This document shows, piece after piece, positions 1-32,000 of a DNA stretch of 32,000 nucleotides. Origin of the DNA: Desulfocapsa sulfexigens DSM 10523 (GTDB lineage: Bacteria > Desulfobacterota > Desulfobulbia > Desulfobulbales > Desulfocapsaceae); the NCBI RefSeq assembly GCF_000341395.1, contig NC_020305.1, forward strand, positions 1 to 32,000. Reading direction: 5' to 3'. A program made the position numbers and the translations under genes. How positions within the stretch are numbered: the stretch's first letter is position 1; each line of letters starts with the position of its first letter. The notes under the pieces are model-generated. The model ran no database searches. It had not been told where the DNA came from and was given only the letters and a program-made list of their open reading frames with translations.

Positions 1-1
1 A

Positions 2-148
2 GCTGAAGTGCATGAACGAGAGCTAAAAAAAGGCAACCGCAACAGAGCGACTCTTGCCGTTGCACGGAAACTGGTGGCATACATGCTGGCGGTTGATAAA
101 AGCCAAAAGAAATTTACTCCAAAGGAGGTACTGGACAAAGCAGCTTAA
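2..148 (+). CDS. IS110-family (DEDD) transposase, last 48 codons; the 5' part lies outside the window
   Basis: Frame 2 is open from the window edge: AEVHERELKKGNRNRATLAVARKLVAYMLAVDKSQKKFTPKEVLDKAA*, with the stop at 146-148. The A-x-VA-x-ARKL-hydrophobic tail is the usual C-terminus of IS110/IS1111 transposases (recalled, not searched). It is absent from the ORF track because it has no start codon in the window. Confidence 0.55.
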   Translation, partial: AEVHERELKKGNRNRATLAVARKLVAYMLAVDKSQKKFTPKEVLDKAA

Positions 149-403
149 ATGAATTGTGATTTTGCGGCTTGGTTTTCCTGCTGATCCTTTCGTTCTGGGG
201 ACTGTGCGAGCTTGAGGGTGATGCACCGATATTGTGTTTAAAGGTCAGCGGGTTTTGATCCAAACTCAATCTTCTGTGACGGCGAACAGCCTGATACTGT
301 AAATAGATGTCTGGTCACAAGCCATTTGTTGACCCAAGGGATAGTAGAAAAAAACAAAGCGGCAAAACGTAACGAAAAAGACAGTTTTTTCACAATGCCC
401 GTC

Positions 404-467
404 CGGTGGAATAGGCCCTGTGACTACGAATATTCACGGGTTCTCCGTCGCAGGGCCTATTCCACCG
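404..467. repeat. Long hairpin / inverted repeat (21-bp stem, 22-nt loop) about 255 nt downstream of the transposase stop
   Basis: Left arm 404-424 CGGTGGAATAGGCCCTGTGAC pairs with right arm 447-467 GTCGCAGGGCCTATTCCACCG. 17 bp are perfect and 4 more include one G.T pair. No T-tract on either side, so it is not a classical intrinsic terminator. Confidence 0.8.
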
Positions 468-564
468 AACTCTGTGCTGGAAATAACCAGACCAGGTAGG
501 CTGGGACACAGGAAATCTCCGTTTTCCACTTGACTTTACTTATCATAGATGTCCCCACTTCCGG

Positions 565-978
565 CTAGCCATGCAAGGTTCTACCTTTAATCAACTCAGC
601 ATTCTTAATCGGCTTGAAGGATCTCCAACGAGAATCTTCCGCACAGCGGAAAACCATGAATCCTTCTGTTGCTGTAGCCAAGTCTTTATAGATGTATTCA
701 GCTATCCCTTTTGCGTGGGATGCCAACCCGCCAGAGTCGGCGAAGTAGAGTTCCAAGAATGAGTTTAGTTCGGGGCCATTGATGATTGATTTGCCGACCA
801 ATCCAACTACAAACACCTTCCCGTTAGTCTTGTGAGCGTATAAAAGTATGTCAGCATCGTTCTCAATACCGACACTGACAAGTTCCTTGGATTTGTCAAG
901 ATAAGCTTGGAAAGCTTCCAATGGTATCGATTCTTCACCGGCTAAAAAATTAATGATTCTTTTTTTTATGGGATTCAA
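565..978 (-). CDS. Hypothetical protein, 137 aa
   Basis: Clean ORF in an AT-rich block, same strand as 1076..1684 and 97 nt downstream of it. I recognise no motif. The antisense ORF 571..762 is discounted. Confidence 0.5.
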   Translation of the reverse strand: MNPIKKRIINFLAGEESIPLEAFQAYLDKSKELVSVGIENDADILLYAHKTNGKVFVVGLVGKSIINGPELNSFLELYFADSGGLASHAKGIAEYIYKDLATATEGFMVFRCAEDSRWRSFKPIKNAELIKGRTLHG

Positions 979-1075
979 GTTTTCTCTCCTTTTAACGATC
1001 TAAATAAGCTGCGGCGCAACCTGTATTTACCACGTCAGCGCAGCCACGTTTCTCGTCGTCAGCTTGATTTTTTGG

Positions 1076-1684
1076 TTAACCGAATATTTGTCTTTCATTT
1101 GTTTTAAAAAATGCAGGAGCTTTTTTTGAAGCGAATAAAACAACAGCTTGTTTGGCATTTAAACAAGATATTGATCTCCAACCTAAGTTTACAAAATCTT
1201 TCGCATTGATTTCTTCATTGCTGACAAGAGATGCTCTTGTTCTCGTAACATAAAAAACTAAATCTAACTCATTTTTAGTAGTTAAATAAACATCTGACTC
1301 AGACAGTTTTTGACTTTCTAAAAGCACTAGATCATACATCCGAGTGATTTCGGGAGTATCTTGGGCAACTGTCGCTGGTAGTTCAATGTCTTCAAGTTTT
1401 CTTGCTGACTTAATTGCGTTGTATTGATCTTTATAATATTTGCTTCGCAAAATACAGGGGTCAGGAATCTCCTTAATTTGAAAACTGCATTTTCGAAATT
1501 CTACATCGGTTTTGCTATTCTGTTCATGAGATATAATTTCAGAATTTTCATGCGGGATTCCTAGGAACTTTAGCAATTCTTTGACCACCCAACGTTCTCT
1601 TTCTTCCTTACCTCGATTTGAGTAGAAATAAAGAGCATCTTGCGCGGCATCTTTTATGTTCTGTAGGATTTCGTGTTCTTCCAT
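1076..1684 (-). CDS. Hypothetical protein, 202 aa; resembles DUF1780-type proteins with a possible PD-(D/E)xK-like core
   Basis: N-terminal ...GKEERERWVVKELLKFLGI... and C-terminal ...GWRSISCL... match my memory of DUF1780 family signatures (ERERWV / GWRSLS). KTDVEF-x5-FQIKE gives a D...(Q)xK arrangement. The family call comes from memory only. Confidence 0.5.
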   Translation of the reverse strand: MEEHEILQNIKDAAQDALYFYSNRGKEERERWVVKELLKFLGIPHENSEIISHEQNSKTDVEFRKCSFQIKEIPDPCILRSKYYKDQYNAIKSARKLEDIELPATVAQDTPEITRMYDLVLLESQKLSESDVYLTTKNELDLVFYVTRTRASLVSNEEINAKDFVNLGWRSISCLNAKQAVVLFASKKAPAFFKTNERQIFG

Positions 1685-2032
1685 GTGGGATTACTTTTAT
1701 CGGTTAACAAGTTAGTATCTAGTTTCTTGATATCTACATAAAGTCTAAAATGATGACAACGTAATTTCAGTGATATATGTTGGTTTCTAACCTGATATCA
1801 TTCCATACGGCCTGAATAACAAGAAACCGGATATCATTAATTAATGATTCAAATCCCTGCACAGTTTCATCTCTAAACACGAGCTCTATGACCCATCACA
1901 AGCCAGAGCAACAATAATTCTTGGAAGTCAGAGAGCTGGCTTCCACGAAGACAACATACTTCCAAATTCAGTTCCTATTGATATCCCCTCACTGTGTCCA
2001 ATGATTTGTGCGTCAACAATCATAACTATCCT

Positions 2033-2060
2033 AAGAATGATACAAGACATATAAATGATA
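2033..2060 (+). promoter_or_regulatory. Bipartite motif AAGAATGATA-N7-TATAAATGATA (copy 1 of about 5)
   Basis: The sequence AAGAATGATAcaagacaTATAAATGATA lies upstream of the AP2-like gene. Both half-sites match 10853-10880 exactly and match 3202-3228 closely; only the N7 spacers differ. Confidence 0.5.
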
Positions 2061-2187
2061 GAGAGTGGAAATTTATGCCTGCCCCGACTGCTTACCCTAA
2101 CAACATATGAATGCTACAAGTGGTCAGGTTTTTCTTGATTCCCAAAAGATATTCATGGTACCTTCTGACAAACCACAGGAGATCAAA

Positions 2188-2631
2188 ATGGAAACCAAGG
2201 AACAGCAACTTACGGCAAAAGAACATAAAGATATTGCCCGGATAGATCAAGATGCCAAGCATACTCATGGGTGGTATGTCCGGATACGATTCCAGGGAAA
2301 AACGAAGACGAAATTTTTCTCTGACAAGAAGTGTGGGGGCAGTGAAATAGCCTTGGATTTGGCTATCTCGTGGCGAAACACTACAGAAAAATCACTTGGG
2401 AAAATAAGAACGGATAAGCGCCTGGTTACCACTACAAATACTGGAACAGGTGTGGTTGGTGTCCGGCTCAATGAGAAAACCAATAAATATGATGTAAGTT
2501 GGCTCACCCCTGAAGGCAAGCAGGGGAAGACATCAGTCTCTATCAGAAAGCATGGCAAAGAAGCTGCATTTATTAGAGCCTGCACTATTCGTCACGAAAA
2601 AGAAAGACTCCGGTTGGGCGGTGATTATTGA
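2188..2631 (+). CDS. AP2-like DNA-binding protein (two AP2-type repeats)
   Basis: Repeat 1 is HGWYVRIRFQGKTKTKFFSDKKCGGSEIALDLAISWRN. Repeat 2 is GVVGVRLNEKTNKYDVSWLTPEGKQGKTSVSIRKHGKEAAFIRACTIR. Both follow the G-x-x-V-R...GK...F...G...A...A...R pattern of bacterial and phage AP2 domains. The ORF opens at 2107, but the ATG at 2188 has an AGGAG six nt upstream, so 2188 is preferred. Confidence 0.55.
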   Translation: METKEQQLTAKEHKDIARIDQDAKHTHGWYVRIRFQGKTKTKFFSDKKCGGSEIALDLAISWRNTTEKSLGKIRTDKRLVTTTNTGTGVVGVRLNEKTNKYDVSWLTPEGKQGKTSVSIRKHGKEAAFIRACTIRHEKERLRLGGDY

Positions 2632-2650
2632 GGTCGCAGGTGCCCTCCCT

Positions 2651-3045
2651 TCAAGTAGCTATAAGAACCCTGCCCATAACTCCAAATACAATATCGTAGA
2701 TTTCAGGATCACTAGATGCGCTCTTCCCTGCTACATTCAATGTTTCGATCTGATTTTTCTTAACCCACCCTATGATTTCCTCTCCGGCTTCATCGATGGA
2801 AAGTTTTTTCATATCCAGATGCAACCATGGCTTACAGTGCTTAATAGCAAGTTTCCTGGTGAGATCAGAGCCACCTGACAATTTGCCCTGCTGAAAAATG
2901 ACAGTTCCATCGGAATCCATAACATTCTGCTCTGTACGTTTTGGATAACCCCTGGTCGGCATTTCCTTCATAATATACTTTATGTCCAGAGGGCCTTCTA
3001 TTGTCCTGCACCCGTTTGTCCACCTGATATTATCTTCTTTAGCAT
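2651..3045 (-). pseudogene. Frameshifted SLOG / 'putative molybdenum carrier' (YpsA-like) gene
   Basis: ORF 2651..2971 (..RGYPKRTEQNVMDSDGTVIFQQGKLSGGSDLTRKLAIKHCKPWLHLD...LNVAGKSASSDPEIY..) lacks the family's N-terminal GGQTG loop. That loop is encoded upstream in a different frame: ATG at 3045, MLKKIISGGQTGAGQ*, stop at 2998-3000. A 1-nt indel near 3000-3005 would join the two parts. Confidence 0.55.
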
Positions 3046-3129
3046 TAAAGTTTACCTATAAGTCAACCAACTGGTTCTGCTTCCGAAGACTCCACTGGAA
3101 ACGATGATATCCTGTGCATTATAGGGAAT

Positions 3130-3161
3130 GAATTGGAAGTCAACGAATAGACTTCCAATTC
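3130..3161. repeat. 12-bp perfect hairpin (GAATTGGAAGTC-N8-GACTTCCAATTC)
   Basis: Arms are 3130-3141 and 3150-3161. It lies between the SLOG pseudogene start and GC-rich element copy 1. No adjacent U-tract. Confidence 0.6.
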
Positions 3162-3201
3162 AATTCACCTTCTGCCCTATGATTCATATGTCAATAATCA
3201 C

Positions 3202-3228
3202 AATAATGATACAAGTCATATAAATGAT
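3202..3228 (+). promoter_or_regulatory. Bipartite motif AATAATGATA-N7-TATAAATGAT (copy 2)
   Basis: The sequence AATAATGATAcaagtcaTATAAATGAT lies about 35 nt from the end of the homologous core of GC-rich element copy 1. Confidence 0.45.
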
Positions 3229-3262
3229 TTTTGAGACAGCTCCCCAAAGGACGGTACCAAGA

Positions 3263-3805
3263 ATCCTATTATCATGCGCCGCAGGCCAAGCCCACCCCGG
3301 AATCCTGGTCAGGTGTGTTGTCCGGCTGAACTTTGGAGCGAAGATCAGGGCAGGTATTACCGCCAATGGTGGGATATAACAGACGGACAACACCACTTTA
3401 GGCTGGACTTGGATATACTCCCGGAACGTGGACCGGGCGGGCTCCCAGGGTAGTTCCTGGGTGCGTGACCGGAGCAAGTATCCTGGATCTACCACGGAGC
3501 TGTTCGGGATCGGGTGTGGCCTCCGCGCTTTTGCGGTGGACACCATACTAAGCAGGTGATGGAGATACCACCAGACCGCACAGAGGCAGGGCCCCTGGCT
3601 GTTGTTGGCCAGGTGCACTGCCGAAGCTGGGAGTTTGCATCACCGGGTCATGCGCGCGGCAACCTACCTGGCATCTGCACGGATGGAGCGCAGGTCGCGG
3701 CTTCTGCTGGCTTGGCCGGGCGATGCGAAAGAACGGCGGTTGTTTTGCCGGGCTGCAGCCGACCGGGAAAGACAATTGCAGAGGACGTGCCGGAGCGGGT
3801 GCGGG
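3263..3805 (-). ncRNA. GC-rich ORF-free element, copy 1; candidate large structured RNA of unclassified family
   Basis: Homologous to 28427-29144 on the opposite strand, with several identical blocks of 20 nt or more. Indels between the blocks break every reading frame. The overlapping track ORFs lying largely within 3184..3951 are artefacts of a stop-poor GC-rich sequence. Strand was assigned from G.U-type helix substitutions (see findings). Confidence 0.5.
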
Positions 3806-4123
3806 ATGATATATATAAGAGGCACCTTTAATCGATCCATTGACAAGAAATTCAGACCTTCGATGCGGCAATCTGGACCTGATGTAACCCAGTAACAACC
3901 CGACAACCTAAATGAAACGTCCATACCCGTACGGAGCTGGGATATCCCCACCTGGCTACCCGACTAGATGATGTTACTCATAAAAAAACTGATATATCTC
4001 CCCATTTCCTATCTATTAACCACCCGTACACTCCTCTGTCATCAATTTCCAGCAAATTTTCAATCCCCGAAAACCACAATTACATGGATCATTTATACTT
4101 TTCAGATAACTACTTGTTATTTA

Positions 4124-4152
4124 TTGACATTGTCTCGAGAACATTTTAAACT
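4124..4152 (+). promoter_or_regulatory. Sigma70-like promoter for the cargo operon (TTGACA-17-TAAACT)
   Basis: TTGACA at 4124-4129, a 17-nt spacer, then TAAACT at 4147-4152, about 70 nt upstream of the first operon gene. Confidence 0.4.
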
Positions 4153-4221
4153 TATCGTGCGATGGCATCATACTTATATACACTAAGCCCCAAAATAGCT
4201 TAACAACTAAGAGCGAACCTT

Positions 4222-4950
4222 TTGAAAATTGGCCTTTTACTCTGTGATCATGTACTCGAACCATTGAGAGAAGCTGCGAAGGGTGACTATGATTGTATGT
4301 ACGAAGCAATGGTCACCAAGGCTGCTCATCAGATACACTTAGCGGCCCCTCTTACTATCAAAAAATATTTTGTGATCGACGAATATTTCCCAGACTCACC
4401 TAATGATTGTGACGCATGGTTAGTAACATGCTCCCACCACGATGCAAATGAAGATAACCATTGGATTTCTCGGTTAAAATGTTTCGTTTTAGAAATAATA
4501 GAATACAGAAAGCCATTAGCTGGAATTTGCTTTGGCCATCAATTAATTTCATTAGTCCTTGGCGGGAAAGTGGCAAGACGAAATAAATGGATCGCTGGTG
4601 TACAGAAAGTTCACCTCAGGTCAAATCAATTCTCATCACAACCTAACATAAAACTATTAAGTCTTCATAGAGACGAGGTCACAGTCGCACCTCCAAATGC
4701 CAACGTTATTGCTTCATCTTCCCAAGTTCCGATAGCAATGCTATCCATACCACCTAATATCTTGACTTTTCAGCATCATATGGAGTACACAAAAAGGTAT
4801 TTAATAGCCCTAATTAATTCCAGAAAAGATCTTATAGGATCAGAAATCACCCAAATTGCACTAAATGGAATGAGTCAGGATTTGGATAGCAGTTATGCTG
4901 GAAGACTACTTTTGAAGTTCCTAGCCCAACACAGAAATTTAAATCAATAA
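4222..4950 (+). CDS. Class I glutamine amidotransferase-like protein (GATase1)
   Basis: Nucleophile elbow GICFGHQL and a later FQHHME (His/Glu) fit the GATase1 triad. The N-terminal MKIGLLLCDH is typical of the family. The start is TTG at 4222, with AAGAG about 8 nt upstream. Confidence 0.7.
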   Translation: MKIGLLLCDHVLEPLREAAKGDYDCMYEAMVTKAAHQIHLAAPLTIKKYFVIDEYFPDSPNDCDAWLVTCSHHDANEDNHWISRLKCFVLEIIEYRKPLAGICFGHQLISLVLGGKVARRNKWIAGVQKVHLRSNQFSSQPNIKLLSLHRDEVTVAPPNANVIASSSQVPIAMLSIPPNILTFQHHMEYTKRYLIALINSRKDLIGSEITQIALNGMSQDLDSSYAGRLLLKFLAQHRNLNQ

Positions 4951-4987
4951 AGACCATCAACACATTTAATAGATCGAAGGAGAAATC

Positions 4988-5926
4988 ATGCCTGCTAAGC
5001 CTATCGTTGCAATCAAAGTTGGAGATCACCTTATACAGCCATGGATTGACAGAATGACTCCATTGCTTCCGGAGTTTGACTTTATTTCATGGCATGATAA
5101 TCCTGACCAGGATCTTGTAGAATACGTTATTGGCTGGTGTCCTGATGCTAGGTGGATAAACGGCTTTCCAAATATTAAAGCTGTCGTTTCTGTGGGTTCG
5201 GGTGTAGATCATATCATTCACCTAGATGAATTAAAAGATACTATCCCAGTAATAAGGACAGTTTCAGACGATCTTATTCAAAGAGTGCGAGAGTTTGCAG
5301 CGCTTAGCGTTTTATCCTGGCATCGACAATTCCCTCAAATAATAGAAAATAATAGCATTAGAGAATGGAAAAGATTCTCAATGGAAACCTCTAGCTATTA
5401 TAAAGTTGGTGTAATGGGCTATGGTTCTATGGGCAAAGCCGTTGCGGAAACATTATCGTCACTTGGTTACAATGTTTCAGTTTGGGCAAATAGTAAGCGA
5501 GATCTTCCTTACAATTATTACTATGGACGGGACAGTCTTAGTAAATTCGCAAAAGATTTGGACATCCTGATCTGCTTACTCCCACTAACCAATGAAACAG
5601 AGAACATCCTCAATGAAGAATTAATGAGAAGTATGAATCAGGGAGGATGTGTTATTAATTTTGCAAGGGGAGCACATTTAGTAGATGATGACCTATTCAA
5701 AGTCTTAGATGATAGTCATTTATCAGCAGCCTACCTTGATGGATTTAGAGAAGAACCTCTTCCCTATAATTCCAAATTTCTTTCCCACGAGAAAGTAATC
5801 GTCACCTTTCATTCAGCAGGGTACATTTCACCTGACATTGGCCCTAAAGTTATAGCTGCAAATATCCAAAAGTTTGAGCGTAATGAAACGCCATGGCCTA
5901 TGTATAATAGAGAAAAAGGATTCTAA
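4988..5926 (+). CDS. D-isomer-specific 2-hydroxyacid dehydrogenase (GhrA-like)
   Basis: NAD-binding fold GVMGYGSMGKAVAETLSSLGYNV, the INFARGAHLVDDDL segment, LDGFREEPLP and a C-terminal H fit the family. AAGGAG precedes the ATG. Confidence 0.75.
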   Translation: MPAKPIVAIKVGDHLIQPWIDRMTPLLPEFDFISWHDNPDQDLVEYVIGWCPDARWINGFPNIKAVVSVGSGVDHIIHLDELKDTIPVIRTVSDDLIQRVREFAALSVLSWHRQFPQIIENNSIREWKRFSMETSSYYKVGVMGYGSMGKAVAETLSSLGYNVSVWANSKRDLPYNYYYGRDSLSKFAKDLDILICLLPLTNETENILNEELMRSMNQGGCVINFARGAHLVDDDLFKVLDDSHLSAAYLDGFREEPLPYNSKFLSHEKVIVTFHSAGYISPDIGPKVIAANIQKFERNETPWPMYNREKGF

Positions 5927-5927
5927 T

Positions 5928-6833
5928 ATGGCTAATTGGCAGCTTCTAGTCCAAGCCCCTAGTACAGGTTTTCTACTTTCAGTTGTTGGAGTCGCTATAA
6001 GCCTTATTGGAACAACCGTAGGTATCTATACATTACTAAAGGTAAAAAAAGTAGTAAAGGCCCAGATTGAGGAGAGAAAGCTAACGCAAGAGTTGCTTGA
6101 TGTAGATCAAATAGAGAAAGATCTAAGACGAGTTGTTTCTAAACTAATGCAGGTTAATGACCACGACTCGGTTTCGCTCGCTAACGCACTCTCACAACGT
6201 TTGGGGGCAATCCAGGGTACAAGGAGAGTAATTGATCATGGTGCATCAGCTTGCGGTTGTGCATCGGGCGATGCTGTTTCCATTAAAACTGGTTTTTTCT
6301 GTTCGACACATGTTGATGATTTCATAGAACAAAGCACCTCTCGTATTGACCTCATGACTGGTAGTACAAGGCTAATAGCAGGGTATTTTACTATGGACAA
6401 GATCAAACAGGCATGTGAACGTGGTGTCAAGGTCCGGATAGTTGGGCTATCCCCCGAGGCACCTGATGATATTTTATTAGATGCAGCAAAAACTGTCTCA
6501 AAGCCAGCCCCTGAAACAGCCGAAGACTATCGTAACCTTATAAAGGCAAACCACAACGAAATTAGCAAGGTCGTAAACTCTTGGCCTGCACAAACAAAAG
6601 AACGATTTGAATACCGGGAGAATTTTGGTGTCCCCAGGGTATCTATTGCAAAATCAGATGATGTAATATGCTTAGGTTTCTTACAATTGTTTAGAGATGC
6701 CCAGCCTGAAAAAATCAACGATAGGCAATACATCAAGATTCCCCAAGATTCAGAGTTGGGAAGTGTAGTAATGAAACACTTTGAGCAGGGTTGGAGTGAA
6801 AGTAAGAAAATCATACCAGCAAAAAGCGGATAA
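5928..6833 (+). CDS. Membrane-anchored protein: N-terminal TM helix, coiled-coil, and a possible HKD-less PLD-like C-terminal domain
   Basis: The ATG at 5928 follows the upstream stop (5924-5926) by 1 nt, so I prefer it to the track start at 5874. The TM segment is FLLSVVGVAISLIGTTVGIYTLL. C-terminal ..RIDLMTGS..GVKVRIVGL..VSIAKSDDVICLGF resembles PLD-fold strands, but no His-x-Lys motif is present. The domain call is tentative. Confidence 0.5.
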   Translation: MANWQLLVQAPSTGFLLSVVGVAISLIGTTVGIYTLLKVKKVVKAQIEERKLTQELLDVDQIEKDLRRVVSKLMQVNDHDSVSLANALSQRLGAIQGTRRVIDHGASACGCASGDAVSIKTGFFCSTHVDDFIEQSTSRIDLMTGSTRLIAGYFTMDKIKQACERGVKVRIVGLSPEAPDDILLDAAKTVSKPAPETAEDYRNLIKANHNEISKVVNSWPAQTKERFEYRENFGVPRVSIAKSDDVICLGFLQLFRDAQPEKINDRQYIKIPQDSELGSVVMKHFEQGWSESKKIIPAKSG

Positions 6834-6878
6834 CATAAATATTTCCTGTGGTTCTTCGCACTTTCTGAGGACAACATC

Positions 6879-7808
6879 ATGGCCAGTTTTGCATTTTTCT
6901 TGGATCCGCTTGATACTTTATCCTTAGACAAGGATTCAACCTTACAGATAATAAAGCAAGGATATTTAAAAGGTCATGATGTCGCCGTATTTCATGATAA
7001 GGATCTAATAGTCCGAGATGGTGCTGTTATTATCAACTCAAGAATTATTGATTTTACAGCAGAAACACTCTCGGCACAGGTTGATTGCAAAAAAGATATT
7101 ACTGACTTCGATATACTTTTTGTTCGCAGGGACCCACCAGTAACCATTGAATTCTACACTAGTTTAAGCATACTCTCATCAATCGAAGCTAATATCCCCT
7201 GTATAAACTCTCCTTCTTCTATTTTAACCTTTCCCGAAAAAATTGGGCCTACCACCTTTAAACAACTACACCCTCCAACATTAATTTCCAGTAATCTTTC
7301 CGAAATCTATGACTTTAAAAAAGAACATGGAGCTGTCGTAGTAAAACCGTTATACAATTACTGTGGAAATGGGGTTTATATTAGTTTACAAAATGATCGA
7401 AATTTCAACTCTATCCTCTCACTGTTCAAAATGAACAGTAATACGCCTATATTATTGCAGAAATTCATAGAAGACGTTTCAGACGGCGACAGACGGATCA
7501 TAATGCTAGGTGGTGAACCCGTAGGTGCCATAAACCGTAAGGCAAGCCCCAATGATTTTAGATGCAATATGTTTGCTGGTGGAACCCCAACACTTCATAA
7601 CCTATCGTCGACCGAATTAGAAATGTGTGCCCAAATAAGCCCGATACTGACTGAAAGAGGTCTACATCTAGTTGGAATTGATATTATTGGCAACTATATA
7701 ACAGAAATTAATACAACCGCACCTACAGGTATATTTCAAATTGCCGACCTTGGTGGCCCGAATCTATGTGCTACAATAATTGACTACGCAGAAACGCTAA
7801 TAAAATGA
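6879..7808 (+). CDS. Glutathione-synthetase-family ATP-grasp ligase (GshB-like)
   Basis: Collinear with prokaryotic GshB as I recall it: FFLDPLDTLSLDKDST (N-terminal domain), FVRRDPP, VVVKPLYNYCGNGV, LLQKFIEDVSDGDRRIIMLGGEP, FRCNMFAGG, LVGIDIIGNYITEINTTAPTG. Confidence 0.75.
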   Translation: MASFAFFLDPLDTLSLDKDSTLQIIKQGYLKGHDVAVFHDKDLIVRDGAVIINSRIIDFTAETLSAQVDCKKDITDFDILFVRRDPPVTIEFYTSLSILSSIEANIPCINSPSSILTFPEKIGPTTFKQLHPPTLISSNLSEIYDFKKEHGAVVVKPLYNYCGNGVYISLQNDRNFNSILSLFKMNSNTPILLQKFIEDVSDGDRRIIMLGGEPVGAINRKASPNDFRCNMFAGGTPTLHNLSSTELEMCAQISPILTERGLHLVGIDIIGNYITEINTTAPTGIFQIADLGGPNLCATIIDYAETLIK

Positions 7809-8875
7809 GCTATCCAACAAATACATCAGACATTGAGGTTCCATTTCTCAAAATTTCAGGCTCTCCCAAAGAAATGGGCCTAACTCATGGAGAAACATAT
7901 CGTAATTTAATAGGAACTCTCTTCGAAATACGCCATGAATTACTCTTAAAAGGTGCCAAAGGATCTGATGAAAATAAAATTGAAGACATAGCGTATTCTT
8001 TCTGGAAATATATCAGCAATTTTGACAAGCCCTTAGCAATAGAATTGGAATCAACAGCCAAAGCAGCGAATATTCTTCCATGGAAGCTGGTTGTTGCAGG
8101 TGGTTTCACTGATCTTATGGATGCGCTTTCAACTACTATTCATCCAGATTATCATGAATGCACCGTTGCCATCGACCCTGCCAAAGGCTTCATCGCTGGA
8201 ACATGGGACAGCCACCCCGAAGCAGGAGAAGCACTAATCCTGTTAGAACGACACCCGAATAACGGCCCTGCAACTCTAGCCCTCACAACAGCTGGCTGGC
8301 CATGTCAACAAGGCCTCAATAGTTATGGTGTTGGATTTGCGATTACCAATCTCACCCCAAACAAATCTTCAAAACATGGCCTAGTTTATATTGCTGCTAA
8401 TGCTTTCTTAGGAACAGCACAAAGTACATCTCACATCTTAAACCAGCTAAAAACAGAAACTTATTGCTCAGGCCATTCTTACATTGTTCTTGATAGAACT
8501 GGATCTGGTGCAATTATGGAAACAACCAACACCACAACTAATATTTTACAAATTAACTCTCTCACCACCAAGGCTAATCATTACCTATCTGGGCCACAAA
8601 GCATTGATAACAACAGTAATTATCTCTACTATGACTACAGTATTTCACGTGAAAAGGAATTACATGAGAACATATCCCAAATGGCTAATGCACAAGATTT
8701 TCCTAGTTGCCTCTTTAATTCTCAGAAAGTCAATCGTACTGATAGTTCTCAGGTAGCTATCACTTGCGCACATTTTCTAATTTCGGTAATCGATAATACG
8801 ATTTGGTACGCAAAAGGCCCTGCTCTTCCTCCTCTAAAATATCAGATGCTATCAAAAACATTAAGTGACGAGTAA
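7805..8875 (+). CDS. Peptidase C45 / acyl-CoA:6-APA acyltransferase-like Ntn hydrolase
   Basis: N-terminal FLKISGSPKEMGLTHGE, the candidate nucleophile context HECTVAI, then GTWDS and the ...GHSYIVLDRTG... core are typical of the C45 family. The start overlaps the upstream stop (ATGA at 7805-7808). Confidence 0.65.
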   Translation: MSYPTNTSDIEVPFLKISGSPKEMGLTHGETYRNLIGTLFEIRHELLLKGAKGSDENKIEDIAYSFWKYISNFDKPLAIELESTAKAANILPWKLVVAGGFTDLMDALSTTIHPDYHECTVAIDPAKGFIAGTWDSHPEAGEALILLERHPNNGPATLALTTAGWPCQQGLNSYGVGFAITNLTPNKSSKHGLVYIAANAFLGTAQSTSHILNQLKTETYCSGHSYIVLDRTGSGAIMETTNTTTNILQINSLTTKANHYLSGPQSIDNNSNYLYYDYSISREKELHENISQMANAQDFPSCLFNSQKVNRTDSSQVAITCAHFLISVIDNTIWYAKGPALPPLKYQMLSKTLSDE

Positions 8876-8876
8876 A

Positions 8877-10559
8877 ATGAAAATAGCAATTATATTCCCA
8901 CCAATTTTTGACCCTTCAATGCCATACTTGGCACCTTTTCAGCTGAAATCTTACATAAAAAAGCGTAGACCTTCATGTGAAATAGATGTCTGCGACCTAA
9001 ACATTCTTTTCTTTAATAGCATTGTAAATAACCCATACAAAAATTTTAACTACAGTTTAAACAATACCTCGTCATATGAATCAATTATTACATGTGAAAG
9101 CAGTATCACAAGCGCGTTATCTAATTGGTCTCAAACCCATGGCGTTGAAATAACAAGACAAAGTGCTGACTATTTTTTTGATACCAGCAATTCTGAAGGC
9201 TATGAATCATTTTTAGAAAATACGACACCATTTGAAAACTACCTAAGCAACCTTATAATCAATCATATTGACATTCCAAAATATGATCTTTTCTTCTTCT
9301 CTATTACTTCTTATGAACAGCTCCTCCCCTCTTTAATCCTGTCTAAAATTGTAAAGTCGATGAACAAAACGACGAATATTTGCCTTGGGGGAAATATTAT
9401 ATCAAGAATTTTCAAAGGGCTCCTTAATAGTCCCCTGCTAACTTCTATTGATTTCCTTGTCATTAAAGAAGGAGAACTACCTAGCGTAAATCTTGTCGAT
9501 TATCTATCAAATCGTAAGCCTGGTAACCTAACCAATAGTCTCATTGAAGTTTCAACCAAAAAAGTTATCGACAGAACTCAGAAATCTAAAATTTTTGAAA
9601 TAGACCAAATTCCTACTATTGAATTTAACGAAGAAGAGTTAGGCTTATATTTCTCACCTGAACCTGTGATACCAATTTCATTGGCTAGGGGTTGCAGCTG
9701 GGGAAAGTGTTCATATTGCGGCATTCACACGGTATGGGGTTCCGGATATCGAACAAAGCTCCCCATTAAACTTGCTAATGAAATTGAGAATCACAAAAGA
9801 AGGTATTCAACTAATAATTTCCGCTTAATTGACGAATCTCCTGCAATCAAAGACCTACTTAAACTCTCCGACGAACTAATCAGTAAAAACCTTGAAGTCA
9901 ACATCGAAACTTATTTAAACCTAAGCTCAGCACTTTCAGATCGAGAAACAACAAATACACTTTACGAAGCAGGATTCAACCAGCTATTTCTTGGAATTGA
10001 AAGTTTGAACAAGGAATTATTGACAGAAATTGGTAAATCCATAAATCACCCCAACCGGTATGCTGATTTACTTGAAAGTACACACGAAGCAGGGATATCA
10101 AACTATTCCTTCCTTATGGTTGGCCTACCTAATGATTCAATCAATAATGAATTAGAAGTTGAGAAGTTTGTACTTTCAAATAGTGACATTGATACAATAG
10201 CTATTTCAAGCTTTATACCACTCAGCAACTCACCAATGTATTCAGACATCAGCTTTCAATCCAAACACGGTATCAAGTTTACACCCAGGGGGCCATTGAC
10301 AACTAGGTGTGATTACAAAACAAATAACAGAGACGTCAGTGAAGAAACCAATAATAGAGCCAAGGCAATGGCTAATCGGATCTTCATAGGACGAAGAGAT
10401 CTCTGCCTCTCTAGCAATATCCCCTATGAATCCCGGTTTTATTTAATCAATAAATTTGGAAACAATTGCTTTAAGGACTTAGCAAAAGCCACCAGTTTCA
10501 GTTTTAATGAACCTCTGATAAGTACAGAGCTAGACGGCAGGCTTACTGGCCTAAAATAA
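8877..10559 (+). CDS. B12-binding-domain radical SAM protein
   Basis: The N-terminal MKIAIIFPP... is a Rossmann-like B12-type domain. The cluster motif ARGCSWGKCSYCG is followed by LFLGIESLN and SFLMVGLP, which are characteristic of radical SAM cores. The ATG at 8877 lies 1 nt after the upstream stop, so I prefer it to the GTG at 8865. Confidence 0.7.
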   Translation: MKIAIIFPPIFDPSMPYLAPFQLKSYIKKRRPSCEIDVCDLNILFFNSIVNNPYKNFNYSLNNTSSYESIITCESSITSALSNWSQTHGVEITRQSADYFFDTSNSEGYESFLENTTPFENYLSNLIINHIDIPKYDLFFFSITSYEQLLPSLILSKIVKSMNKTTNICLGGNIISRIFKGLLNSPLLTSIDFLVIKEGELPSVNLVDYLSNRKPGNLTNSLIEVSTKKVIDRTQKSKIFEIDQIPTIEFNEEELGLYFSPEPVIPISLARGCSWGKCSYCGIHTVWGSGYRTKLPIKLANEIENHKRRYSTNNFRLIDESPAIKDLLKLSDELISKNLEVNIETYLNLSSALSDRETTNTLYEAGFNQLFLGIESLNKELLTEIGKSINHPNRYADLLESTHEAGISNYSFLMVGLPNDSINNELEVEKFVLSNSDIDTIAISSFIPLSNSPMYSDISFQSKHGIKFTPRGPLTTRCDYKTNNRDVSEETNNRAKAMANRIFIGRRDLCLSSNIPYESRFYLINKFGNNCFKDLAKATSFSFNEPLISTELDGRLTGLK

Positions 10560-10852
10560 CAAGATAAATAAATCTACGGAAAATAGAGTTGTTAACTGTT
10601 CAGCCGCAATCGCATAGCACTATATTTTGTAAACAGGAGCGTTAGGATTACAATTTAAGTTTAAATCATGTGTTTCTTCCAAATAACCATTCTATTTTAC
10701 CTTTCGTTATCTTAAGGTAAGGTCTCTGCGTAGGCACTGTCTTCAAATCTAAATCATCCTTCATACAAGCCTTCCAATGCAATTGATATTCATCTTGATA
10801 TTCCACTCCTATTATGTTCTATGATTTATATGCCAACAATATCAACAATCAG

Positions 10853-10880
10853 AAGAATGATAAAAGGTGTATAAATGATA
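10853..10880 (+). promoter_or_regulatory. Bipartite motif AAGAATGATA-N7-TATAAATGATA (copy 3), overlapping the parA start codon
   Basis: In AAGAATGATAaaaggtgTATAAATGATA, the ATG inside the second half-site (10875-10877) is the ParA start. Confidence 0.5.
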
Positions 10881-11507
10881 GTGGCAATAGTTAACCAAAA
10901 AGGCGGCACGGGCAAAACCACGATAGCCGTCAACCTCGCTTTTGGAACCGCTAACGCAAAATATCCTACCGCCCTGGTCGATGCCGATACCCAGGCAACC
11001 TGTCTCCATTTTTATGGTAACCAGGACATAGAAAACCTTACCGTCTGTTCTGCCGGTGATGATGTCCGGGAAACGGTGCAACAGTTGAGCAAGGATCACC
11101 GCTTTGTTTTTATAGACACAGCCCCTCACGATAACGATTCCATGTACCTTGCCATGGTCACTGCTGATCTGATAATCATCCCCACCAGACCACGGCCCTT
11201 TGATCTTCACTCCTCGGAAAAGGTAGTGGAGATGCTCCGGAGTATCGAGAACGAGTATGGCTACACGCCCTGCTATTTCCTCCTCAATCAAGTAAAACAC
11301 GGTACCATTCTCGGCAGGGAAACCCTGGATTATATCCAGCACAACTTTGAACTGCCTGTCCTGAAAACCCAGATCCATGATTATGAGATTTACGGACAGG
11401 CGCCATTATCCGGACAATCCGTATTCCTCTACGCACCCAAGCATAAAGCAGCTCAAGAGTTGAGAAACCTGCTGCGAGAGATGAACAAAATATACAAATC
11501 TCAATAA
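10875..11507 (+). CDS. parA: ParA/Soj-type partition ATPase
   Basis: Deviant Walker A VNQKGGTGKTT, Walker A' VDADTQA, and Walker B VFIDTAP. The size (210 aa) fits type Ib ParA. Confidence 0.85.
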   Translation: MIVAIVNQKGGTGKTTIAVNLAFGTANAKYPTALVDADTQATCLHFYGNQDIENLTVCSAGDDVRETVQQLSKDHRFVFIDTAPHDNDSMYLAMVTADLIIIPTRPRPFDLHSSEKVVEMLRSIENEYGYTPCYFLLNQVKHGTILGRETLDYIQHNFELPVLKTQIHDYEIYGQAPLSGQSVFLYAPKHKAAQELRNLLREMNKIYKSQ

Positions 11508-11583
11508 TGATATATGACACATAAATATTATATATGTTTTATGGCATTTAAAACCCAACTATGATATATAAAATATAAATCAT
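11503..11583 (+). promoter_or_regulatory. Two further (degenerate) copies of the bipartite motif, upstream of the RHH gene
   Basis: 11503-11529 reads AATAATGATAtatgacaCATAAATATT. 11560-11583 reads tATGATAtataaaaTATAAATCAT. Both keep the 7-nt spacer. Confidence 0.4.
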
Positions 11584-11611
11584 TCATATAATTATAGACA
11601 GGAGGTAATCC

Positions 11612-11881
11612 ATGGGCTTGCTCGACAGCACAGTGATGAAGCAGAAAAAACCAATCAGCAAGAGCAGTGAAGAAATATTAGCTGCCAGGCGTAAAACCAC
11701 TCCGACTGTAAAAGGCAAGGCCGGGAGACCTGCCAAGTACCCAAGAGATGAAAACACCAAGCGCATGAATGTGTTTATCCCTGGTGATATCCACAAACAG
11801 CTCAGACAGGCGAGTGTCGATTTGGATGCTTCGATGAATGAAATTATTGTTGATGCTTTACTGGCAAAGTTCAAGAAGTGA
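11612..11881 (+). CDS. Ribbon-helix-helix protein; ParG/omega-like partner of ParA
   Basis: A Lys/Arg-rich disordered N-terminus is followed by KRMNVFIPGDIHKQLRQASVDLDASMNEIIVDALLAKF, a beta-strand plus two helices. GGAGG precedes the ATG. Confidence 0.65.
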   Translation: MGLLDSTVMKQKKPISKSSEEILAARRKTTPTVKGKAGRPAKYPRDENTKRMNVFIPGDIHKQLRQASVDLDASMNEIIVDALLAKFKK

Positions 11882-12101
11882 GGCACAGGGGGGACAATAA
11901 GATCCTGGCTACTATTGAACAAGTGGAGTGGGCCAGAAACATACTCTCCATACCGATACTATAACGAATATGCGGCGGAACACTTTAGAGAAGAAATTTA
12001 ACAAAAACATATTTGTTTAGGTTTTTATTTTTAACACAAGAGAAATATGTTGAATATTATTTTACAACATGAAAAATTCACATCAACAGTTACATGTATC
12101 T

Positions 12102-14786
12102 TTACGACTCGTTCGTATCGTGTGCAGGTTTAAGATTAAACCTGCCATGATCGTGTTTGTAACACACTATTTCAGCACGTAATTGATCACCCGCATCAAA
12201 CTCTTCAAGTAATAACGCGCCAGCATCTTTAAGTTTATTAAATTCAGAAATGTGTATCAAGCCAGTGCCTTCAATACCAAATTCAACGAACAGGCCGTAT
12301 TTCTTTATCCCTGTTACCTGGCAGTCAACTACTCTACCAGGAGGATATTTTTTTTGTAATGTTTCCGTATCAGAAGTACTACTTGCCTTCTCTTTTAGTT
12401 TTTGGACATATTCTTTTGGTTCTGTAATATTGCAAAAATCATGAATTCTCTCTTCTGCTAATATAGCTTCAGGGTTTGCCAGATAACTATCTTTATATTC
12501 TTCTAAGTAAGATAGCAAAACTGAGGCATTATCAACTGATGAAGAGTATGACATGTGTCCTTTACCTTTACTCCCAATTAATCTATCTGCTATATCTTCC
12601 GCAATGCGTGCATCTTTAAACCATACATCTTCAGAACACGTTGAAAGGTAATCTAAATTTATGAGTAAATCCAGATGGACATGTCCAGATGGAGCAATTG
12701 AAATAAGGTCATCAATTGAAAATTGATTGATGTTTTGAGACTCAGTTGATATACATCCCGCCTTGATTAGTTCAGATATTTCATCAGATAACCTTCTTTC
12801 GTCATGCCCATATGCTACTAGTTCATTAATGATTGTCGCGGTTTTATGATACCCAAGCATCCCGCTTGGACCTTTAGTTCGATATTTTTTCTTTAACCAA
12901 GATAAAACTGACAACCTCGCAAAAGGATCTGGTATTATATCTTCTGGAAAAGATGCAAAAATATTTTTAACGAGGCTGTTAGCATCATTGTAGTACCTTC
13001 TGTTCCCGCGAAAAAGAACCCTGGTAACGATATGCTTTGGTAAAACATAATCACCCTTTGCATGCCTTATTTTAAATATCTGGTCTTCATGAATGTGTCC
13101 ACTTTTGCAAAAATCAAGAAAAATTTCCAACCCTTTTCTGATATTTGACCCAGCAATTCCTGAAACTATTCGCCTAAAAAGTGCATCATTTTGGAATAGT
13201 GAACGCAAAATACAAGCTAAATAATATGCTTGTTCAGATTGTGGATATTCAACTCGAAATCCATTTGGAAGAACATAGGACAATGAATTCTCTTTCTCCG
13301 TATCCATTTCAGCGAGAGCAAGTTTGACTCTCTTGTAAAGAACATCCATGAATAGTGGCGCATCAATTCGGAAGACTAAATCTTTGATGACTGTATCTAG
13401 TGGTGGTTCTGTTCTGTGGTGATCATATGTGGTGTCACGGATAGGTAGAAATACTAGACATCTACATGTTTTTTGGAGCCATTTCGCTACATCAAACATT
13501 AGCAATTGGTCGTCTCGATTCCGTTTGTCACTATTATCAAGTGACACAATTAATAACTTTTGTCTCTCAGCACAAAAATGGCGAATACATGCATTCATAG
13601 TTGCATCTGTATCACCTTGCACTCTGATCAACTCATCCGCCAAAAGGCTTTTATATTTGTCTGAATACTCGTCAAAATAGGCCCCAGCACCTTTTTTAAT
13701 TTTATTAAGCTCAACACTATATAATTTTTCTAAAAAAGGTAGACTGTCGAAATCAATATCAGCGTTATGGTTCCTGAATTCATTAATTATCTCATTCTCC
13801 AACCAAGAATAAATCACCCCTCTTGAAAGAGGTGCCAGATTCATATTAATGGATATCCACACAGTTGATTCTTTAATTTCTTCAGGTAAGGAGACTTCCC
13901 TTAGATAATCAATGAATGTTGATTTTCCGCTCCCAACACCTCCAATAAGAACTAATAATTGGTGGTGAAGTTTGTCGTTTGGTGTAAGAGTTCTCAACAG
14001 TTCACTTGGGTCTGTCGTTGAAATTTGATGAGCATCTGTGATACTTGGCGGATTTGCTGCGCGGATTATTTTGTCAATCGGATCTACATGTCTGAGGCGC
14101 CTTGTTGATTTTACATAAGCTTTCTTAACAATGTTTTTTCTTTCCTCCTCTGATTCAGGGTTGAACAAATGCCGATACTCAAGTGCCAAAGTATTACCAA
14201 ACGAATTTAGCTTCACTTCCTCATTTCTTACTGATCGTCCTCCTATAATGTTTGTAGGTCTCTTAAATTGAACATTGCCTCTCAATTTTTTTTGTTCTAC
14301 ATCAGAGAATTTTTCTAAATTTACCTTACAACCAAATGTAATCAATTTTGCGAGATTTGGATGAGATGCGTCTATTTCAGTATTAGAAATTTCTAGTAAT
14401 ATTGAACTGTCATCCCATGAGCCACAAATTGTACGTAATGAATTCGTTGCGATTAATTTCTGACAAGGATTAAAATGAGAAGGAAAAAGTGAATTTATTT
14501 CACCTGCATATAGCCTTGCTTCACGAATAGCCTCTTCAAGGTTGTTATCCTCTGGATGTTTTGCTTCAATTACAAGAACAGGAAGGCCGTGTAAGATAAC
14601 TATATAGTCCGGATAGTATAGTTTTTTTGCCCTTCCCTTGTCTATTTCAAGCTGCCTAATATCTGGCTTGGTTCTAAAGTCGCATGAAGAGTATCCTAAC
14701 CCAACAGGTTGACTATTAGTAAGTAGTGGAAGAATGAACTTCTGCTCGACATCGCTTTCATTCTTTATATCTTTCTCAGAAATCAT
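12102..14786 (-). CDS. 894-aa fusion: HsdR-N-type PD-(D/E)xK nuclease, P-loop NTPase, helical region, and C-terminal S1 (OB-fold) domain
   Basis: aa 10-95, ESDVEQKFILPLL...YPDYIVI...VLVIEAKHP...AIREARLYA, matches the type I restriction R-subunit N-terminal nuclease motif (D60, E74, K76). Walker A is LIGGVGSGKST (aa 280-290) and Walker B is LLIVSLDNSD (aa 411-420). aa 816-886, GRVVDCQVTGIKKYGLFVEFGIEGTGLIHISEF...GDQLRAEIV..., is a canonical S1 domain. Confidence 0.7.
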   Translation of the reverse strand: MISEKDIKNESDVEQKFILPLLTNSQPVGLGYSSCDFRTKPDIRQLEIDKGRAKKLYYPDYIVILHGLPVLVIEAKHPEDNNLEEAIREARLYAGEINSLFPSHFNPCQKLIATNSLRTICGSWDDSSILLEISNTEIDASHPNLAKLITFGCKVNLEKFSDVEQKKLRGNVQFKRPTNIIGGRSVRNEEVKLNSFGNTLALEYRHLFNPESEEERKNIVKKAYVKSTRRLRHVDPIDKIIRAANPPSITDAHQISTTDPSELLRTLTPNDKLHHQLLVLIGGVGSGKSTFIDYLREVSLPEEIKESTVWISINMNLAPLSRGVIYSWLENEIINEFRNHNADIDFDSLPFLEKLYSVELNKIKKGAGAYFDEYSDKYKSLLADELIRVQGDTDATMNACIRHFCAERQKLLIVSLDNSDKRNRDDQLLMFDVAKWLQKTCRCLVFLPIRDTTYDHHRTEPPLDTVIKDLVFRIDAPLFMDVLYKRVKLALAEMDTEKENSLSYVLPNGFRVEYPQSEQAYYLACILRSLFQNDALFRRIVSGIAGSNIRKGLEIFLDFCKSGHIHEDQIFKIRHAKGDYVLPKHIVTRVLFRGNRRYYNDANSLVKNIFASFPEDIIPDPFARLSVLSWLKKKYRTKGPSGMLGYHKTATIINELVAYGHDERRLSDEISELIKAGCISTESQNINQFSIDDLISIAPSGHVHLDLLINLDYLSTCSEDVWFKDARIAEDIADRLIGSKGKGHMSYSSSVDNASVLLSYLEEYKDSYLANPEAILAEERIHDFCNITEPKEYVQKLKEKASSTSDTETLQKKYPPGRVVDCQVTGIKKYGLFVEFGIEGTGLIHISEFNKLKDAGALLLEEFDAGDQLRAEIVCYKHDHGRFNLKPAHDTNES

Positions 14787-15009
14787 TCAATTTCCCTCGA
14801 TTAAGCCTATTAATTGTTCATTTGGCAGTTTCAAAGTATACTAGCAATACAGTCATATCCATATATTCACATACATATGCCACAACATTCGAAGTCAACA
14901 TATTTCCAACTCTCTATTTTAATCCAAAACAAAGATATTGAGGATATAGACTGAGTTGGTAATACGGAAATAATGAATTAATTATTCCACTAGTTACATA
15001 TTCAAACAT

Positions 15010-16305
15010 TTAAACATCCTCCCCCAGCCGCTCCCCAATAAAAACAGCTAACATCCCCTCAACCATTCCAGGGGTCACCCCTGCCTCATCATATCGTTTC
15101 AGCACAATCGTGTTGCCGGTCGCCACTAGGTTCTCGCGGAATTCAGCCAAAAAAGCTTCTCTCTCCCCTTCCCCCATGGATTCATACCGTGACATGGCAA
15201 GTTCCTGTTTCTGCCTTTTTTCGGCTTCCTGGCCATCTTCCTGCTGTTTTTTAGCTATCCTCTCCTGGATAACAGCTTTTTGCTGTACTTCATACTCCAC
15301 TTCAATAATTGATTCCTGCGGCTTCCATCCCTCTTCAATGGCCTTCCTGGCAATGCCTCCGACACTCTCCACCTTCTGGCCGCGCTTTCGCACCTTGTTT
15401 ATATATTCTCTTGCCATCTGCAAGGCCGCCTTAATGTGATCATGGCCGTACTCTTCCACCAGCTCCTGTGCTTTTTTCTCGGGAGAAATACCGAACTCCA
15501 TGATCAGAATATCTTCCATGGAGGTCTGCCCTCCCCTGTCACTTATTCCTGGAAGCTCCATCTGCTGATAGCGTTTATTTTTGCTCCAGGTAAACTCAAT
15601 CTCCTGTACCTTCCGTCCCTTCTTGATCTGGATAAAATCAAATTGAACATCGGTCTTGGCGGCTATATCCTTTTTGGCTGGCAACAGAACTTTTGATTTA
15701 AAATGACCAAACAGCCGGTATGTTCCTTCGGGAATGGCCAGATATTCACGGAGCCAGGAAAGCTCAACTCTTGCAGATTTGCGGTGATCCACATTGGCAA
15801 GCCCCTGGTTGTACTTGATGAACTGATAAATTCGCAGGGAGTAGTGATTTCTTAGACGAATGACCGCCCTTGCTTCTCCAAGGGTGGTGAAATTACCTTT
15901 CAGGGCAAGAAGAAACGGTTTGAGGGTCGGGTCAAAGCGTAATTCAACACACCCTTTCCCTGGGATAATAGAGGCGGAAGAGCACCAGGTGGTTTTGTCG
16001 ATCCGGCCATCTGCCTTTTCATCCGGATTGATCCAGCGAATAACCTTCTTCAGCAGCCCTTCTGTGGCCTCATCAAAACGAGCATAGAGATCATTGCGGC
16101 TGCCCCCCATGATATTGCAGAGTTCCCTGATGGATATCCGGTAGGGCTTGAAATCCTTATCACCTCGTTGGATCAGCGACAGCATATAGAGCACCAACCG
16201 CTGTTCGTTAATCTTCAATTGCGGCCATTGTGCTTCTATGAGCAGATCATTAGAGGCAGCTATCAGACCACCGCCCTCTTCCTTTTTGATCACCTCGTCA
16301 GTCAA
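15010..16305 (-). CDS. repA: Rep_3-family plasmid replication initiator
   Basis: SNDLIEAQWPQLKINEQRLVLYMLSLI...YRISIRELCNIMG...Y..F.EATEGLLKK is the typical Rep_3 N-terminal winged-helix signature. Iterons lie immediately upstream. A charged C-terminal extension is present. Confidence 0.8.
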   Translation of the reverse strand: MTDEVIKKEEGGGLIAASNDLLIEAQWPQLKINEQRLVLYMLSLIQRGDKDFKPYRISIRELCNIMGGSRNDLYARFDEATEGLLKKVIRWINPDEKADGRIDKTTWCSSASIIPGKGCVELRFDPTLKPFLLALKGNFTTLGEARAVIRLRNHYSLRIYQFIKYNQGLANVDHRKSARVELSWLREYLAIPEGTYRLFGHFKSKVLLPAKKDIAAKTDVQFDFIQIKKGRKVQEIEFTWSKNKRYQQMELPGISDRGGQTSMEDILIMEFGISPEKKAQELVEEYGHDHIKAALQMAREYINKVRKRGQKVESVGGIARKAIEEGWKPQESIIEVEYEVQQKAVIQERIAKKQQEDGQEAEKRQKQELAMSRYESMGEGEREAFLAEFRENLVATGNTIVLKRYDEAGVTPGMVEGMLAVFIGERLGEDV

Positions 16306-16412
16306 AGCAATACACCCTATTTACTTGTTAATTGTATGATTCTACTGTATCAGTAACACTTAAATACCGATGCTATCACCTGTCAAGAAAATAGTGATAG
16401 TTAGTTTCTGCA

Positions 16413-16708
16413 CATCCGAGAATGGTGATAGTTAAGAAAGAATCAGGGAGTAATTACCCTCCAATCATTACGCTAATGGGCACATCCGAGAATGGTGATA
16501 GTTCATCCGAATTCGGTGATAGTTGAGAAAGAGTAAAGCAAACAATGCCCCTGTAACCCTTACTGGCAAGTACTTTACTGCCTATGTGTTCTCAATATCC
16601 ATTCCCCCGAGAATAGTGATAGTTCATCCGAGAATGGTGATAATAACTCCGAGTTTAGTGATAGTTCATCCGAGTTTGGTGATAGTTAGTCCGAGAATGG
16701 TGATAGTT
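16413..16708. repeat. Iteron array (21-bp unit CATCCGAGAATGGTGATAGTT); probable oriV
   Basis: Copies at 16413-16433 and 16483-16503, then 16504-16524 in tandem. Five contiguous head-to-tail copies span 16604-16708, and a partial copy lies near 16389-16403. An AT-rich stretch follows at 16709-16800. The array is upstream of repA. Confidence 0.85.
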
Positions 16709-16857
16709 TGAGCAAAATATTCTTTATTTTTCATGTAATTACGTCACCTGTAATAACAACAAATAATACAAATATAAAAACAACAACATGGTCGGCAAGC
16801 CGCCCGCTCTTTTTGCTGTCTGTTTTTTTATTTTTATAAATCAACAAAGGAGAGACA

Positions 16858-17079
16858 ATGGGACCACTAGGGGAACAATGTAAAAGGTGCTATTTCTTTG
16901 AAGAAGATGATTCAAGTAAAGTGTTTGGTCTGGGAGTGTGTATGAGGTTTCCTCCAGCAACACCCCCAGAAAATGATTTACGTCGTCCTGATGAGCCTGA
17001 AGTAGGAAGACATCCCTGGCGGCCAACAGTTGTACATAGGGAGAGGTGGTGTGGCGAATACAAAATTGGTGATAAATGA
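16858..17079 (+). CDS. Small Cys-containing hypothetical protein, 73 aa
   Basis: AAGGAGAG lies 4 nt before the ATG. CKRC...C...C spacing suggests a small metal-binding fold. No family recognised. Confidence 0.45.
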   Translation: MGPLGEQCKRCYFFEEDDSSKVFGLGVCMRFPPATPPENDLRRPDEPEVGRHPWRPTVVHRERWCGEYKIGDK

Positions 17080-17097
17080 TAATCTTGAACAGTATAG

Positions 17098-17616
17098 TCA
17101 ATTAGTCCATCTCAGAACCTTCTTTCCCTGAGTAATAACATTCTCCAGCTTGAAGGAATCAGATCCAGCGCACCAGTCATGAGTTTTCTTCCCCCCGTTA
17201 TATCCATCAACAGCCAGGCCATTCTTCACCAGGATGGCCCCCAGGTCTTTCCCGTCAAATTCTACGTCGGCAATGATCCTGAAATACTTCCCCCGGCCAA
17301 CTTTGTGGAGATTGATCTGTTTTGCTGACCTAAGCAGAGAGCGAACCATTTTTTTAGCCTGTCGGGCTTTTTCCAGTTCAGCCGGACATCCTGCTTTCAT
17401 TTCTGGAGTATCGATCCCCCTGATCCGGATCATCATGTCGCTACCTATGATAGGATGAACTCCTGGAATGTTTACGGTGATAGTATCCCCATCATAGTTT
17501 TTCACATAATGTACGCCTTTAAAACTACCGTAAGTGTGATCCTTTTTTGCTCCGTTAACACTTATTGGTAGAAAAACGAGGGCTAATAGAAAACAAACAA
17601 ACTTTACTGTGCGCAT
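17098..17616 (-). CDS. Secreted thermonuclease (staphylococcal-nuclease fold)
   Basis: Signal peptide MRTVKFVCFLLALVFLPISVNG, then the SNase motifs YDGDTITV and IRIRGIDTPE. Confidence 0.8.
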   Translation of the reverse strand: MRTVKFVCFLLALVFLPISVNGAKKDHTYGSFKGVHYVKNYDGDTITVNIPGVHPIIGSDMMIRIRGIDTPEMKAGCPAELEKARQAKKMVRSLLRSAKQINLHKVGRGKYFRIIADVEFDGKDLGAILVKNGLAVDGYNGGKKTHDWCAGSDSFKLENVITQGKKVLRWTN

Positions 17617-17673
17617 ATATTATGTTACCATTTTAGTATAGATGTTTTAAAAAACCATCAAGAAGGGGCTCAA

Positions 17674-18111
17674 ATGAGACATTACAGCACGATTCTAAGG
17701 GAAGAAAGGGAAAAAGCCGATTTGTCACGAAGGGCTGTAGCGAAGGTTGCAGGTATCTCCGAGGGGCACTTGCGTTTTCTGGAAAGAGGGGATCGGGATA
17801 CAAAACCGGCAACTCTTCGTAAGTTGGCCCTGGCTATCGGCATAGATGAGCGGGAGTTGATGGAGTCCTGGTTAAAGGAAAATATGCCGGCAATGGATTA
17901 TTCCGATCTGGCTGCACGTCTTCCAAAAGGAATTGATGTGGCCCAGCTCGAAGAAATGTATCAGATTCCGGAGGCAAAACAGATTCTTCAGGAAGCGGAG
18001 CTGATCACGGCGAGTCAATTCAAGAATATCAGTGCCTCTGAGTTGTTCAGGATCCGAGGGGCTCTCCGCAACTGCCTTGGTTTTATCCGTGAACTTGAGA
18101 ACAACACGTAA
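17674..18111 (+). CDS. XRE-family helix-turn-helix regulator
   Basis: LSRRAVAKVAGISEGHLRFLERGDRDTKPATLRKLALAIGID is an HTH_XRE motif. The gene is divergent from the nuclease gene. Confidence 0.75.
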   Translation: MRHYSTILREEREKADLSRRAVAKVAGISEGHLRFLERGDRDTKPATLRKLALAIGIDERELMESWLKENMPAMDYSDLAARLPKGIDVAQLEEMYQIPEAKQILQEAELITASQFKNISASELFRIRGALRNCLGFIRELENNT

Positions 18112-18225
18112 TAATTGATATTATTCTTGTTTGAAATGTATCATTATGTTAGGAAAAAGTTTGAATAAAGTGGCGTCCACATATAAGATATTGGAAGTCA
18201 TTTTCATTGAAATGGAGAATTTTGA

Positions 18226-18486
18226 ATGAGTCAGGCATCGTCCCAGACAAATTTTTGGGAACTTTTTATACGGCTGGAATTTAATGAAAGCGAAAGGCCC
18301 AAAGAAGGGTGGAAGGTTTTGGAGAGGACCCCTCAGGGCTTGAAGGAAATAACAACCCGTCGCAACAAGGCCGTTAAGTTTAAACAGATAAAGGATCTAT
18401 TCGCCTGGATCAAGGAAAACAGAACAGGGTATGCGGTCAATGTTAATTGCTTCGATTACGGAGGGCGGTTAACCCTTCGGCAATAA
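18226..18486 (+). CDS. Hypothetical protein, 86 aa
   Basis: ORF with GGAGA upstream. It lies between the XRE and primase genes on the same strand. Confidence 0.45.
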   Translation: MSQASSQTNFWELFIRLEFNESERPKEGWKVLERTPQGLKEITTRRNKAVKFKQIKDLFAWIKENRTGYAVNVNCFDYGGRLTLRQ

Positions 18487-18488
18487 AG

Positions 18489-18520
18489 AGAGGGGTGGTT
18501 GCTGGAACAACCACCCCTCT
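18489..18520 (+). other. GC-rich 13-bp hairpin between the 86-aa ORF and the primase gene (possible attenuator or terminator)
   Basis: AGAGGGGTGGTTG (18489-18501), loop CTGGAA, then CAACCACCCCTCT (18508-18520). Only a weak T-rich tail (GAGGTTGTT) follows. Confidence 0.4.
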
Positions 18521-18532
18521 GAGGTTGTTCGA

Positions 18533-21511
18533 ATGAATGATTTTGAAGAGATCAAGCGGGCTGCTGATCTAAAAGCAATCATTTTATCCGAAACGGGTCT
18601 CCAGATGGGAAAAAACCATCTGGAGTCATGTCCGTTTTGTGACGGCCATGATTGCTTCAGTATAAACACGAAGAAGGAGCAGTACAAGTGTTTTCAGTGT
18701 GACACTGGCGGAGACATCTTTGATTTTATAGCAAAATATCATGGTGTTACTGAGCGTGAAGCCCTTCTCAAAGCTGCGGATCTGGTCGGCCACACCCTCT
18801 CTCAACACAAAAAGTCCGCAAGACTGAGCAAAAACGATAAACTTTTGCTCTCGGCTGCAGAATATTATCATCACCACATGCTGACCAACGGTGCCAAAAA
18901 GTACCTGATGGATCAGCGCGGCCATTCCATGGAAACCCTGGAACGTATGAAGGTGGGGTGGACTGATGGTAAGTTGCTTTTCAACCTGCAGGAACAGGGA
19001 TTCACAATCGATGAAATCCTGGAATCAGGGCTGGCCCGGGCTGATAAAAAGAACCCCGGTCGCCACTATGATTTTTTCGGAAAAGGGCTGGCAATCTTCC
19101 CTCACTTCGAGAATGGCCGAGCCCTTCACTTCACCATTAAAGATCCCGAGAAAAAGCGGCCTTCCTACCAGCTCCCCGCAACACAGCGTCACAAGAAGTG
19201 GCGATTCTACAACCAGGATGCCCTTTTCAGATATGATGAATTGATTCTGGTTGAAGGGGAAAACGACACCCTTTCTGTCCTCGATTCAGGTGTCCGCCAG
19301 GTCATAGGGATGACTGGCCAGATATCGGAAGAGCAGATAAAGAGCCTGGCTGCACACTGCAAGAGCAAAAAACATCTCTACCTCTGGATGGACAACGACT
19401 TTGACCACTCAAAGCCGTATACAAAAGGGTATGGCTATATTCGCAAAATCTCCGAAAGCCTGCCGGGGGTTAATATCCGTATCTTTGTTTATCCTGGAAA
19501 TTTCAATGATCCGGACGAATACCTGCAGCACCTCGCAAGAGACAAGCGCCGCAATGCAATCTGCCAGCTCCGCATAGAATCGGTTGATTATATCACCTGG
19601 GAAATTCTCCAGGCCGAAGCCAAAGCAACATTGGAAGATAAGGTTGAACACCTCAATCAGTTCAACCTCTTTCAGCAGATCAGCCAGCGCTCCCACATCG
19701 AGCAACAGGTTTATATCGAGAAACTTGAGGAGTTGGGCCTCAACCTGAAATCAATCCATCAGGAACTGGAAACCGGTGGCGGTCTTCGCCAGCGGATCAC
19801 AGAATATCTGGAAAACCTCAATAGCAAACGGGATGCAAATCCAAACAGTATTGCCGATCTGATCCACGATCATTTCAGCGATGGTGGTCGTTTTTTCAGG
19901 GATGATGACGACAAGGTTTATCTGATGTGGCATCACAATATCTATGAAGTGTCCACCAATCGTCCCTTCAATGCCCTTATCAAAAGAGAAACAGGGTTAT
20001 TACCCACGGAGCAGCCGGGCCGCTCTGTCTGGGAGTCCCTTGCTTCAGAAGGGTATAATTCGGGACGGAAAATTGATCTCGGTGGGTGGTTGCACACGGA
20101 TCGCGGTGCCGATACGGTTTATATCAACCTCAACAGCTCCAATAATATCATCATAAAGATCACGCCGACGGCTATCGAAGAGATCCAGAATGGATTGAAC
20201 CAGGATCATATTCTTTTGCAGAGTTCCAGCAAAATAAAACCATTCAACTACCTGCCGGAAACAACTATTGAGGAGGCTGTCTCCGAATTGCGGAAGCTGC
20301 TTTTCGATAATCTCTCCTGCGAAACTACCCAAAAGTATCTCCTGCTCTGCTGGTTTATTTCAACTTTTGTTTCTGATTTCAGTCCCCATGTGGCCCCATT
20401 GCTGAAAGCTGCAGGGGAAACCGCCTCCGGCAAGACCACCGCTGCCAGGCTTCTCGAGTATCTTCTCTATGGTGATGAGCACCTGGGTGAAATATCCGTT
20501 GCTGGTGCCTATGCGGACGCCAGCCAGAACCCCATGCTGGTGATTGATAACCTTGAAAATCAGGACATCAAACAGGAAATGCTCAAATTTCTACTTCTGG
20601 TGGCGACCAGGGGGAGCAAGGTCAAGAGGAAGGGCGGTACAGAATCTGGAGTTACCGAAGAGAGTCCGAAAGCCCTGGTCATGGTGACGGCCATCGAACC
20701 CTTTGTTAAATCCGAGCTCATAAACCGGACATTTGAAATCAGCTTTGCCAAACAATATCACAATGAAGGGTTTATTGATGATGAAGTGACCCGGCAGATC
20801 CTCAAAAAACGAGACATCATTCTTTCCGGTCTGCTCAAGCTCATTCAAAAAGAAATCCTGCCCAACCTGAAAAAGAGAACTGCCTATATTACAGCCCTGA
20901 ATGTCGATCATAAAGGCCACAGCAAGGATAGAATGAACGCTTATCTGGCCTTGATGATGCTTATTTTAGATAGAACCCTGAATTATTGGGATGTGGGGCT
21001 CCACTTAAAGGCACCTGATATCTGGCACAACTGGATAACCACCCAGGACCAGTTGGCCCGGGAACATGAAGTCAGCTCAAACGATATTCTAAAGCTGCTT
21101 GACGGCCTGATCCGGGAGTACCGGCTCCGGATGAACGAACAGGAACTCCGGCCCCAATGTGTTTACGGGTATGAGGAAGAAGTTTATCAGTATACCCACC
21201 CGGAATACGGCATATCAATCACCAGGACACTCCCTAAATTTATCGATGATAACAGGGAACACACAGAGGCCTTTATTGAGTTTGAGGCCACCAGCAAAGA
21301 TTTGACCTATGCCTTTACCCGTTTTTGCAAGAATAACGGATTGGCCAACCCCTATTCCTCAGCTGCTATTTTCGGTTCACGACTCAAGAATGACCGGAAA
21401 TTATTAGTCAAGGGAGGCTGGGAGCTGGTTACAAAGGAGGACAATGGAACCTATTTCAAGGTTGTCAGAGGTCAAAGATATCTCAGATTTCGGCATCGTC
21501 TTATCAGATAA
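18533..21511 (+). CDS. Replicative primase (CHC2 zinc finger plus Toprim) fused to a C-terminal P-loop (helicase-like) domain
   Basis: The zinc finger is CPFCDGHDCFSINTKKEQYKCFQCDTGGDIFDF. Toprim motifs are LILVEGENDTLSV and YLWMDNDFD. The C-terminal Walker A is GETASGKTT and Walker B is MLVIDNLEN. Confidence 0.8.
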   Translation: MNDFEEIKRAADLKAIILSETGLQMGKNHLESCPFCDGHDCFSINTKKEQYKCFQCDTGGDIFDFIAKYHGVTEREALLKAADLVGHTLSQHKKSARLSKNDKLLLSAAEYYHHHMLTNGAKKYLMDQRGHSMETLERMKVGWTDGKLLFNLQEQGFTIDEILESGLARADKKNPGRHYDFFGKGLAIFPHFENGRALHFTIKDPEKKRPSYQLPATQRHKKWRFYNQDALFRYDELILVEGENDTLSVLDSGVRQVIGMTGQISEEQIKSLAAHCKSKKHLYLWMDNDFDHSKPYTKGYGYIRKISESLPGVNIRIFVYPGNFNDPDEYLQHLARDKRRNAICQLRIESVDYITWEILQAEAKATLEDKVEHLNQFNLFQQISQRSHIEQQVYIEKLEELGLNLKSIHQELETGGGLRQRITEYLENLNSKRDANPNSIADLIHDHFSDGGRFFRDDDDKVYLMWHHNIYEVSTNRPFNALIKRETGLLPTEQPGRSVWESLASEGYNSGRKIDLGGWLHTDRGADTVYINLNSSNNIIIKITPTAIEEIQNGLNQDHILLQSSSKIKPFNYLPETTIEEAVSELRKLLFDNLSCETTQKYLLLCWFISTFVSDFSPHVAPLLKAAGETASGKTTAARLLEYLLYGDEHLGEISVAGAYADASQNPMLVIDNLENQDIKQEMLKFLLLVATRGSKVKRKGGTESGVTEESPKALVMVTAIEPFVKSELINRTFEISFAKQYHNEGFIDDEVTRQILKKRDIILSGLLKLIQKEILPNLKKRTAYITALNVDHKGHSKDRMNAYLALMMLILDRTLNYWDVGLHLKAPDIWHNWITTQDQLAREHEVSSNDILKLLDGLIREYRLRMNEQELRPQCVYGYEEEVYQYTHPEYGISITRTLPKFIDDNREHTEAFIEFEATSKDLTYAFTRFCKNNGLANPYSSAAIFGSRLKNDRKLLVKGGWELVTKEDNGTYFKVVRGQRYLRFRHRLIR

Positions 21512-21612
21512 CAGGAAGGAGTGGTGGTTTGTGTTGCAGGGTCTTTTATTTTATTATGCAATGTCGCATAATGTTTGAAAGGGGTTGTGATAAGCCACTA
21601 AAAGGTGAGTGT

Positions 21613-21923
21613 GGTGCAGGTGAGGGGTGCAAGTCTAGGGCAGGTGCAAGATCAAAAAACAAAATCCGGCATTGATCATGGTCGTATTTACCACCATTAA
21701 GCAAGAGGGAAAATTTATGGAGCATTTTCTCAGTACCTATGACCCTTGCACCACTTTCTTTATAAATATTTTTTATTTTAAAGGGTTAATGATGGTGCAG
21801 CCGGGGTGCAGGTTCGGGTGCATCGATGGTGCAGCAGTGGTGCAAGCTCCTTGGGGTGGTTTCAGTTGCACCACGATAAAACAACACTGTTTCAGTTAGA
21901 TAGTAACAGGGTGCAAGGGTGCA
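21613..21923. repeat. Cluster of GGTGCA(A/G) hexamers (10 direct, 2 inverted) around an AT-rich core; candidate second origin or recombinase arm sites
   Basis: Direct copies start at 21613, 21626, 21643, 21794, 21805, 21817, 21828, 21839, 21910 and 21918. Inverted TGCACC lies at 21747 and 21867. The AT-rich run is 21755-21790. Confidence 0.7.
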
Positions 21924-22083
21924 GGTAAAGAAGATGCTTTCACAAATTCCATTTTAAAGGGGTATTTGCATGATTATTATCATTTATAAGCTAAGAATGA
22001 TTTAGATGATTCAAATCATTTTTATGAAAAGAATCTTCAGAAAAAAAATTTTTCTCTATAAATAGGGTGTCTGGAGGCGCAAA

Positions 22084-23115
22084 ATGAAGGGTTTTAGAAA
22101 AATCACCAAACGGCTATTTGGTAGAAAAAGTGCCAATCAGGCTGATTTTGGCATCATCGACGGAGAGGTGACGGATAATTGCGGTTCTATAGGGGAAGCC
22201 GTTGCTTTTGAAACGGAATTGGCGGAGTTTGAAGGTAAAACTATTGGGAATCATAGCAATAGTTTTGGAAGAGAAGCGGAGTTCATTGAACCGGATCCAC
22301 CAGCCGACGAGTTTAGGGAGCCGGTTCCGCCTGCGGAGCAAATTAATCCCGATGAATGGGAGATACCGGAACCGTATCTTATCTATTTATCGGCCACCGG
22401 AAAGGCGAAAAGAACCATCCAGGAGTATCGCTGGGAATTGCTCTGGTGGAACAGGCAGACCGCTCTTGCAAGGCTCACCCTCCAGGACATGGAAGGGATC
22501 ATTCACAAGGTGCATCCTTCCACGGCCCGGCGAAAGGTTGCGGCAATCCGCTCTTTTGCGAAATGGCAGCTCCGGGAAGGTTCCGGACGGCTGCATGGTG
22601 AGGTAAGCCAGGTCATACTGCCAAAGACACCTTCCAGGATACCCAAGGACAGAGGAACGGATGAATTTATGGATTTGTCCAGGTGTGCCGTGGATCTGGT
22701 ACGGGCCGGAGACAGAAGAGGGGTGTGGATTGGGCTTATGGGCTGCTGCGGCCTGCGGATCTCCGAGATACAGACCGCGGAACCGGCACCGGGTAAAACG
22801 ATAAAGGTCATCGGGAAGGGAGACAAGGAAAGACAGATCCCTGCTCCGGCCTGGTTAATTGAAGCCCTGGGCTGTGACACATATAAGAGATGTTGGAAGA
22901 AGGGACGGCATCTGATCTGGTCTGAACTCAAAAAAATGGGGATCAGGAAACCCCACAGCCTGAGACACACCTTTGCCAGCGAATTACGAAGAAAGGGTTA
23001 TCCATTGGAAGAAATCAAAGTGTTGCTCGGACATAGCAAACTGGACACCACTATGATCTATGCCAACGTAGCCCTGCCAAACGATATCACATCGAGGTTG
23101 GGGGTGGAGCATTGA
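22084..23115 (+). CDS. Tyrosine recombinase (XerC/D / phage-integrase family) with an acidic N-terminal extension of about 100 aa
   Basis: Catalytic signature GLRISEI (Arg), HSLRHTFAS (His-x-x-Arg) and LGHSKLDTTMIYANV (His, Tyr). GGAGG lies 7 nt before the ATG. Confidence 0.85.
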   Translation: MKGFRKITKRLFGRKSANQADFGIIDGEVTDNCGSIGEAVAFETELAEFEGKTIGNHSNSFGREAEFIEPDPPADEFREPVPPAEQINPDEWEIPEPYLIYLSATGKAKRTIQEYRWELLWWNRQTALARLTLQDMEGIIHKVHPSTARRKVAAIRSFAKWQLREGSGRLHGEVSQVILPKTPSRIPKDRGTDEFMDLSRCAVDLVRAGDRRGVWIGLMGCCGLRISEIQTAEPAPGKTIKVIGKGDKERQIPAPAWLIEALGCDTYKRCWKKGRHLIWSELKKMGIRKPHSLRHTFASELRRKGYPLEEIKVLLGHSKLDTTMIYANVALPNDITSRLGVEH

Positions 23116-23681
23116 GAAAAACACTCGTATGTTTTTTGATCGTCTTCCACGGTTCGGTGCTGGCTGCAGAGCCTGAAAATCCGGCAATCCCTGAATGGCA
23201 TCTGGCAAAATCGACCATGAAAGAATGTTATGACGGCTGGGATGTGGAGGTGACGGTTTCCGGAGGATATGAAACCCGGTATTACGAGAATGGCCCGGTG
23301 GATGGGCCTTTCGGTAACGCCGTTTTAACGGTACCGCTCTATTCCAGAAAAGAACGGCTCTCCCGGCAGCAATCGATAAACAAGGAGATCGAGCATGTTG
23401 CAGAGCTGTATGCTGATTTTGAAGAACAGAGCGCTTCCTATATGGCGCTTTCAGAAGAGAAGGGCTTGCTCAAAAAAGTGATGATAGACACTGGAGCACA
23501 GGGGATCACGGCCTATTACGATCTGATGAAGGAAATCGAGAAGGCCCGGGCAAAGCGGAACAGCGCGGCACGAAAGATTATGATGATTCTGGAGAACTGT
23601 GGATATGTGGAAGCAGATAAAGTTGCTGGGCCGGGATCGGCTCTTGGCGGAAGAGATCAGACCACGCCTCAAGGAGGGTAG
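23112..23681 (+). CDS. Exported hypothetical protein, 189 aa
   Basis: The TTG start overlaps the integrase stop (TTGA at 23112-23115). The signal-like N-terminus is MRKTLVCFLIVFHGSVLAAEP. The C-terminal half is helical. Confidence 0.5.
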   Translation: MRKTLVCFLIVFHGSVLAAEPENPAIPEWHLAKSTMKECYDGWDVEVTVSGGYETRYYENGPVDGPFGNAVLTVPLYSRKERLSRQQSINKEIEHVAELYADFEEQSASYMALSEEKGLLKKVMIDTGAQGITAYYDLMKEIEKARAKRNSAARKIMMILENCGYVEADKVAGPGSALGGRDQTTPQGG

Positions 23682-24420
23682 GGGCTTTGTCCTTACCGGC
23701 ACCCATGGTGCAGGAAAAACCGCTATTCTGGAATGGATCAGCGTATTTCTGAAAAAAGATGTAACAACCATCAGTGCAGAGTGGACCGTCAAGGAAATGC
23801 TGGTCCAGATGTGCCTGGATTGGGCGGTGGAGGTCAGGGACGATGAAGGGGCAACCAGAGGCAAGACAAAATGGCAAGTGGCATGGATGGAACGGGCACT
23901 CCTGAAGGAGACCGATAAATGGTTAATCGTGGACGATATCCAGAAAGTGACCCCCACCAAACTCCGAAGATTAAAACTGTTCCGGGATCGTGTGCGGATA
24001 ATAGCCGCCGGAGTCCCGCCATTCCGACAGGAAGAACTGAAACGGCTCCTGTGGGGACTGCCGGCAATCCAGGTAAAACCCTTACCCACAGATGTCATGA
24101 ACAGGATTGCCATAGCTGCAGCTCCTGTTCTGGAGTCACGAACACCAATAGGTGAGGCTGTCCATGCTTCCAGAGGGATACCTGGTCAATTGATTCATGC
24201 CCTGAGGGGTGAGGTTACCCCGGAGGCAAGAAAGGTGAGTGGGGAGGAGATAGACCTCTCCCCACTGATCCTGATCGGCCTGGCCGGAGTGATGATAACC
24301 CGATATGTTGCCATCGGCCTTGAATCCACTTCTTTGTATATGCTTGGTGGTTTGGGTATGGGAATAGGTCTGATAGTGAGATTTTATCTATTCCGGGGGA
24401 TGGAGGCACAGCGAAGATGA
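23599..24420 (+). CDS. P-loop ATPase (AAA_22/ExeA/TniB-like) with two C-terminal transmembrane helices
   Basis: Walker A LTGTHGAGKT and Walker B WLIVDDIQ. The C-terminal LSPLILIGLAGVMITRYVAIGL...LGGLGMGIGLIVRFYLF is hydrophobic. The start is GTG at 23599 or ATG at 23605. Either overlaps the previous ORF by about 80 nt. Confidence 0.6.
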   Translation: MDMWKQIKLLGRDRLLAEEIRPRLKEGRGFVLTGTHGAGKTAILEWISVFLKKDVTTISAEWTVKEMLVQMCLDWAVEVRDDEGATRGKTKWQVAWMERALLKETDKWLIVDDIQKVTPTKLRRLKLFRDRVRIIAAGVPPFRQEELKRLLWGLPAIQVKPLPTDVMNRIAIAAAPVLESRTPIGEAVHASRGIPGQLIHALRGEVTPEARKVSGEEIDLSPLILIGLAGVMITRYVAIGLESTSLYMLGGLGMGIGLIVRFYLFRGMEAQRR

Positions 24421-25280
24421 CCGGGCCAACACATATTGCCATAGCCCTTTCAATAGGCATGGTTGCCGGGGCCTCAAAAGTGCATCTGGGTCTGATCGCT
24501 GCAGGGGCGATACTTCCGGATCTGGATCACCCGCAGTCTTTTATCGGGCGTGTTTTCTTTCCGATTTCGATACCACTGAACCAATGGCTGGGACATCGAG
24601 GGGCCTTTCATTCCTTTTGGCTCTGGCTCCTGGTGTGTCTGGGTGGGTACTTCTGGACACCGGCATTTTTTCTTGGAGCAGGGGCGATTCTCCATATCTT
24701 GGCAGACTGCGGGACCGTTTCCGGAGTCCGGGCTCTGTCGCCCTGGTCGCAAAAGCTCTTTGTGGTCTTTCGCAGGTCCTGGAGAATCAAAAGCGGATCA
24801 CCGCATGAAATACTGGTGCTCATATGTTTCGGGATGATCGCCTGGGGAGGCGGGTATATGGGAGCCGTGGGCGGTATCCGGGCCATGATCGGCCACGTCA
24901 CCGGCGCACCCAAGATTATGATGGAGGAGTTTATCTCCAAGGGGCTGACGAAATGCAAGGTAAAAGGAAAATTCCGCTGGAACACCGGAGAGATTGAGGA
25001 AGGAGAATGGCTGATTATCGGCACAGAAGGGCAGACCGGCCTGGCAATGCGGGGCAAAGACAAGCTTATCCATATACCCAAGGACGGGAAGTTTCTAAAG
25101 GCAAGGTTGAAACCGTGTCCCAACAAATCAACCTGGGAACTGGTCCAGCTCAAGGGGTGGGCTGAGACTGAAAAAGATGTTTATTTCATGGATGGAAAAA
25201 AATGGCATATAGCACAAGAGGGAGAAGTGGTCTGGGGCCAGATTTTGGGCGACAAGATCGAACTGGAGAGTCTTTTGTAA
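24417..25280 (+). CDS. DUF457 / YdjM-like membrane-bound metal-dependent hydrolase with a soluble C-terminal extension of about 120 aa
   Basis: MTGPTHIAIAL...LPDLDHPQS...HRGAFHS...HILADC is the YdjM-family His/Asp pattern within 4-5 hydrophobic segments. The start overlaps the upstream stop (ATGA at 24417-24420). Confidence 0.6.
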   Translation: MTGPTHIAIALSIGMVAGASKVHLGLIAAGAILPDLDHPQSFIGRVFFPISIPLNQWLGHRGAFHSFWLWLLVCLGGYFWTPAFFLGAGAILHILADCGTVSGVRALSPWSQKLFVVFRRSWRIKSGSPHEILVLICFGMIAWGGGYMGAVGGIRAMIGHVTGAPKIMMEEFISKGLTKCKVKGKFRWNTGEIEEGEWLIIGTEGQTGLAMRGKDKLIHIPKDGKFLKARLKPCPNKSTWELVQLKGWAETEKDVYFMDGKKWHIAQEGEVVWGQILGDKIELESLL

Positions 25281-25405
25281 TCTTCGCCCCCTTGGGAGAA
25301 AGGGTTATTGAAATGATCTTTTTTCAGGGAGAAAAGGGCGAAGCTGTTAAGAGGGCCAGGGTGTATGCTCCGGCTGGTAATTTTAAGATAGTGGAGAGAT
25401 GAGGT

Positions 25406-25678
25406 ATGACAAAGAAGGAACTTGTTGAAGAAGTGGCAAAAGATGCGAAAATCAGCCAGGCGGCAGCATTGCTGGCGGTTGATTCCATGACCAGGAATAT
25501 AATGAAGGGATTGAAAAAGGGAGATCATGTTTCCTTGGTTGGTTTTGGCCGGTTTTCGGTGAAAGAGCGAGCGGCCAGGAAGGGGAGGAATCCGCAGACT
25601 GGTAAAGAAATCCAGATCCAAGCCCGAAAGGTTGTTAGGTTTACACCTGGTCAGCCATTGAAAGATGCCGTTAATTAA
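25406..25678 (+). CDS. hup: HU/IHF-family DNA-binding protein (HU-like)
   Basis: MTKKELVEEVAK...LVGFGRFSVKERAARKGRNPQTGKEIQIQARKVVRFTPG is a canonical HU sequence, 90 aa. Confidence 0.9.
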   Translation: MTKKELVEEVAKDAKISQAAALLAVDSMTRNIMKGLKKGDHVSLVGFGRFSVKERAARKGRNPQTGKEIQIQARKVVRFTPGQPLKDAVN

Positions 25679-25692
25679 AAGAGGCTAAGGCT

Positions 25693-25980
25693 ATGTGTAG
25701 AGGAGATGTTGAGATATCATGTAATGACTATGACGAGTTGTTGAAGTGGGCAACGAAGTGGAATAAAGACCTTGCACAGAGCATTGAGCAAATCAGAATT
25801 GTAAAAAATAATAAAGAGGGGCACAAAACTGTTTTTCTTAGAAAAGAGGACATTACCAAGGAAGAAGCTGAAGCGTTTCTTGAATCACTGATGGAATCAG
25901 AGATATACGCCTATGATGAGAAAAGCTTAAAATACTTTTCTCATCTTGTTGAGGCATGGCGGCCTCTCGCTGAAGAATAA
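25693..25980 (+). CDS. Acidic hypothetical protein, 95 aa
   Basis: ORF 14 nt after the HU stop. It is Glu/Asp-rich and I recognise no family. Confidence 0.4.
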   Translation: MCRGDVEISCNDYDELLKWATKWNKDLAQSIEQIRIVKNNKEGHKTVFLRKEDITKEEAEAFLESLMESEIYAYDEKSLKYFSHLVEAWRPLAEE

Positions 25981-26072
25981 TTGGTGTGGATACGCTAGAT
26001 TCCCTTTGAACCGCTGCTGATGGATACAAACTTCCAGCTTCGACCATGTGCCCAGAAACGACATCTAGCCCA

Positions 26073-26128
26073 GATTCAGGTTAAAACTGTCACGGCTTTT
26101 ACCACTTCCCGCTTTAGTTAGATAGAGT
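26073..26128 (+). repeat. 56-nt fragment homologous to 28927-28982, which lies inside GC-rich element copy 2
   Basis: GATTCAGGTTAAAACTGTCACGGCTTTTACCACTTCCCGCTTTAGTTAGATAGAGT aligns with GATTCCGGTTAAAACTGTCACGGCTTTTGCATCTTCCCGCTTCAATTAAATGGAGT at 48/56 identical positions by hand. A weaker match lies upstream: TTCCAGCTTCG at 26032-26042 matches 28606-28616. Confidence 0.75.
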
Positions 26129-26159
26129 ATCCGGGCAACAAACAAATATCAGTCTTGGT

Positions 26160-26768
26160 TCATTTATCTTTTTGGAATAATGCCATACCATCAGTACCTT
26201 TTGGTATGAATGCAACGTTTTCTGACAACTCTTCGTGCTCAATCTCAACTACAGCTAAATAACCTGTATCCAATGTTAGCTTTTCCCAGACAGGAAAATA
26301 TGGTGCTAATTCTGCGTAATTGCCAATTCTATCCGTAAGATATTGATACATATCCCTTGACGGTAGAATCAGAAGACCTCCTTCAAGAACATTTTCAAGT
26401 AGTCCAATGGCAAGCTTATTTACCGCCCTGTGGCTTGAAGAAATATTACCAGTTTCCCATTCTACAGCAAAATATTTACCGTTATTCAATTTAAGGACGG
26501 CATCAACCGGACCTGGTTTTATTCGAGCCCCAAGAGCCATCGGATGTTCTAATATCCAACCCTGTTCTTCCAAGTGTATCATACAATTTGTTTTTATTGG
26601 CTTTACGCCATTTCCCTTTTTCACGGGATTCAGGGTGAATATGTCAGAATCGGGTGGCCATGAAACCTTTTTTATTGCATGATAAACATCGTGGAGCAGT
26701 GTTTCCAGCTCATCACTTTTTGGAAATGAACCCTTTGAAATTAAAACTTCAGTCCTCAATATTTTCAT
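26160..26768 (-). CDS. Type II restriction endonuclease, BamHI family
   Basis: PVDAVLKL...AVEWETGNISSSHRAVNKLAIGL...QYLTDRIGNYAELAPYF...FIPKGTDGM is collinear with my recollection of BamHI (IDVYKEF...GMEFETGNISSAHRSMNKLLLGL...YYLTDRVTNFEELEPYF...LIPKGSDGM). The catalytic D / ExE positions are preserved. Confidence 0.7.
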   Translation of the reverse strand: MKILRTEVLISKGSFPKSDELETLLHDVYHAIKKVSWPPDSDIFTLNPVKKGNGVKPIKTNCMIHLEEQGWILEHPMALGARIKPGPVDAVLKLNNGKYFAVEWETGNISSSHRAVNKLAIGLLENVLEGGLLILPSRDMYQYLTDRIGNYAELAPYFPVWEKLTLDTGYLAVVEIEHEELSENVAFIPKGTDGMALFQKDK

Positions 26769-26988
26769 CTAGAATATCCTTTACCTTTTTTATCATTATA
26801 TGAGGTTGCTCGTTTAATGCTTCGGCAATCTGTAATATTGATGTAAGAGATGGTTGCCTTAGTCCACGCTCAAGAAGTGAGATAAAAGTTCTGTCTAGGT
26901 TTCCCATCAAAGCTAGTTTTTCCTGTGAAATTCCACGTGCATTCCTGATTTCCTTGAGAACCTTTCCGTAAACTTCTTCTGGTTTCAT
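26749..26988 (-). CDS. Controller (C) protein, XRE-type HTH
   Basis: MKPEEVYGKVLKEIRNARGISQEKLALMGNLDRTFISLLERGLRQPSL. GGAGGG lies 6 nt before the ATG at 26988, so I prefer it to the track start at 27018. The 3' end overlaps the R gene start by 20 nt. Confidence 0.7.
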   Translation of the reverse strand: MKPEEVYGKVLKEIRNARGISQEKLALMGNLDRTFISLLERGLRQPSLTSILQIAEALNEQPHIMIKKVKDILDENIED

Positions 26989-27029
26989 ATGAATCCCTCC
27001 AAATATAATATGGGCCAACTTACTCTCTT

Positions 27030-27057
27030 GACCGCACTTGGTCGACGGACTATAGTC
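27030..27057. promoter_or_regulatory. C-box-like operators in the divergent C/R - M intergenic region
   Basis: Palindromes GACCgcacttGGTC (27030-27043) and GACTatAGTC (27048-27057). The GACT...AGTC form is the known C-protein operator consensus. Confidence 0.55.
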
Positions 27058-27134
27058 TGCAAAGGTAAGGTTTGACTTTGTTTAACAAGTAGGGTTCAGT
27101 TGGAACAAATAAGAGAAATAACCAGGAAATTATA

Positions 27135-28388
27135 ATGAAAAGACAGAATGCATTTTTTGAAGCACTTGGCGTTGATGCAACAAATAGTAAGGAGGTAACG
27201 CGACTTGCTGTAATTAGCGGCATTTCCGTTAAAAAACTTCGTTACTACAATGAACATCACCTGATGCCCTCTGGCACTGAGTTGGAGAAGATCATAGAAA
27301 CAACCAATGTAACTAAGTTGAAGCTTATGTTGAAACTTGGTTGTGTTGATCATAATGTTGCAGGAATGCTAAGTGAACATGCTGATGAAATTATTACTCT
27401 TTTTGAAAAAGAGAAAAAACAAACAAAAGCCAAAAAAAGATTACAGCCTGTCTTTGAAACAAATCTAGGAAAGCTTTATCACGGTAATTGTATTGAAGTC
27501 CTGATGCAGATGCCAAGCAATAGCGTTGATATGGTCTTTGCAGATCCACCGTTTAATCTGAACAAATTGTATCCCTCTAACATAAATGATGACTTAAAGG
27601 CTGAACAGTATCTGGATTGGTGTGAAGATTGGATAGACGAATGTGTGAGGGTCCTAAAGTTTGGCGGAGCGTTTTTATTATGGAATTTGCCAAAATGGAA
27701 TTCTGCTTTATCTAATTTTCTGAATGATAGATTAACTTTCAGGCATTGGATTGCTACCGACATCAAATATAGATTACCGATTAAAGGTAGACTGTATCCT
27801 GCACACTATTCTTTGCTGTATTATATAAACGGAGACAAGCCTAAAACATTCCATCCTGATAGGTTGCCAATGCAGGTATGTCCAAAATGTAGTGGTGATC
27901 TGAAAGATTATGGTGGCTATAAAGCAAAAATGAATCCAGCTGGAGTTAATATGTCTGATATCTGGATTGATATTCCACCAGTCCGTCATAATAAATATAA
28001 GCGTCGCGAGGGGGCCAACGAACTATCACTTAAACTGCTCGATAGAATAGTGGAAATGAGCACCGATGAGGGAGACATTGTCTTTGATCCTTTTGGTGGT
28101 TCAGGTACTACCTACATGGCCTCTGAATTGAAAAAACGTAAATGGATTGGGTGTGAAATCGGCCCAGTTGATGATATTGTTAACAGGTTTGACCACATCA
28201 ACGAAGAGAGGGAAATTCTAAATAATTATCGTGATAATTTAAATAGTTTATTTCCAAAGCAGATCTTAAAAAAAAGAGAAAAGGAAGGGCTATGGACCTG
28301 TGAATCTGTCAGAAGTAAAGCTGCATTAAAAATGTCTACAACTACCTACACAGAAAACTCCATTCCCCAGCTTGCAAAGACCAAATGA
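27135..28388 (+). CDS. Beta-class amino-DNA methyltransferase (N4-C or N6-A) with an N-terminal extension of about 110 aa
   Basis: Motif IV, VFADPPFN, precedes motif I, VFDPFGGSGTT, which is the beta permutation. The gene is divergent from C/R, as in the BamHI system. The N-terminal SKEVTRLAVISGISVKKLRYYN looks HTH-like. Confidence 0.8.
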   Translation: MKRQNAFFEALGVDATNSKEVTRLAVISGISVKKLRYYNEHHLMPSGTELEKIIETTNVTKLKLMLKLGCVDHNVAGMLSEHADEIITLFEKEKKQTKAKKRLQPVFETNLGKLYHGNCIEVLMQMPSNSVDMVFADPPFNLNKLYPSNINDDLKAEQYLDWCEDWIDECVRVLKFGGAFLLWNLPKWNSALSNFLNDRLTFRHWIATDIKYRLPIKGRLYPAHYSLLYYINGDKPKTFHPDRLPMQVCPKCSGDLKDYGGYKAKMNPAGVNMSDIWIDIPPVRHNKYKRREGANELSLKLLDRIVEMSTDEGDIVFDPFGGSGTTYMASELKKRKWIGCEIGPVDDIVNRFDHINEEREILNNYRDNLNSLFPKQILKKREKEGLWTCESVRSKAALKMSTTTYTENSIPQLAKTK

Positions 28389-28426
28389 TTACAGGTTATA
28401 CACAATCCGAGGTACGGAAAGTCCCC

Positions 28427-29144
28427 CCCGCACCCGCTCCGGCACGTCCTTTGCGTTTGTCTGCCCCGGTCGGCTGCAGCCCGGCAAACTGCCGCCGGTC
28501 TTCCGCTGCGCCCAGCTCAGCCAGCAAAGGCCCCGCCTCCACTCCTTCCGTGCAGGCTGCAGCGCTCCAGCTCCGCTTCAAGCCGGATCCCCGGTATCCC
28601 CAAGTTTCCAGCTTCGGCAGTGCACCTGGCAAAACAACACGCCAGGAGCCCTGCCTCTGTGCGTTCTGGTGGTAGACTCACCACCTGCTTAGTGTGGTGT
28701 CCACCGGCACATATTTTATAGCAGGCACAAAAAAATACTGCGCCCGCTATAAAAATGTGCGGAGGCCACACCCGATCCCGATCCGTGGCAGATCCAGGAT
28801 CCTTTCTCCGGCCACGCACCCAGAAACTACACCTGGGAGCCTGTCCGGTACCGGCTTTGGTGAGTAAGCCCAAGTCCTGCCTAAAGTGGTGTCCACCGCA
28901 AAAGCGCGGAGGCCACACCTGACACGGATTCCGGTTAAAACTGTCACGGCTTTTGCATCTTCCCGCTTCAATTAAATGGAGTTTCAGGGGCAAAAGCTCA
29001 CGCCAGTTTTACCGGTAAGTGTCCGCTTGCGCGAATCACAGTGGACGCGGGATACTGCCCCGCTTATGCCCCGGCCCGGTAAGTCAGATATGGGCAGGCA
29101 TTCCGGGCCGGGGTATCTTTGGCCTGCGGCGCATGATAGAGGAT
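28427..29144 (+). ncRNA. GC-rich ORF-free element, copy 2; candidate large structured RNA of unclassified family
   Basis: Collinear with the reverse complement of 3263-3805. Identical blocks include CCCGCACCCGCTCCGGCACGTCCT (28427-28450), CCAGCTTCGGCAGTGCACCTGGC (28608-28630) and GCGGAGGCCACACCCGATCCCGA. It carries two hairpin-forming insertions (28707-28760 and 28935-29106) relative to copy 1. Confidence 0.5.
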
Positions 29145-29180
29145 CACTCCGGCCAGCACCGCCCCAGCCACCCGCCAGCA

Positions 29181-29305
29181 CAACCCCAAAACACAAACCG
29201 CCATAGCCCACCTGGTGCTGCAATGCAAGGTCGGTTGTCCAGTAGGGCACTCCACCTTGCATTGCAGCACCAGGCAGGCTTAAAGACATGGCGGTTTTGG
29301 GGTTG
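29181..29305. repeat. 125-nt composite hairpin (about 43 paired positions, including a perfect 21-bp stem)
   Basis: The perfect 21-bp stem is CCTGGTGCTGCAATGCAAGGT (29211-29231) with ACCTTGCATTGCAGCACCAGG (29254-29274). Outer helices are AGCC/GGCT, AAACCGCCAT (29195-29204) with ATGGCGGTTT (29288-29297), and CAACCCCA (29181-29188) with TGGGGTTG (29298-29305). Confidence 0.8.
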
Positions 29306-29487
29306 CACTGTCGGGTTTGGCTTAGGGGCTCTTGCTTCTCCCGGCCTCCGTTCTGAAAGTTTGGCGTTGCACGCTCTGAAAAAGACAGATACCTCCGGTG
29401 GGGGGTTCCCTCTCAGGTTTGGCCAAAGTCCGTGCCAGTTCCGCCTGTCCCAGGGTATGTTTTTACTGTTTAGTACGCACTGTTTCC

Positions 29488-29515
29488 TTGCAATATGCGC
29501 CCTGTTTGGTATAAT
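29488..29515 (+). promoter_or_regulatory. Near-consensus extended -10 promoter (TTGCAA-16-TGgTATAAT)
   Basis: TTGCAA at 29488-29493, a 16-nt spacer ending in TGG, then TATAAT at 29510-29515. It points into the A-depleted tract. Confidence 0.5.
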
Positions 29516-29544
29516 TATGTAAGCTAAAATATTTATTATATCAG

Positions 29545-29812
29545 GTGGTTTTATGGTTTCTTTCCCCTCCCGCACTTTGGCGCGTTGCTGGGCTGTTGCC
29601 TGTGGTGTCCCGGTTGCAGAGGCTGGGGCCGTTGTCTCCGGTCGCCCTGGGGCCTGGTCCTCGGTTCCCGGCCCTGCCGTCCAGGTTTCCTGCATGTTTT
29701 GCCATCGTTTGGGGCGGTGCGGCGGTTCACCTGGCGGTACCGGTTGCCGTTTCAAGCCCTCCCGCTGGTGGCCGGATCCGCGCTCCGGGCTGCCGGTTCA
29801 GCTCTCTCTTTT
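29545..29812 (+). other. Extremely A-depleted (G/T/C-only) non-coding tract ending in a T-run
   Basis: A hand count gives 12 A in 250 nt (29561-29810). All three plus-strand frames are therefore open, which explains track ORFs 29545..29844, 29553..29819 and 29585..29827. There are five CGGTT(G/C) copies, at 29611, 29662, 29723, 29741 and 29794. The tract ends GCTGCCGGTTCAGCTCTCTCTTTTTC. Confidence 0.7.
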
Positions 29813-29926
29813 TCAATAAAAAAGTAACGAAAAGGTGTAAATAAACCTGTACTTTGTGCGTCCTTTTATGTTAAAATTACATAAAGAGTAAGGGAAAGGC
29901 CCTTGCCACATATTTTTTTGTACAGA

Positions 29927-29947
29927 GTGCGTACATTTAGTACGCAC
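29927..29947. promoter_or_regulatory. Palindromic operator GTGCGTAC-N5-GTACGCAC just upstream of the recombination-module RBS
   Basis: The perfect 8-bp arms are 29927-29934 and 29940-29947. The 12-mer TTTAGTACGCAC (29936-29947) recurs at 29469-29480, next to the promoter at 29488. Confidence 0.5.
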
Positions 29948-29963
29948 AGCAAAGGAGGTTTTT

Positions 29964-30266
29964 ATGAATATGGCACACGAAATTACTCCGGAACAAATCA
30001 CCCCTCGCTTTATCGCCGCCCTGGTCAAATGGCAGAAGAAAGGCCGCAGATCCGTAGACGTCAAGATCCCGCCTCTTTGGTTTGACGAGGAAGGGGCTGT
30101 TTGTACCGTCTGGTGCTACGACAGCGATTTAATGGAAGGTCGCTTTGTTACAAAAATTTCCGAGATCCCCACTACAAAACAGCTTGCCGAATCAAAGCGC
30201 CTGGCAATCGAAAAAGAAAGGGCCGAATTGCGGCAGAGATTAGCAGAAATGGAGGGCGAAAAATGA
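29964..30266 (+). CDS. Hypothetical protein, 100 aa; first gene of the recombination module
   Basis: AAAGGAGG lies 5 nt before the ATG. The C-terminus is coiled-coil-like. The stop overlaps the next start (ATGA). Confidence 0.55.
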   Translation: MNMAHEITPEQITPRFIAALVKWQKKGRRSVDVKIPPLWFDEEGAVCTVWCYDSDLMEGRFVTKISEIPTTKQLAESKRLAIEKERAELRQRLAEMEGEK

Positions 30267-31123
30267 AATTACCGATCATTCAATCACCCCAGCTCGTAAA
30301 GCAAACAGAAATAGCCCTGGCCTATGCCCTTTTTCAACGGGAAAGGCACGGTAAACGGCTGGAACAGGTTGTTTTAGCCCCTGAAAACAAGCGGGGATAC
30401 CTTGGGGTGTCTTCAATTTCCACCCCGCCGTGTGTGCTGTATTACTCGCTGACAAACGAGCCCAAGGAAGAAACGGATCTTCCTTCCCGCTTTGGATTTG
30501 ATACCGGCCATATTTTAGAAGGATACGTTCTGGATCTGCTCCAGGCCGAGGAACGCCAGGGGGAATTATCCTGGCCGTATCTTCTCGCCCCTAGTGGGGT
30601 TATTAAGGGCCATTTTGATGGCAGGACGAAAAATCTTATGCAGGATGGGGCTTGTATTATCGAGGTGAAGGCCACCGGGGGGTATTCGTTCAACAAAAAA
30701 ATAGAGGAAGGTGCAGACAACGGGCATATCGAACAGGCATTCGTTTACGCAGTCGGCAGCTCCTCCCCCTATTTCGTTATAATTTACTGCAATCGTGAAG
30801 CAAAGAAAAGCACTCCTTTTTATGCGGTGTTTGGTTTTCATATTCCGGACATGATAGCGGCAAAAAAGGCGGTTCAGGATCTGTTCGCAGAAAGATTCGA
30901 TCCCGTTTTGTTATCCCTGCACCATGAATTACGGCCGGATCAGCCGGAAAAACCCCGTTGGGAGTTCGGCCCCAGGGGCTGGCGGTGCCGCCCCGATTCT
31001 TCGTACTTCACTAAAGGCGGGAAGGAAAATTTTACCGTTGGCTATTGCTCTTACCGGGGAACCTGTCCGGAAGGGCTGGCGTACCGCGAAATCGAAGAGG
31101 AAAGAAAGGTCGCAGCGGCATAA
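30263..31123 (+). CDS. Cas4-like / RecB-family PD-(D/E)xK exonuclease with Cys cluster
   Basis: The start is taken at MKLPIIQ (ATG 30263, overlapping the previous stop) rather than the track start at 30101. Motifs are GHILEGYV, GHFDG, IIEVKATG (D...ExK) and HIEQAFVYA (QxxxY). Cysteines are PPC (N-terminal) plus WRC...GYCSYRGTC (C-terminal), as in Cas4 Fe-S nucleases. Confidence 0.65.
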   Translation: MKLPIIQSPQLVKQTEIALAYALFQRERHGKRLEQVVLAPENKRGYLGVSSISTPPCVLYYSLTNEPKEETDLPSRFGFDTGHILEGYVLDLLQAEERQGELSWPYLLAPSGVIKGHFDGRTKNLMQDGACIIEVKATGGYSFNKKIEEGADNGHIEQAFVYAVGSSSPYFVIIYCNREAKKSTPFYAVFGFHIPDMIAAKKAVQDLFAERFDPVLLSLHHELRPDQPEKPRWEFGPRGWRCRPDSSYFTKGGKENFTVGYCSYRGTCPEGLAYREIEEERKVAAA

Positions 31124-31131
31124 ATAAAAGC

Positions 31132-31159
31132 GTCGCCCTGGGCATTGCCCCAGGGCGAC
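31132..31159 (+). other. 11-bp GC-rich hairpin between the nuclease and ATPase genes
   Basis: GTCGCCCTGGG (31132-31142), loop CATTGC, then CCCAGGGCGAC (31149-31159). No U-tract follows. Confidence 0.5.
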
Positions 31160-31179
31160 AGCACAGCGAGGCACAGATT

Positions 31180-32000
31180 ATGACTCTCTTTCAAAAAGCA
31201 GAACGAAAAAAAGCAAAACTCCGGCTCTCAATCGACGGGCCGAGCGGATCCGGGAAAACCCACTCCGGTTTACTGGTGGCCGGTGGCCTGGTACCGGATG
31301 GAAAAATATTTTTAATTGATACTGAGCGCGACAGCGCAACCCTGGAAACCGGAAAGCCGGGCATTCCTGATTTTTTCCACGCCCCCCTTACCCCACCGTT
31401 TACCCCGGCAAAGTATCGGGAATACATCGAGGCCGCAACTACGGAAGGGGCGGACGTAATTATAATTGATTCACTCTCTCATGCCTGGTCAGGCTCCGGG
31501 GGCGTGCTGGACATGCACGACACCGCAAGCAAGGCACAGCGGGGCGGGAACAGCTGGGCCGCCTGGCGGGAAGTGACCCCGGAACACAACGCCCTGGTCG
31601 ATGCAATTTTACAGGCCCCCTGCCATATCGTTTGCACTATGCGGACAAAAACAGCATGGGAAGTGGTGGAAACCAGCAACGGCAAGAAGGCCCCGCAGAA
31701 AATAGGCCTCAAACCGGAACAGCGGGAAGGTATGGAATACGAGTTTACCCTTGTTCTGGATCTTGCCCTTGAAGGCCATATTGCAACGGCCAGCAAAGAC
31801 CGAACATCCCTTTTCGATGGAAAACACTTTGTGCCTGGTATCGGAACTGGTGAAGAGTTGGCCGAGTGGTTGAACACTGGCCGGGATCCGGAAGAGATCA
31901 GCGCAGCAGCTCTCAAAAAACTGAAAGCTGCTGTCTCCAAAATTAAGGCCGTGCCCCATCTGGAAAACTGGTGGAAGGCGCATAGACCCGAGGCCGACAG
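31180..32000 (+). CDS. AAA_24 / Sak4-like phage recombination ATPase; the 3' end lies outside the window
   Basis: My own translation from ATG 31180 reads MTLFQKAERKKAKLRLSIDGPSGSGKTHSGLL...VIIIDSLSHAWSG...CTMRTKTAW...EYEFTLVLDL...ASKDRTSLF..., open to the window end. Walker A is GPSGSGKT and Walker B is IIIDS. It is not in the ORF track because it has no stop. The antisense ORFs 31479..31940 and 31609..31983 are discounted. Confidence 0.75.
   Translation, partial: MTLFQKAERKKAKLRLSIDGPSGSGKTHSGLLVAGGLVPDGKIFLIDTERDSATLETGKPGIPDFFHAPLTPPFTPAKYREYIEAATTEGADVIIIDSLSHAWSGSGGVLDMHDTASKAQRGGNSWAAWREVTPEHNALVDAILQAPCHIVCTMRTKTAWEVVETSNGKKAPQKIGLKPEQREGMEYEFTLVLDLALEGHIATASKDRTSLFDGKHFVPGIGTGEELAEWLNTGRDPEEISAAALKKLKAAVSKIKAVPHLENWWKAHRPEAD

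Follow-up and report, generated by a model that had tools for sequence, protein, structure and literature searches.

A candidate structured RNA element, internally duplicated and present in diverged copies, on a plasmid of Desulfocapsa sulfexigens

Among bacterial non-coding RNAs, the large ornate RNAs form classes known from hundreds to thousands of genomes and supported by strong covariation, ROOL and GOLLD being often found on phages. In the case of CsrB, about one GGA is present per 17 nt, and in Omega/ParG-type regulons (pSM19035) a short operator array is repeated before parA and other maintenance functions. On the Lactobacillus salivarius megaplasmid, a 520-nt lncRNA has been shown to account for >75% of non-rRNA reads (PMC5643018). 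At the DNA level, the Frpo single-stranded-DNA promoters found in leading regions of conjugative plasmids lie within 50-350-bp regulatory regions located upstream of ORFs on the transferred strand, with -35, -10 and UP elements in the stem (PMC11541004).

The window analyzed here, 32,000 nt of the 36.7-kb plasmid of Desulfocapsa sulfexigens DSM 10523, contains an element in two full-length copies and one decayed copy:

3263..3805, + strand: copy 1, compact form, about 545 nt (alignment and sequence)
28427..29144, - strand: copy 2, expanded form, about 720 nt (alignment, folding)
26020..26145, - strand: copy 3, degenerate single-unit deletion derivative (sequence comparison, blastn)

Judged from its sequence, this element could encode a structured non-coding RNA specific to one lineage, ~0.55 kb long in copy 1 and 0.72 kb or longer in copy 2, a reading to which we assign a probability of roughly 45%. 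The sequence is non-coding, its hairpins are kept via compensatory change, large insertions are found only at hairpin tips and wobble pairing favors one strand. The sense strand would be + for copy 1 and - for copy 2, and the RNA would consist of a tandem-duplicated ~95-nt unit with a long hairpin domain on its 3' side, the whole being perhaps closed by a short helix between the 5' and 3' ends.

The homology of copy 1 to the reverse complement of copy 2, proposed in an initial annotation of this DNA, is borne out by a MAFFT alignment (mean column identity 77%) and by blastn (72% over 475 nt, E=4e-73), with the inverted-repeat pairs I1-I8 covering the region; overall, the two copies are 78% identical (22% diverged). 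The four identical blocks quoted at that time are each found once per copy, where they had been placed, and the copies share five uninterrupted identical stretches of 20 nt or more (30, 25, 24, 23 and 20), which none of 2000 column shuffles reaches. Copy 1 lies in a gene desert, as had been described, the gap between real genes being 3047-4221, and its GC excess over the flanks is confirmed by measurement (61.3% in 3263-3805 vs 40.9% in 2700-3262 and 40.2% in 3806-4400; 59.9% for copy 2). Coding stretches of 50-58% GC also occur in this mosaic plasmid, which makes the contrast less singular than first claimed. Copy 1 ends sharply on its 3' side, at ..CCGGAGCGGGTGCGGG, where homology to a related plasmid from groundwater (L002) stops exactly at 3805/3806, and on the 5' side homology to copy 2 may begin ~20 nt farther upstream. 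By inspection, the ends of copy 1 share just TATCAT/ATGATA and those of copy 2 share nothing. Copy 2 is composed of the core common with copy 1 plus a 5' insertion of about 130-165 nt (approximately 28935-29113) and also has a 45-nt AU-rich extension of one hairpin, B1. Copy 3 has the orientation of bamHIR, begins 14 nt past the stop codon of that gene and resembles a hybrid between two internal units, A and B. The initial annotation had overlooked this degenerate copy, as well as the internal tandem duplication and a 66-bp hairpin at 29170-29316. Short-read assemblies of the D. sulfexigens plasmid break at the element repeat.

It had also been argued that conservation is not bound to a reading frame, since peptide similarity jumps between two frames of copy 2. 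This frame jump is real (SFGSAPG in ORF 28385..28675, GALPLC.LVV in ORF 28372..28692); moreover, 13 of 14 indels have a length not divisible by 3, substitutions are spread evenly over the codon phases (p=0.40), and no frame is common to both copies because 1-, 2-, 5- and 8-nt indels separate them. Five mutually overlapping ORFs of at least 80 aa occupy both strands of the copy 1 region, where six had been counted. Searches of Pfam with ten ORF translations gave zero matches, and a search of 5.8 billion protein clusters with a 105-aa ORF annotated by RefSeq retrieved only the cluster of this ORF itself. A concatenated six-frame translation also found nothing in these clusters, a result that is unreliable as the search missed an identical ORF in the collection. 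In the 51-codon ORF that follows the ATG of an upstream cassette, a hand count gave about eleven amino-acid vs one or two silent changes relative to its counterpart in the groundwater plasmid.

Both full copies contain an internal tandem duplication of a ~95-nt unit, units A and B having 77% column identity over 99 columns. The unit follows a single plan, namely hairpin 1, the conserved linker ACACCAY.YUARGCNGG, a small hairpin 2 and a 12-bp hairpin 3. In a covariance search, the model of this unit (R1) recovers exactly four units and the decayed copy 3 (13.8 bits, E=0.079, at 26029-26124). The architecture is as follows:

3390..3483, + strand: unit A of copy 1 (R1 98.9 bits), with the 3' arm of hairpin 1, the linker ACUUUAGGCUGG and small hairpin 2
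3433-3472, + strand: hairpin 3 of unit A, copy 1
3540..3635, + strand: unit B of copy 1 (R1 101.7 bits), with the linker AUACUAAGCAGG
3555-3572 and 3585-3622, + strand: hairpin 2 and hairpin 3 of unit B, copy 1
28797..28892, - strand: unit A of copy 2 (R1 95.3 bits), hairpin 3 at 28808-28848
28603..28700, - strand: unit B of copy 2 (R1 99.2 bits), hairpin 3 at 28616-28655
3312..3394, + strand: hairpin A1 of copy 1, with a ~60-nt insertion in place of the loop
3513..3544, + strand: hairpin B1 of copy 1, GGUGU-GG-CC-U-CCGC / GCGG-U-GG-ACACC with a hexaloop (repeats I3, D6, D10)
28696..28772, - strand: hairpin B1 of copy 2, with a 45-nt AU-rich insertion in place of the loop
3688..3796, + strand: 3' domain, a long irregular hairpin with its tip at 3734-3752 (Alifold helices 16-19)
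3276..3280 (GCGCC) with 3798-3802 (GGUGC), + strand: putative closing helix, in which G.U becomes A-U in the groundwater plasmid

The putative closing helix is weakly supported because it has only 5 bp. Hairpin B1 of copy 1 is the same hairpin as A1 of copy 2 (28888-28919), and two independent large insertions are both located at the apical loop of the homologous hairpin 1, one in unit A of copy 1 and the other in unit B of copy 2. The insertion in B1 of copy 2 lengthens the stem by about 21 bp, coaxially and with two G.U pairs. In copy 1, the A1 stem (GGUG..UUGUCCG / CGGACAA.CACC, read directly from the sequence) is compensatory with respect to the other A1/B1 stems, and a small ACCGCC/GGUGGG hairpin within A1 has a C-G pair replaced by U-A in the groundwater plasmid. 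GNRA-type loops remain GNRA when they change (GCAA to GGAA, GAAA to GGAA).

Conservation is indeed structured, as had been suggested: several hairpins have changed in a compensatory way and insertions occur only at their tips. For the 12 pairs of hairpin 3, 84 of 84 cells are paired across the seven unit sequences, 5 of the 12 pairs being changed on both sides, vs 18-48% paired and 0-1 double-changed pairs in a slid-partner control. Between copies, the 3' domain has two pairs changed on both sides, three changed compatibly on one side and one disrupted. Regarding the strand, the three best-supported helices contain 13 G.U vs 2 A.C wobble pairs (counted by hand, binomial p=0.004), a bias compatible with a DNA-level hairpin too, because G.T is the most stable mismatch in single-stranded DNA. 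The fold z-score of copy 2 is -7.26 on the sense (-) strand vs -4.86 on the opposite strand, and its B1 hairpin reaches -43.5 vs -33.5 kcal/mol; the z-score of copy 1 is unremarkable (-1.97 on both strands). For the element in its entirety, RNAalifold gives the antisense strand about as much support (double changes 7 vs 10 with 4 sequences, 9 vs 6 with 3 sequences). Covariation across the whole element is weak, with effectively two lineages behind it, one of copy 1 type and one of copy 2 type, besides an orthologue that is 95% identical. Single-sequence MFE structures were rejected as a model of the element since they are not conserved between copies, the structure of one copy having 54 pairs broken vs 23 kept in the other.

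The groundwater plasmid is the only carrier of relatives in the genome, metagenome, viral, plasmid and phage collections searched. Using blastn (word size 11), both copies had zero matches among 72,556 PLSDB plasmids and 50,697 INPHARED phages. Exact-pattern scans with four conserved blocks retrieved one true relative, on this same plasmid, and one chance match in genome contigs, the same relative twice with three chance matches in metagenome contigs, and nothing or one 20-nt chance match in viral contigs; for the pattern scanned, there is no further copy elsewhere in the MAG carrying it. None of ROOL, GOLLD, OLE and HEARO had been recognized initially, and no Rfam 15 model matches at gathering score in the whole window, the models covering these four classes, raiA, RNase P, tmRNA, group I/II introns and rRNA. 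At E<=10, the regions 3000-4300 and 28300-29700 have just hairpin-level chance matches (miRNA and snoRNA models), far below threshold. A search for tRNA/tmRNA-like modules gave none, the rest of the plasmid is without a convincing complement of the conserved linker (a possible antisense target), and the plasmid primase protein has zero relatives among viral contigs. A synteny route via the AP2 protein was abandoned, as its ~70% homologues are chromosomal genes, located between mazG and rplU-rpmA-obg and unrelated to the element.

Like the large ornate RNAs (ROOL, GOLLD, OLE, raiA, HEARO/IsrB omega RNA), the element is 0.5-0.7 kb long, multi-hairpin and non-coding; it is likewise GC-rich compared to its surroundings and located on a mobile replicon. 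The resemblance pointed out in the initial annotation stands for size and GC contrast; membership of the class is doubtful, the ornate RNAs being widespread with strong covariation whereas the element is an orphan of a single plasmid lineage, has truncated copies and sits at recombination junctions. Near the element there is no IscB/IsrB/TnpB gene and no tRNA neighborhood, and csrA is absent from the window. The closest precedent in kind, likened by description only, is the L. salivarius lncRNA (PMC5643018), which is similarly ~0.5 kb, plasmid-borne, restricted to one species and absent from RNA family databases; however, that RNA is defined by expression, whereas the element is known from sequence alone, in two diverged and internally duplicated copies. 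The element also shares with the CsrB/RsmZ sponge RNAs a repetitive, modular organization and an enrichment in GGA, confined to the sense strand (20 vs 13.4+-2.6 in copy 1, p about 0.004; 24 vs 15.2+-2.9 in copy 2, p about 0.002). This enrichment is nevertheless only 1.5-fold, with one GGA per 27 nt, many GGA are inside stems, and the best-supported loops (GUAGUU, UGUUGUUG, GCUUUU) have none.

The surroundings of the two full copies contain several signals:

3173..3239, + strand: D2 promoter/operator-like cassette with repeated ATGAT/ATCAY boxes, directly upstream of copy 1
1995-2061: D2 paralogue before the AP2 gene (sequence repeat)
10815-10881: D2 paralogue before and including the parA start codon (sequence repeat)
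3130-3163: GGAAGT..ACTTCC palindrome near the D2 cassette of copy 1
29170..29316, - strand: near-perfect 66-bp hairpin directly 5' of copy 2 (repeats I4, I11)
29535..29543, - strand: TGATATAAT, a perfect extended -10 box (TGnTATAAT), read from the sequence

The D2 cassette, not called by a sigma-70 consensus scan, is a presumptive promoter from which copy 1 would be transcribed; parA and the AP2 gene are preceded by the same type of cassette. We take its boxes AATCACA/TATGATT/AATGATA to resemble the WATCACW heptads of Omega-type operators. The ORF following parA (a type Ib-like ParA, 210 aa) encodes a small protein with an Arc-like RHH C-terminus, and the plasmid would be similar to the Omega/ParG-type systems (pSM19035) in having ParA, then a small ribbon-helix-helix protein, and a repeated operator-like array, a likeness which belongs to the D2 cassette and not to the element itself. 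Control of the cassette by this ParA-associated ribbon-helix-helix protein (89 aa) is probable and would make the RNA part of the regulon for plasmid maintenance. For copy 2, TGATATAAT is a candidate promoter for a putative transcript through the long hairpin and copy 2, and overlaps a plus-strand promoter-like site at 29488-29515. Between the window and the groundwater plasmid, the 66-bp hairpin has 5-6 pairs changed on both arms with pairing kept (read from the sequences), and it is more stable on the minus strand (-113.3 vs -104.1 kcal/mol, 5 G.U pairs vs 1). No intrinsic terminator was called after either copy in the D. sulfexigens plasmid. The internal two-fold repetition suggests repeated binding surfaces; with two homologous units forming two equivalent surfaces, the RNA would act in trans, as a scaffold or decoy, and its putative partner would be dimeric or itself repeated. 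Among the proteins encoded by the plasmid, candidate partners are an 894-aa protein with an S1 domain, HU, and the AP2 and RHH proteins.

Another reading, which we regard as rather unlikely, is that the element is a structured DNA repeat, i.e., a module rich in palindromes that works as cruciform or single-stranded DNA, with hairpins maintained at the DNA level. Its role could be that of a hotspot for recombination or insertion, of a non-autonomous mobile element, or of a signal linked to priming or to replication forks, and it would spread or persist at the joints of plasmid modules. Indeed, the copies are located at module junctions and synteny breakpoints, as illustrated by the homology break at the 3' end of copy 1, by a truncated copy-2-type element abutting the AP2 cassette in the groundwater plasmid, and by the AT-rich BamHI R-M cassette, which copy 3 and copy 2 flank as direct repeats. 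Gene conversion between copies is visible, Watson-Crick compensation is strand-symmetric with an antisense alifold about as good, and the plasmid encodes its own primase and tyrosine recombinase. The full copies are inverted and lie at roughly equal distances from the iteron origin (the midpoint between them is at 16.2 kb, the iterons at 16413-16729), a geometry that is not conserved because the two copies of the groundwater plasmid are direct and 1.9 kb apart. However, inspection of the copies showed no target-site duplication and no terminal inverted repeats longer than 6 nt; the copies number only 2-3, differ from each other by 22%, and are without a counterpart elsewhere in the MAG for the pattern scanned. 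Together with the lack of plasmid or phage matches, these observations also led us to reject an IS end, MITE or transposon. Moreover, the 13:2 wobble bias and the 9-10 kcal/mol advantage of one strand are unexpected for double-stranded palindromes. Regarding Frpo/ssi (PMC11541004), the element is comparable in being repeated, non-coding, strongly hairpinned and a few hundred nt long, it may likewise act on one strand only, and G.T-tolerant stems would suit its wobble bias. This identity was nonetheless rejected: copies lie on opposite strands, no co-oriented ORF follows copy 2 or the groundwater copy, the window ORFs include no relaxase or T4SS/conjugation genes, and the 66-bp hairpin, with no ORF after it, has no usable -35/-10 boxes under the Frpo definition (PMC11541004), containing only TTGCAT/TATGGC-type hexamers with about 3/6 each.

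Less likely still, the element could be a decaying relic, that is, foreign GC-richer non-coding DNA duplicated on an ancestral plasmid and now drifting, whose identity blocks are gene-conversion patches and whose hairpins are inherited rather than selected. The orphan distribution, the truncated and internally deleted copies and the documented gene conversion are in line with this reading, as are the mosaic composition of the plasmid, with other segments of 50-58% GC, and the neighboring cpYpsA gene, a pseudogene in D. sulfexigens. Furthermore, the element is 91.6% and 98.7% identical between the two plasmids vs 96-97% for its neighbors, and part of its 5' half has been gene-converted from copy-2-type sequence. 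We dropped excess conservation between plasmids as a sign of selection because the neighbors are equally conserved and gene conversion is present. Drift does not account well for hairpin 3, with 5/12 pairs changed on both sides and zero broken cells in seven unit sequences, nor for the independent insertions in the same hairpin loop. In addition, two full-length copies are kept despite 22% divergence, and copy 1 has been retained in the second plasmid, from a different habitat.

Copy 1 is upstream of, and co-oriented with, a biosynthetic operon (4222-10559) encoding a GATase, a 2-hydroxyacid dehydrogenase, an ATP-grasp enzyme, a C45-type acyltransferase and a radical-SAM enzyme, and might be its cis-acting leader or riboswitch. 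We consider this very improbable: between the element and the operon lie a 416-nt AT-rich spacer and a good sigma-70-like site (4124-4152, matching at 10/12), there is no riboswitch family match, and a cis role is disfavored because copy 2 faces a convergent methyltransferase gene and the groundwater orthologue of copy 1 precedes unrelated DNA and a convergent gene. The RNA, if made, would hence not be a cis leader. Finally, that WP_153305020.1 (3514..3831, + strand) and WP_153305025.1 (28984..29289, - strand) are real small proteins is barely credible and both are almost certainly spurious ORF calls over the element, since, despite their RefSeq annotation and the calling of the former in related-plasmid assemblies from JGI and ENA, they have neither a frame common to the copies, nor phased substitutions, nor a Pfam domain, the 105-aa ORF has no homologues beyond its own cluster and has its C-terminus replaced by unrelated sequence in the related plasmid, and ORF overlap on both strands is expected for stop-poor GC-rich DNA.

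Returning to the lineage-specific structured RNA, we tentatively propose, and hold as doubtful, that it would represent a new class: a pseudo-dimeric plasmid RNA with two three-hairpin units and a 3' domain, expressed from an RHH/ParA-controlled cassette and acting in trans on the maintenance of the plasmid or its interaction with the host, for instance by serving a dimeric nucleic-acid-binding protein as scaffold or decoy. If transcribed, the element would found a further family of bacterial non-coding RNAs >500 nt, of which few are listed, be among the very few such RNAs on a plasmid and be the first from Desulfobulbales, in an organism, D. sulfexigens DSM 10523, that can be cultivated and has been fully sequenced. 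The connection of the element with a par-type operator cassette would, moreover, suggest RNA-level control within a plasmid maintenance regulon.

The segment at 3263-3805 has 61.3% GC against 40-41% in both flanks and lies in a gene-free interval (3047-4221) bordered by a minus-strand cpYpsA pseudogene and a glutamine-amidotransferase gene. The initial annotation had described a GC-rich segment in a gene desert and both points hold, although the GC contrast alone is weaker evidence than was assumed there, because coding stretches of this replicon, a mosaic in GC content, also have 50-58% GC. The reported homology of its reverse complement to 28427-29144 was recovered by MAFFT (77% mean column identity), by blastn (E=4e-73) and by eight inverted-repeat pairs covering both copies, hereafter copy 1 (3263-3805, plus strand) and copy 2 (28427-29144, minus strand). 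These share identical runs of 30, 25, 24, 23 and 20 bases with an overall identity of 78%, and five runs of at least 20 bases were reached in 0 of 2000 column shuffles of their alignment, identity being hence strongly clumped; the four identity blocks quoted initially each occur once per copy. Between the copies, 13 of the 14 indels are not multiples of three, substitutions have no codon phase (p=0.40) and the peptide-level frame jump noticed at first reading is real. The observation made on 3263-3805 is confirmed.

Each copy contains two homologous units, A and B, and column identity is 77% in a 99-column alignment of the seven unit sequences. With a covariance model built for the unit, exactly the four units were recovered at 95-102 bits, together with a fifth match of 13.8 bits (26029-26124, minus strand), located in a decayed copy that begins 14 nt past the bamHIR stop codon and that looks like a single-unit deletion derivative, an A/B hybrid.

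Third copy and parts of the unit
26020-26145, minus strand: third, decayed copy, containing the 13.8-bit unit match
Unit, part 1: hairpin 1, GGUGU-GG-CC-U-CCGC / GCGG-U-GG-ACACC
Unit, part 2: conserved linker, ACACCAY.YUARGCNGG
Unit, part 3: hairpin 2, small and less regular
Unit, part 4: hairpin 3, 12 pairs

Unit B is followed on its 3' side by a variable region and a long irregular 3' hairpin domain (3688-3796), and a predicted 5-bp helix may join 3276-3280 with 3798-3802. In copy 2, about 130-165 nt are additionally inserted in the 5' part, and hairpin B1 (hairpin 1 of unit B) contains an AU-rich insertion of 45 nt; a near-perfect 66-bp hairpin (29170-29316) lies upstream of this copy on the same strand.

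The best reading of the element is a lineage-specific structured RNA, to which we assign a probability of about 0.45 and which would probably act in trans via its two homologous units. The clearest case of selected structure is hairpin 3, in which 84 of 84 cells (12 pairs in seven unit sequences) are standard pairs and 5 of the 12 pairs differ in both bases between unit A and unit B, a covariation coming from effectively two lineages only; in the control with the 3' partner slid, 18-48% of cells paired and 0-1 pairs were double-changed. In the 3' domain, two pairs have changed on both sides between copies 1 and 2 and three on one side in a compatible way, and one is disrupted. Regarding hairpin 1, large insertions have replaced its apical loop twice: unit A of copy 1 has one of about 60 nt, and the 45-nt insertion in unit B of copy 2 also lengthens the stem by about 21 bp. 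These two insertions in a homologous loop are independent events. Moreover, changed GNRA-type loops remain GNRA and, as read from the sequences, 5-6 pairs of the 66-bp hairpin are altered on both arms with pairing kept between the window and L002, a contig of a related groundwater plasmid.

On the proposed sense strand (plus for copy 1, minus for copy 2), the three best-supported helices hold 13 G.U against 2 A.C (binomial p=0.004), the long hairpin and the extended B1 hairpin fold 9-10 kcal/mol better and the copy 2 fold gives z=-7.26, against -4.86 on the opposite strand. For copy 1, z is about -2 on both strands; whole-element RNAalifold supports the antisense strand about as well as the sense strand, and when the minimum-free-energy fold of one copy is applied to the other, most of it is broken. 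In a comparison of the two plasmids, the element does not exceed its neighbours in conservation: identity is 91.6% in its 5' half and 98.7% in its 3' half, against 97.2% in cpYpsA and 96.3% in the intergenic region. In the L002 copy, the 5' half contains a substitution cluster from gene conversion by a copy-2-type sequence, so that the identity blocks may partly reflect conversion and not selection.

The main rival, a structured DNA repeat at recombination junctions, is less probable in view of the wobble bias on one strand, the absence of terminal repeats and target duplications and the mismatch with each of the Frpo criteria applied (PMC11541004), although these points are not decisive, because G.T is also tolerated in single-stranded DNA. 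It is favored by the position of the copies: homology between the window and the L002 plasmid stops exactly at the element 3' end, the truncated copy of L002 adjoins the AP2 cassette, the restriction-modification (R-M) cassette has the decayed copy on one side and copy 2 on the other as direct repeats, and the iteron origin lies nearly midway between the two full copies. Somewhat less probable still, a drifting relic is hard to square with five compensatory pairs and zero broken cells in hairpin 3. A cis leader is essentially excluded, because the genes downstream of copy 2 and of the L002 orthologue are convergent with them. Protein coding, the least probable of all and likewise essentially excluded, would have to accommodate two RefSeq calls that are almost certainly spurious, the lack of a reading frame common to both copies, a WP_153305020.1 C-terminus swapped for unrelated residues in the related plasmid, no relative of this protein beyond its own 90% cluster among 5.8 billion protein clusters, and no Pfam match for ten ORF translations.

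RefSeq calls over the element
3514..3831, plus strand: WP_153305020.1, ORF over copy 1
28984..29289, minus strand: WP_153305025.1, hypothetical protein over the element and the long hairpin

The published plasmid of Desulfocapsa sulfexigens DSM 10523 (CP003986) has 36,751 bp, 44% GC and 31 CDS, and one of the plasmid proteins of this strain matches the AP2-domain protein encoded at 2188-2631 with 100% identity. The window looks like a theta plasmid, its other genes including a primase, a tyrosine recombinase, HU and a BamHI-type R-M cassette.

Replication and partition features
15010-16305, minus strand: Rep, adjoining the iterons
16413-16729: seven 21-nt iterons beside rep
10875-11507: ParA
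11612-11881: ORF after parA, 89-aa protein with an Arc-like ribbon-helix-helix (RHH) C-terminus (PHROG E about 1e-3)

The pattern scans covered 185,579 species genomes and 241 million metagenome records and yielded L002, a groundwater MAG contig, as the sole relative (L003, L004 and L021 are the same contig), all remaining matches being chance, and no relative was found in the plasmid and phage collections searched. The Logan short-read assembly of the plasmid (SRR25712206) is broken within both copies, as expected since the element is a repeat.

Several neighbours deserve mention. The cpYpsA (SLOG) gene adjoining copy 1 (2651-3046, minus strand) is a pseudogene, an about 70-nt deletion after codon 13 leading to a stop, and is intact (154 aa) in the related plasmid (L002 3900-4330). 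Chromosomal homologues of the AP2-domain protein, ~70% identical to it, occur in many Desulfobulbales (loci L011-L018), always between mazG and rplU-rpmA-obg, the plasmid gene being thus a paralogue of a conserved housekeeping-neighbourhood gene. The cumulative GC-skew minimum of the whole window is at about 17 kb and the two inverted copies have their midpoint, 16.2 kb, almost at the presumed iteron origin, so that the copies flank the presumed terminus symmetrically, a geometry with an estimated chance of roughly 4% and not conserved in L002. The AT-rich R-M cassette (26160-28388) encodes R, a C-protein and an N4/N6 methyltransferase, and its direct-repeat bracketing suggests recombination at the element as the route by which the cassette is gained or lost. 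An 894-aa protein (12102-14786, minus strand), whose N-terminus is HSDR_N nuclease-like and which has a P-loop region and, at its C-terminus, an S1 RNA-binding domain, could be a defence or RNA-binding protein and is a candidate partner for a plasmid RNA. The AT-rich six-gene operon at 4222-10559 (plus strand) encodes a class-I glutamine amidotransferase, a 2-hydroxyacid dehydrogenase, a protein without assigned role, a glutathione-synthetase-like ATP-grasp enzyme, a C45/AAT-type acyltransferase and a radical-SAM enzyme, and probably serves the biosynthesis of a small molecule or a peptide.

A 67-nt cassette with repeated ATGAT/ATCAY boxes immediately precedes copy 1 and itself follows a GGAAGT..ACTTCC palindrome; the cassette is found three times in the window.

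Copies of the 67-nt cassette
3173-3239: directly upstream of copy 1
1995-2061: upstream of the AP2 gene
10815-10881: upstream of parA, including its start codon

In omega/ParG-type regulons, several maintenance promoters are under one small repressor. By analogy, the repeated cassette and the RHH protein gene after parA look like an operator or centromere regulon of this type. A consensus sigma-70 scan called no promoter within the 3173-3239 cassette, and a perfect extended -10 box, TGATATAAT, lies upstream of copy 2 and the 66-bp hairpin (29543-29535, minus strand). No intrinsic terminator was found after copy 1 or copy 2 in the D. sulfexigens plasmid. In L002 (2965-3010, minus-strand reading), a perfect 12-bp hairpin with a T-run, without equivalent in the D. 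sulfexigens plasmid, lies about 100 nt past the element 3' end and could be a terminator for the element transcript and/or for the convergent gene. Another GC-rich unit with few ORFs, about 270 nt long and within 29488-29812 (plus strand), begins after a strong promoter-like site (29488-29515; TTGCAA-16-TATAAT with TG), is followed by a terminator-like hairpin (29787-29804) and could be a small RNA or encode an 88-aa peptide; the motif GTGCGTACTAAA occurs beside this promoter-like site (29469-29480) and again in a palindrome before the gene at 29964 (29927-29947).

Finally, the element belongs to no Rfam family and is closest in kind to large RNAs of unknown function, with a particular likeness to the species-specific 520-nt megaplasmid lncRNA of L. 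salivarius (PMC5643018). A CsrB-like sponge is a weak lead, GGA being enriched 1.5-fold on the sense strand and absent from the best-supported loops. While its weight is limited by its orphan status, by thin covariation and by an expression that is only predicted from context, the element is real, carries no RNA annotation and is open to experiment.

What the first reader, a model, noticed from the sequence alone, without database searches (positions are those of the whole stretch)
12102..14786. Stand-alone 894-aa nuclease / P-loop NTPase / S1-domain fusion: candidate single-gene defence or plasmid-competition system
One polypeptide combines four parts. The first is an HsdR-N-type PD-(D/E)xK nuclease module (VEQKFILPLL...PDY...VIEAK). 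The second is a P-loop NTPase (GGVGSGKST; LLIVSLD). The third is a mostly helical region of about 350 aa. The fourth is a canonical S1 OB-fold RNA/ssDNA-binding domain at the extreme C-terminus. The order (effector, NTPase switch, sensor-like region) parallels STAND/Avs-type antiviral proteins, but I know of no described defence family that ends in an S1 domain. The gene is an isolated AT-rich insertion between the partition locus and repA, with its own AT-rich flanks. That is a typical position for plasmid-borne accessory defence genes.
Basis: partly seen in the sequence, partly recalled or inferred. Interest (0 to 1): 0.7.

Follow-up and report, generated by a model that had tools for sequence, protein, structure and literature searches.

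The report
Stand-alone nuclease–ATPase with RNA-binding tail
This plasmid gene encodes an uncharacterised single protein that joins a restriction-type nuclease, an ORC/STAND-like ATPase switch and an RNA-binding S1 domain, and its relatives sit in known phage-defence hotspots, so it is most likely a new RNA-coupled anti-phage/anti-plasmid immunity protein.

Summary
**Observation.** It is correct. The ORF at 12102-14786 (-) encodes 894 aa with four modules:
- an HsdR-N-type PD-(D/E)xK nuclease
- an AAA+ NTPase
- a lid/winged-helix/helical region
- a genuine C-terminal S1 domain

**Family.** The window is from the 36.7-kb *Desulfocapsa sulfexigens* plasmid. The protein belongs to a large family spread patchily across many phyla. 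It has no PADLOC, NCBIfam or literature assignment. Databases mislabel it 'ribosomal protein S1' or 'type I restriction endonuclease'.

**Conservation.** Nuclease and ATPase catalytic residues are essentially invariant in 300 members.

**Fold.** The ATPase core resembles ORC/Cdc6 and CED-4/Apaf-1/NLR proteins, and RdrA of the RADAR defence system.

**Context.**
- No partner gene is conserved across about 86 loci.
- Nearest neighbours are enriched for restriction-modification and other defence genes.
- 25 temperate-phage contigs carry the gene. In 11 of them it occupies the P2 gpA-gpQ slot, the published hotspot that holds *old* and *tin*.

**New finding.** In some members one or two RRM domains replace the S1 tail, and others lack a tail. 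This points to RNA binding as an exchangeable input or targeting module.

**Verdict.** This is a well-supported but untested single-gene defence candidate, and a new variant of the nuclease-NTPase kind. The trigger, the substrate and the role of RNA are inferred.

The parts
12102..14786 (-). Complete ORF, 894 aa (stop codon 12102-12104)
   Evidence: It is 100% identical to P0001 from the Desulfocapsa sulfexigens DSM 10523 plasmid.
14787..15009 (-). 223-bp upstream intergenic region between the repA stop and the gene start (30% GC). RBS GAGGG lies 7 nt before the ATG. No consensus promoter or terminator was called here on this strand, so read-through from repA is possible.
14097..14786 (-). N-terminal nuclease module, residues 1-230. 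The PD-(D/E)xK core (Pfam HSDR_N) covers residues 43-120 (14427-14660). Predicted catalytic residues are E10/E14, D60, E74 and K76. Residues 126-230 form a more variable helical extension.
13974..14096 (-). Linker, residues 231-271. Low model confidence.
   Evidence: pLDDT is below 50 at 230-234 and 244-271.
13347..13973 (-). AAA+ P-loop NTPase, residues 272-480. Walker A GGVGSGKST is at 282-290 (13917-13943). Walker B LLIVSLD-N-x-D is at 411-420 (13536-13556 for 411-417). The candidate sensor-1 is R450. Helical insertions span 349-406.
12387..13346 (-). Lid, winged-helix and helical region, residues 481-800. The invariant motif AG(R/S)NIRKGLEIFLDFCKSGH (546-564) contains R550, the candidate sensor-2 arginine. 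Residues 641-800 are the most variable part of the body.
12117..12374 (-). C-terminal S1 OB-fold domain, residues 805-890. It keeps the YG-F-VEFG...G-LIH-S signature. In other family members it is replaced by one or two RRM domains, or is absent.

Best explanation
**What it is.** A self-contained, single-polypeptide immunity or exclusion enzyme of the nuclease-NTPase kind. It travels as cargo on plasmids, P2-like prophages, integrative elements and defence islands.

**Shown by computation.**
- The N-terminal HsdR-N-type PD-(D/E)xK nuclease has an intact, invariant active site.
- The central ORC/Cdc6-STAND-type AAA+ module has invariant Walker A, Walker B and two invariant arginines. A lid and winged-helix region follow it.
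- The C-terminus is a bona fide single-stranded-RNA-binding domain: S1 here, one or two RRMs in some relatives, and nothing in others.

**Inferred mechanism.**
1. The protein is kept autoinhibited in uninfected cells.
2. Nucleotide binding and hydrolysis by the AAA+ module drives a conformational or oligomeric switch, as in ORC/Cdc6, NLR/Avs proteins and RdrA.
3. The variable 641-800 region plus the S1/RRM tail couple that switch to RNA made by an invading phage or plasmid. That RNA could be free transcripts or nascent RNA on transcribed foreign DNA.
4. The nuclease domains are thereby licensed to cut nucleic acid. By homology to every characterised HSDR_N domain, the substrate is most simply DNA.
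5. The invader is stopped, or the infected cell is killed.

Tail-less relatives would use the same nuclease-ATPase engine with a different or narrower input.
For: **Domains.**
- Domain calls and invariant catalytic residues.
- Good AlphaFold models: pLDDT 82.5 for the full length and 80.4 for the core.
- The core fold matches ORC4, archaeal ORC2/Cdc6, CED-4, Apaf-1 and NRC NLRs.
- It also matches the RADAR ATPase RdrA, including its RNA-loading state (8hrb, 8hr8; query TM-scores 0.31-0.33, the highest group).
- RdrA was itself compared with Cdc6 and an NLR (PMC9994260).

**C-terminal exchange.**
- 2x RRM_1 in P0144 (E 2.7e-27) and P0179 (8e-24), and 1x in P0164 (3.4e-7).
- RRM forms also occur in loci L020, L042 and L019.
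- RRM forms nest among S1-bearing and tail-less forms.
- S1 and residues 641-800 are the least conserved modules (0.38-0.41 mean pairwise identity, against 0.55-0.57).

**Defence context.**
- No conserved partner gene.
- Near ORFs hit 348 PADLOC models and far ORFs hit 23. Near neighbours include N6_Mtase, ResIII, Mrr, Eco57I, integrases and a resolvase.
- L117 and L118 sit beside type I R-M genes, a reverse transcriptase and integrases. L006 has Fic, NERD and Mrr. L002 has TIR and DUF87.
- 25 IMG/VR contigs are confirmed temperate phages.
- 11 of them carry the gene in the P2 gpA-gpQ hotspot (PMC9122126).
- 6 of 8 random unknown genes from P4 defence hotspots were protective (PMC13586616).
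- The phyletic distribution is very patchy and broad.
Against: - No experiment exists for any member.
- The trigger, the substrate (DNA or RNA) and the oligomeric state are all inferred.
- About a quarter of full-length members lack any RNA-binding tail. RNA binding therefore cannot be essential to the core mechanism.
- S1 and RRM folds can also bind ssDNA.
- Foldseek E-values are modest (1e-4 to 4e-6) and TM-scores are low (0.2-0.33). The ATPase clade assignment (ORC/Cdc6 or STAND) is therefore unresolved.
- The near-versus-far PADLOC contrast counts models, not proteins. Redundant R-M models inflate it, and many neighbours are ordinary metabolic genes.
- The family is absent from GenBank phage records and from complete E. 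coli genomes by megablast, and is rare in PLSDB plasmids (4 records).
Confidence: 0.45

Rival explanations
1. RNA is the substrate, not the signal. The protein would be an ATP-dependent ribonuclease. The S1/RRM tail captures mRNA, tRNA or rRNA and feeds it to the PD-(D/E)xK domain, shutting down translation (abortive infection).
For: - Two different canonical RNA-binding folds occupy the C-terminus.
- The closest defence-related structural match, RdrA, has an RNA-loading state.
- PD-(D/E)xK chemistry can be adapted to RNA (stated in 10.1101/2025.07.10.664194).
- Precedents for nuclease-NTPase or HEPN immune RNases are SAMD9/Avs9 and DARNA.
Against: - The nuclease matches Pfam HSDR_N, whose characterised members are DNA endonucleases of type I restriction enzymes (established knowledge).
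- Tail-less clades keep an identical active site. Substrate capture by S1 therefore cannot be obligatory.
- No RNase-specific features were identified.
Confidence: 0.2
2. The protein senses ssDNA or acts on DNA only. The S1/RRM tail would bind single-stranded DNA, such as replication, recombination or conjugation intermediates. The enzyme would then act as an ATP-dependent restriction-like nuclease on invading DNA, with RNA playing no part.
For: - OB-folds and RRMs can bind ssDNA (established knowledge).
- Published single-protein precedent: DARNA/PD-T7-3 is activated by ssDNA bound to its C-terminal domains.
- A compact Druantia system senses ssDNA (abstract listed).
- The plasmid and ICE contexts expose ssDNA during transfer.
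Against: - By sequence the S1 domain is closest to the RNA-binding S1 repeats of bS1, GSP13/CvfD and PNPase.
- The replacement domain matches RRM_1 strongly (E 1e-24 to 1e-27). RRM_1 is a family dominated by RNA binders.
Confidence: 0.15
3. The function is in plasmid or element maintenance, not immunity. This could be an ORC/Cdc6-like replication or partition accessory factor, a multimer or R-loop resolvase at the origin, or an addiction module. That would explain its place next to rep/par genes.
For: - In the window it lies between the par genes and repA, possibly co-transcribed with repA.
- Homologues lie near rep/par on the Shewanella and Phaeobacter plasmids.
- The ATPase fold is closest to replication initiators.
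- Every copy examined is on, or at the edge of, a mobile element.
Against: - Most copies are chromosomal or prophage-borne with no adjacent replication genes.
- In P2-like phages it occupies the variable accessory slot, not a core position, and relatives carry unrelated cargo there.
- Only 4 of 72,556 PLSDB plasmids carry it.
- On plasmids of 36-64 kb any gene is close to rep/par.
- No cognate antitoxin or conserved partner exists.
Confidence: 0.08
4. The database names are right. It would be a ribosomal protein S1 paralogue or housekeeping RNA-processing factor, or an HsdR subunit of a type I restriction enzyme.
For: Source names are 'ribosomal protein S1', 'S1 RNA-binding domain-containing protein' and 'type I restriction endonuclease'. 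The S1 and HSDR_N domain hits are real.
Against: - There is one S1 repeat at the end of an 894-aa enzyme, not the four to six repeats of bS1.
- No SF2 helicase motor is present: no ResIII or Helicase_C hits.
- No conserved hsdM or hsdS neighbour exists.
- Where a type I system is adjacent it already has its own complete HsdR (L117).
- The patchy, mobile-element-borne distribution is unlike a housekeeping gene.
Confidence: 0.02

Closest known systems
Antiviral STAND NTPases (Avs) and other bacterial NLR-like proteins
   Same: - Single large polypeptide laid out as N-terminal nuclease effector, central P-loop switch with lid and winged helix, and C-terminal input region.
- Carried in defence islands and prophages.
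- The core model hits CED-4, Apaf-1 and NRC NLRs.
- AAA_16 and nSTAND5 give sub-threshold hits in some members.
   Different: - No PADLOC Avs or NLR model is hit.
- ORC/Cdc6 proteins match as well or better.
- There is no TPR, WD40 or LRR repeat sensor of 400 aa or more.
- The C-terminus is a small nucleic-acid-binding domain, not a protein-recognising solenoid.
- An invariant arginine (R550) sits where ORC/Cdc6 and RdrA have sensor-2 (inference).
ORC/Cdc6-clade AAA+ ATPases (archaeal Orc1/Cdc6, eukaryotic ORC subunits)
   Same: Best structural matches are 7jps_D (E 4e-6), 1w5s/1w5t (TMq 0.31-0.32) and 1fnn. All share the ATPase, helical lid and winged-helix arrangement. The AG-x-x-I-R-K-G-L-E-I-F-L motif resembles the Cdc6 sensor-2 helix (own knowledge, inference).
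   Different: - There is no detectable sequence homology.
- The protein is fused to a nuclease and an S1 domain.
- It is mobile-element cargo rather than a core replication gene.
RdrA, the AAA+ ATPase of the RADAR defence system
   Same: - It is the defence protein with the highest query TM-scores to the core model (8hr8_G 0.33, 8hrb_C 0.31).
- RdrA is a Cdc6/NLR-like AAA+ protein with Walker A/B, sensor-1 and a sensor-2 arginine, and it forms rings (PMC9994260).
- One matched entry is titled as an RNA-loading state.
   Different: - RADAR needs the RdrB adenosine deaminase, and no partner gene is conserved here.
- No PADLOC RdrA hit.
- The effector here is an in-cis nuclease.
DUF499 ATPases of BREX-related systems (and BrxC/BrxD)
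   Same: Published architecture: an optional N-terminal HEPN endoRNase, a STAND/ORC-Cdc6 AAA+ ATPase, wHTH domains, and a hypervariable C-terminal RRM-fold domain proposed to bind foreign nucleic acid (PMC12839542). This is the closest published layout of nuclease, ORC-like ATPase and RNA-binding-type tail.
   Different: - DUF499 works in multi-gene systems with helicase, methyltransferase or PglZ partners. This family is stand-alone.
- The nuclease type differs (HEPN against PD-(D/E)xK).
- Only trace sequence signal exists: PF10923 at E 0.005 in 1 of 33 members, and BrxD at E 0.007 in 2 of 33.
- The tails here are canonical S1 or RRM_1 domains.
SAMD9/SAMD9L and bacterial Avs9
   Same: Multidomain antiviral proteins with an N-terminal nuclease (AlbA_2), a P-loop NTPase and a C-terminal OB-fold (PMC12680541). 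So 'nuclease ... NTPase ... OB-fold end' is not unprecedented.
   Different: - The domain families differ: AlbA_2/Schlafen RNase, SIR2 and TPR.
- Those proteins are much larger.
- Their OB-fold is not an S1 domain by the description given.
- No homology was detected here.
DARNA (PD-T7-3)
   Same: A single-protein abortive-infection system. Its N-terminal nuclease is activated when multiple C-terminal domains of an oligomer bind a single-stranded nucleic acid (10.64898/2026.02.22.705581). This is the best functional precedent for the proposed logic.
   Different: - Its nuclease is a HEPN RNase.
- It has no NTPase.
- Its trigger is ssDNA presented by phage SSB.
- It belongs to a different family: PADLOC includes the PD-T7 systems and none was hit.
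HsdR subunit of type I restriction enzymes
   Same: The N-terminal nuclease belongs to the same Pfam family, HSDR_N, with the D...ExK motif and a following xxxY helix.
   Different: No SF2 translocase motor and no HsdM/HsdS partners. The ATPase is AAA+ rather than a helicase.

Membership tests
Avs / bacterial STAND (NLR-like) immune receptors | Central NTPase recognisable as STAND (NACHT, NB-ARC or AAA_16-type) by sequence models | tested here: inconclusive
   - No PADLOC Avs or NLR hit.
- AAA_16 is sub-threshold in 10 of 33 members, and AAA_22 in 14 of 33.
- nSTAND_NTPase5 scores E 1.3e-3 in one member.
- Foldseek hits both the STAND and ORC clades.
- The supplementary clade tables of the 589-clade STAND census could not be read.
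Avs / bacterial STAND (NLR-like) immune receptors | Large C-terminal repeat-type sensor (TPR, WD40 or similar, typically 400 aa or more) that binds a phage protein | tested here: not met
   The post-NTPase region is about 320 aa of lid, winged-helix and helical bundle, followed by an 80-aa S1 domain. No repeat family appears in Pfam.
Avs / bacterial STAND (NLR-like) immune receptors | N-terminal effector domain (e.g. a nuclease) on the same polypeptide | tested here: met
   An HSDR_N PD-(D/E)xK domain with an invariant active site.
Avs / bacterial STAND (NLR-like) immune receptors | Ligand-induced oligomerisation that activates the effector | not testable with these tools
   This needs biochemistry or cryo-EM.
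ORC/Cdc6-clade AAA+ ATPases | AAA+ core with Walker A/B, sensor-1, a sensor-2 arginine in a helical lid, followed by a winged-helix domain | tested here: met
   - Fold level: top Foldseek matches are ORC4, ORC2 and Cdc6.
- K288, D417/D420, R450 and R550 are invariant in 300 proteins.
- Assigning R450 and R550 as sensor-1 and sensor-2 is an inference from position in the model, not from a superposition.
Type I restriction enzyme HsdR (the name given by NCBI to homologues) | SF2 helicase/translocase motor (ResIII/DEAD plus Helicase_C) following the nuclease | tested here: not met
   No such Pfam hits in the query or in 33 members.
Type I restriction enzyme HsdR (the name given by NCBI to homologues) | Operon partners HsdM and HsdS | tested here: not met
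   No conserved neighbour across about 86 loci. Where type I genes are adjacent, they include their own HsdR (L117).
Ribosomal protein bS1 (the name given to this very protein) | Four to six tandem S1 repeats and no enzymatic domains | tested here: not met
   A single S1 domain at residues ~805-890 of an 894-aa nuclease-ATPase.
RADAR (RdrA/RdrB) | Adjacent RdrB adenosine deaminase, and a match to RdrA models | tested here: not met
   No conserved partner and no PADLOC RdrA hit. There is only a fold-level resemblance of the ATPase.
BREX-related DUF499/BrxC systems | Multi-gene locus (PglZ, methyltransferase, helicase) around an ORC-like ATPase with a C-terminal RRM-fold | tested here: not met
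   The gene is stand-alone, with only trace sequence similarity. The resemblance is architectural (PMC12839542).
Nuclease-NTPase anti-phage systems (generic class; 10.1101/2025.07.10.664194) | A PD-(D/E)xK, PLD or Toprim nuclease combined with a P-loop NTPase, in one to three genes | tested here: met
   A PD-(D/E)xK nuclease and an AAA+ NTPase in one gene.
Nuclease-NTPase anti-phage systems (generic class; 10.1101/2025.07.10.664194) | Demonstrated protection against phage | not testable with these tools
   No experimental data were found for any member.
P2-like prophage hotspot cargo (Rousset et al. 2022) | Located between replication gene gpA and portal gene gpQ of a P2-like prophage | tested here: met
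   This holds for homologues, not for the window copy. In L101-L110 and L114, gpA is 79-89% or 32-33% identical to the Klebsiella peduovirus genes, and the portal is 61-95% identical. The hotspot is defined in PMC9122126.

The most novel reading that the evidence does not exclude
This family would be a bacterial ORC/NLR-like immune receptor whose pattern-recognition module is an ordinary RNA-binding domain, S1 or RRM, exchangeable between lineages. It would sense invader RNA directly, as free transcripts or nascent RNA on foreign DNA, and answer with an in-cis restriction-type nuclease. It would be a protein-only, guide-free counterpart of transcription-dependent type III CRISPR targeting, and the first NLR-like bacterial sensor to read nucleic acid rather than a phage protein.
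Probability: 0.25. Interest if true: 0.85.

Novelty: new variant of a known kind. Interest (0 to 1): 0.62.

Why it matters
- **Sensing.** How defence systems detect infection is the main open question for most of them. Nearly all known single-protein NTPase sensors (the Avs families) read phage proteins.
- **What this family adds.** It has an invariant nuclease-ATPase engine and a tail that evolution has swapped between two unrelated canonical RNA-binding folds. That would make RNA-coupled activation or targeting directly testable with simple domain deletions and swaps.
- **Reach.** The family is widespread across many phyla and sits in the P2 hotspot. It is absent from PADLOC 2.0 and from the literature I could search (newer DefenseFinder and PADLOC releases were not available). 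Adding it would fill annotation gaps.
- **Annotation.** Two systematic misannotations would be corrected: 'ribosomal protein S1' and 'type I restriction endonuclease'.

Tried and rejected
- **Conserved partner gene.** All-vs-all clustering of flanking ORFs in about 86 loci found none.
- **Cis-encoded ncRNA partner** (retron or type III TA style). There is no Rfam hit near the gene; the only hit is a sub-threshold isrI match inside the ORF (E 0.4). The window shares no conserved non-coding flank with homologues of 74% and 63% identity, or with about 80 other loci.
- **Insertion boundaries.** No flanking direct or inverted repeats bound the gene.
- **Membership in a known defence system.** PADLOC gives only P-loop-level noise: mad3, DndF, HEC-01A and AriA, with E at or above 1e-4. 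Hailibu turned out to be DUF4297-HerA. DARNA is the HEPN protein PD-T7-3.
- **Different N-terminal effectors in distant relatives** (L008, L089). These are the same nuclease type, only divergent (hhalign E 5.5e-5 and 1.3e-4). There is therefore no evidence for effector swapping.
- **Sequence-level links to solved structures.** None for residues 1-800 or for the N-terminal domain alone.
- **Nucleotide-level relatives.** None for the plasmid region in PLSDB. No relatives in GenBank phages or in complete E. coli genomes.
- **2026 STAND census.** Its supplementary tables were not available, so I could not check whether the family is one of its 589 clades.
- **The two 202-aa ORFs of equal length in the window** are unrelated.

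Full report
**1.

The ORF lies at 12102-14786 on the minus strand and encodes 894 aa. A GAGGG ribosome-binding site lies 7 nt upstream, and the repA stop is 223 bp away on the same strand.

- *Nuclease.* Pfam finds HSDR_N at residues 43-120 (E 4e-10, above the curated cut-off).
- *S1.* Pfam S1 matches 814-850 (24.8 bits against a cut-off of 22). A profile of 33 homologues matches ribosomal protein bS1 in the PDB at E 1.7e-28 over positions 810-885. All 33 members hit Pfam S1. Foldseek matches the GSP13 and MJ1198 S1 domains.
- *P-loop.* Single-sequence hits for the P-loop are only sub-threshold.
- *Neighbours.* They are as described: ParA, a small ORF, then the gene, then a Rep_3 initiator.
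- *Composition.* The gene is 36.5% GC, against about 48% for repA and parA. Other accessory genes in the window are equally AT-rich. No repeats mark insertion boundaries.

**2. Source and family.**

The protein is identical to a protein annotated as 'ribosomal protein S1' on the 36,751-bp plasmid of *Desulfocapsa sulfexigens* DSM 10523.

- More than 750 clusters at 90% identity match it, mostly full-length (880-910 aa, 44-75% identity).
- An exhaustive profile search finds 670 clusters at 50% identity with E below 1e-30.
- A scan of one genome per species returned loci from many groups: Alpha-, Beta-, Gamma- and Deltaproteobacteria, Bacteroidota, Clostridia, Planctomycetota, Verrucomicrobiota, Acidobacteriota, spirochaetes, CPR bacteria, Melainabacteria and Lentisphaerota. 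That is a patchy, horizontally transferred pattern.
- Sources name homologues 'type I restriction endonuclease' or 'S1 RNA-binding domain-containing protein'.
- No NCBIfam family model covers the protein.
- No PADLOC model matches beyond P-loop noise.

**3. Anatomy.**

AlphaFold2 with the family alignment gives a confident model (pLDDT 82.5, pTM 0.76). A separate model of residues 265-800 reaches pLDDT 80.4. The modules are:

| Residues | Module | Key features |
|---|---|---|
| 1-125 | PD-(D/E)xK core | |
| 126-230 | More variable helical extension | |
| 231-271 | Disordered linker | |
| 272-480 | AAA+ NTPase | Helical insertions |
| 481-640 | Helical lid and winged-helix-like elements | Invariant motif AG-x-N-I-R-K-G-L-E-I-F-L-D-F-C-K-S-G-H |
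| 641-800 | Variable helical bundle | |
| 805-890 | S1 barrel | |

Across 300 full-length family members the following are essentially invariant: nuclease residues E10, E14, D60, E74 and K76; Walker A K288; Walker B D417/D420; R450; and R550. Both enzymatic activities are therefore under strong purifying selection.

Mean pairwise identity is 0.55-0.57 for the nuclease core, NTPase and lid/WH. It is 0.38-0.41 for residues 126-230, residues 641-800 and S1.

**4. What kind of ATPase.**

Sequence gives no link to solved structures outside the S1 domain. By fold, the core matches:

- ORC4 (7jps_D, E 4e-6)
- archaeal ORC2 and Cdc6 (1w5s, 1w5t, 1fnn)
- CED-4, Apaf-1 and plant NRC NLRs
- TnsC
- RdrA of the RADAR defence system, including an entry titled 'RNA-loading state'

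The RdrA matches (query TM-scores 0.31-0.33) are among the highest, level with archaeal ORC2 (0.31-0.32) and yeast ORC1 (0.31).

The E-values and TM-scores are modest. I therefore place the module in the ORC/Cdc6-STAND neighbourhood of AAA+ proteins and do not choose between the clades. RdrA was itself described by comparison with Cdc6 and an NLR, and has a sensor-2 arginine (PMC9994260). R550 here sits at the start of a lid helix, where such an arginine is expected. That assignment is my inference.

**5. The C-terminus is an exchangeable RNA-binding module.**

This was not in the finding.

- P0144 (990 aa) and P0179 share the nuclease-NTPase body but end in two RRM_1 domains (E 2.7e-27 and 8e-24). 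P0164 ends in one (E 3.4e-7).
- RRM forms also appear in genomes of Bryobacterales, Syntrophaceae and Acidobacteriota (L020, L042, L019).
- Four RRM forms cluster together at 57-74% identity. Their next relatives (45-50%) include both S1-bearing and tail-less proteins. P0164 does not group with them.
- Roughly a quarter of full-length members have no tail (about 800-830 aa): a divergent clade at about 30% identity plus some close relatives.
- Distant plasmid relatives that seemed to have a different N-terminus (L008, L089) actually carry a divergent nuclease of the same type.

The engine is therefore constant. The tail has been swapped between two unrelated ssRNA-binding folds, or lost, more than once. 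This is the strongest hint that RNA, rather than just any single-stranded nucleic acid, matters to the tailed forms. It also shows that RNA binding is an add-on and not part of the core mechanism.

**6. Genomic context.**

*Partner genes.* No neighbour is conserved. After clustering the flanking ORFs of about 86 loci, the commonest non-self cluster occurs in 7 loci, at variable distances.

*Individual neighbourhoods.*

| Locus | Context |
|---|---|
| L001 | End of a P2-like prophage |
| L002 | TIR and DUF87 genes nearby |
| L003 | Megaplasmid, near NikA and UvrD |
| L004 | Edge of an ICE-like element with two Fic genes |
| L006 | Fic, NERD, Mrr, then the gene |
| L117 (74% identity) | Resolvase, Prim-Pol primase, the gene, HsdM, HsdS, HsdR, integrase |
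| L118 (63% identity) | HTH plus reverse transcriptase, and type I HsdS/HsdM |
| Shewanella plasmid | Next to a type II R-M system |
| Phaeobacter plasmid | Next to a RelE/ParE pair |

*Rough quantitative test.* The 150 nearest ORFs (within 4 kb, from 71 loci) matched 348 PADLOC models at E of 1e-6 or better. These were type I, II and III methyltransferases, type IV restriction enzymes and MADS components. The 150 distal ORFs (6.5 kb or more away) from the same loci matched 23.

Pfam on the near set lists N6_Mtase, ResIII, Mrr_cat, Eco57I, N6_N4_Mtase, integrases and a resolvase, alongside ordinary metabolic genes. The model counts are inflated by redundant R-M models. I treat this as clear but semi-quantitative enrichment.

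**7. Prophage hotspot.**

- Twenty-five IMG/VR contigs encode full-length homologues.
- Their flanking ORFs hit portal, terminase, scaffold, adaptor, integrase, repressor and P2 gpA-type PHROGs.
- In 11 contigs the gene order is int..., gpA, [gene], portal(-), large terminase(-), scaffold, capsid.
- This was verified against an annotated Klebsiella peduovirus: gpA is up to 89% identical and the portal up to 95%. In that phage the same slot holds DinI, several hypothetical genes and a TIR-domain protein.
- Rousset et al. define exactly this gpA-gpQ interval as the P2 anti-phage hotspot that carries *old* and *tin* in P2 (PMC9122126).
- A 2026 survey reports that 6 of 8 randomly chosen unknown genes from P4 defence hotspots protected against phages (PMC13586616).
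- The hotspot copies are themselves 50-92% identical to each other. The association is therefore not a single recent event.

**8. Things looked for and not found.**

- No Rfam family near the gene.
- No conserved non-coding flank that could encode an RNA partner.
- No match in GenBank phage records or in complete E. coli genomes.
- Only 4 PLSDB plasmids carry it.
- No paper describes the architecture.
- I could not check the supplementary clade tables of the 2026 STAND census.

**9. How it most likely works.**

*Shown computationally:*
- an active-site-intact restriction-type nuclease
- an intact AAA+ switch of the ORC/STAND kind
- a bona fide RNA-binding tail that is evolutionarily exchangeable
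- stand-alone organisation
- residence in defence islands and a validated prophage defence hotspot

*Inferred:*
- The protein idles in an autoinhibited state.
- The AAA+ module provides a nucleotide-dependent conformational or oligomeric switch.
- The variable 641-800 region plus the S1/RRM tail couple that switch to invader-derived RNA.
- The nuclease then cuts nucleic acid.

DNA is the default substrate, because all characterised HSDR_N domains are DNases (established knowledge). DARNA/PD-T7-3 shows that an N-terminal nuclease can be activated by C-terminal domains that bind a single-stranded nucleic acid.

I give about 0.75 to 'immunity or exclusion function' and about 0.45 to the full RNA-coupled statement.

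*Rivals:*

| Rival | Confidence |
|---|---|
| RNA is the substrate | 0.2 |
| ssDNA sensing | 0.15 |
| Plasmid-maintenance role suggested by the rep/par neighbourhood and ORC-like fold | 0.08 |
| The database names are right | 0.02 |

**10. Comparison with known systems, and novelty.**

It works like an Avs/NLR-type or RdrA-type nucleotide switch with an in-cis effector. However, it fails the membership tests for several families:

- Avs: no repeat sensor and no model hits.
- RADAR: no RdrB partner.
- BREX-related DUF499 systems: not multi-gene.
- HsdR: no helicase motor and no HsdM/HsdS partners.
- bS1: a single S1 repeat.

The closest published layouts are two:
- DUF499 ATPases: HEPN, then an ORC/STAND AAA+ ATPase, then wHTH domains, then a hypervariable RRM-fold (PMC12839542).
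- SAMD9/Avs9: nuclease, then NTPase, then an OB-fold (PMC12680541).

I found no described family with this domain combination or with canonical S1/RRM tails.

I rate it a new variant of a known kind: single-protein nuclease-NTPase defence. Interest is 0.62. It is a strong and tractable candidate with an unusual, testable sensing hypothesis, but there is no phenotype yet.

Noticed in passing
window 16483-16524 and 16607-16708: 21-bp tandem repeats upstream of the Rep_3 repA gene: about 2 copies and about 4.9 copies, with a consensus near CCGAGAATGGTGATAGTTAAT. This is the expected iteron array of the plasmid origin. A spurious ORF with a repetitive peptide overlaps it.
   Followed up: partly
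window 11502-11535 and 11556-11589: Two 34-nt AT-rich direct repeats (74% identical, 54 nt apart) lie between parA and the small 89-aa ORF at 11612-11881. They may be a partition site or operator. The 89-aa ORF has no Pfam hit, but its position suits a ParG/ParB-like partner.
   Followed up: no
window 4222-10559: A low-GC (35-41%) co-directional gene block ends in an AAT-family acyltransferase-like protein (7805-8875) and a 564-aa radical SAM protein (8865-10559). It may be a small biosynthetic or peptide-modification cargo cluster on the plasmid.
   Followed up: no
window 17098-18111 and 18533-21511: A staphylococcal-nuclease-like protein with an apparent signal peptide (17098-17616, -) lies divergently next to an HTH_3 regulator (17674-18111). 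A 992-aa CHC2 zinc-finger/Toprim primase follows. Further on are a tyrosine recombinase (22084-23115) and an orphan N6_N4 DNA methyltransferase (27135-28388).
   Followed up: partly
L022 and L040 (flanks of the homologue): In L022 a 43-nt inverted repeat (93% identity) brackets the homologue. In L040 an 84-nt direct repeat (82% identity) occurs on both sides. These may be traces of cassette-like insertion of the gene in those genomes.
   Followed up: no
L118 10117-11399: An HTH_3 gene followed by a 329-aa RVT_1 reverse transcriptase lies 1.4 kb downstream of the 63%-identical homologue, next to type I hsdS and hsdM. It may be a retron, DRT or Abi-type system in the same island.
   Followed up: no
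L116 (Klebsiella phage ST15-OXA48phi14.1, record 9305-10738): The gpA-gpQ hotspot of this annotated peduovirus carries a 477-aa TIR-domain protein preceded by small hypothetical genes and DinI. This is another likely defence cargo in the slot that the family occupies in related prophages.
   Followed up: no
L001 8953-9933: In the Spartinivicinus ruber P2-like prophage, an S49/SDH-family protease gene lies immediately upstream of the homologue, between tail gene D and the gene. Rhs/YD-repeat toxin genes lie downstream, before the integrase. Several accessory genes are therefore stacked at that prophage end.
   Followed up: no

Follow-up and report, generated by a model that had tools for sequence, protein, structure and literature searches.

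A non-coding, hairpin-dense repeat family with strand-asymmetric stem constraint on a Desulfocapsa sulfexigens plasmid

Non-coding RNAs of more than 500 nt are rare in bacteria, and every new family has opened new biology. Three groups of described systems stand closest to the locus reported here: the large RNAs ROOL, GOLLD and OLE; the repeats of the REP/BIME, ERIC, Correia and MITE types; and the integron attC sites together with the Frpo/ssi single-stranded DNA promoters. ROOL and GOLLD are often carried on mobile replicons, as is the present element. It also resembles the large RNAs in its size (0.5-0.8 kb), its many hairpins, a G+C content above that of its host and the lack of coding capacity, and differs from them in having no Rfam match, a far narrower distribution, two homologous tandem units and weak covariation. 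With the REP-like repeats and MITEs it shares multi-copy, intergenic occurrence in either orientation, hairpins, decayed members and a presence at rearrangement breakpoints. However, it is three to twenty times longer than these and GC-rich, its stems show strand-asymmetric wobble conservation, and it has neither shared terminal inverted repeats nor target duplications that we could see. The likeness to attC sites and Frpo/ssi promoters lies in strand-specific hairpins, conserved unpaired bases, a fixed orientation downstream of genes and an apparent folded strand that is the complement of the strand coding for the upstream gene. Frpo, unlike the element, consists of one long hairpin, and we saw no conjugation genes in the window, by which we mean the whole stretch of 32,000 nucleotides that was analyzed.

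A protein-coding gene or pseudogene was ruled out by stops in six frames and frame-shifting indels; each frame has stops or gives unrelated translations across copies, no open frame is conserved, and the database relatives found at the protein level were only spurious ORF calls from the element itself. Rfam 15, whose families include ROOL, GOLLD, OLE, HEARO, group I and group II introns, ribozymes and Desulfotalea-1, gave 0 matches at gathering thresholds over the whole window. Relaxing the threshold to E<=10 over 28300-29500 yielded chance-level miRNA-type matches only, and at E<=1 nothing relevant appeared in copies L005-L008 at full length. A group II intron or other ribozyme was rejected on the absence of an Rfam match. 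An integron attC site was rejected as well: the RYYYAAC/GTTRRRY core sites are absent at the boundaries by inspection, and the element measures about 600 nt against 57-141 nt for attC. The tyrosine recombinase of the plasmid scores 42.6 bits against the integron integrase model TIGR02249, whose cut-off is 265. As to MITEs, there is no end-to-end inverted repeat in copy 2 or in the homologous copy L011b, a 15-nt repeat of 80% identity is present in L006 only, and no target duplications were seen at the copies. The element belongs to no described family among those tested. The repeats form a genuine family, dense in hairpins and without coding function, whose stems are under a strand-specific constraint. 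What holds of the interpretation in the first-pass annotation of this DNA is that the element is non-coding, densely and non-randomly structured, modular and constrained by strand in the way expected of a folded single strand.

The plasmid and its copies of the repeat

The window is part of a plasmid. Its ParA is 100% identical to a protein that NCBI names as a plasmid protein of Desulfocapsa sulfexigens DSM 10523, and the D. sulfexigens plasmid has been described as a 36,751-bp replicon of 44% G+C (PMC3739170). A Rep3 initiator gene (15010-16305, minus strand) lies beside seven 21-nt iterons of the CATCCGAGAATGGTGATAGTT type (16413-16729), a block that is likely to be the replication origin. 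The plasmid also carries parA (10875-11507), a primase gene, a gene for an Xer-like tyrosine recombinase (22084-23115) and a restriction-modification system of the BamHI type, in which the gene for the methyltransferase ends at 28388. An operon on the plus strand (4222-10559) encodes a class-I glutamine amidotransferase, a 2-hydroxyacid dehydrogenase, a glutathione-synthetase-like ATP-grasp enzyme, an AAT/NTN-hydrolase-like protein and a radical SAM enzyme, and may be a plasmid-borne cluster for small-molecule or peptide modification. On the minus strand, 12102-14786 encodes an 894-aa protein of unusual architecture, with an HsdR N-terminal nuclease-like domain and a C-terminal S1 RNA-binding domain. 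Near the end of the window, positions 31590-31622 repeat a 33-nt segment of parA (10970-11002) at 76% identity, which suggests a second parA-like gene running past the window end.

The copy on which the first-pass annotation centered, copy 2, occupies 28427-~29140, and was read there on the plus strand. Copy 1 (3270-3808) is inverted relative to copy 2 and was read on the minus strand. We refer to these as the proposed strand; as argued below, the folded strand is probably the opposite one, minus at copy 2 and plus at copy 1. Five inverted-repeat blocks, 87-92% complementary, link the two copies, which have a mean column identity of 76% and differ by many indels that are not multiples of three. 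The profile of the element matches copy 2 over 28564-29151 (E=7e-189). It also recovers copy 3 (26006-26158, minus strand; E=1e-21 and 4e-9), a decayed short form consisting of a single-unit remnant and the start of a 172-nt domain, which is flanked by a 95-aa ORF and the gene for the BamHI endonuclease. The core of the repeat is about 0.52 kb long, or 0.55-0.75 kb with leader and tail, and the G+C content of the repeats, about 58%, stands 14 points above the 44% of the plasmid; on the proposed strand, C exceeds G. A short-read assembly of this plasmid (L001; Logan SRR25712206_2338, 25,119 bp, equal to window 3515-28633) ends inside both copy 1 and copy 2, which indicates that the repeats break assemblies.

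Homologues and module history

Homologues were found by translating the element into pseudo-proteins and scanning these against genome and metagenome collections, and by a second route in which relatives of ParA served as bait for related plasmids. Nine further distinct copies were recovered beyond the window (11 sequences in the alignment). Four of them, L006, L008, L011b and L013, are full length and keep all modules and hairpins, and the L008 copy recurs in L011, L012 and L014. The contig L002 carries both L002_A (L002:10000-10548), which is 94-96% identical to copy 1, and a short form, L002_B. The copies in L005, L007 and L009 are truncated; that of L009 is chromosomal by its setting, with genes for aminoacyl-tRNA synthetases, among them pheS and pheT, nearby. 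Identity among copies is 75-88%, and their sources form a narrow clade, with ParA 90-92% identical to that of the window, so that statistical power is low.

Searches further afield returned no additional members. Plasmids fetched by more distant ParA bait (60-82% identity) held no copy of the element, blastn with copy 2 against plasmid and phage collections gave no match, and nothing was found in viral contigs with an exact 22-nt pattern and three degenerate scans. Single-ORF queries matched only ORF calls from the same element. A query that concatenated six ORFs into one pseudo-protein had no match among the best 8000 candidates; P0018, a 99%-identical ORF call, was found by other searches, and our guess is that the true relatives were absent from that list of 8000. 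From the copies in hand, the repeat family appears to be lineage-restricted, with members on plasmids of the Desulfocapsa type and, in at least one case, on a chromosome. In L011, two full-length copies in inverted orientation (L011:625-1223, plus strand, and L011:4448-5077, minus strand) enclose a resolvase gene and a RelB/YafQ toxin-antitoxin pair. After each copy come some 400 nt, more than 95% identical, that reach the start of a small gene; DUF7673 is the annotation of one of these two genes.

In the ancestral element a small leader hairpin precedes a tandem pair of homologous units; a 3' domain (about 190 nt) and a tail come after these. Within each unit, a linker joins a 13-pair hairpin, which has conserved 1x1 mismatches, to another hairpin that starts with GGTGT and finishes with ACACC. 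Aligned over 173 positions, the two units are 61% identical (z = 2.7 against shuffles) and have in common the motif GCACC...GGAGCC along with the mismatch-bearing hairpin; the short forms L002_B and copy 3 have one unit only. In copy 2 the conserved core, common to all homologues, spans 28600-29121, with the minus strand as the probable folded strand. Its first unit contains the hairpin 28616-28655 and a 52-nt hairpin at 28707-28760 closed by 28692-28702/28761-28771. The second unit contains the hairpin 28808-28848 and a hairpin at 28886-28919 that has been overwritten by one of the unit-1 type, and the 3' domain consists of a long hairpin (28929-29018) and the helix 29066-29079/29103-29116. 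Three modules occur together in the full-length copies: the 52-nt hairpin, a GTTGTCCG...CGGACAAC hairpin whose interior, some 55 nt long, is variable, and the 172-nt domain.

The ends of the element are less uniform. A GC-rich module of 173 nt (28427-28599, minus strand on the preferred orientation and 5' in the proposed one) is found only in the window copies and in L002_A; nhmmer matches it only in L002/L004 and at window 3807-3670. The outer edge of this module, at CCGCACCCGCTCC, is abrupt and falls on a synteny breakpoint, and the upstream flanks of copy 1 and L002_A are unrelated. On the other side, a tail made of TTGGCCTGCGGCGCATGATA and about 40 further nt (tail A; 29122-29181, minus strand) is shared by copies 1 and 2, L002_A, L002_B and L006, and a different tail B takes its place in L008, L011b and L013.

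Every motif and feature quoted in the first-pass annotation is found where it was placed; the homologues change how several of them are read. The 52-nt hairpin had been taken for an insertion into copy 2. It is present there, but also in seven of the nine copies that cover the position, so that copy 1 bears a deletion and copy 2 no insertion. The 172-nt domain with its bordering ATTCCGG repeats had likewise been described as an extra domain of copy 2. The domain occurs in L006, L008, L011b, L013 and L002_B, and partially in L005 and copy 3; it is ancestral rather than inserted, and the direct repeats thus mark a deletion in copy 1. An origin of this domain as an independent MITE was rejected: it was never found apart from the element. 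A third difference, a helix whose sequence is replaced while pairing is kept, is real but reflects a swap of paralogous modules and not compensatory evolution. The copy 2 hairpin 28876-28922 matches the unit-1 hairpin of copy 1 (3510-3556; 89%), and the copy 1 version of the unit-2 hairpin is the common one, found in seven of nine copies. In copy 2 and L002_B the second-unit hairpin was overwritten by the deleted form of the first-unit hairpin, and copy 1 is a derivative without two modules, the 52-nt hairpin and the 172-nt domain. More generally, the copies diverge by deletion between short repeats, loss of units and exchange of hairpins between units.

Stem constraint and the folded strand

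The predicted folding energy of the element falls well under that of shuffled sequence on both strands, with z between -4 and -11. For 28427-29300, z against dinucleotide shuffles is -11.4 on the plus strand and -9.3 on the minus strand; for L006 the two strands give -4.9 and -6.1. Across the four full-length copies the mean z is -4.1 on the proposed strand and -5.7 on the opposite one, with structure conservation indices of 0.85 and 0.90, respectively; the raw gap in folding energy between strands is mostly a matter of base composition. We compared the strands on a strand-symmetric set of pairs, defined as those predicted by single-sequence folding on both strands in at least half of the copies, a rule that yields 77 pairs in five hairpins. 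Paired columns evolve more slowly than columns elsewhere (0.24 vs 0.38 events per column, p=0.0015). Changes on both sides were seen at four pairs, a number matched by 1-2 of 500 shuffles, although two of the four come from the module swap and the 11 sequences belong to a narrow clade. Independent compensatory double changes number two to three, two in the 52-nt hairpin (L005, L011b) and one at columns 81/122. Two other helices were discarded. The long-range pairing CCTGTCTAG/AGACAGG of L006 is not kept in the window copies, and in the first consensus fold the 5' side of helix 12-17/273-279 varies without compensation.

Within the 77 pairs, the two strands behave differently. Standard pairs fill 96.2% of cells on the proposed strand and 98.7% on the opposite one. 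Pairs that vary on one side and still pair number 1 on the proposed strand against 12 on the opposite, pairs that depart from the structure only by unpaired cells 17 against 6, and further standard pair types 5 against 16. Among one-sided transitions, 11 give A·C on the proposed strand, which is G·U on the opposite strand, and a single one gives G·U there (binomial p=0.006). In unpaired columns the same two transition classes are seen 41 and 47 times (Fisher p=0.004); as there is no bias in these columns, mutational bias does not explain the 11:1 asymmetry. The conserved internal mismatches read as C·U and A·A on the proposed strand and as G·A and U·U on the opposite one. In a looser, automatically drawn set of 197 candidate pairs the asymmetry is gone (23 vs 29, p=0.49); given 43 non-wobble mismatch events, we regard that set as contaminated by spurious long-range pairs. 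Taken together, these results show a strand-asymmetric constraint on the stems and favor a structure formed by one single strand, the minus strand at copy 2 and the plus strand at copy 1.

This is the reverse of the strand call in the first-pass annotation, which had placed transcription on the plus strand at copy 2 and on the minus strand at copy 1, against the 11:1 ratio of one-sided transitions. The call relied on two small helices with G·U changes on the proposed strand. CGTGGC/GCCACG (28784-28789/28811-28816) is present, and corresponds to CGTGGT/GTCACG in copy 1. It is found in no consensus fold and no minimum-energy fold, however, and overlaps the better-supported 13-pair hairpin 28808-28848, which is predicted on both strands in most copies. 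GGTGGT/ACCACC (28668-28673/28680-28685) is also present in copy 2, but is broken in L008, L009 and L013 and hit by a deletion in L007, and so is not kept among homologues. G·U evidence from two copies alone can therefore indicate the wrong strand. If the minus strand is the folded one at copy 2, co-transcription with the methyltransferase gene, which had been suggested as a test, becomes less likely.

Flanking signals and competing explanations

Just beyond the 3' limit of copy 2 on the proposed strand, and outside the coordinates of the original finding, lies a long hairpin (29182-29306) preceded by an A-run and followed by a T-run. Its ATGGCGG leads into TTTTGGGG when the plus strand is read and into TTTGTGTTTTGGGG when the minus strand is read. 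Compared with L002:12400-12528, a sequence about 88% identical, its 48 pairs include nine changed on both sides with pairing kept and none broken. The hairpin has the GC-containing stem and T-run of an intrinsic terminator; it resembles these terminators further in its A- and T-runs and compensated pairing, and differs from them in an unusually long stem of 48 pairs. It looks like a bidirectional terminator, which would end plus-strand transcripts of copy 2 and block minus-strand ones arriving from the right. A terminator-like hairpin with a T-run also follows L002_B. Scans for promoters and terminators gave weak candidates only, and no convincing minus-strand promoter was found beside copy 2. 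On its plus strand, copy 1 lies behind a promoter- or operator-like block at 3173-3239.

We put at roughly 40% the probability that the element encodes a structured RNA on the opposite strand (minus at copy 2, plus at copy 1), its copies also driving plasmid rearrangement. The element would then specify an RNA, roughly 0.5-0.7 kb in length, that works by itself and is transcribed from this opposite strand. There, each robust hairpin would stay paired through G·U wobbles and carry G·A and U·U as its internal mismatches, and the repeats would in addition be substrates for the homologous recombination that reshuffles these plasmids. We infer that the folded strand is RNA rather than single-stranded DNA, and likewise infer the transcript ends and any cellular role. 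The more specific picture of a large (>0.5 kb), undescribed RNA made of two hairpin units and a 3' domain, encoded in inverted pairs on Desulfocapsaceae plasmids and on the strand opposite to neighboring genes, is somewhat unlikely to hold in full. A rival explanation is a selfish or recombinogenic DNA repeat that makes no RNA, whether MITE-, REP- or ERIC-like or a duplicated plasmid segment, its hairpins being inherited palindromes and any action occurring through folding of single-stranded DNA during replication or transfer. That is a serious possibility, if a doubtful one. It fits the presence of several copies on one replicon, in either orientation, some of them truncated, internally deleted or altered by exchange between units, and the truncated or decayed copies L005, L007, L009 and copy 3 resemble a decaying repeat family. 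Copies lie at synteny breakpoints and interrupt short-read assemblies, the duplicated block of L011 reaches more than 400 nt past the element and includes a gene, the distribution is narrow, and the identity between copies (75-88%) is no higher than neighboring genes would predict (ParA 90-92%, at the protein level). Folded single-stranded DNA, moreover, tolerates G·T wobbles too. What such a repeat accounts for less well is the 11:1 partition of wobble changes by strand beside unbiased unpaired columns, the slower evolution of stems, the lack of shared terminal inverted repeats and visible target duplications, and the excess of 14 points in G+C. Judged from coordinates, the lagging-strand template from the iteron origin would also be the proposed strand in both copies, not the strand that the wobbles favor.

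A structured RNA read from the proposed strand seems improbable. It would be an extended 3' UTR of the upstream gene, or the result of read-through from that gene, and would stop at the hairpin 29182-29306. By our reading of contexts, about eight of ten copies do lie 25-130 nt downstream of a co-directional gene, and the hairpin loops are A-rich on the proposed strand; both observations fit an RNA from that strand. So do the terminator-like hairpins with T-runs after copy 2 and L002_B, the plus-strand z of -11.4 and the two small helices that form G·U only there. Against it, the robust hairpins carry 11 A·C for one G·U on the proposed strand, 17 pairs depart from it by unpaired cells where six do so on the other, its internal mismatches would be C·U and A·A instead of G·A and U·U, and it has more C than G. 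Both favoring helices either conflict with a better-supported hairpin or lack conservation, and copy 1 and L013 have no co-directional gene upstream. A decayed, non-functional remnant of a different mobile element, for example an intron without its ORF, the end of a transposon or the attachment region of a prophage or plasmid, is very improbable. Several copies are indeed truncated or decayed, and the plasmid encodes a tyrosine recombinase (22084-23115). However, no intron, ribozyme or other Rfam family is matched even at E<=10, no recombinase, reverse transcriptase or transposase is consistently adjacent, and four full-length copies retain every module and hairpin.

Should the structured RNA from the opposite strand be borne out, it would add a new family to the small class of large bacterial RNAs of unknown function represented by ROOL, GOLLD and OLE. 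It would be a plasmid-borne case with tandem units from sulfur-disproportionating Desulfobulbales, and a tractable one, because DSM 10523 is in culture. Even without an RNA product, the repeat accounts for the mosaicism of this plasmid family and for the breaks in short-read assemblies.

Two further features of the plasmid were recorded near the repeats. A 67-nt repeat rich in ATGAT motifs occurs three times on the plus strand (1995-2061, 3173-3239 and 10815-10881). One copy stands ahead of an AP2-domain gene, one holds the start codon of parA and one points into copy 1; the repeat is probably a shared promoter, operator or centromere-like site. To the right of copy 2, the stretch 29300-29830 is GC-rich and has overlapping ORFs on both strands with no convincing gene. 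It is conserved in L002 up to about 29321, where the L002 contig ends. On the plus strand it carries, at 29488-29515, a strong sigma-70-like site whose -10 is extended.
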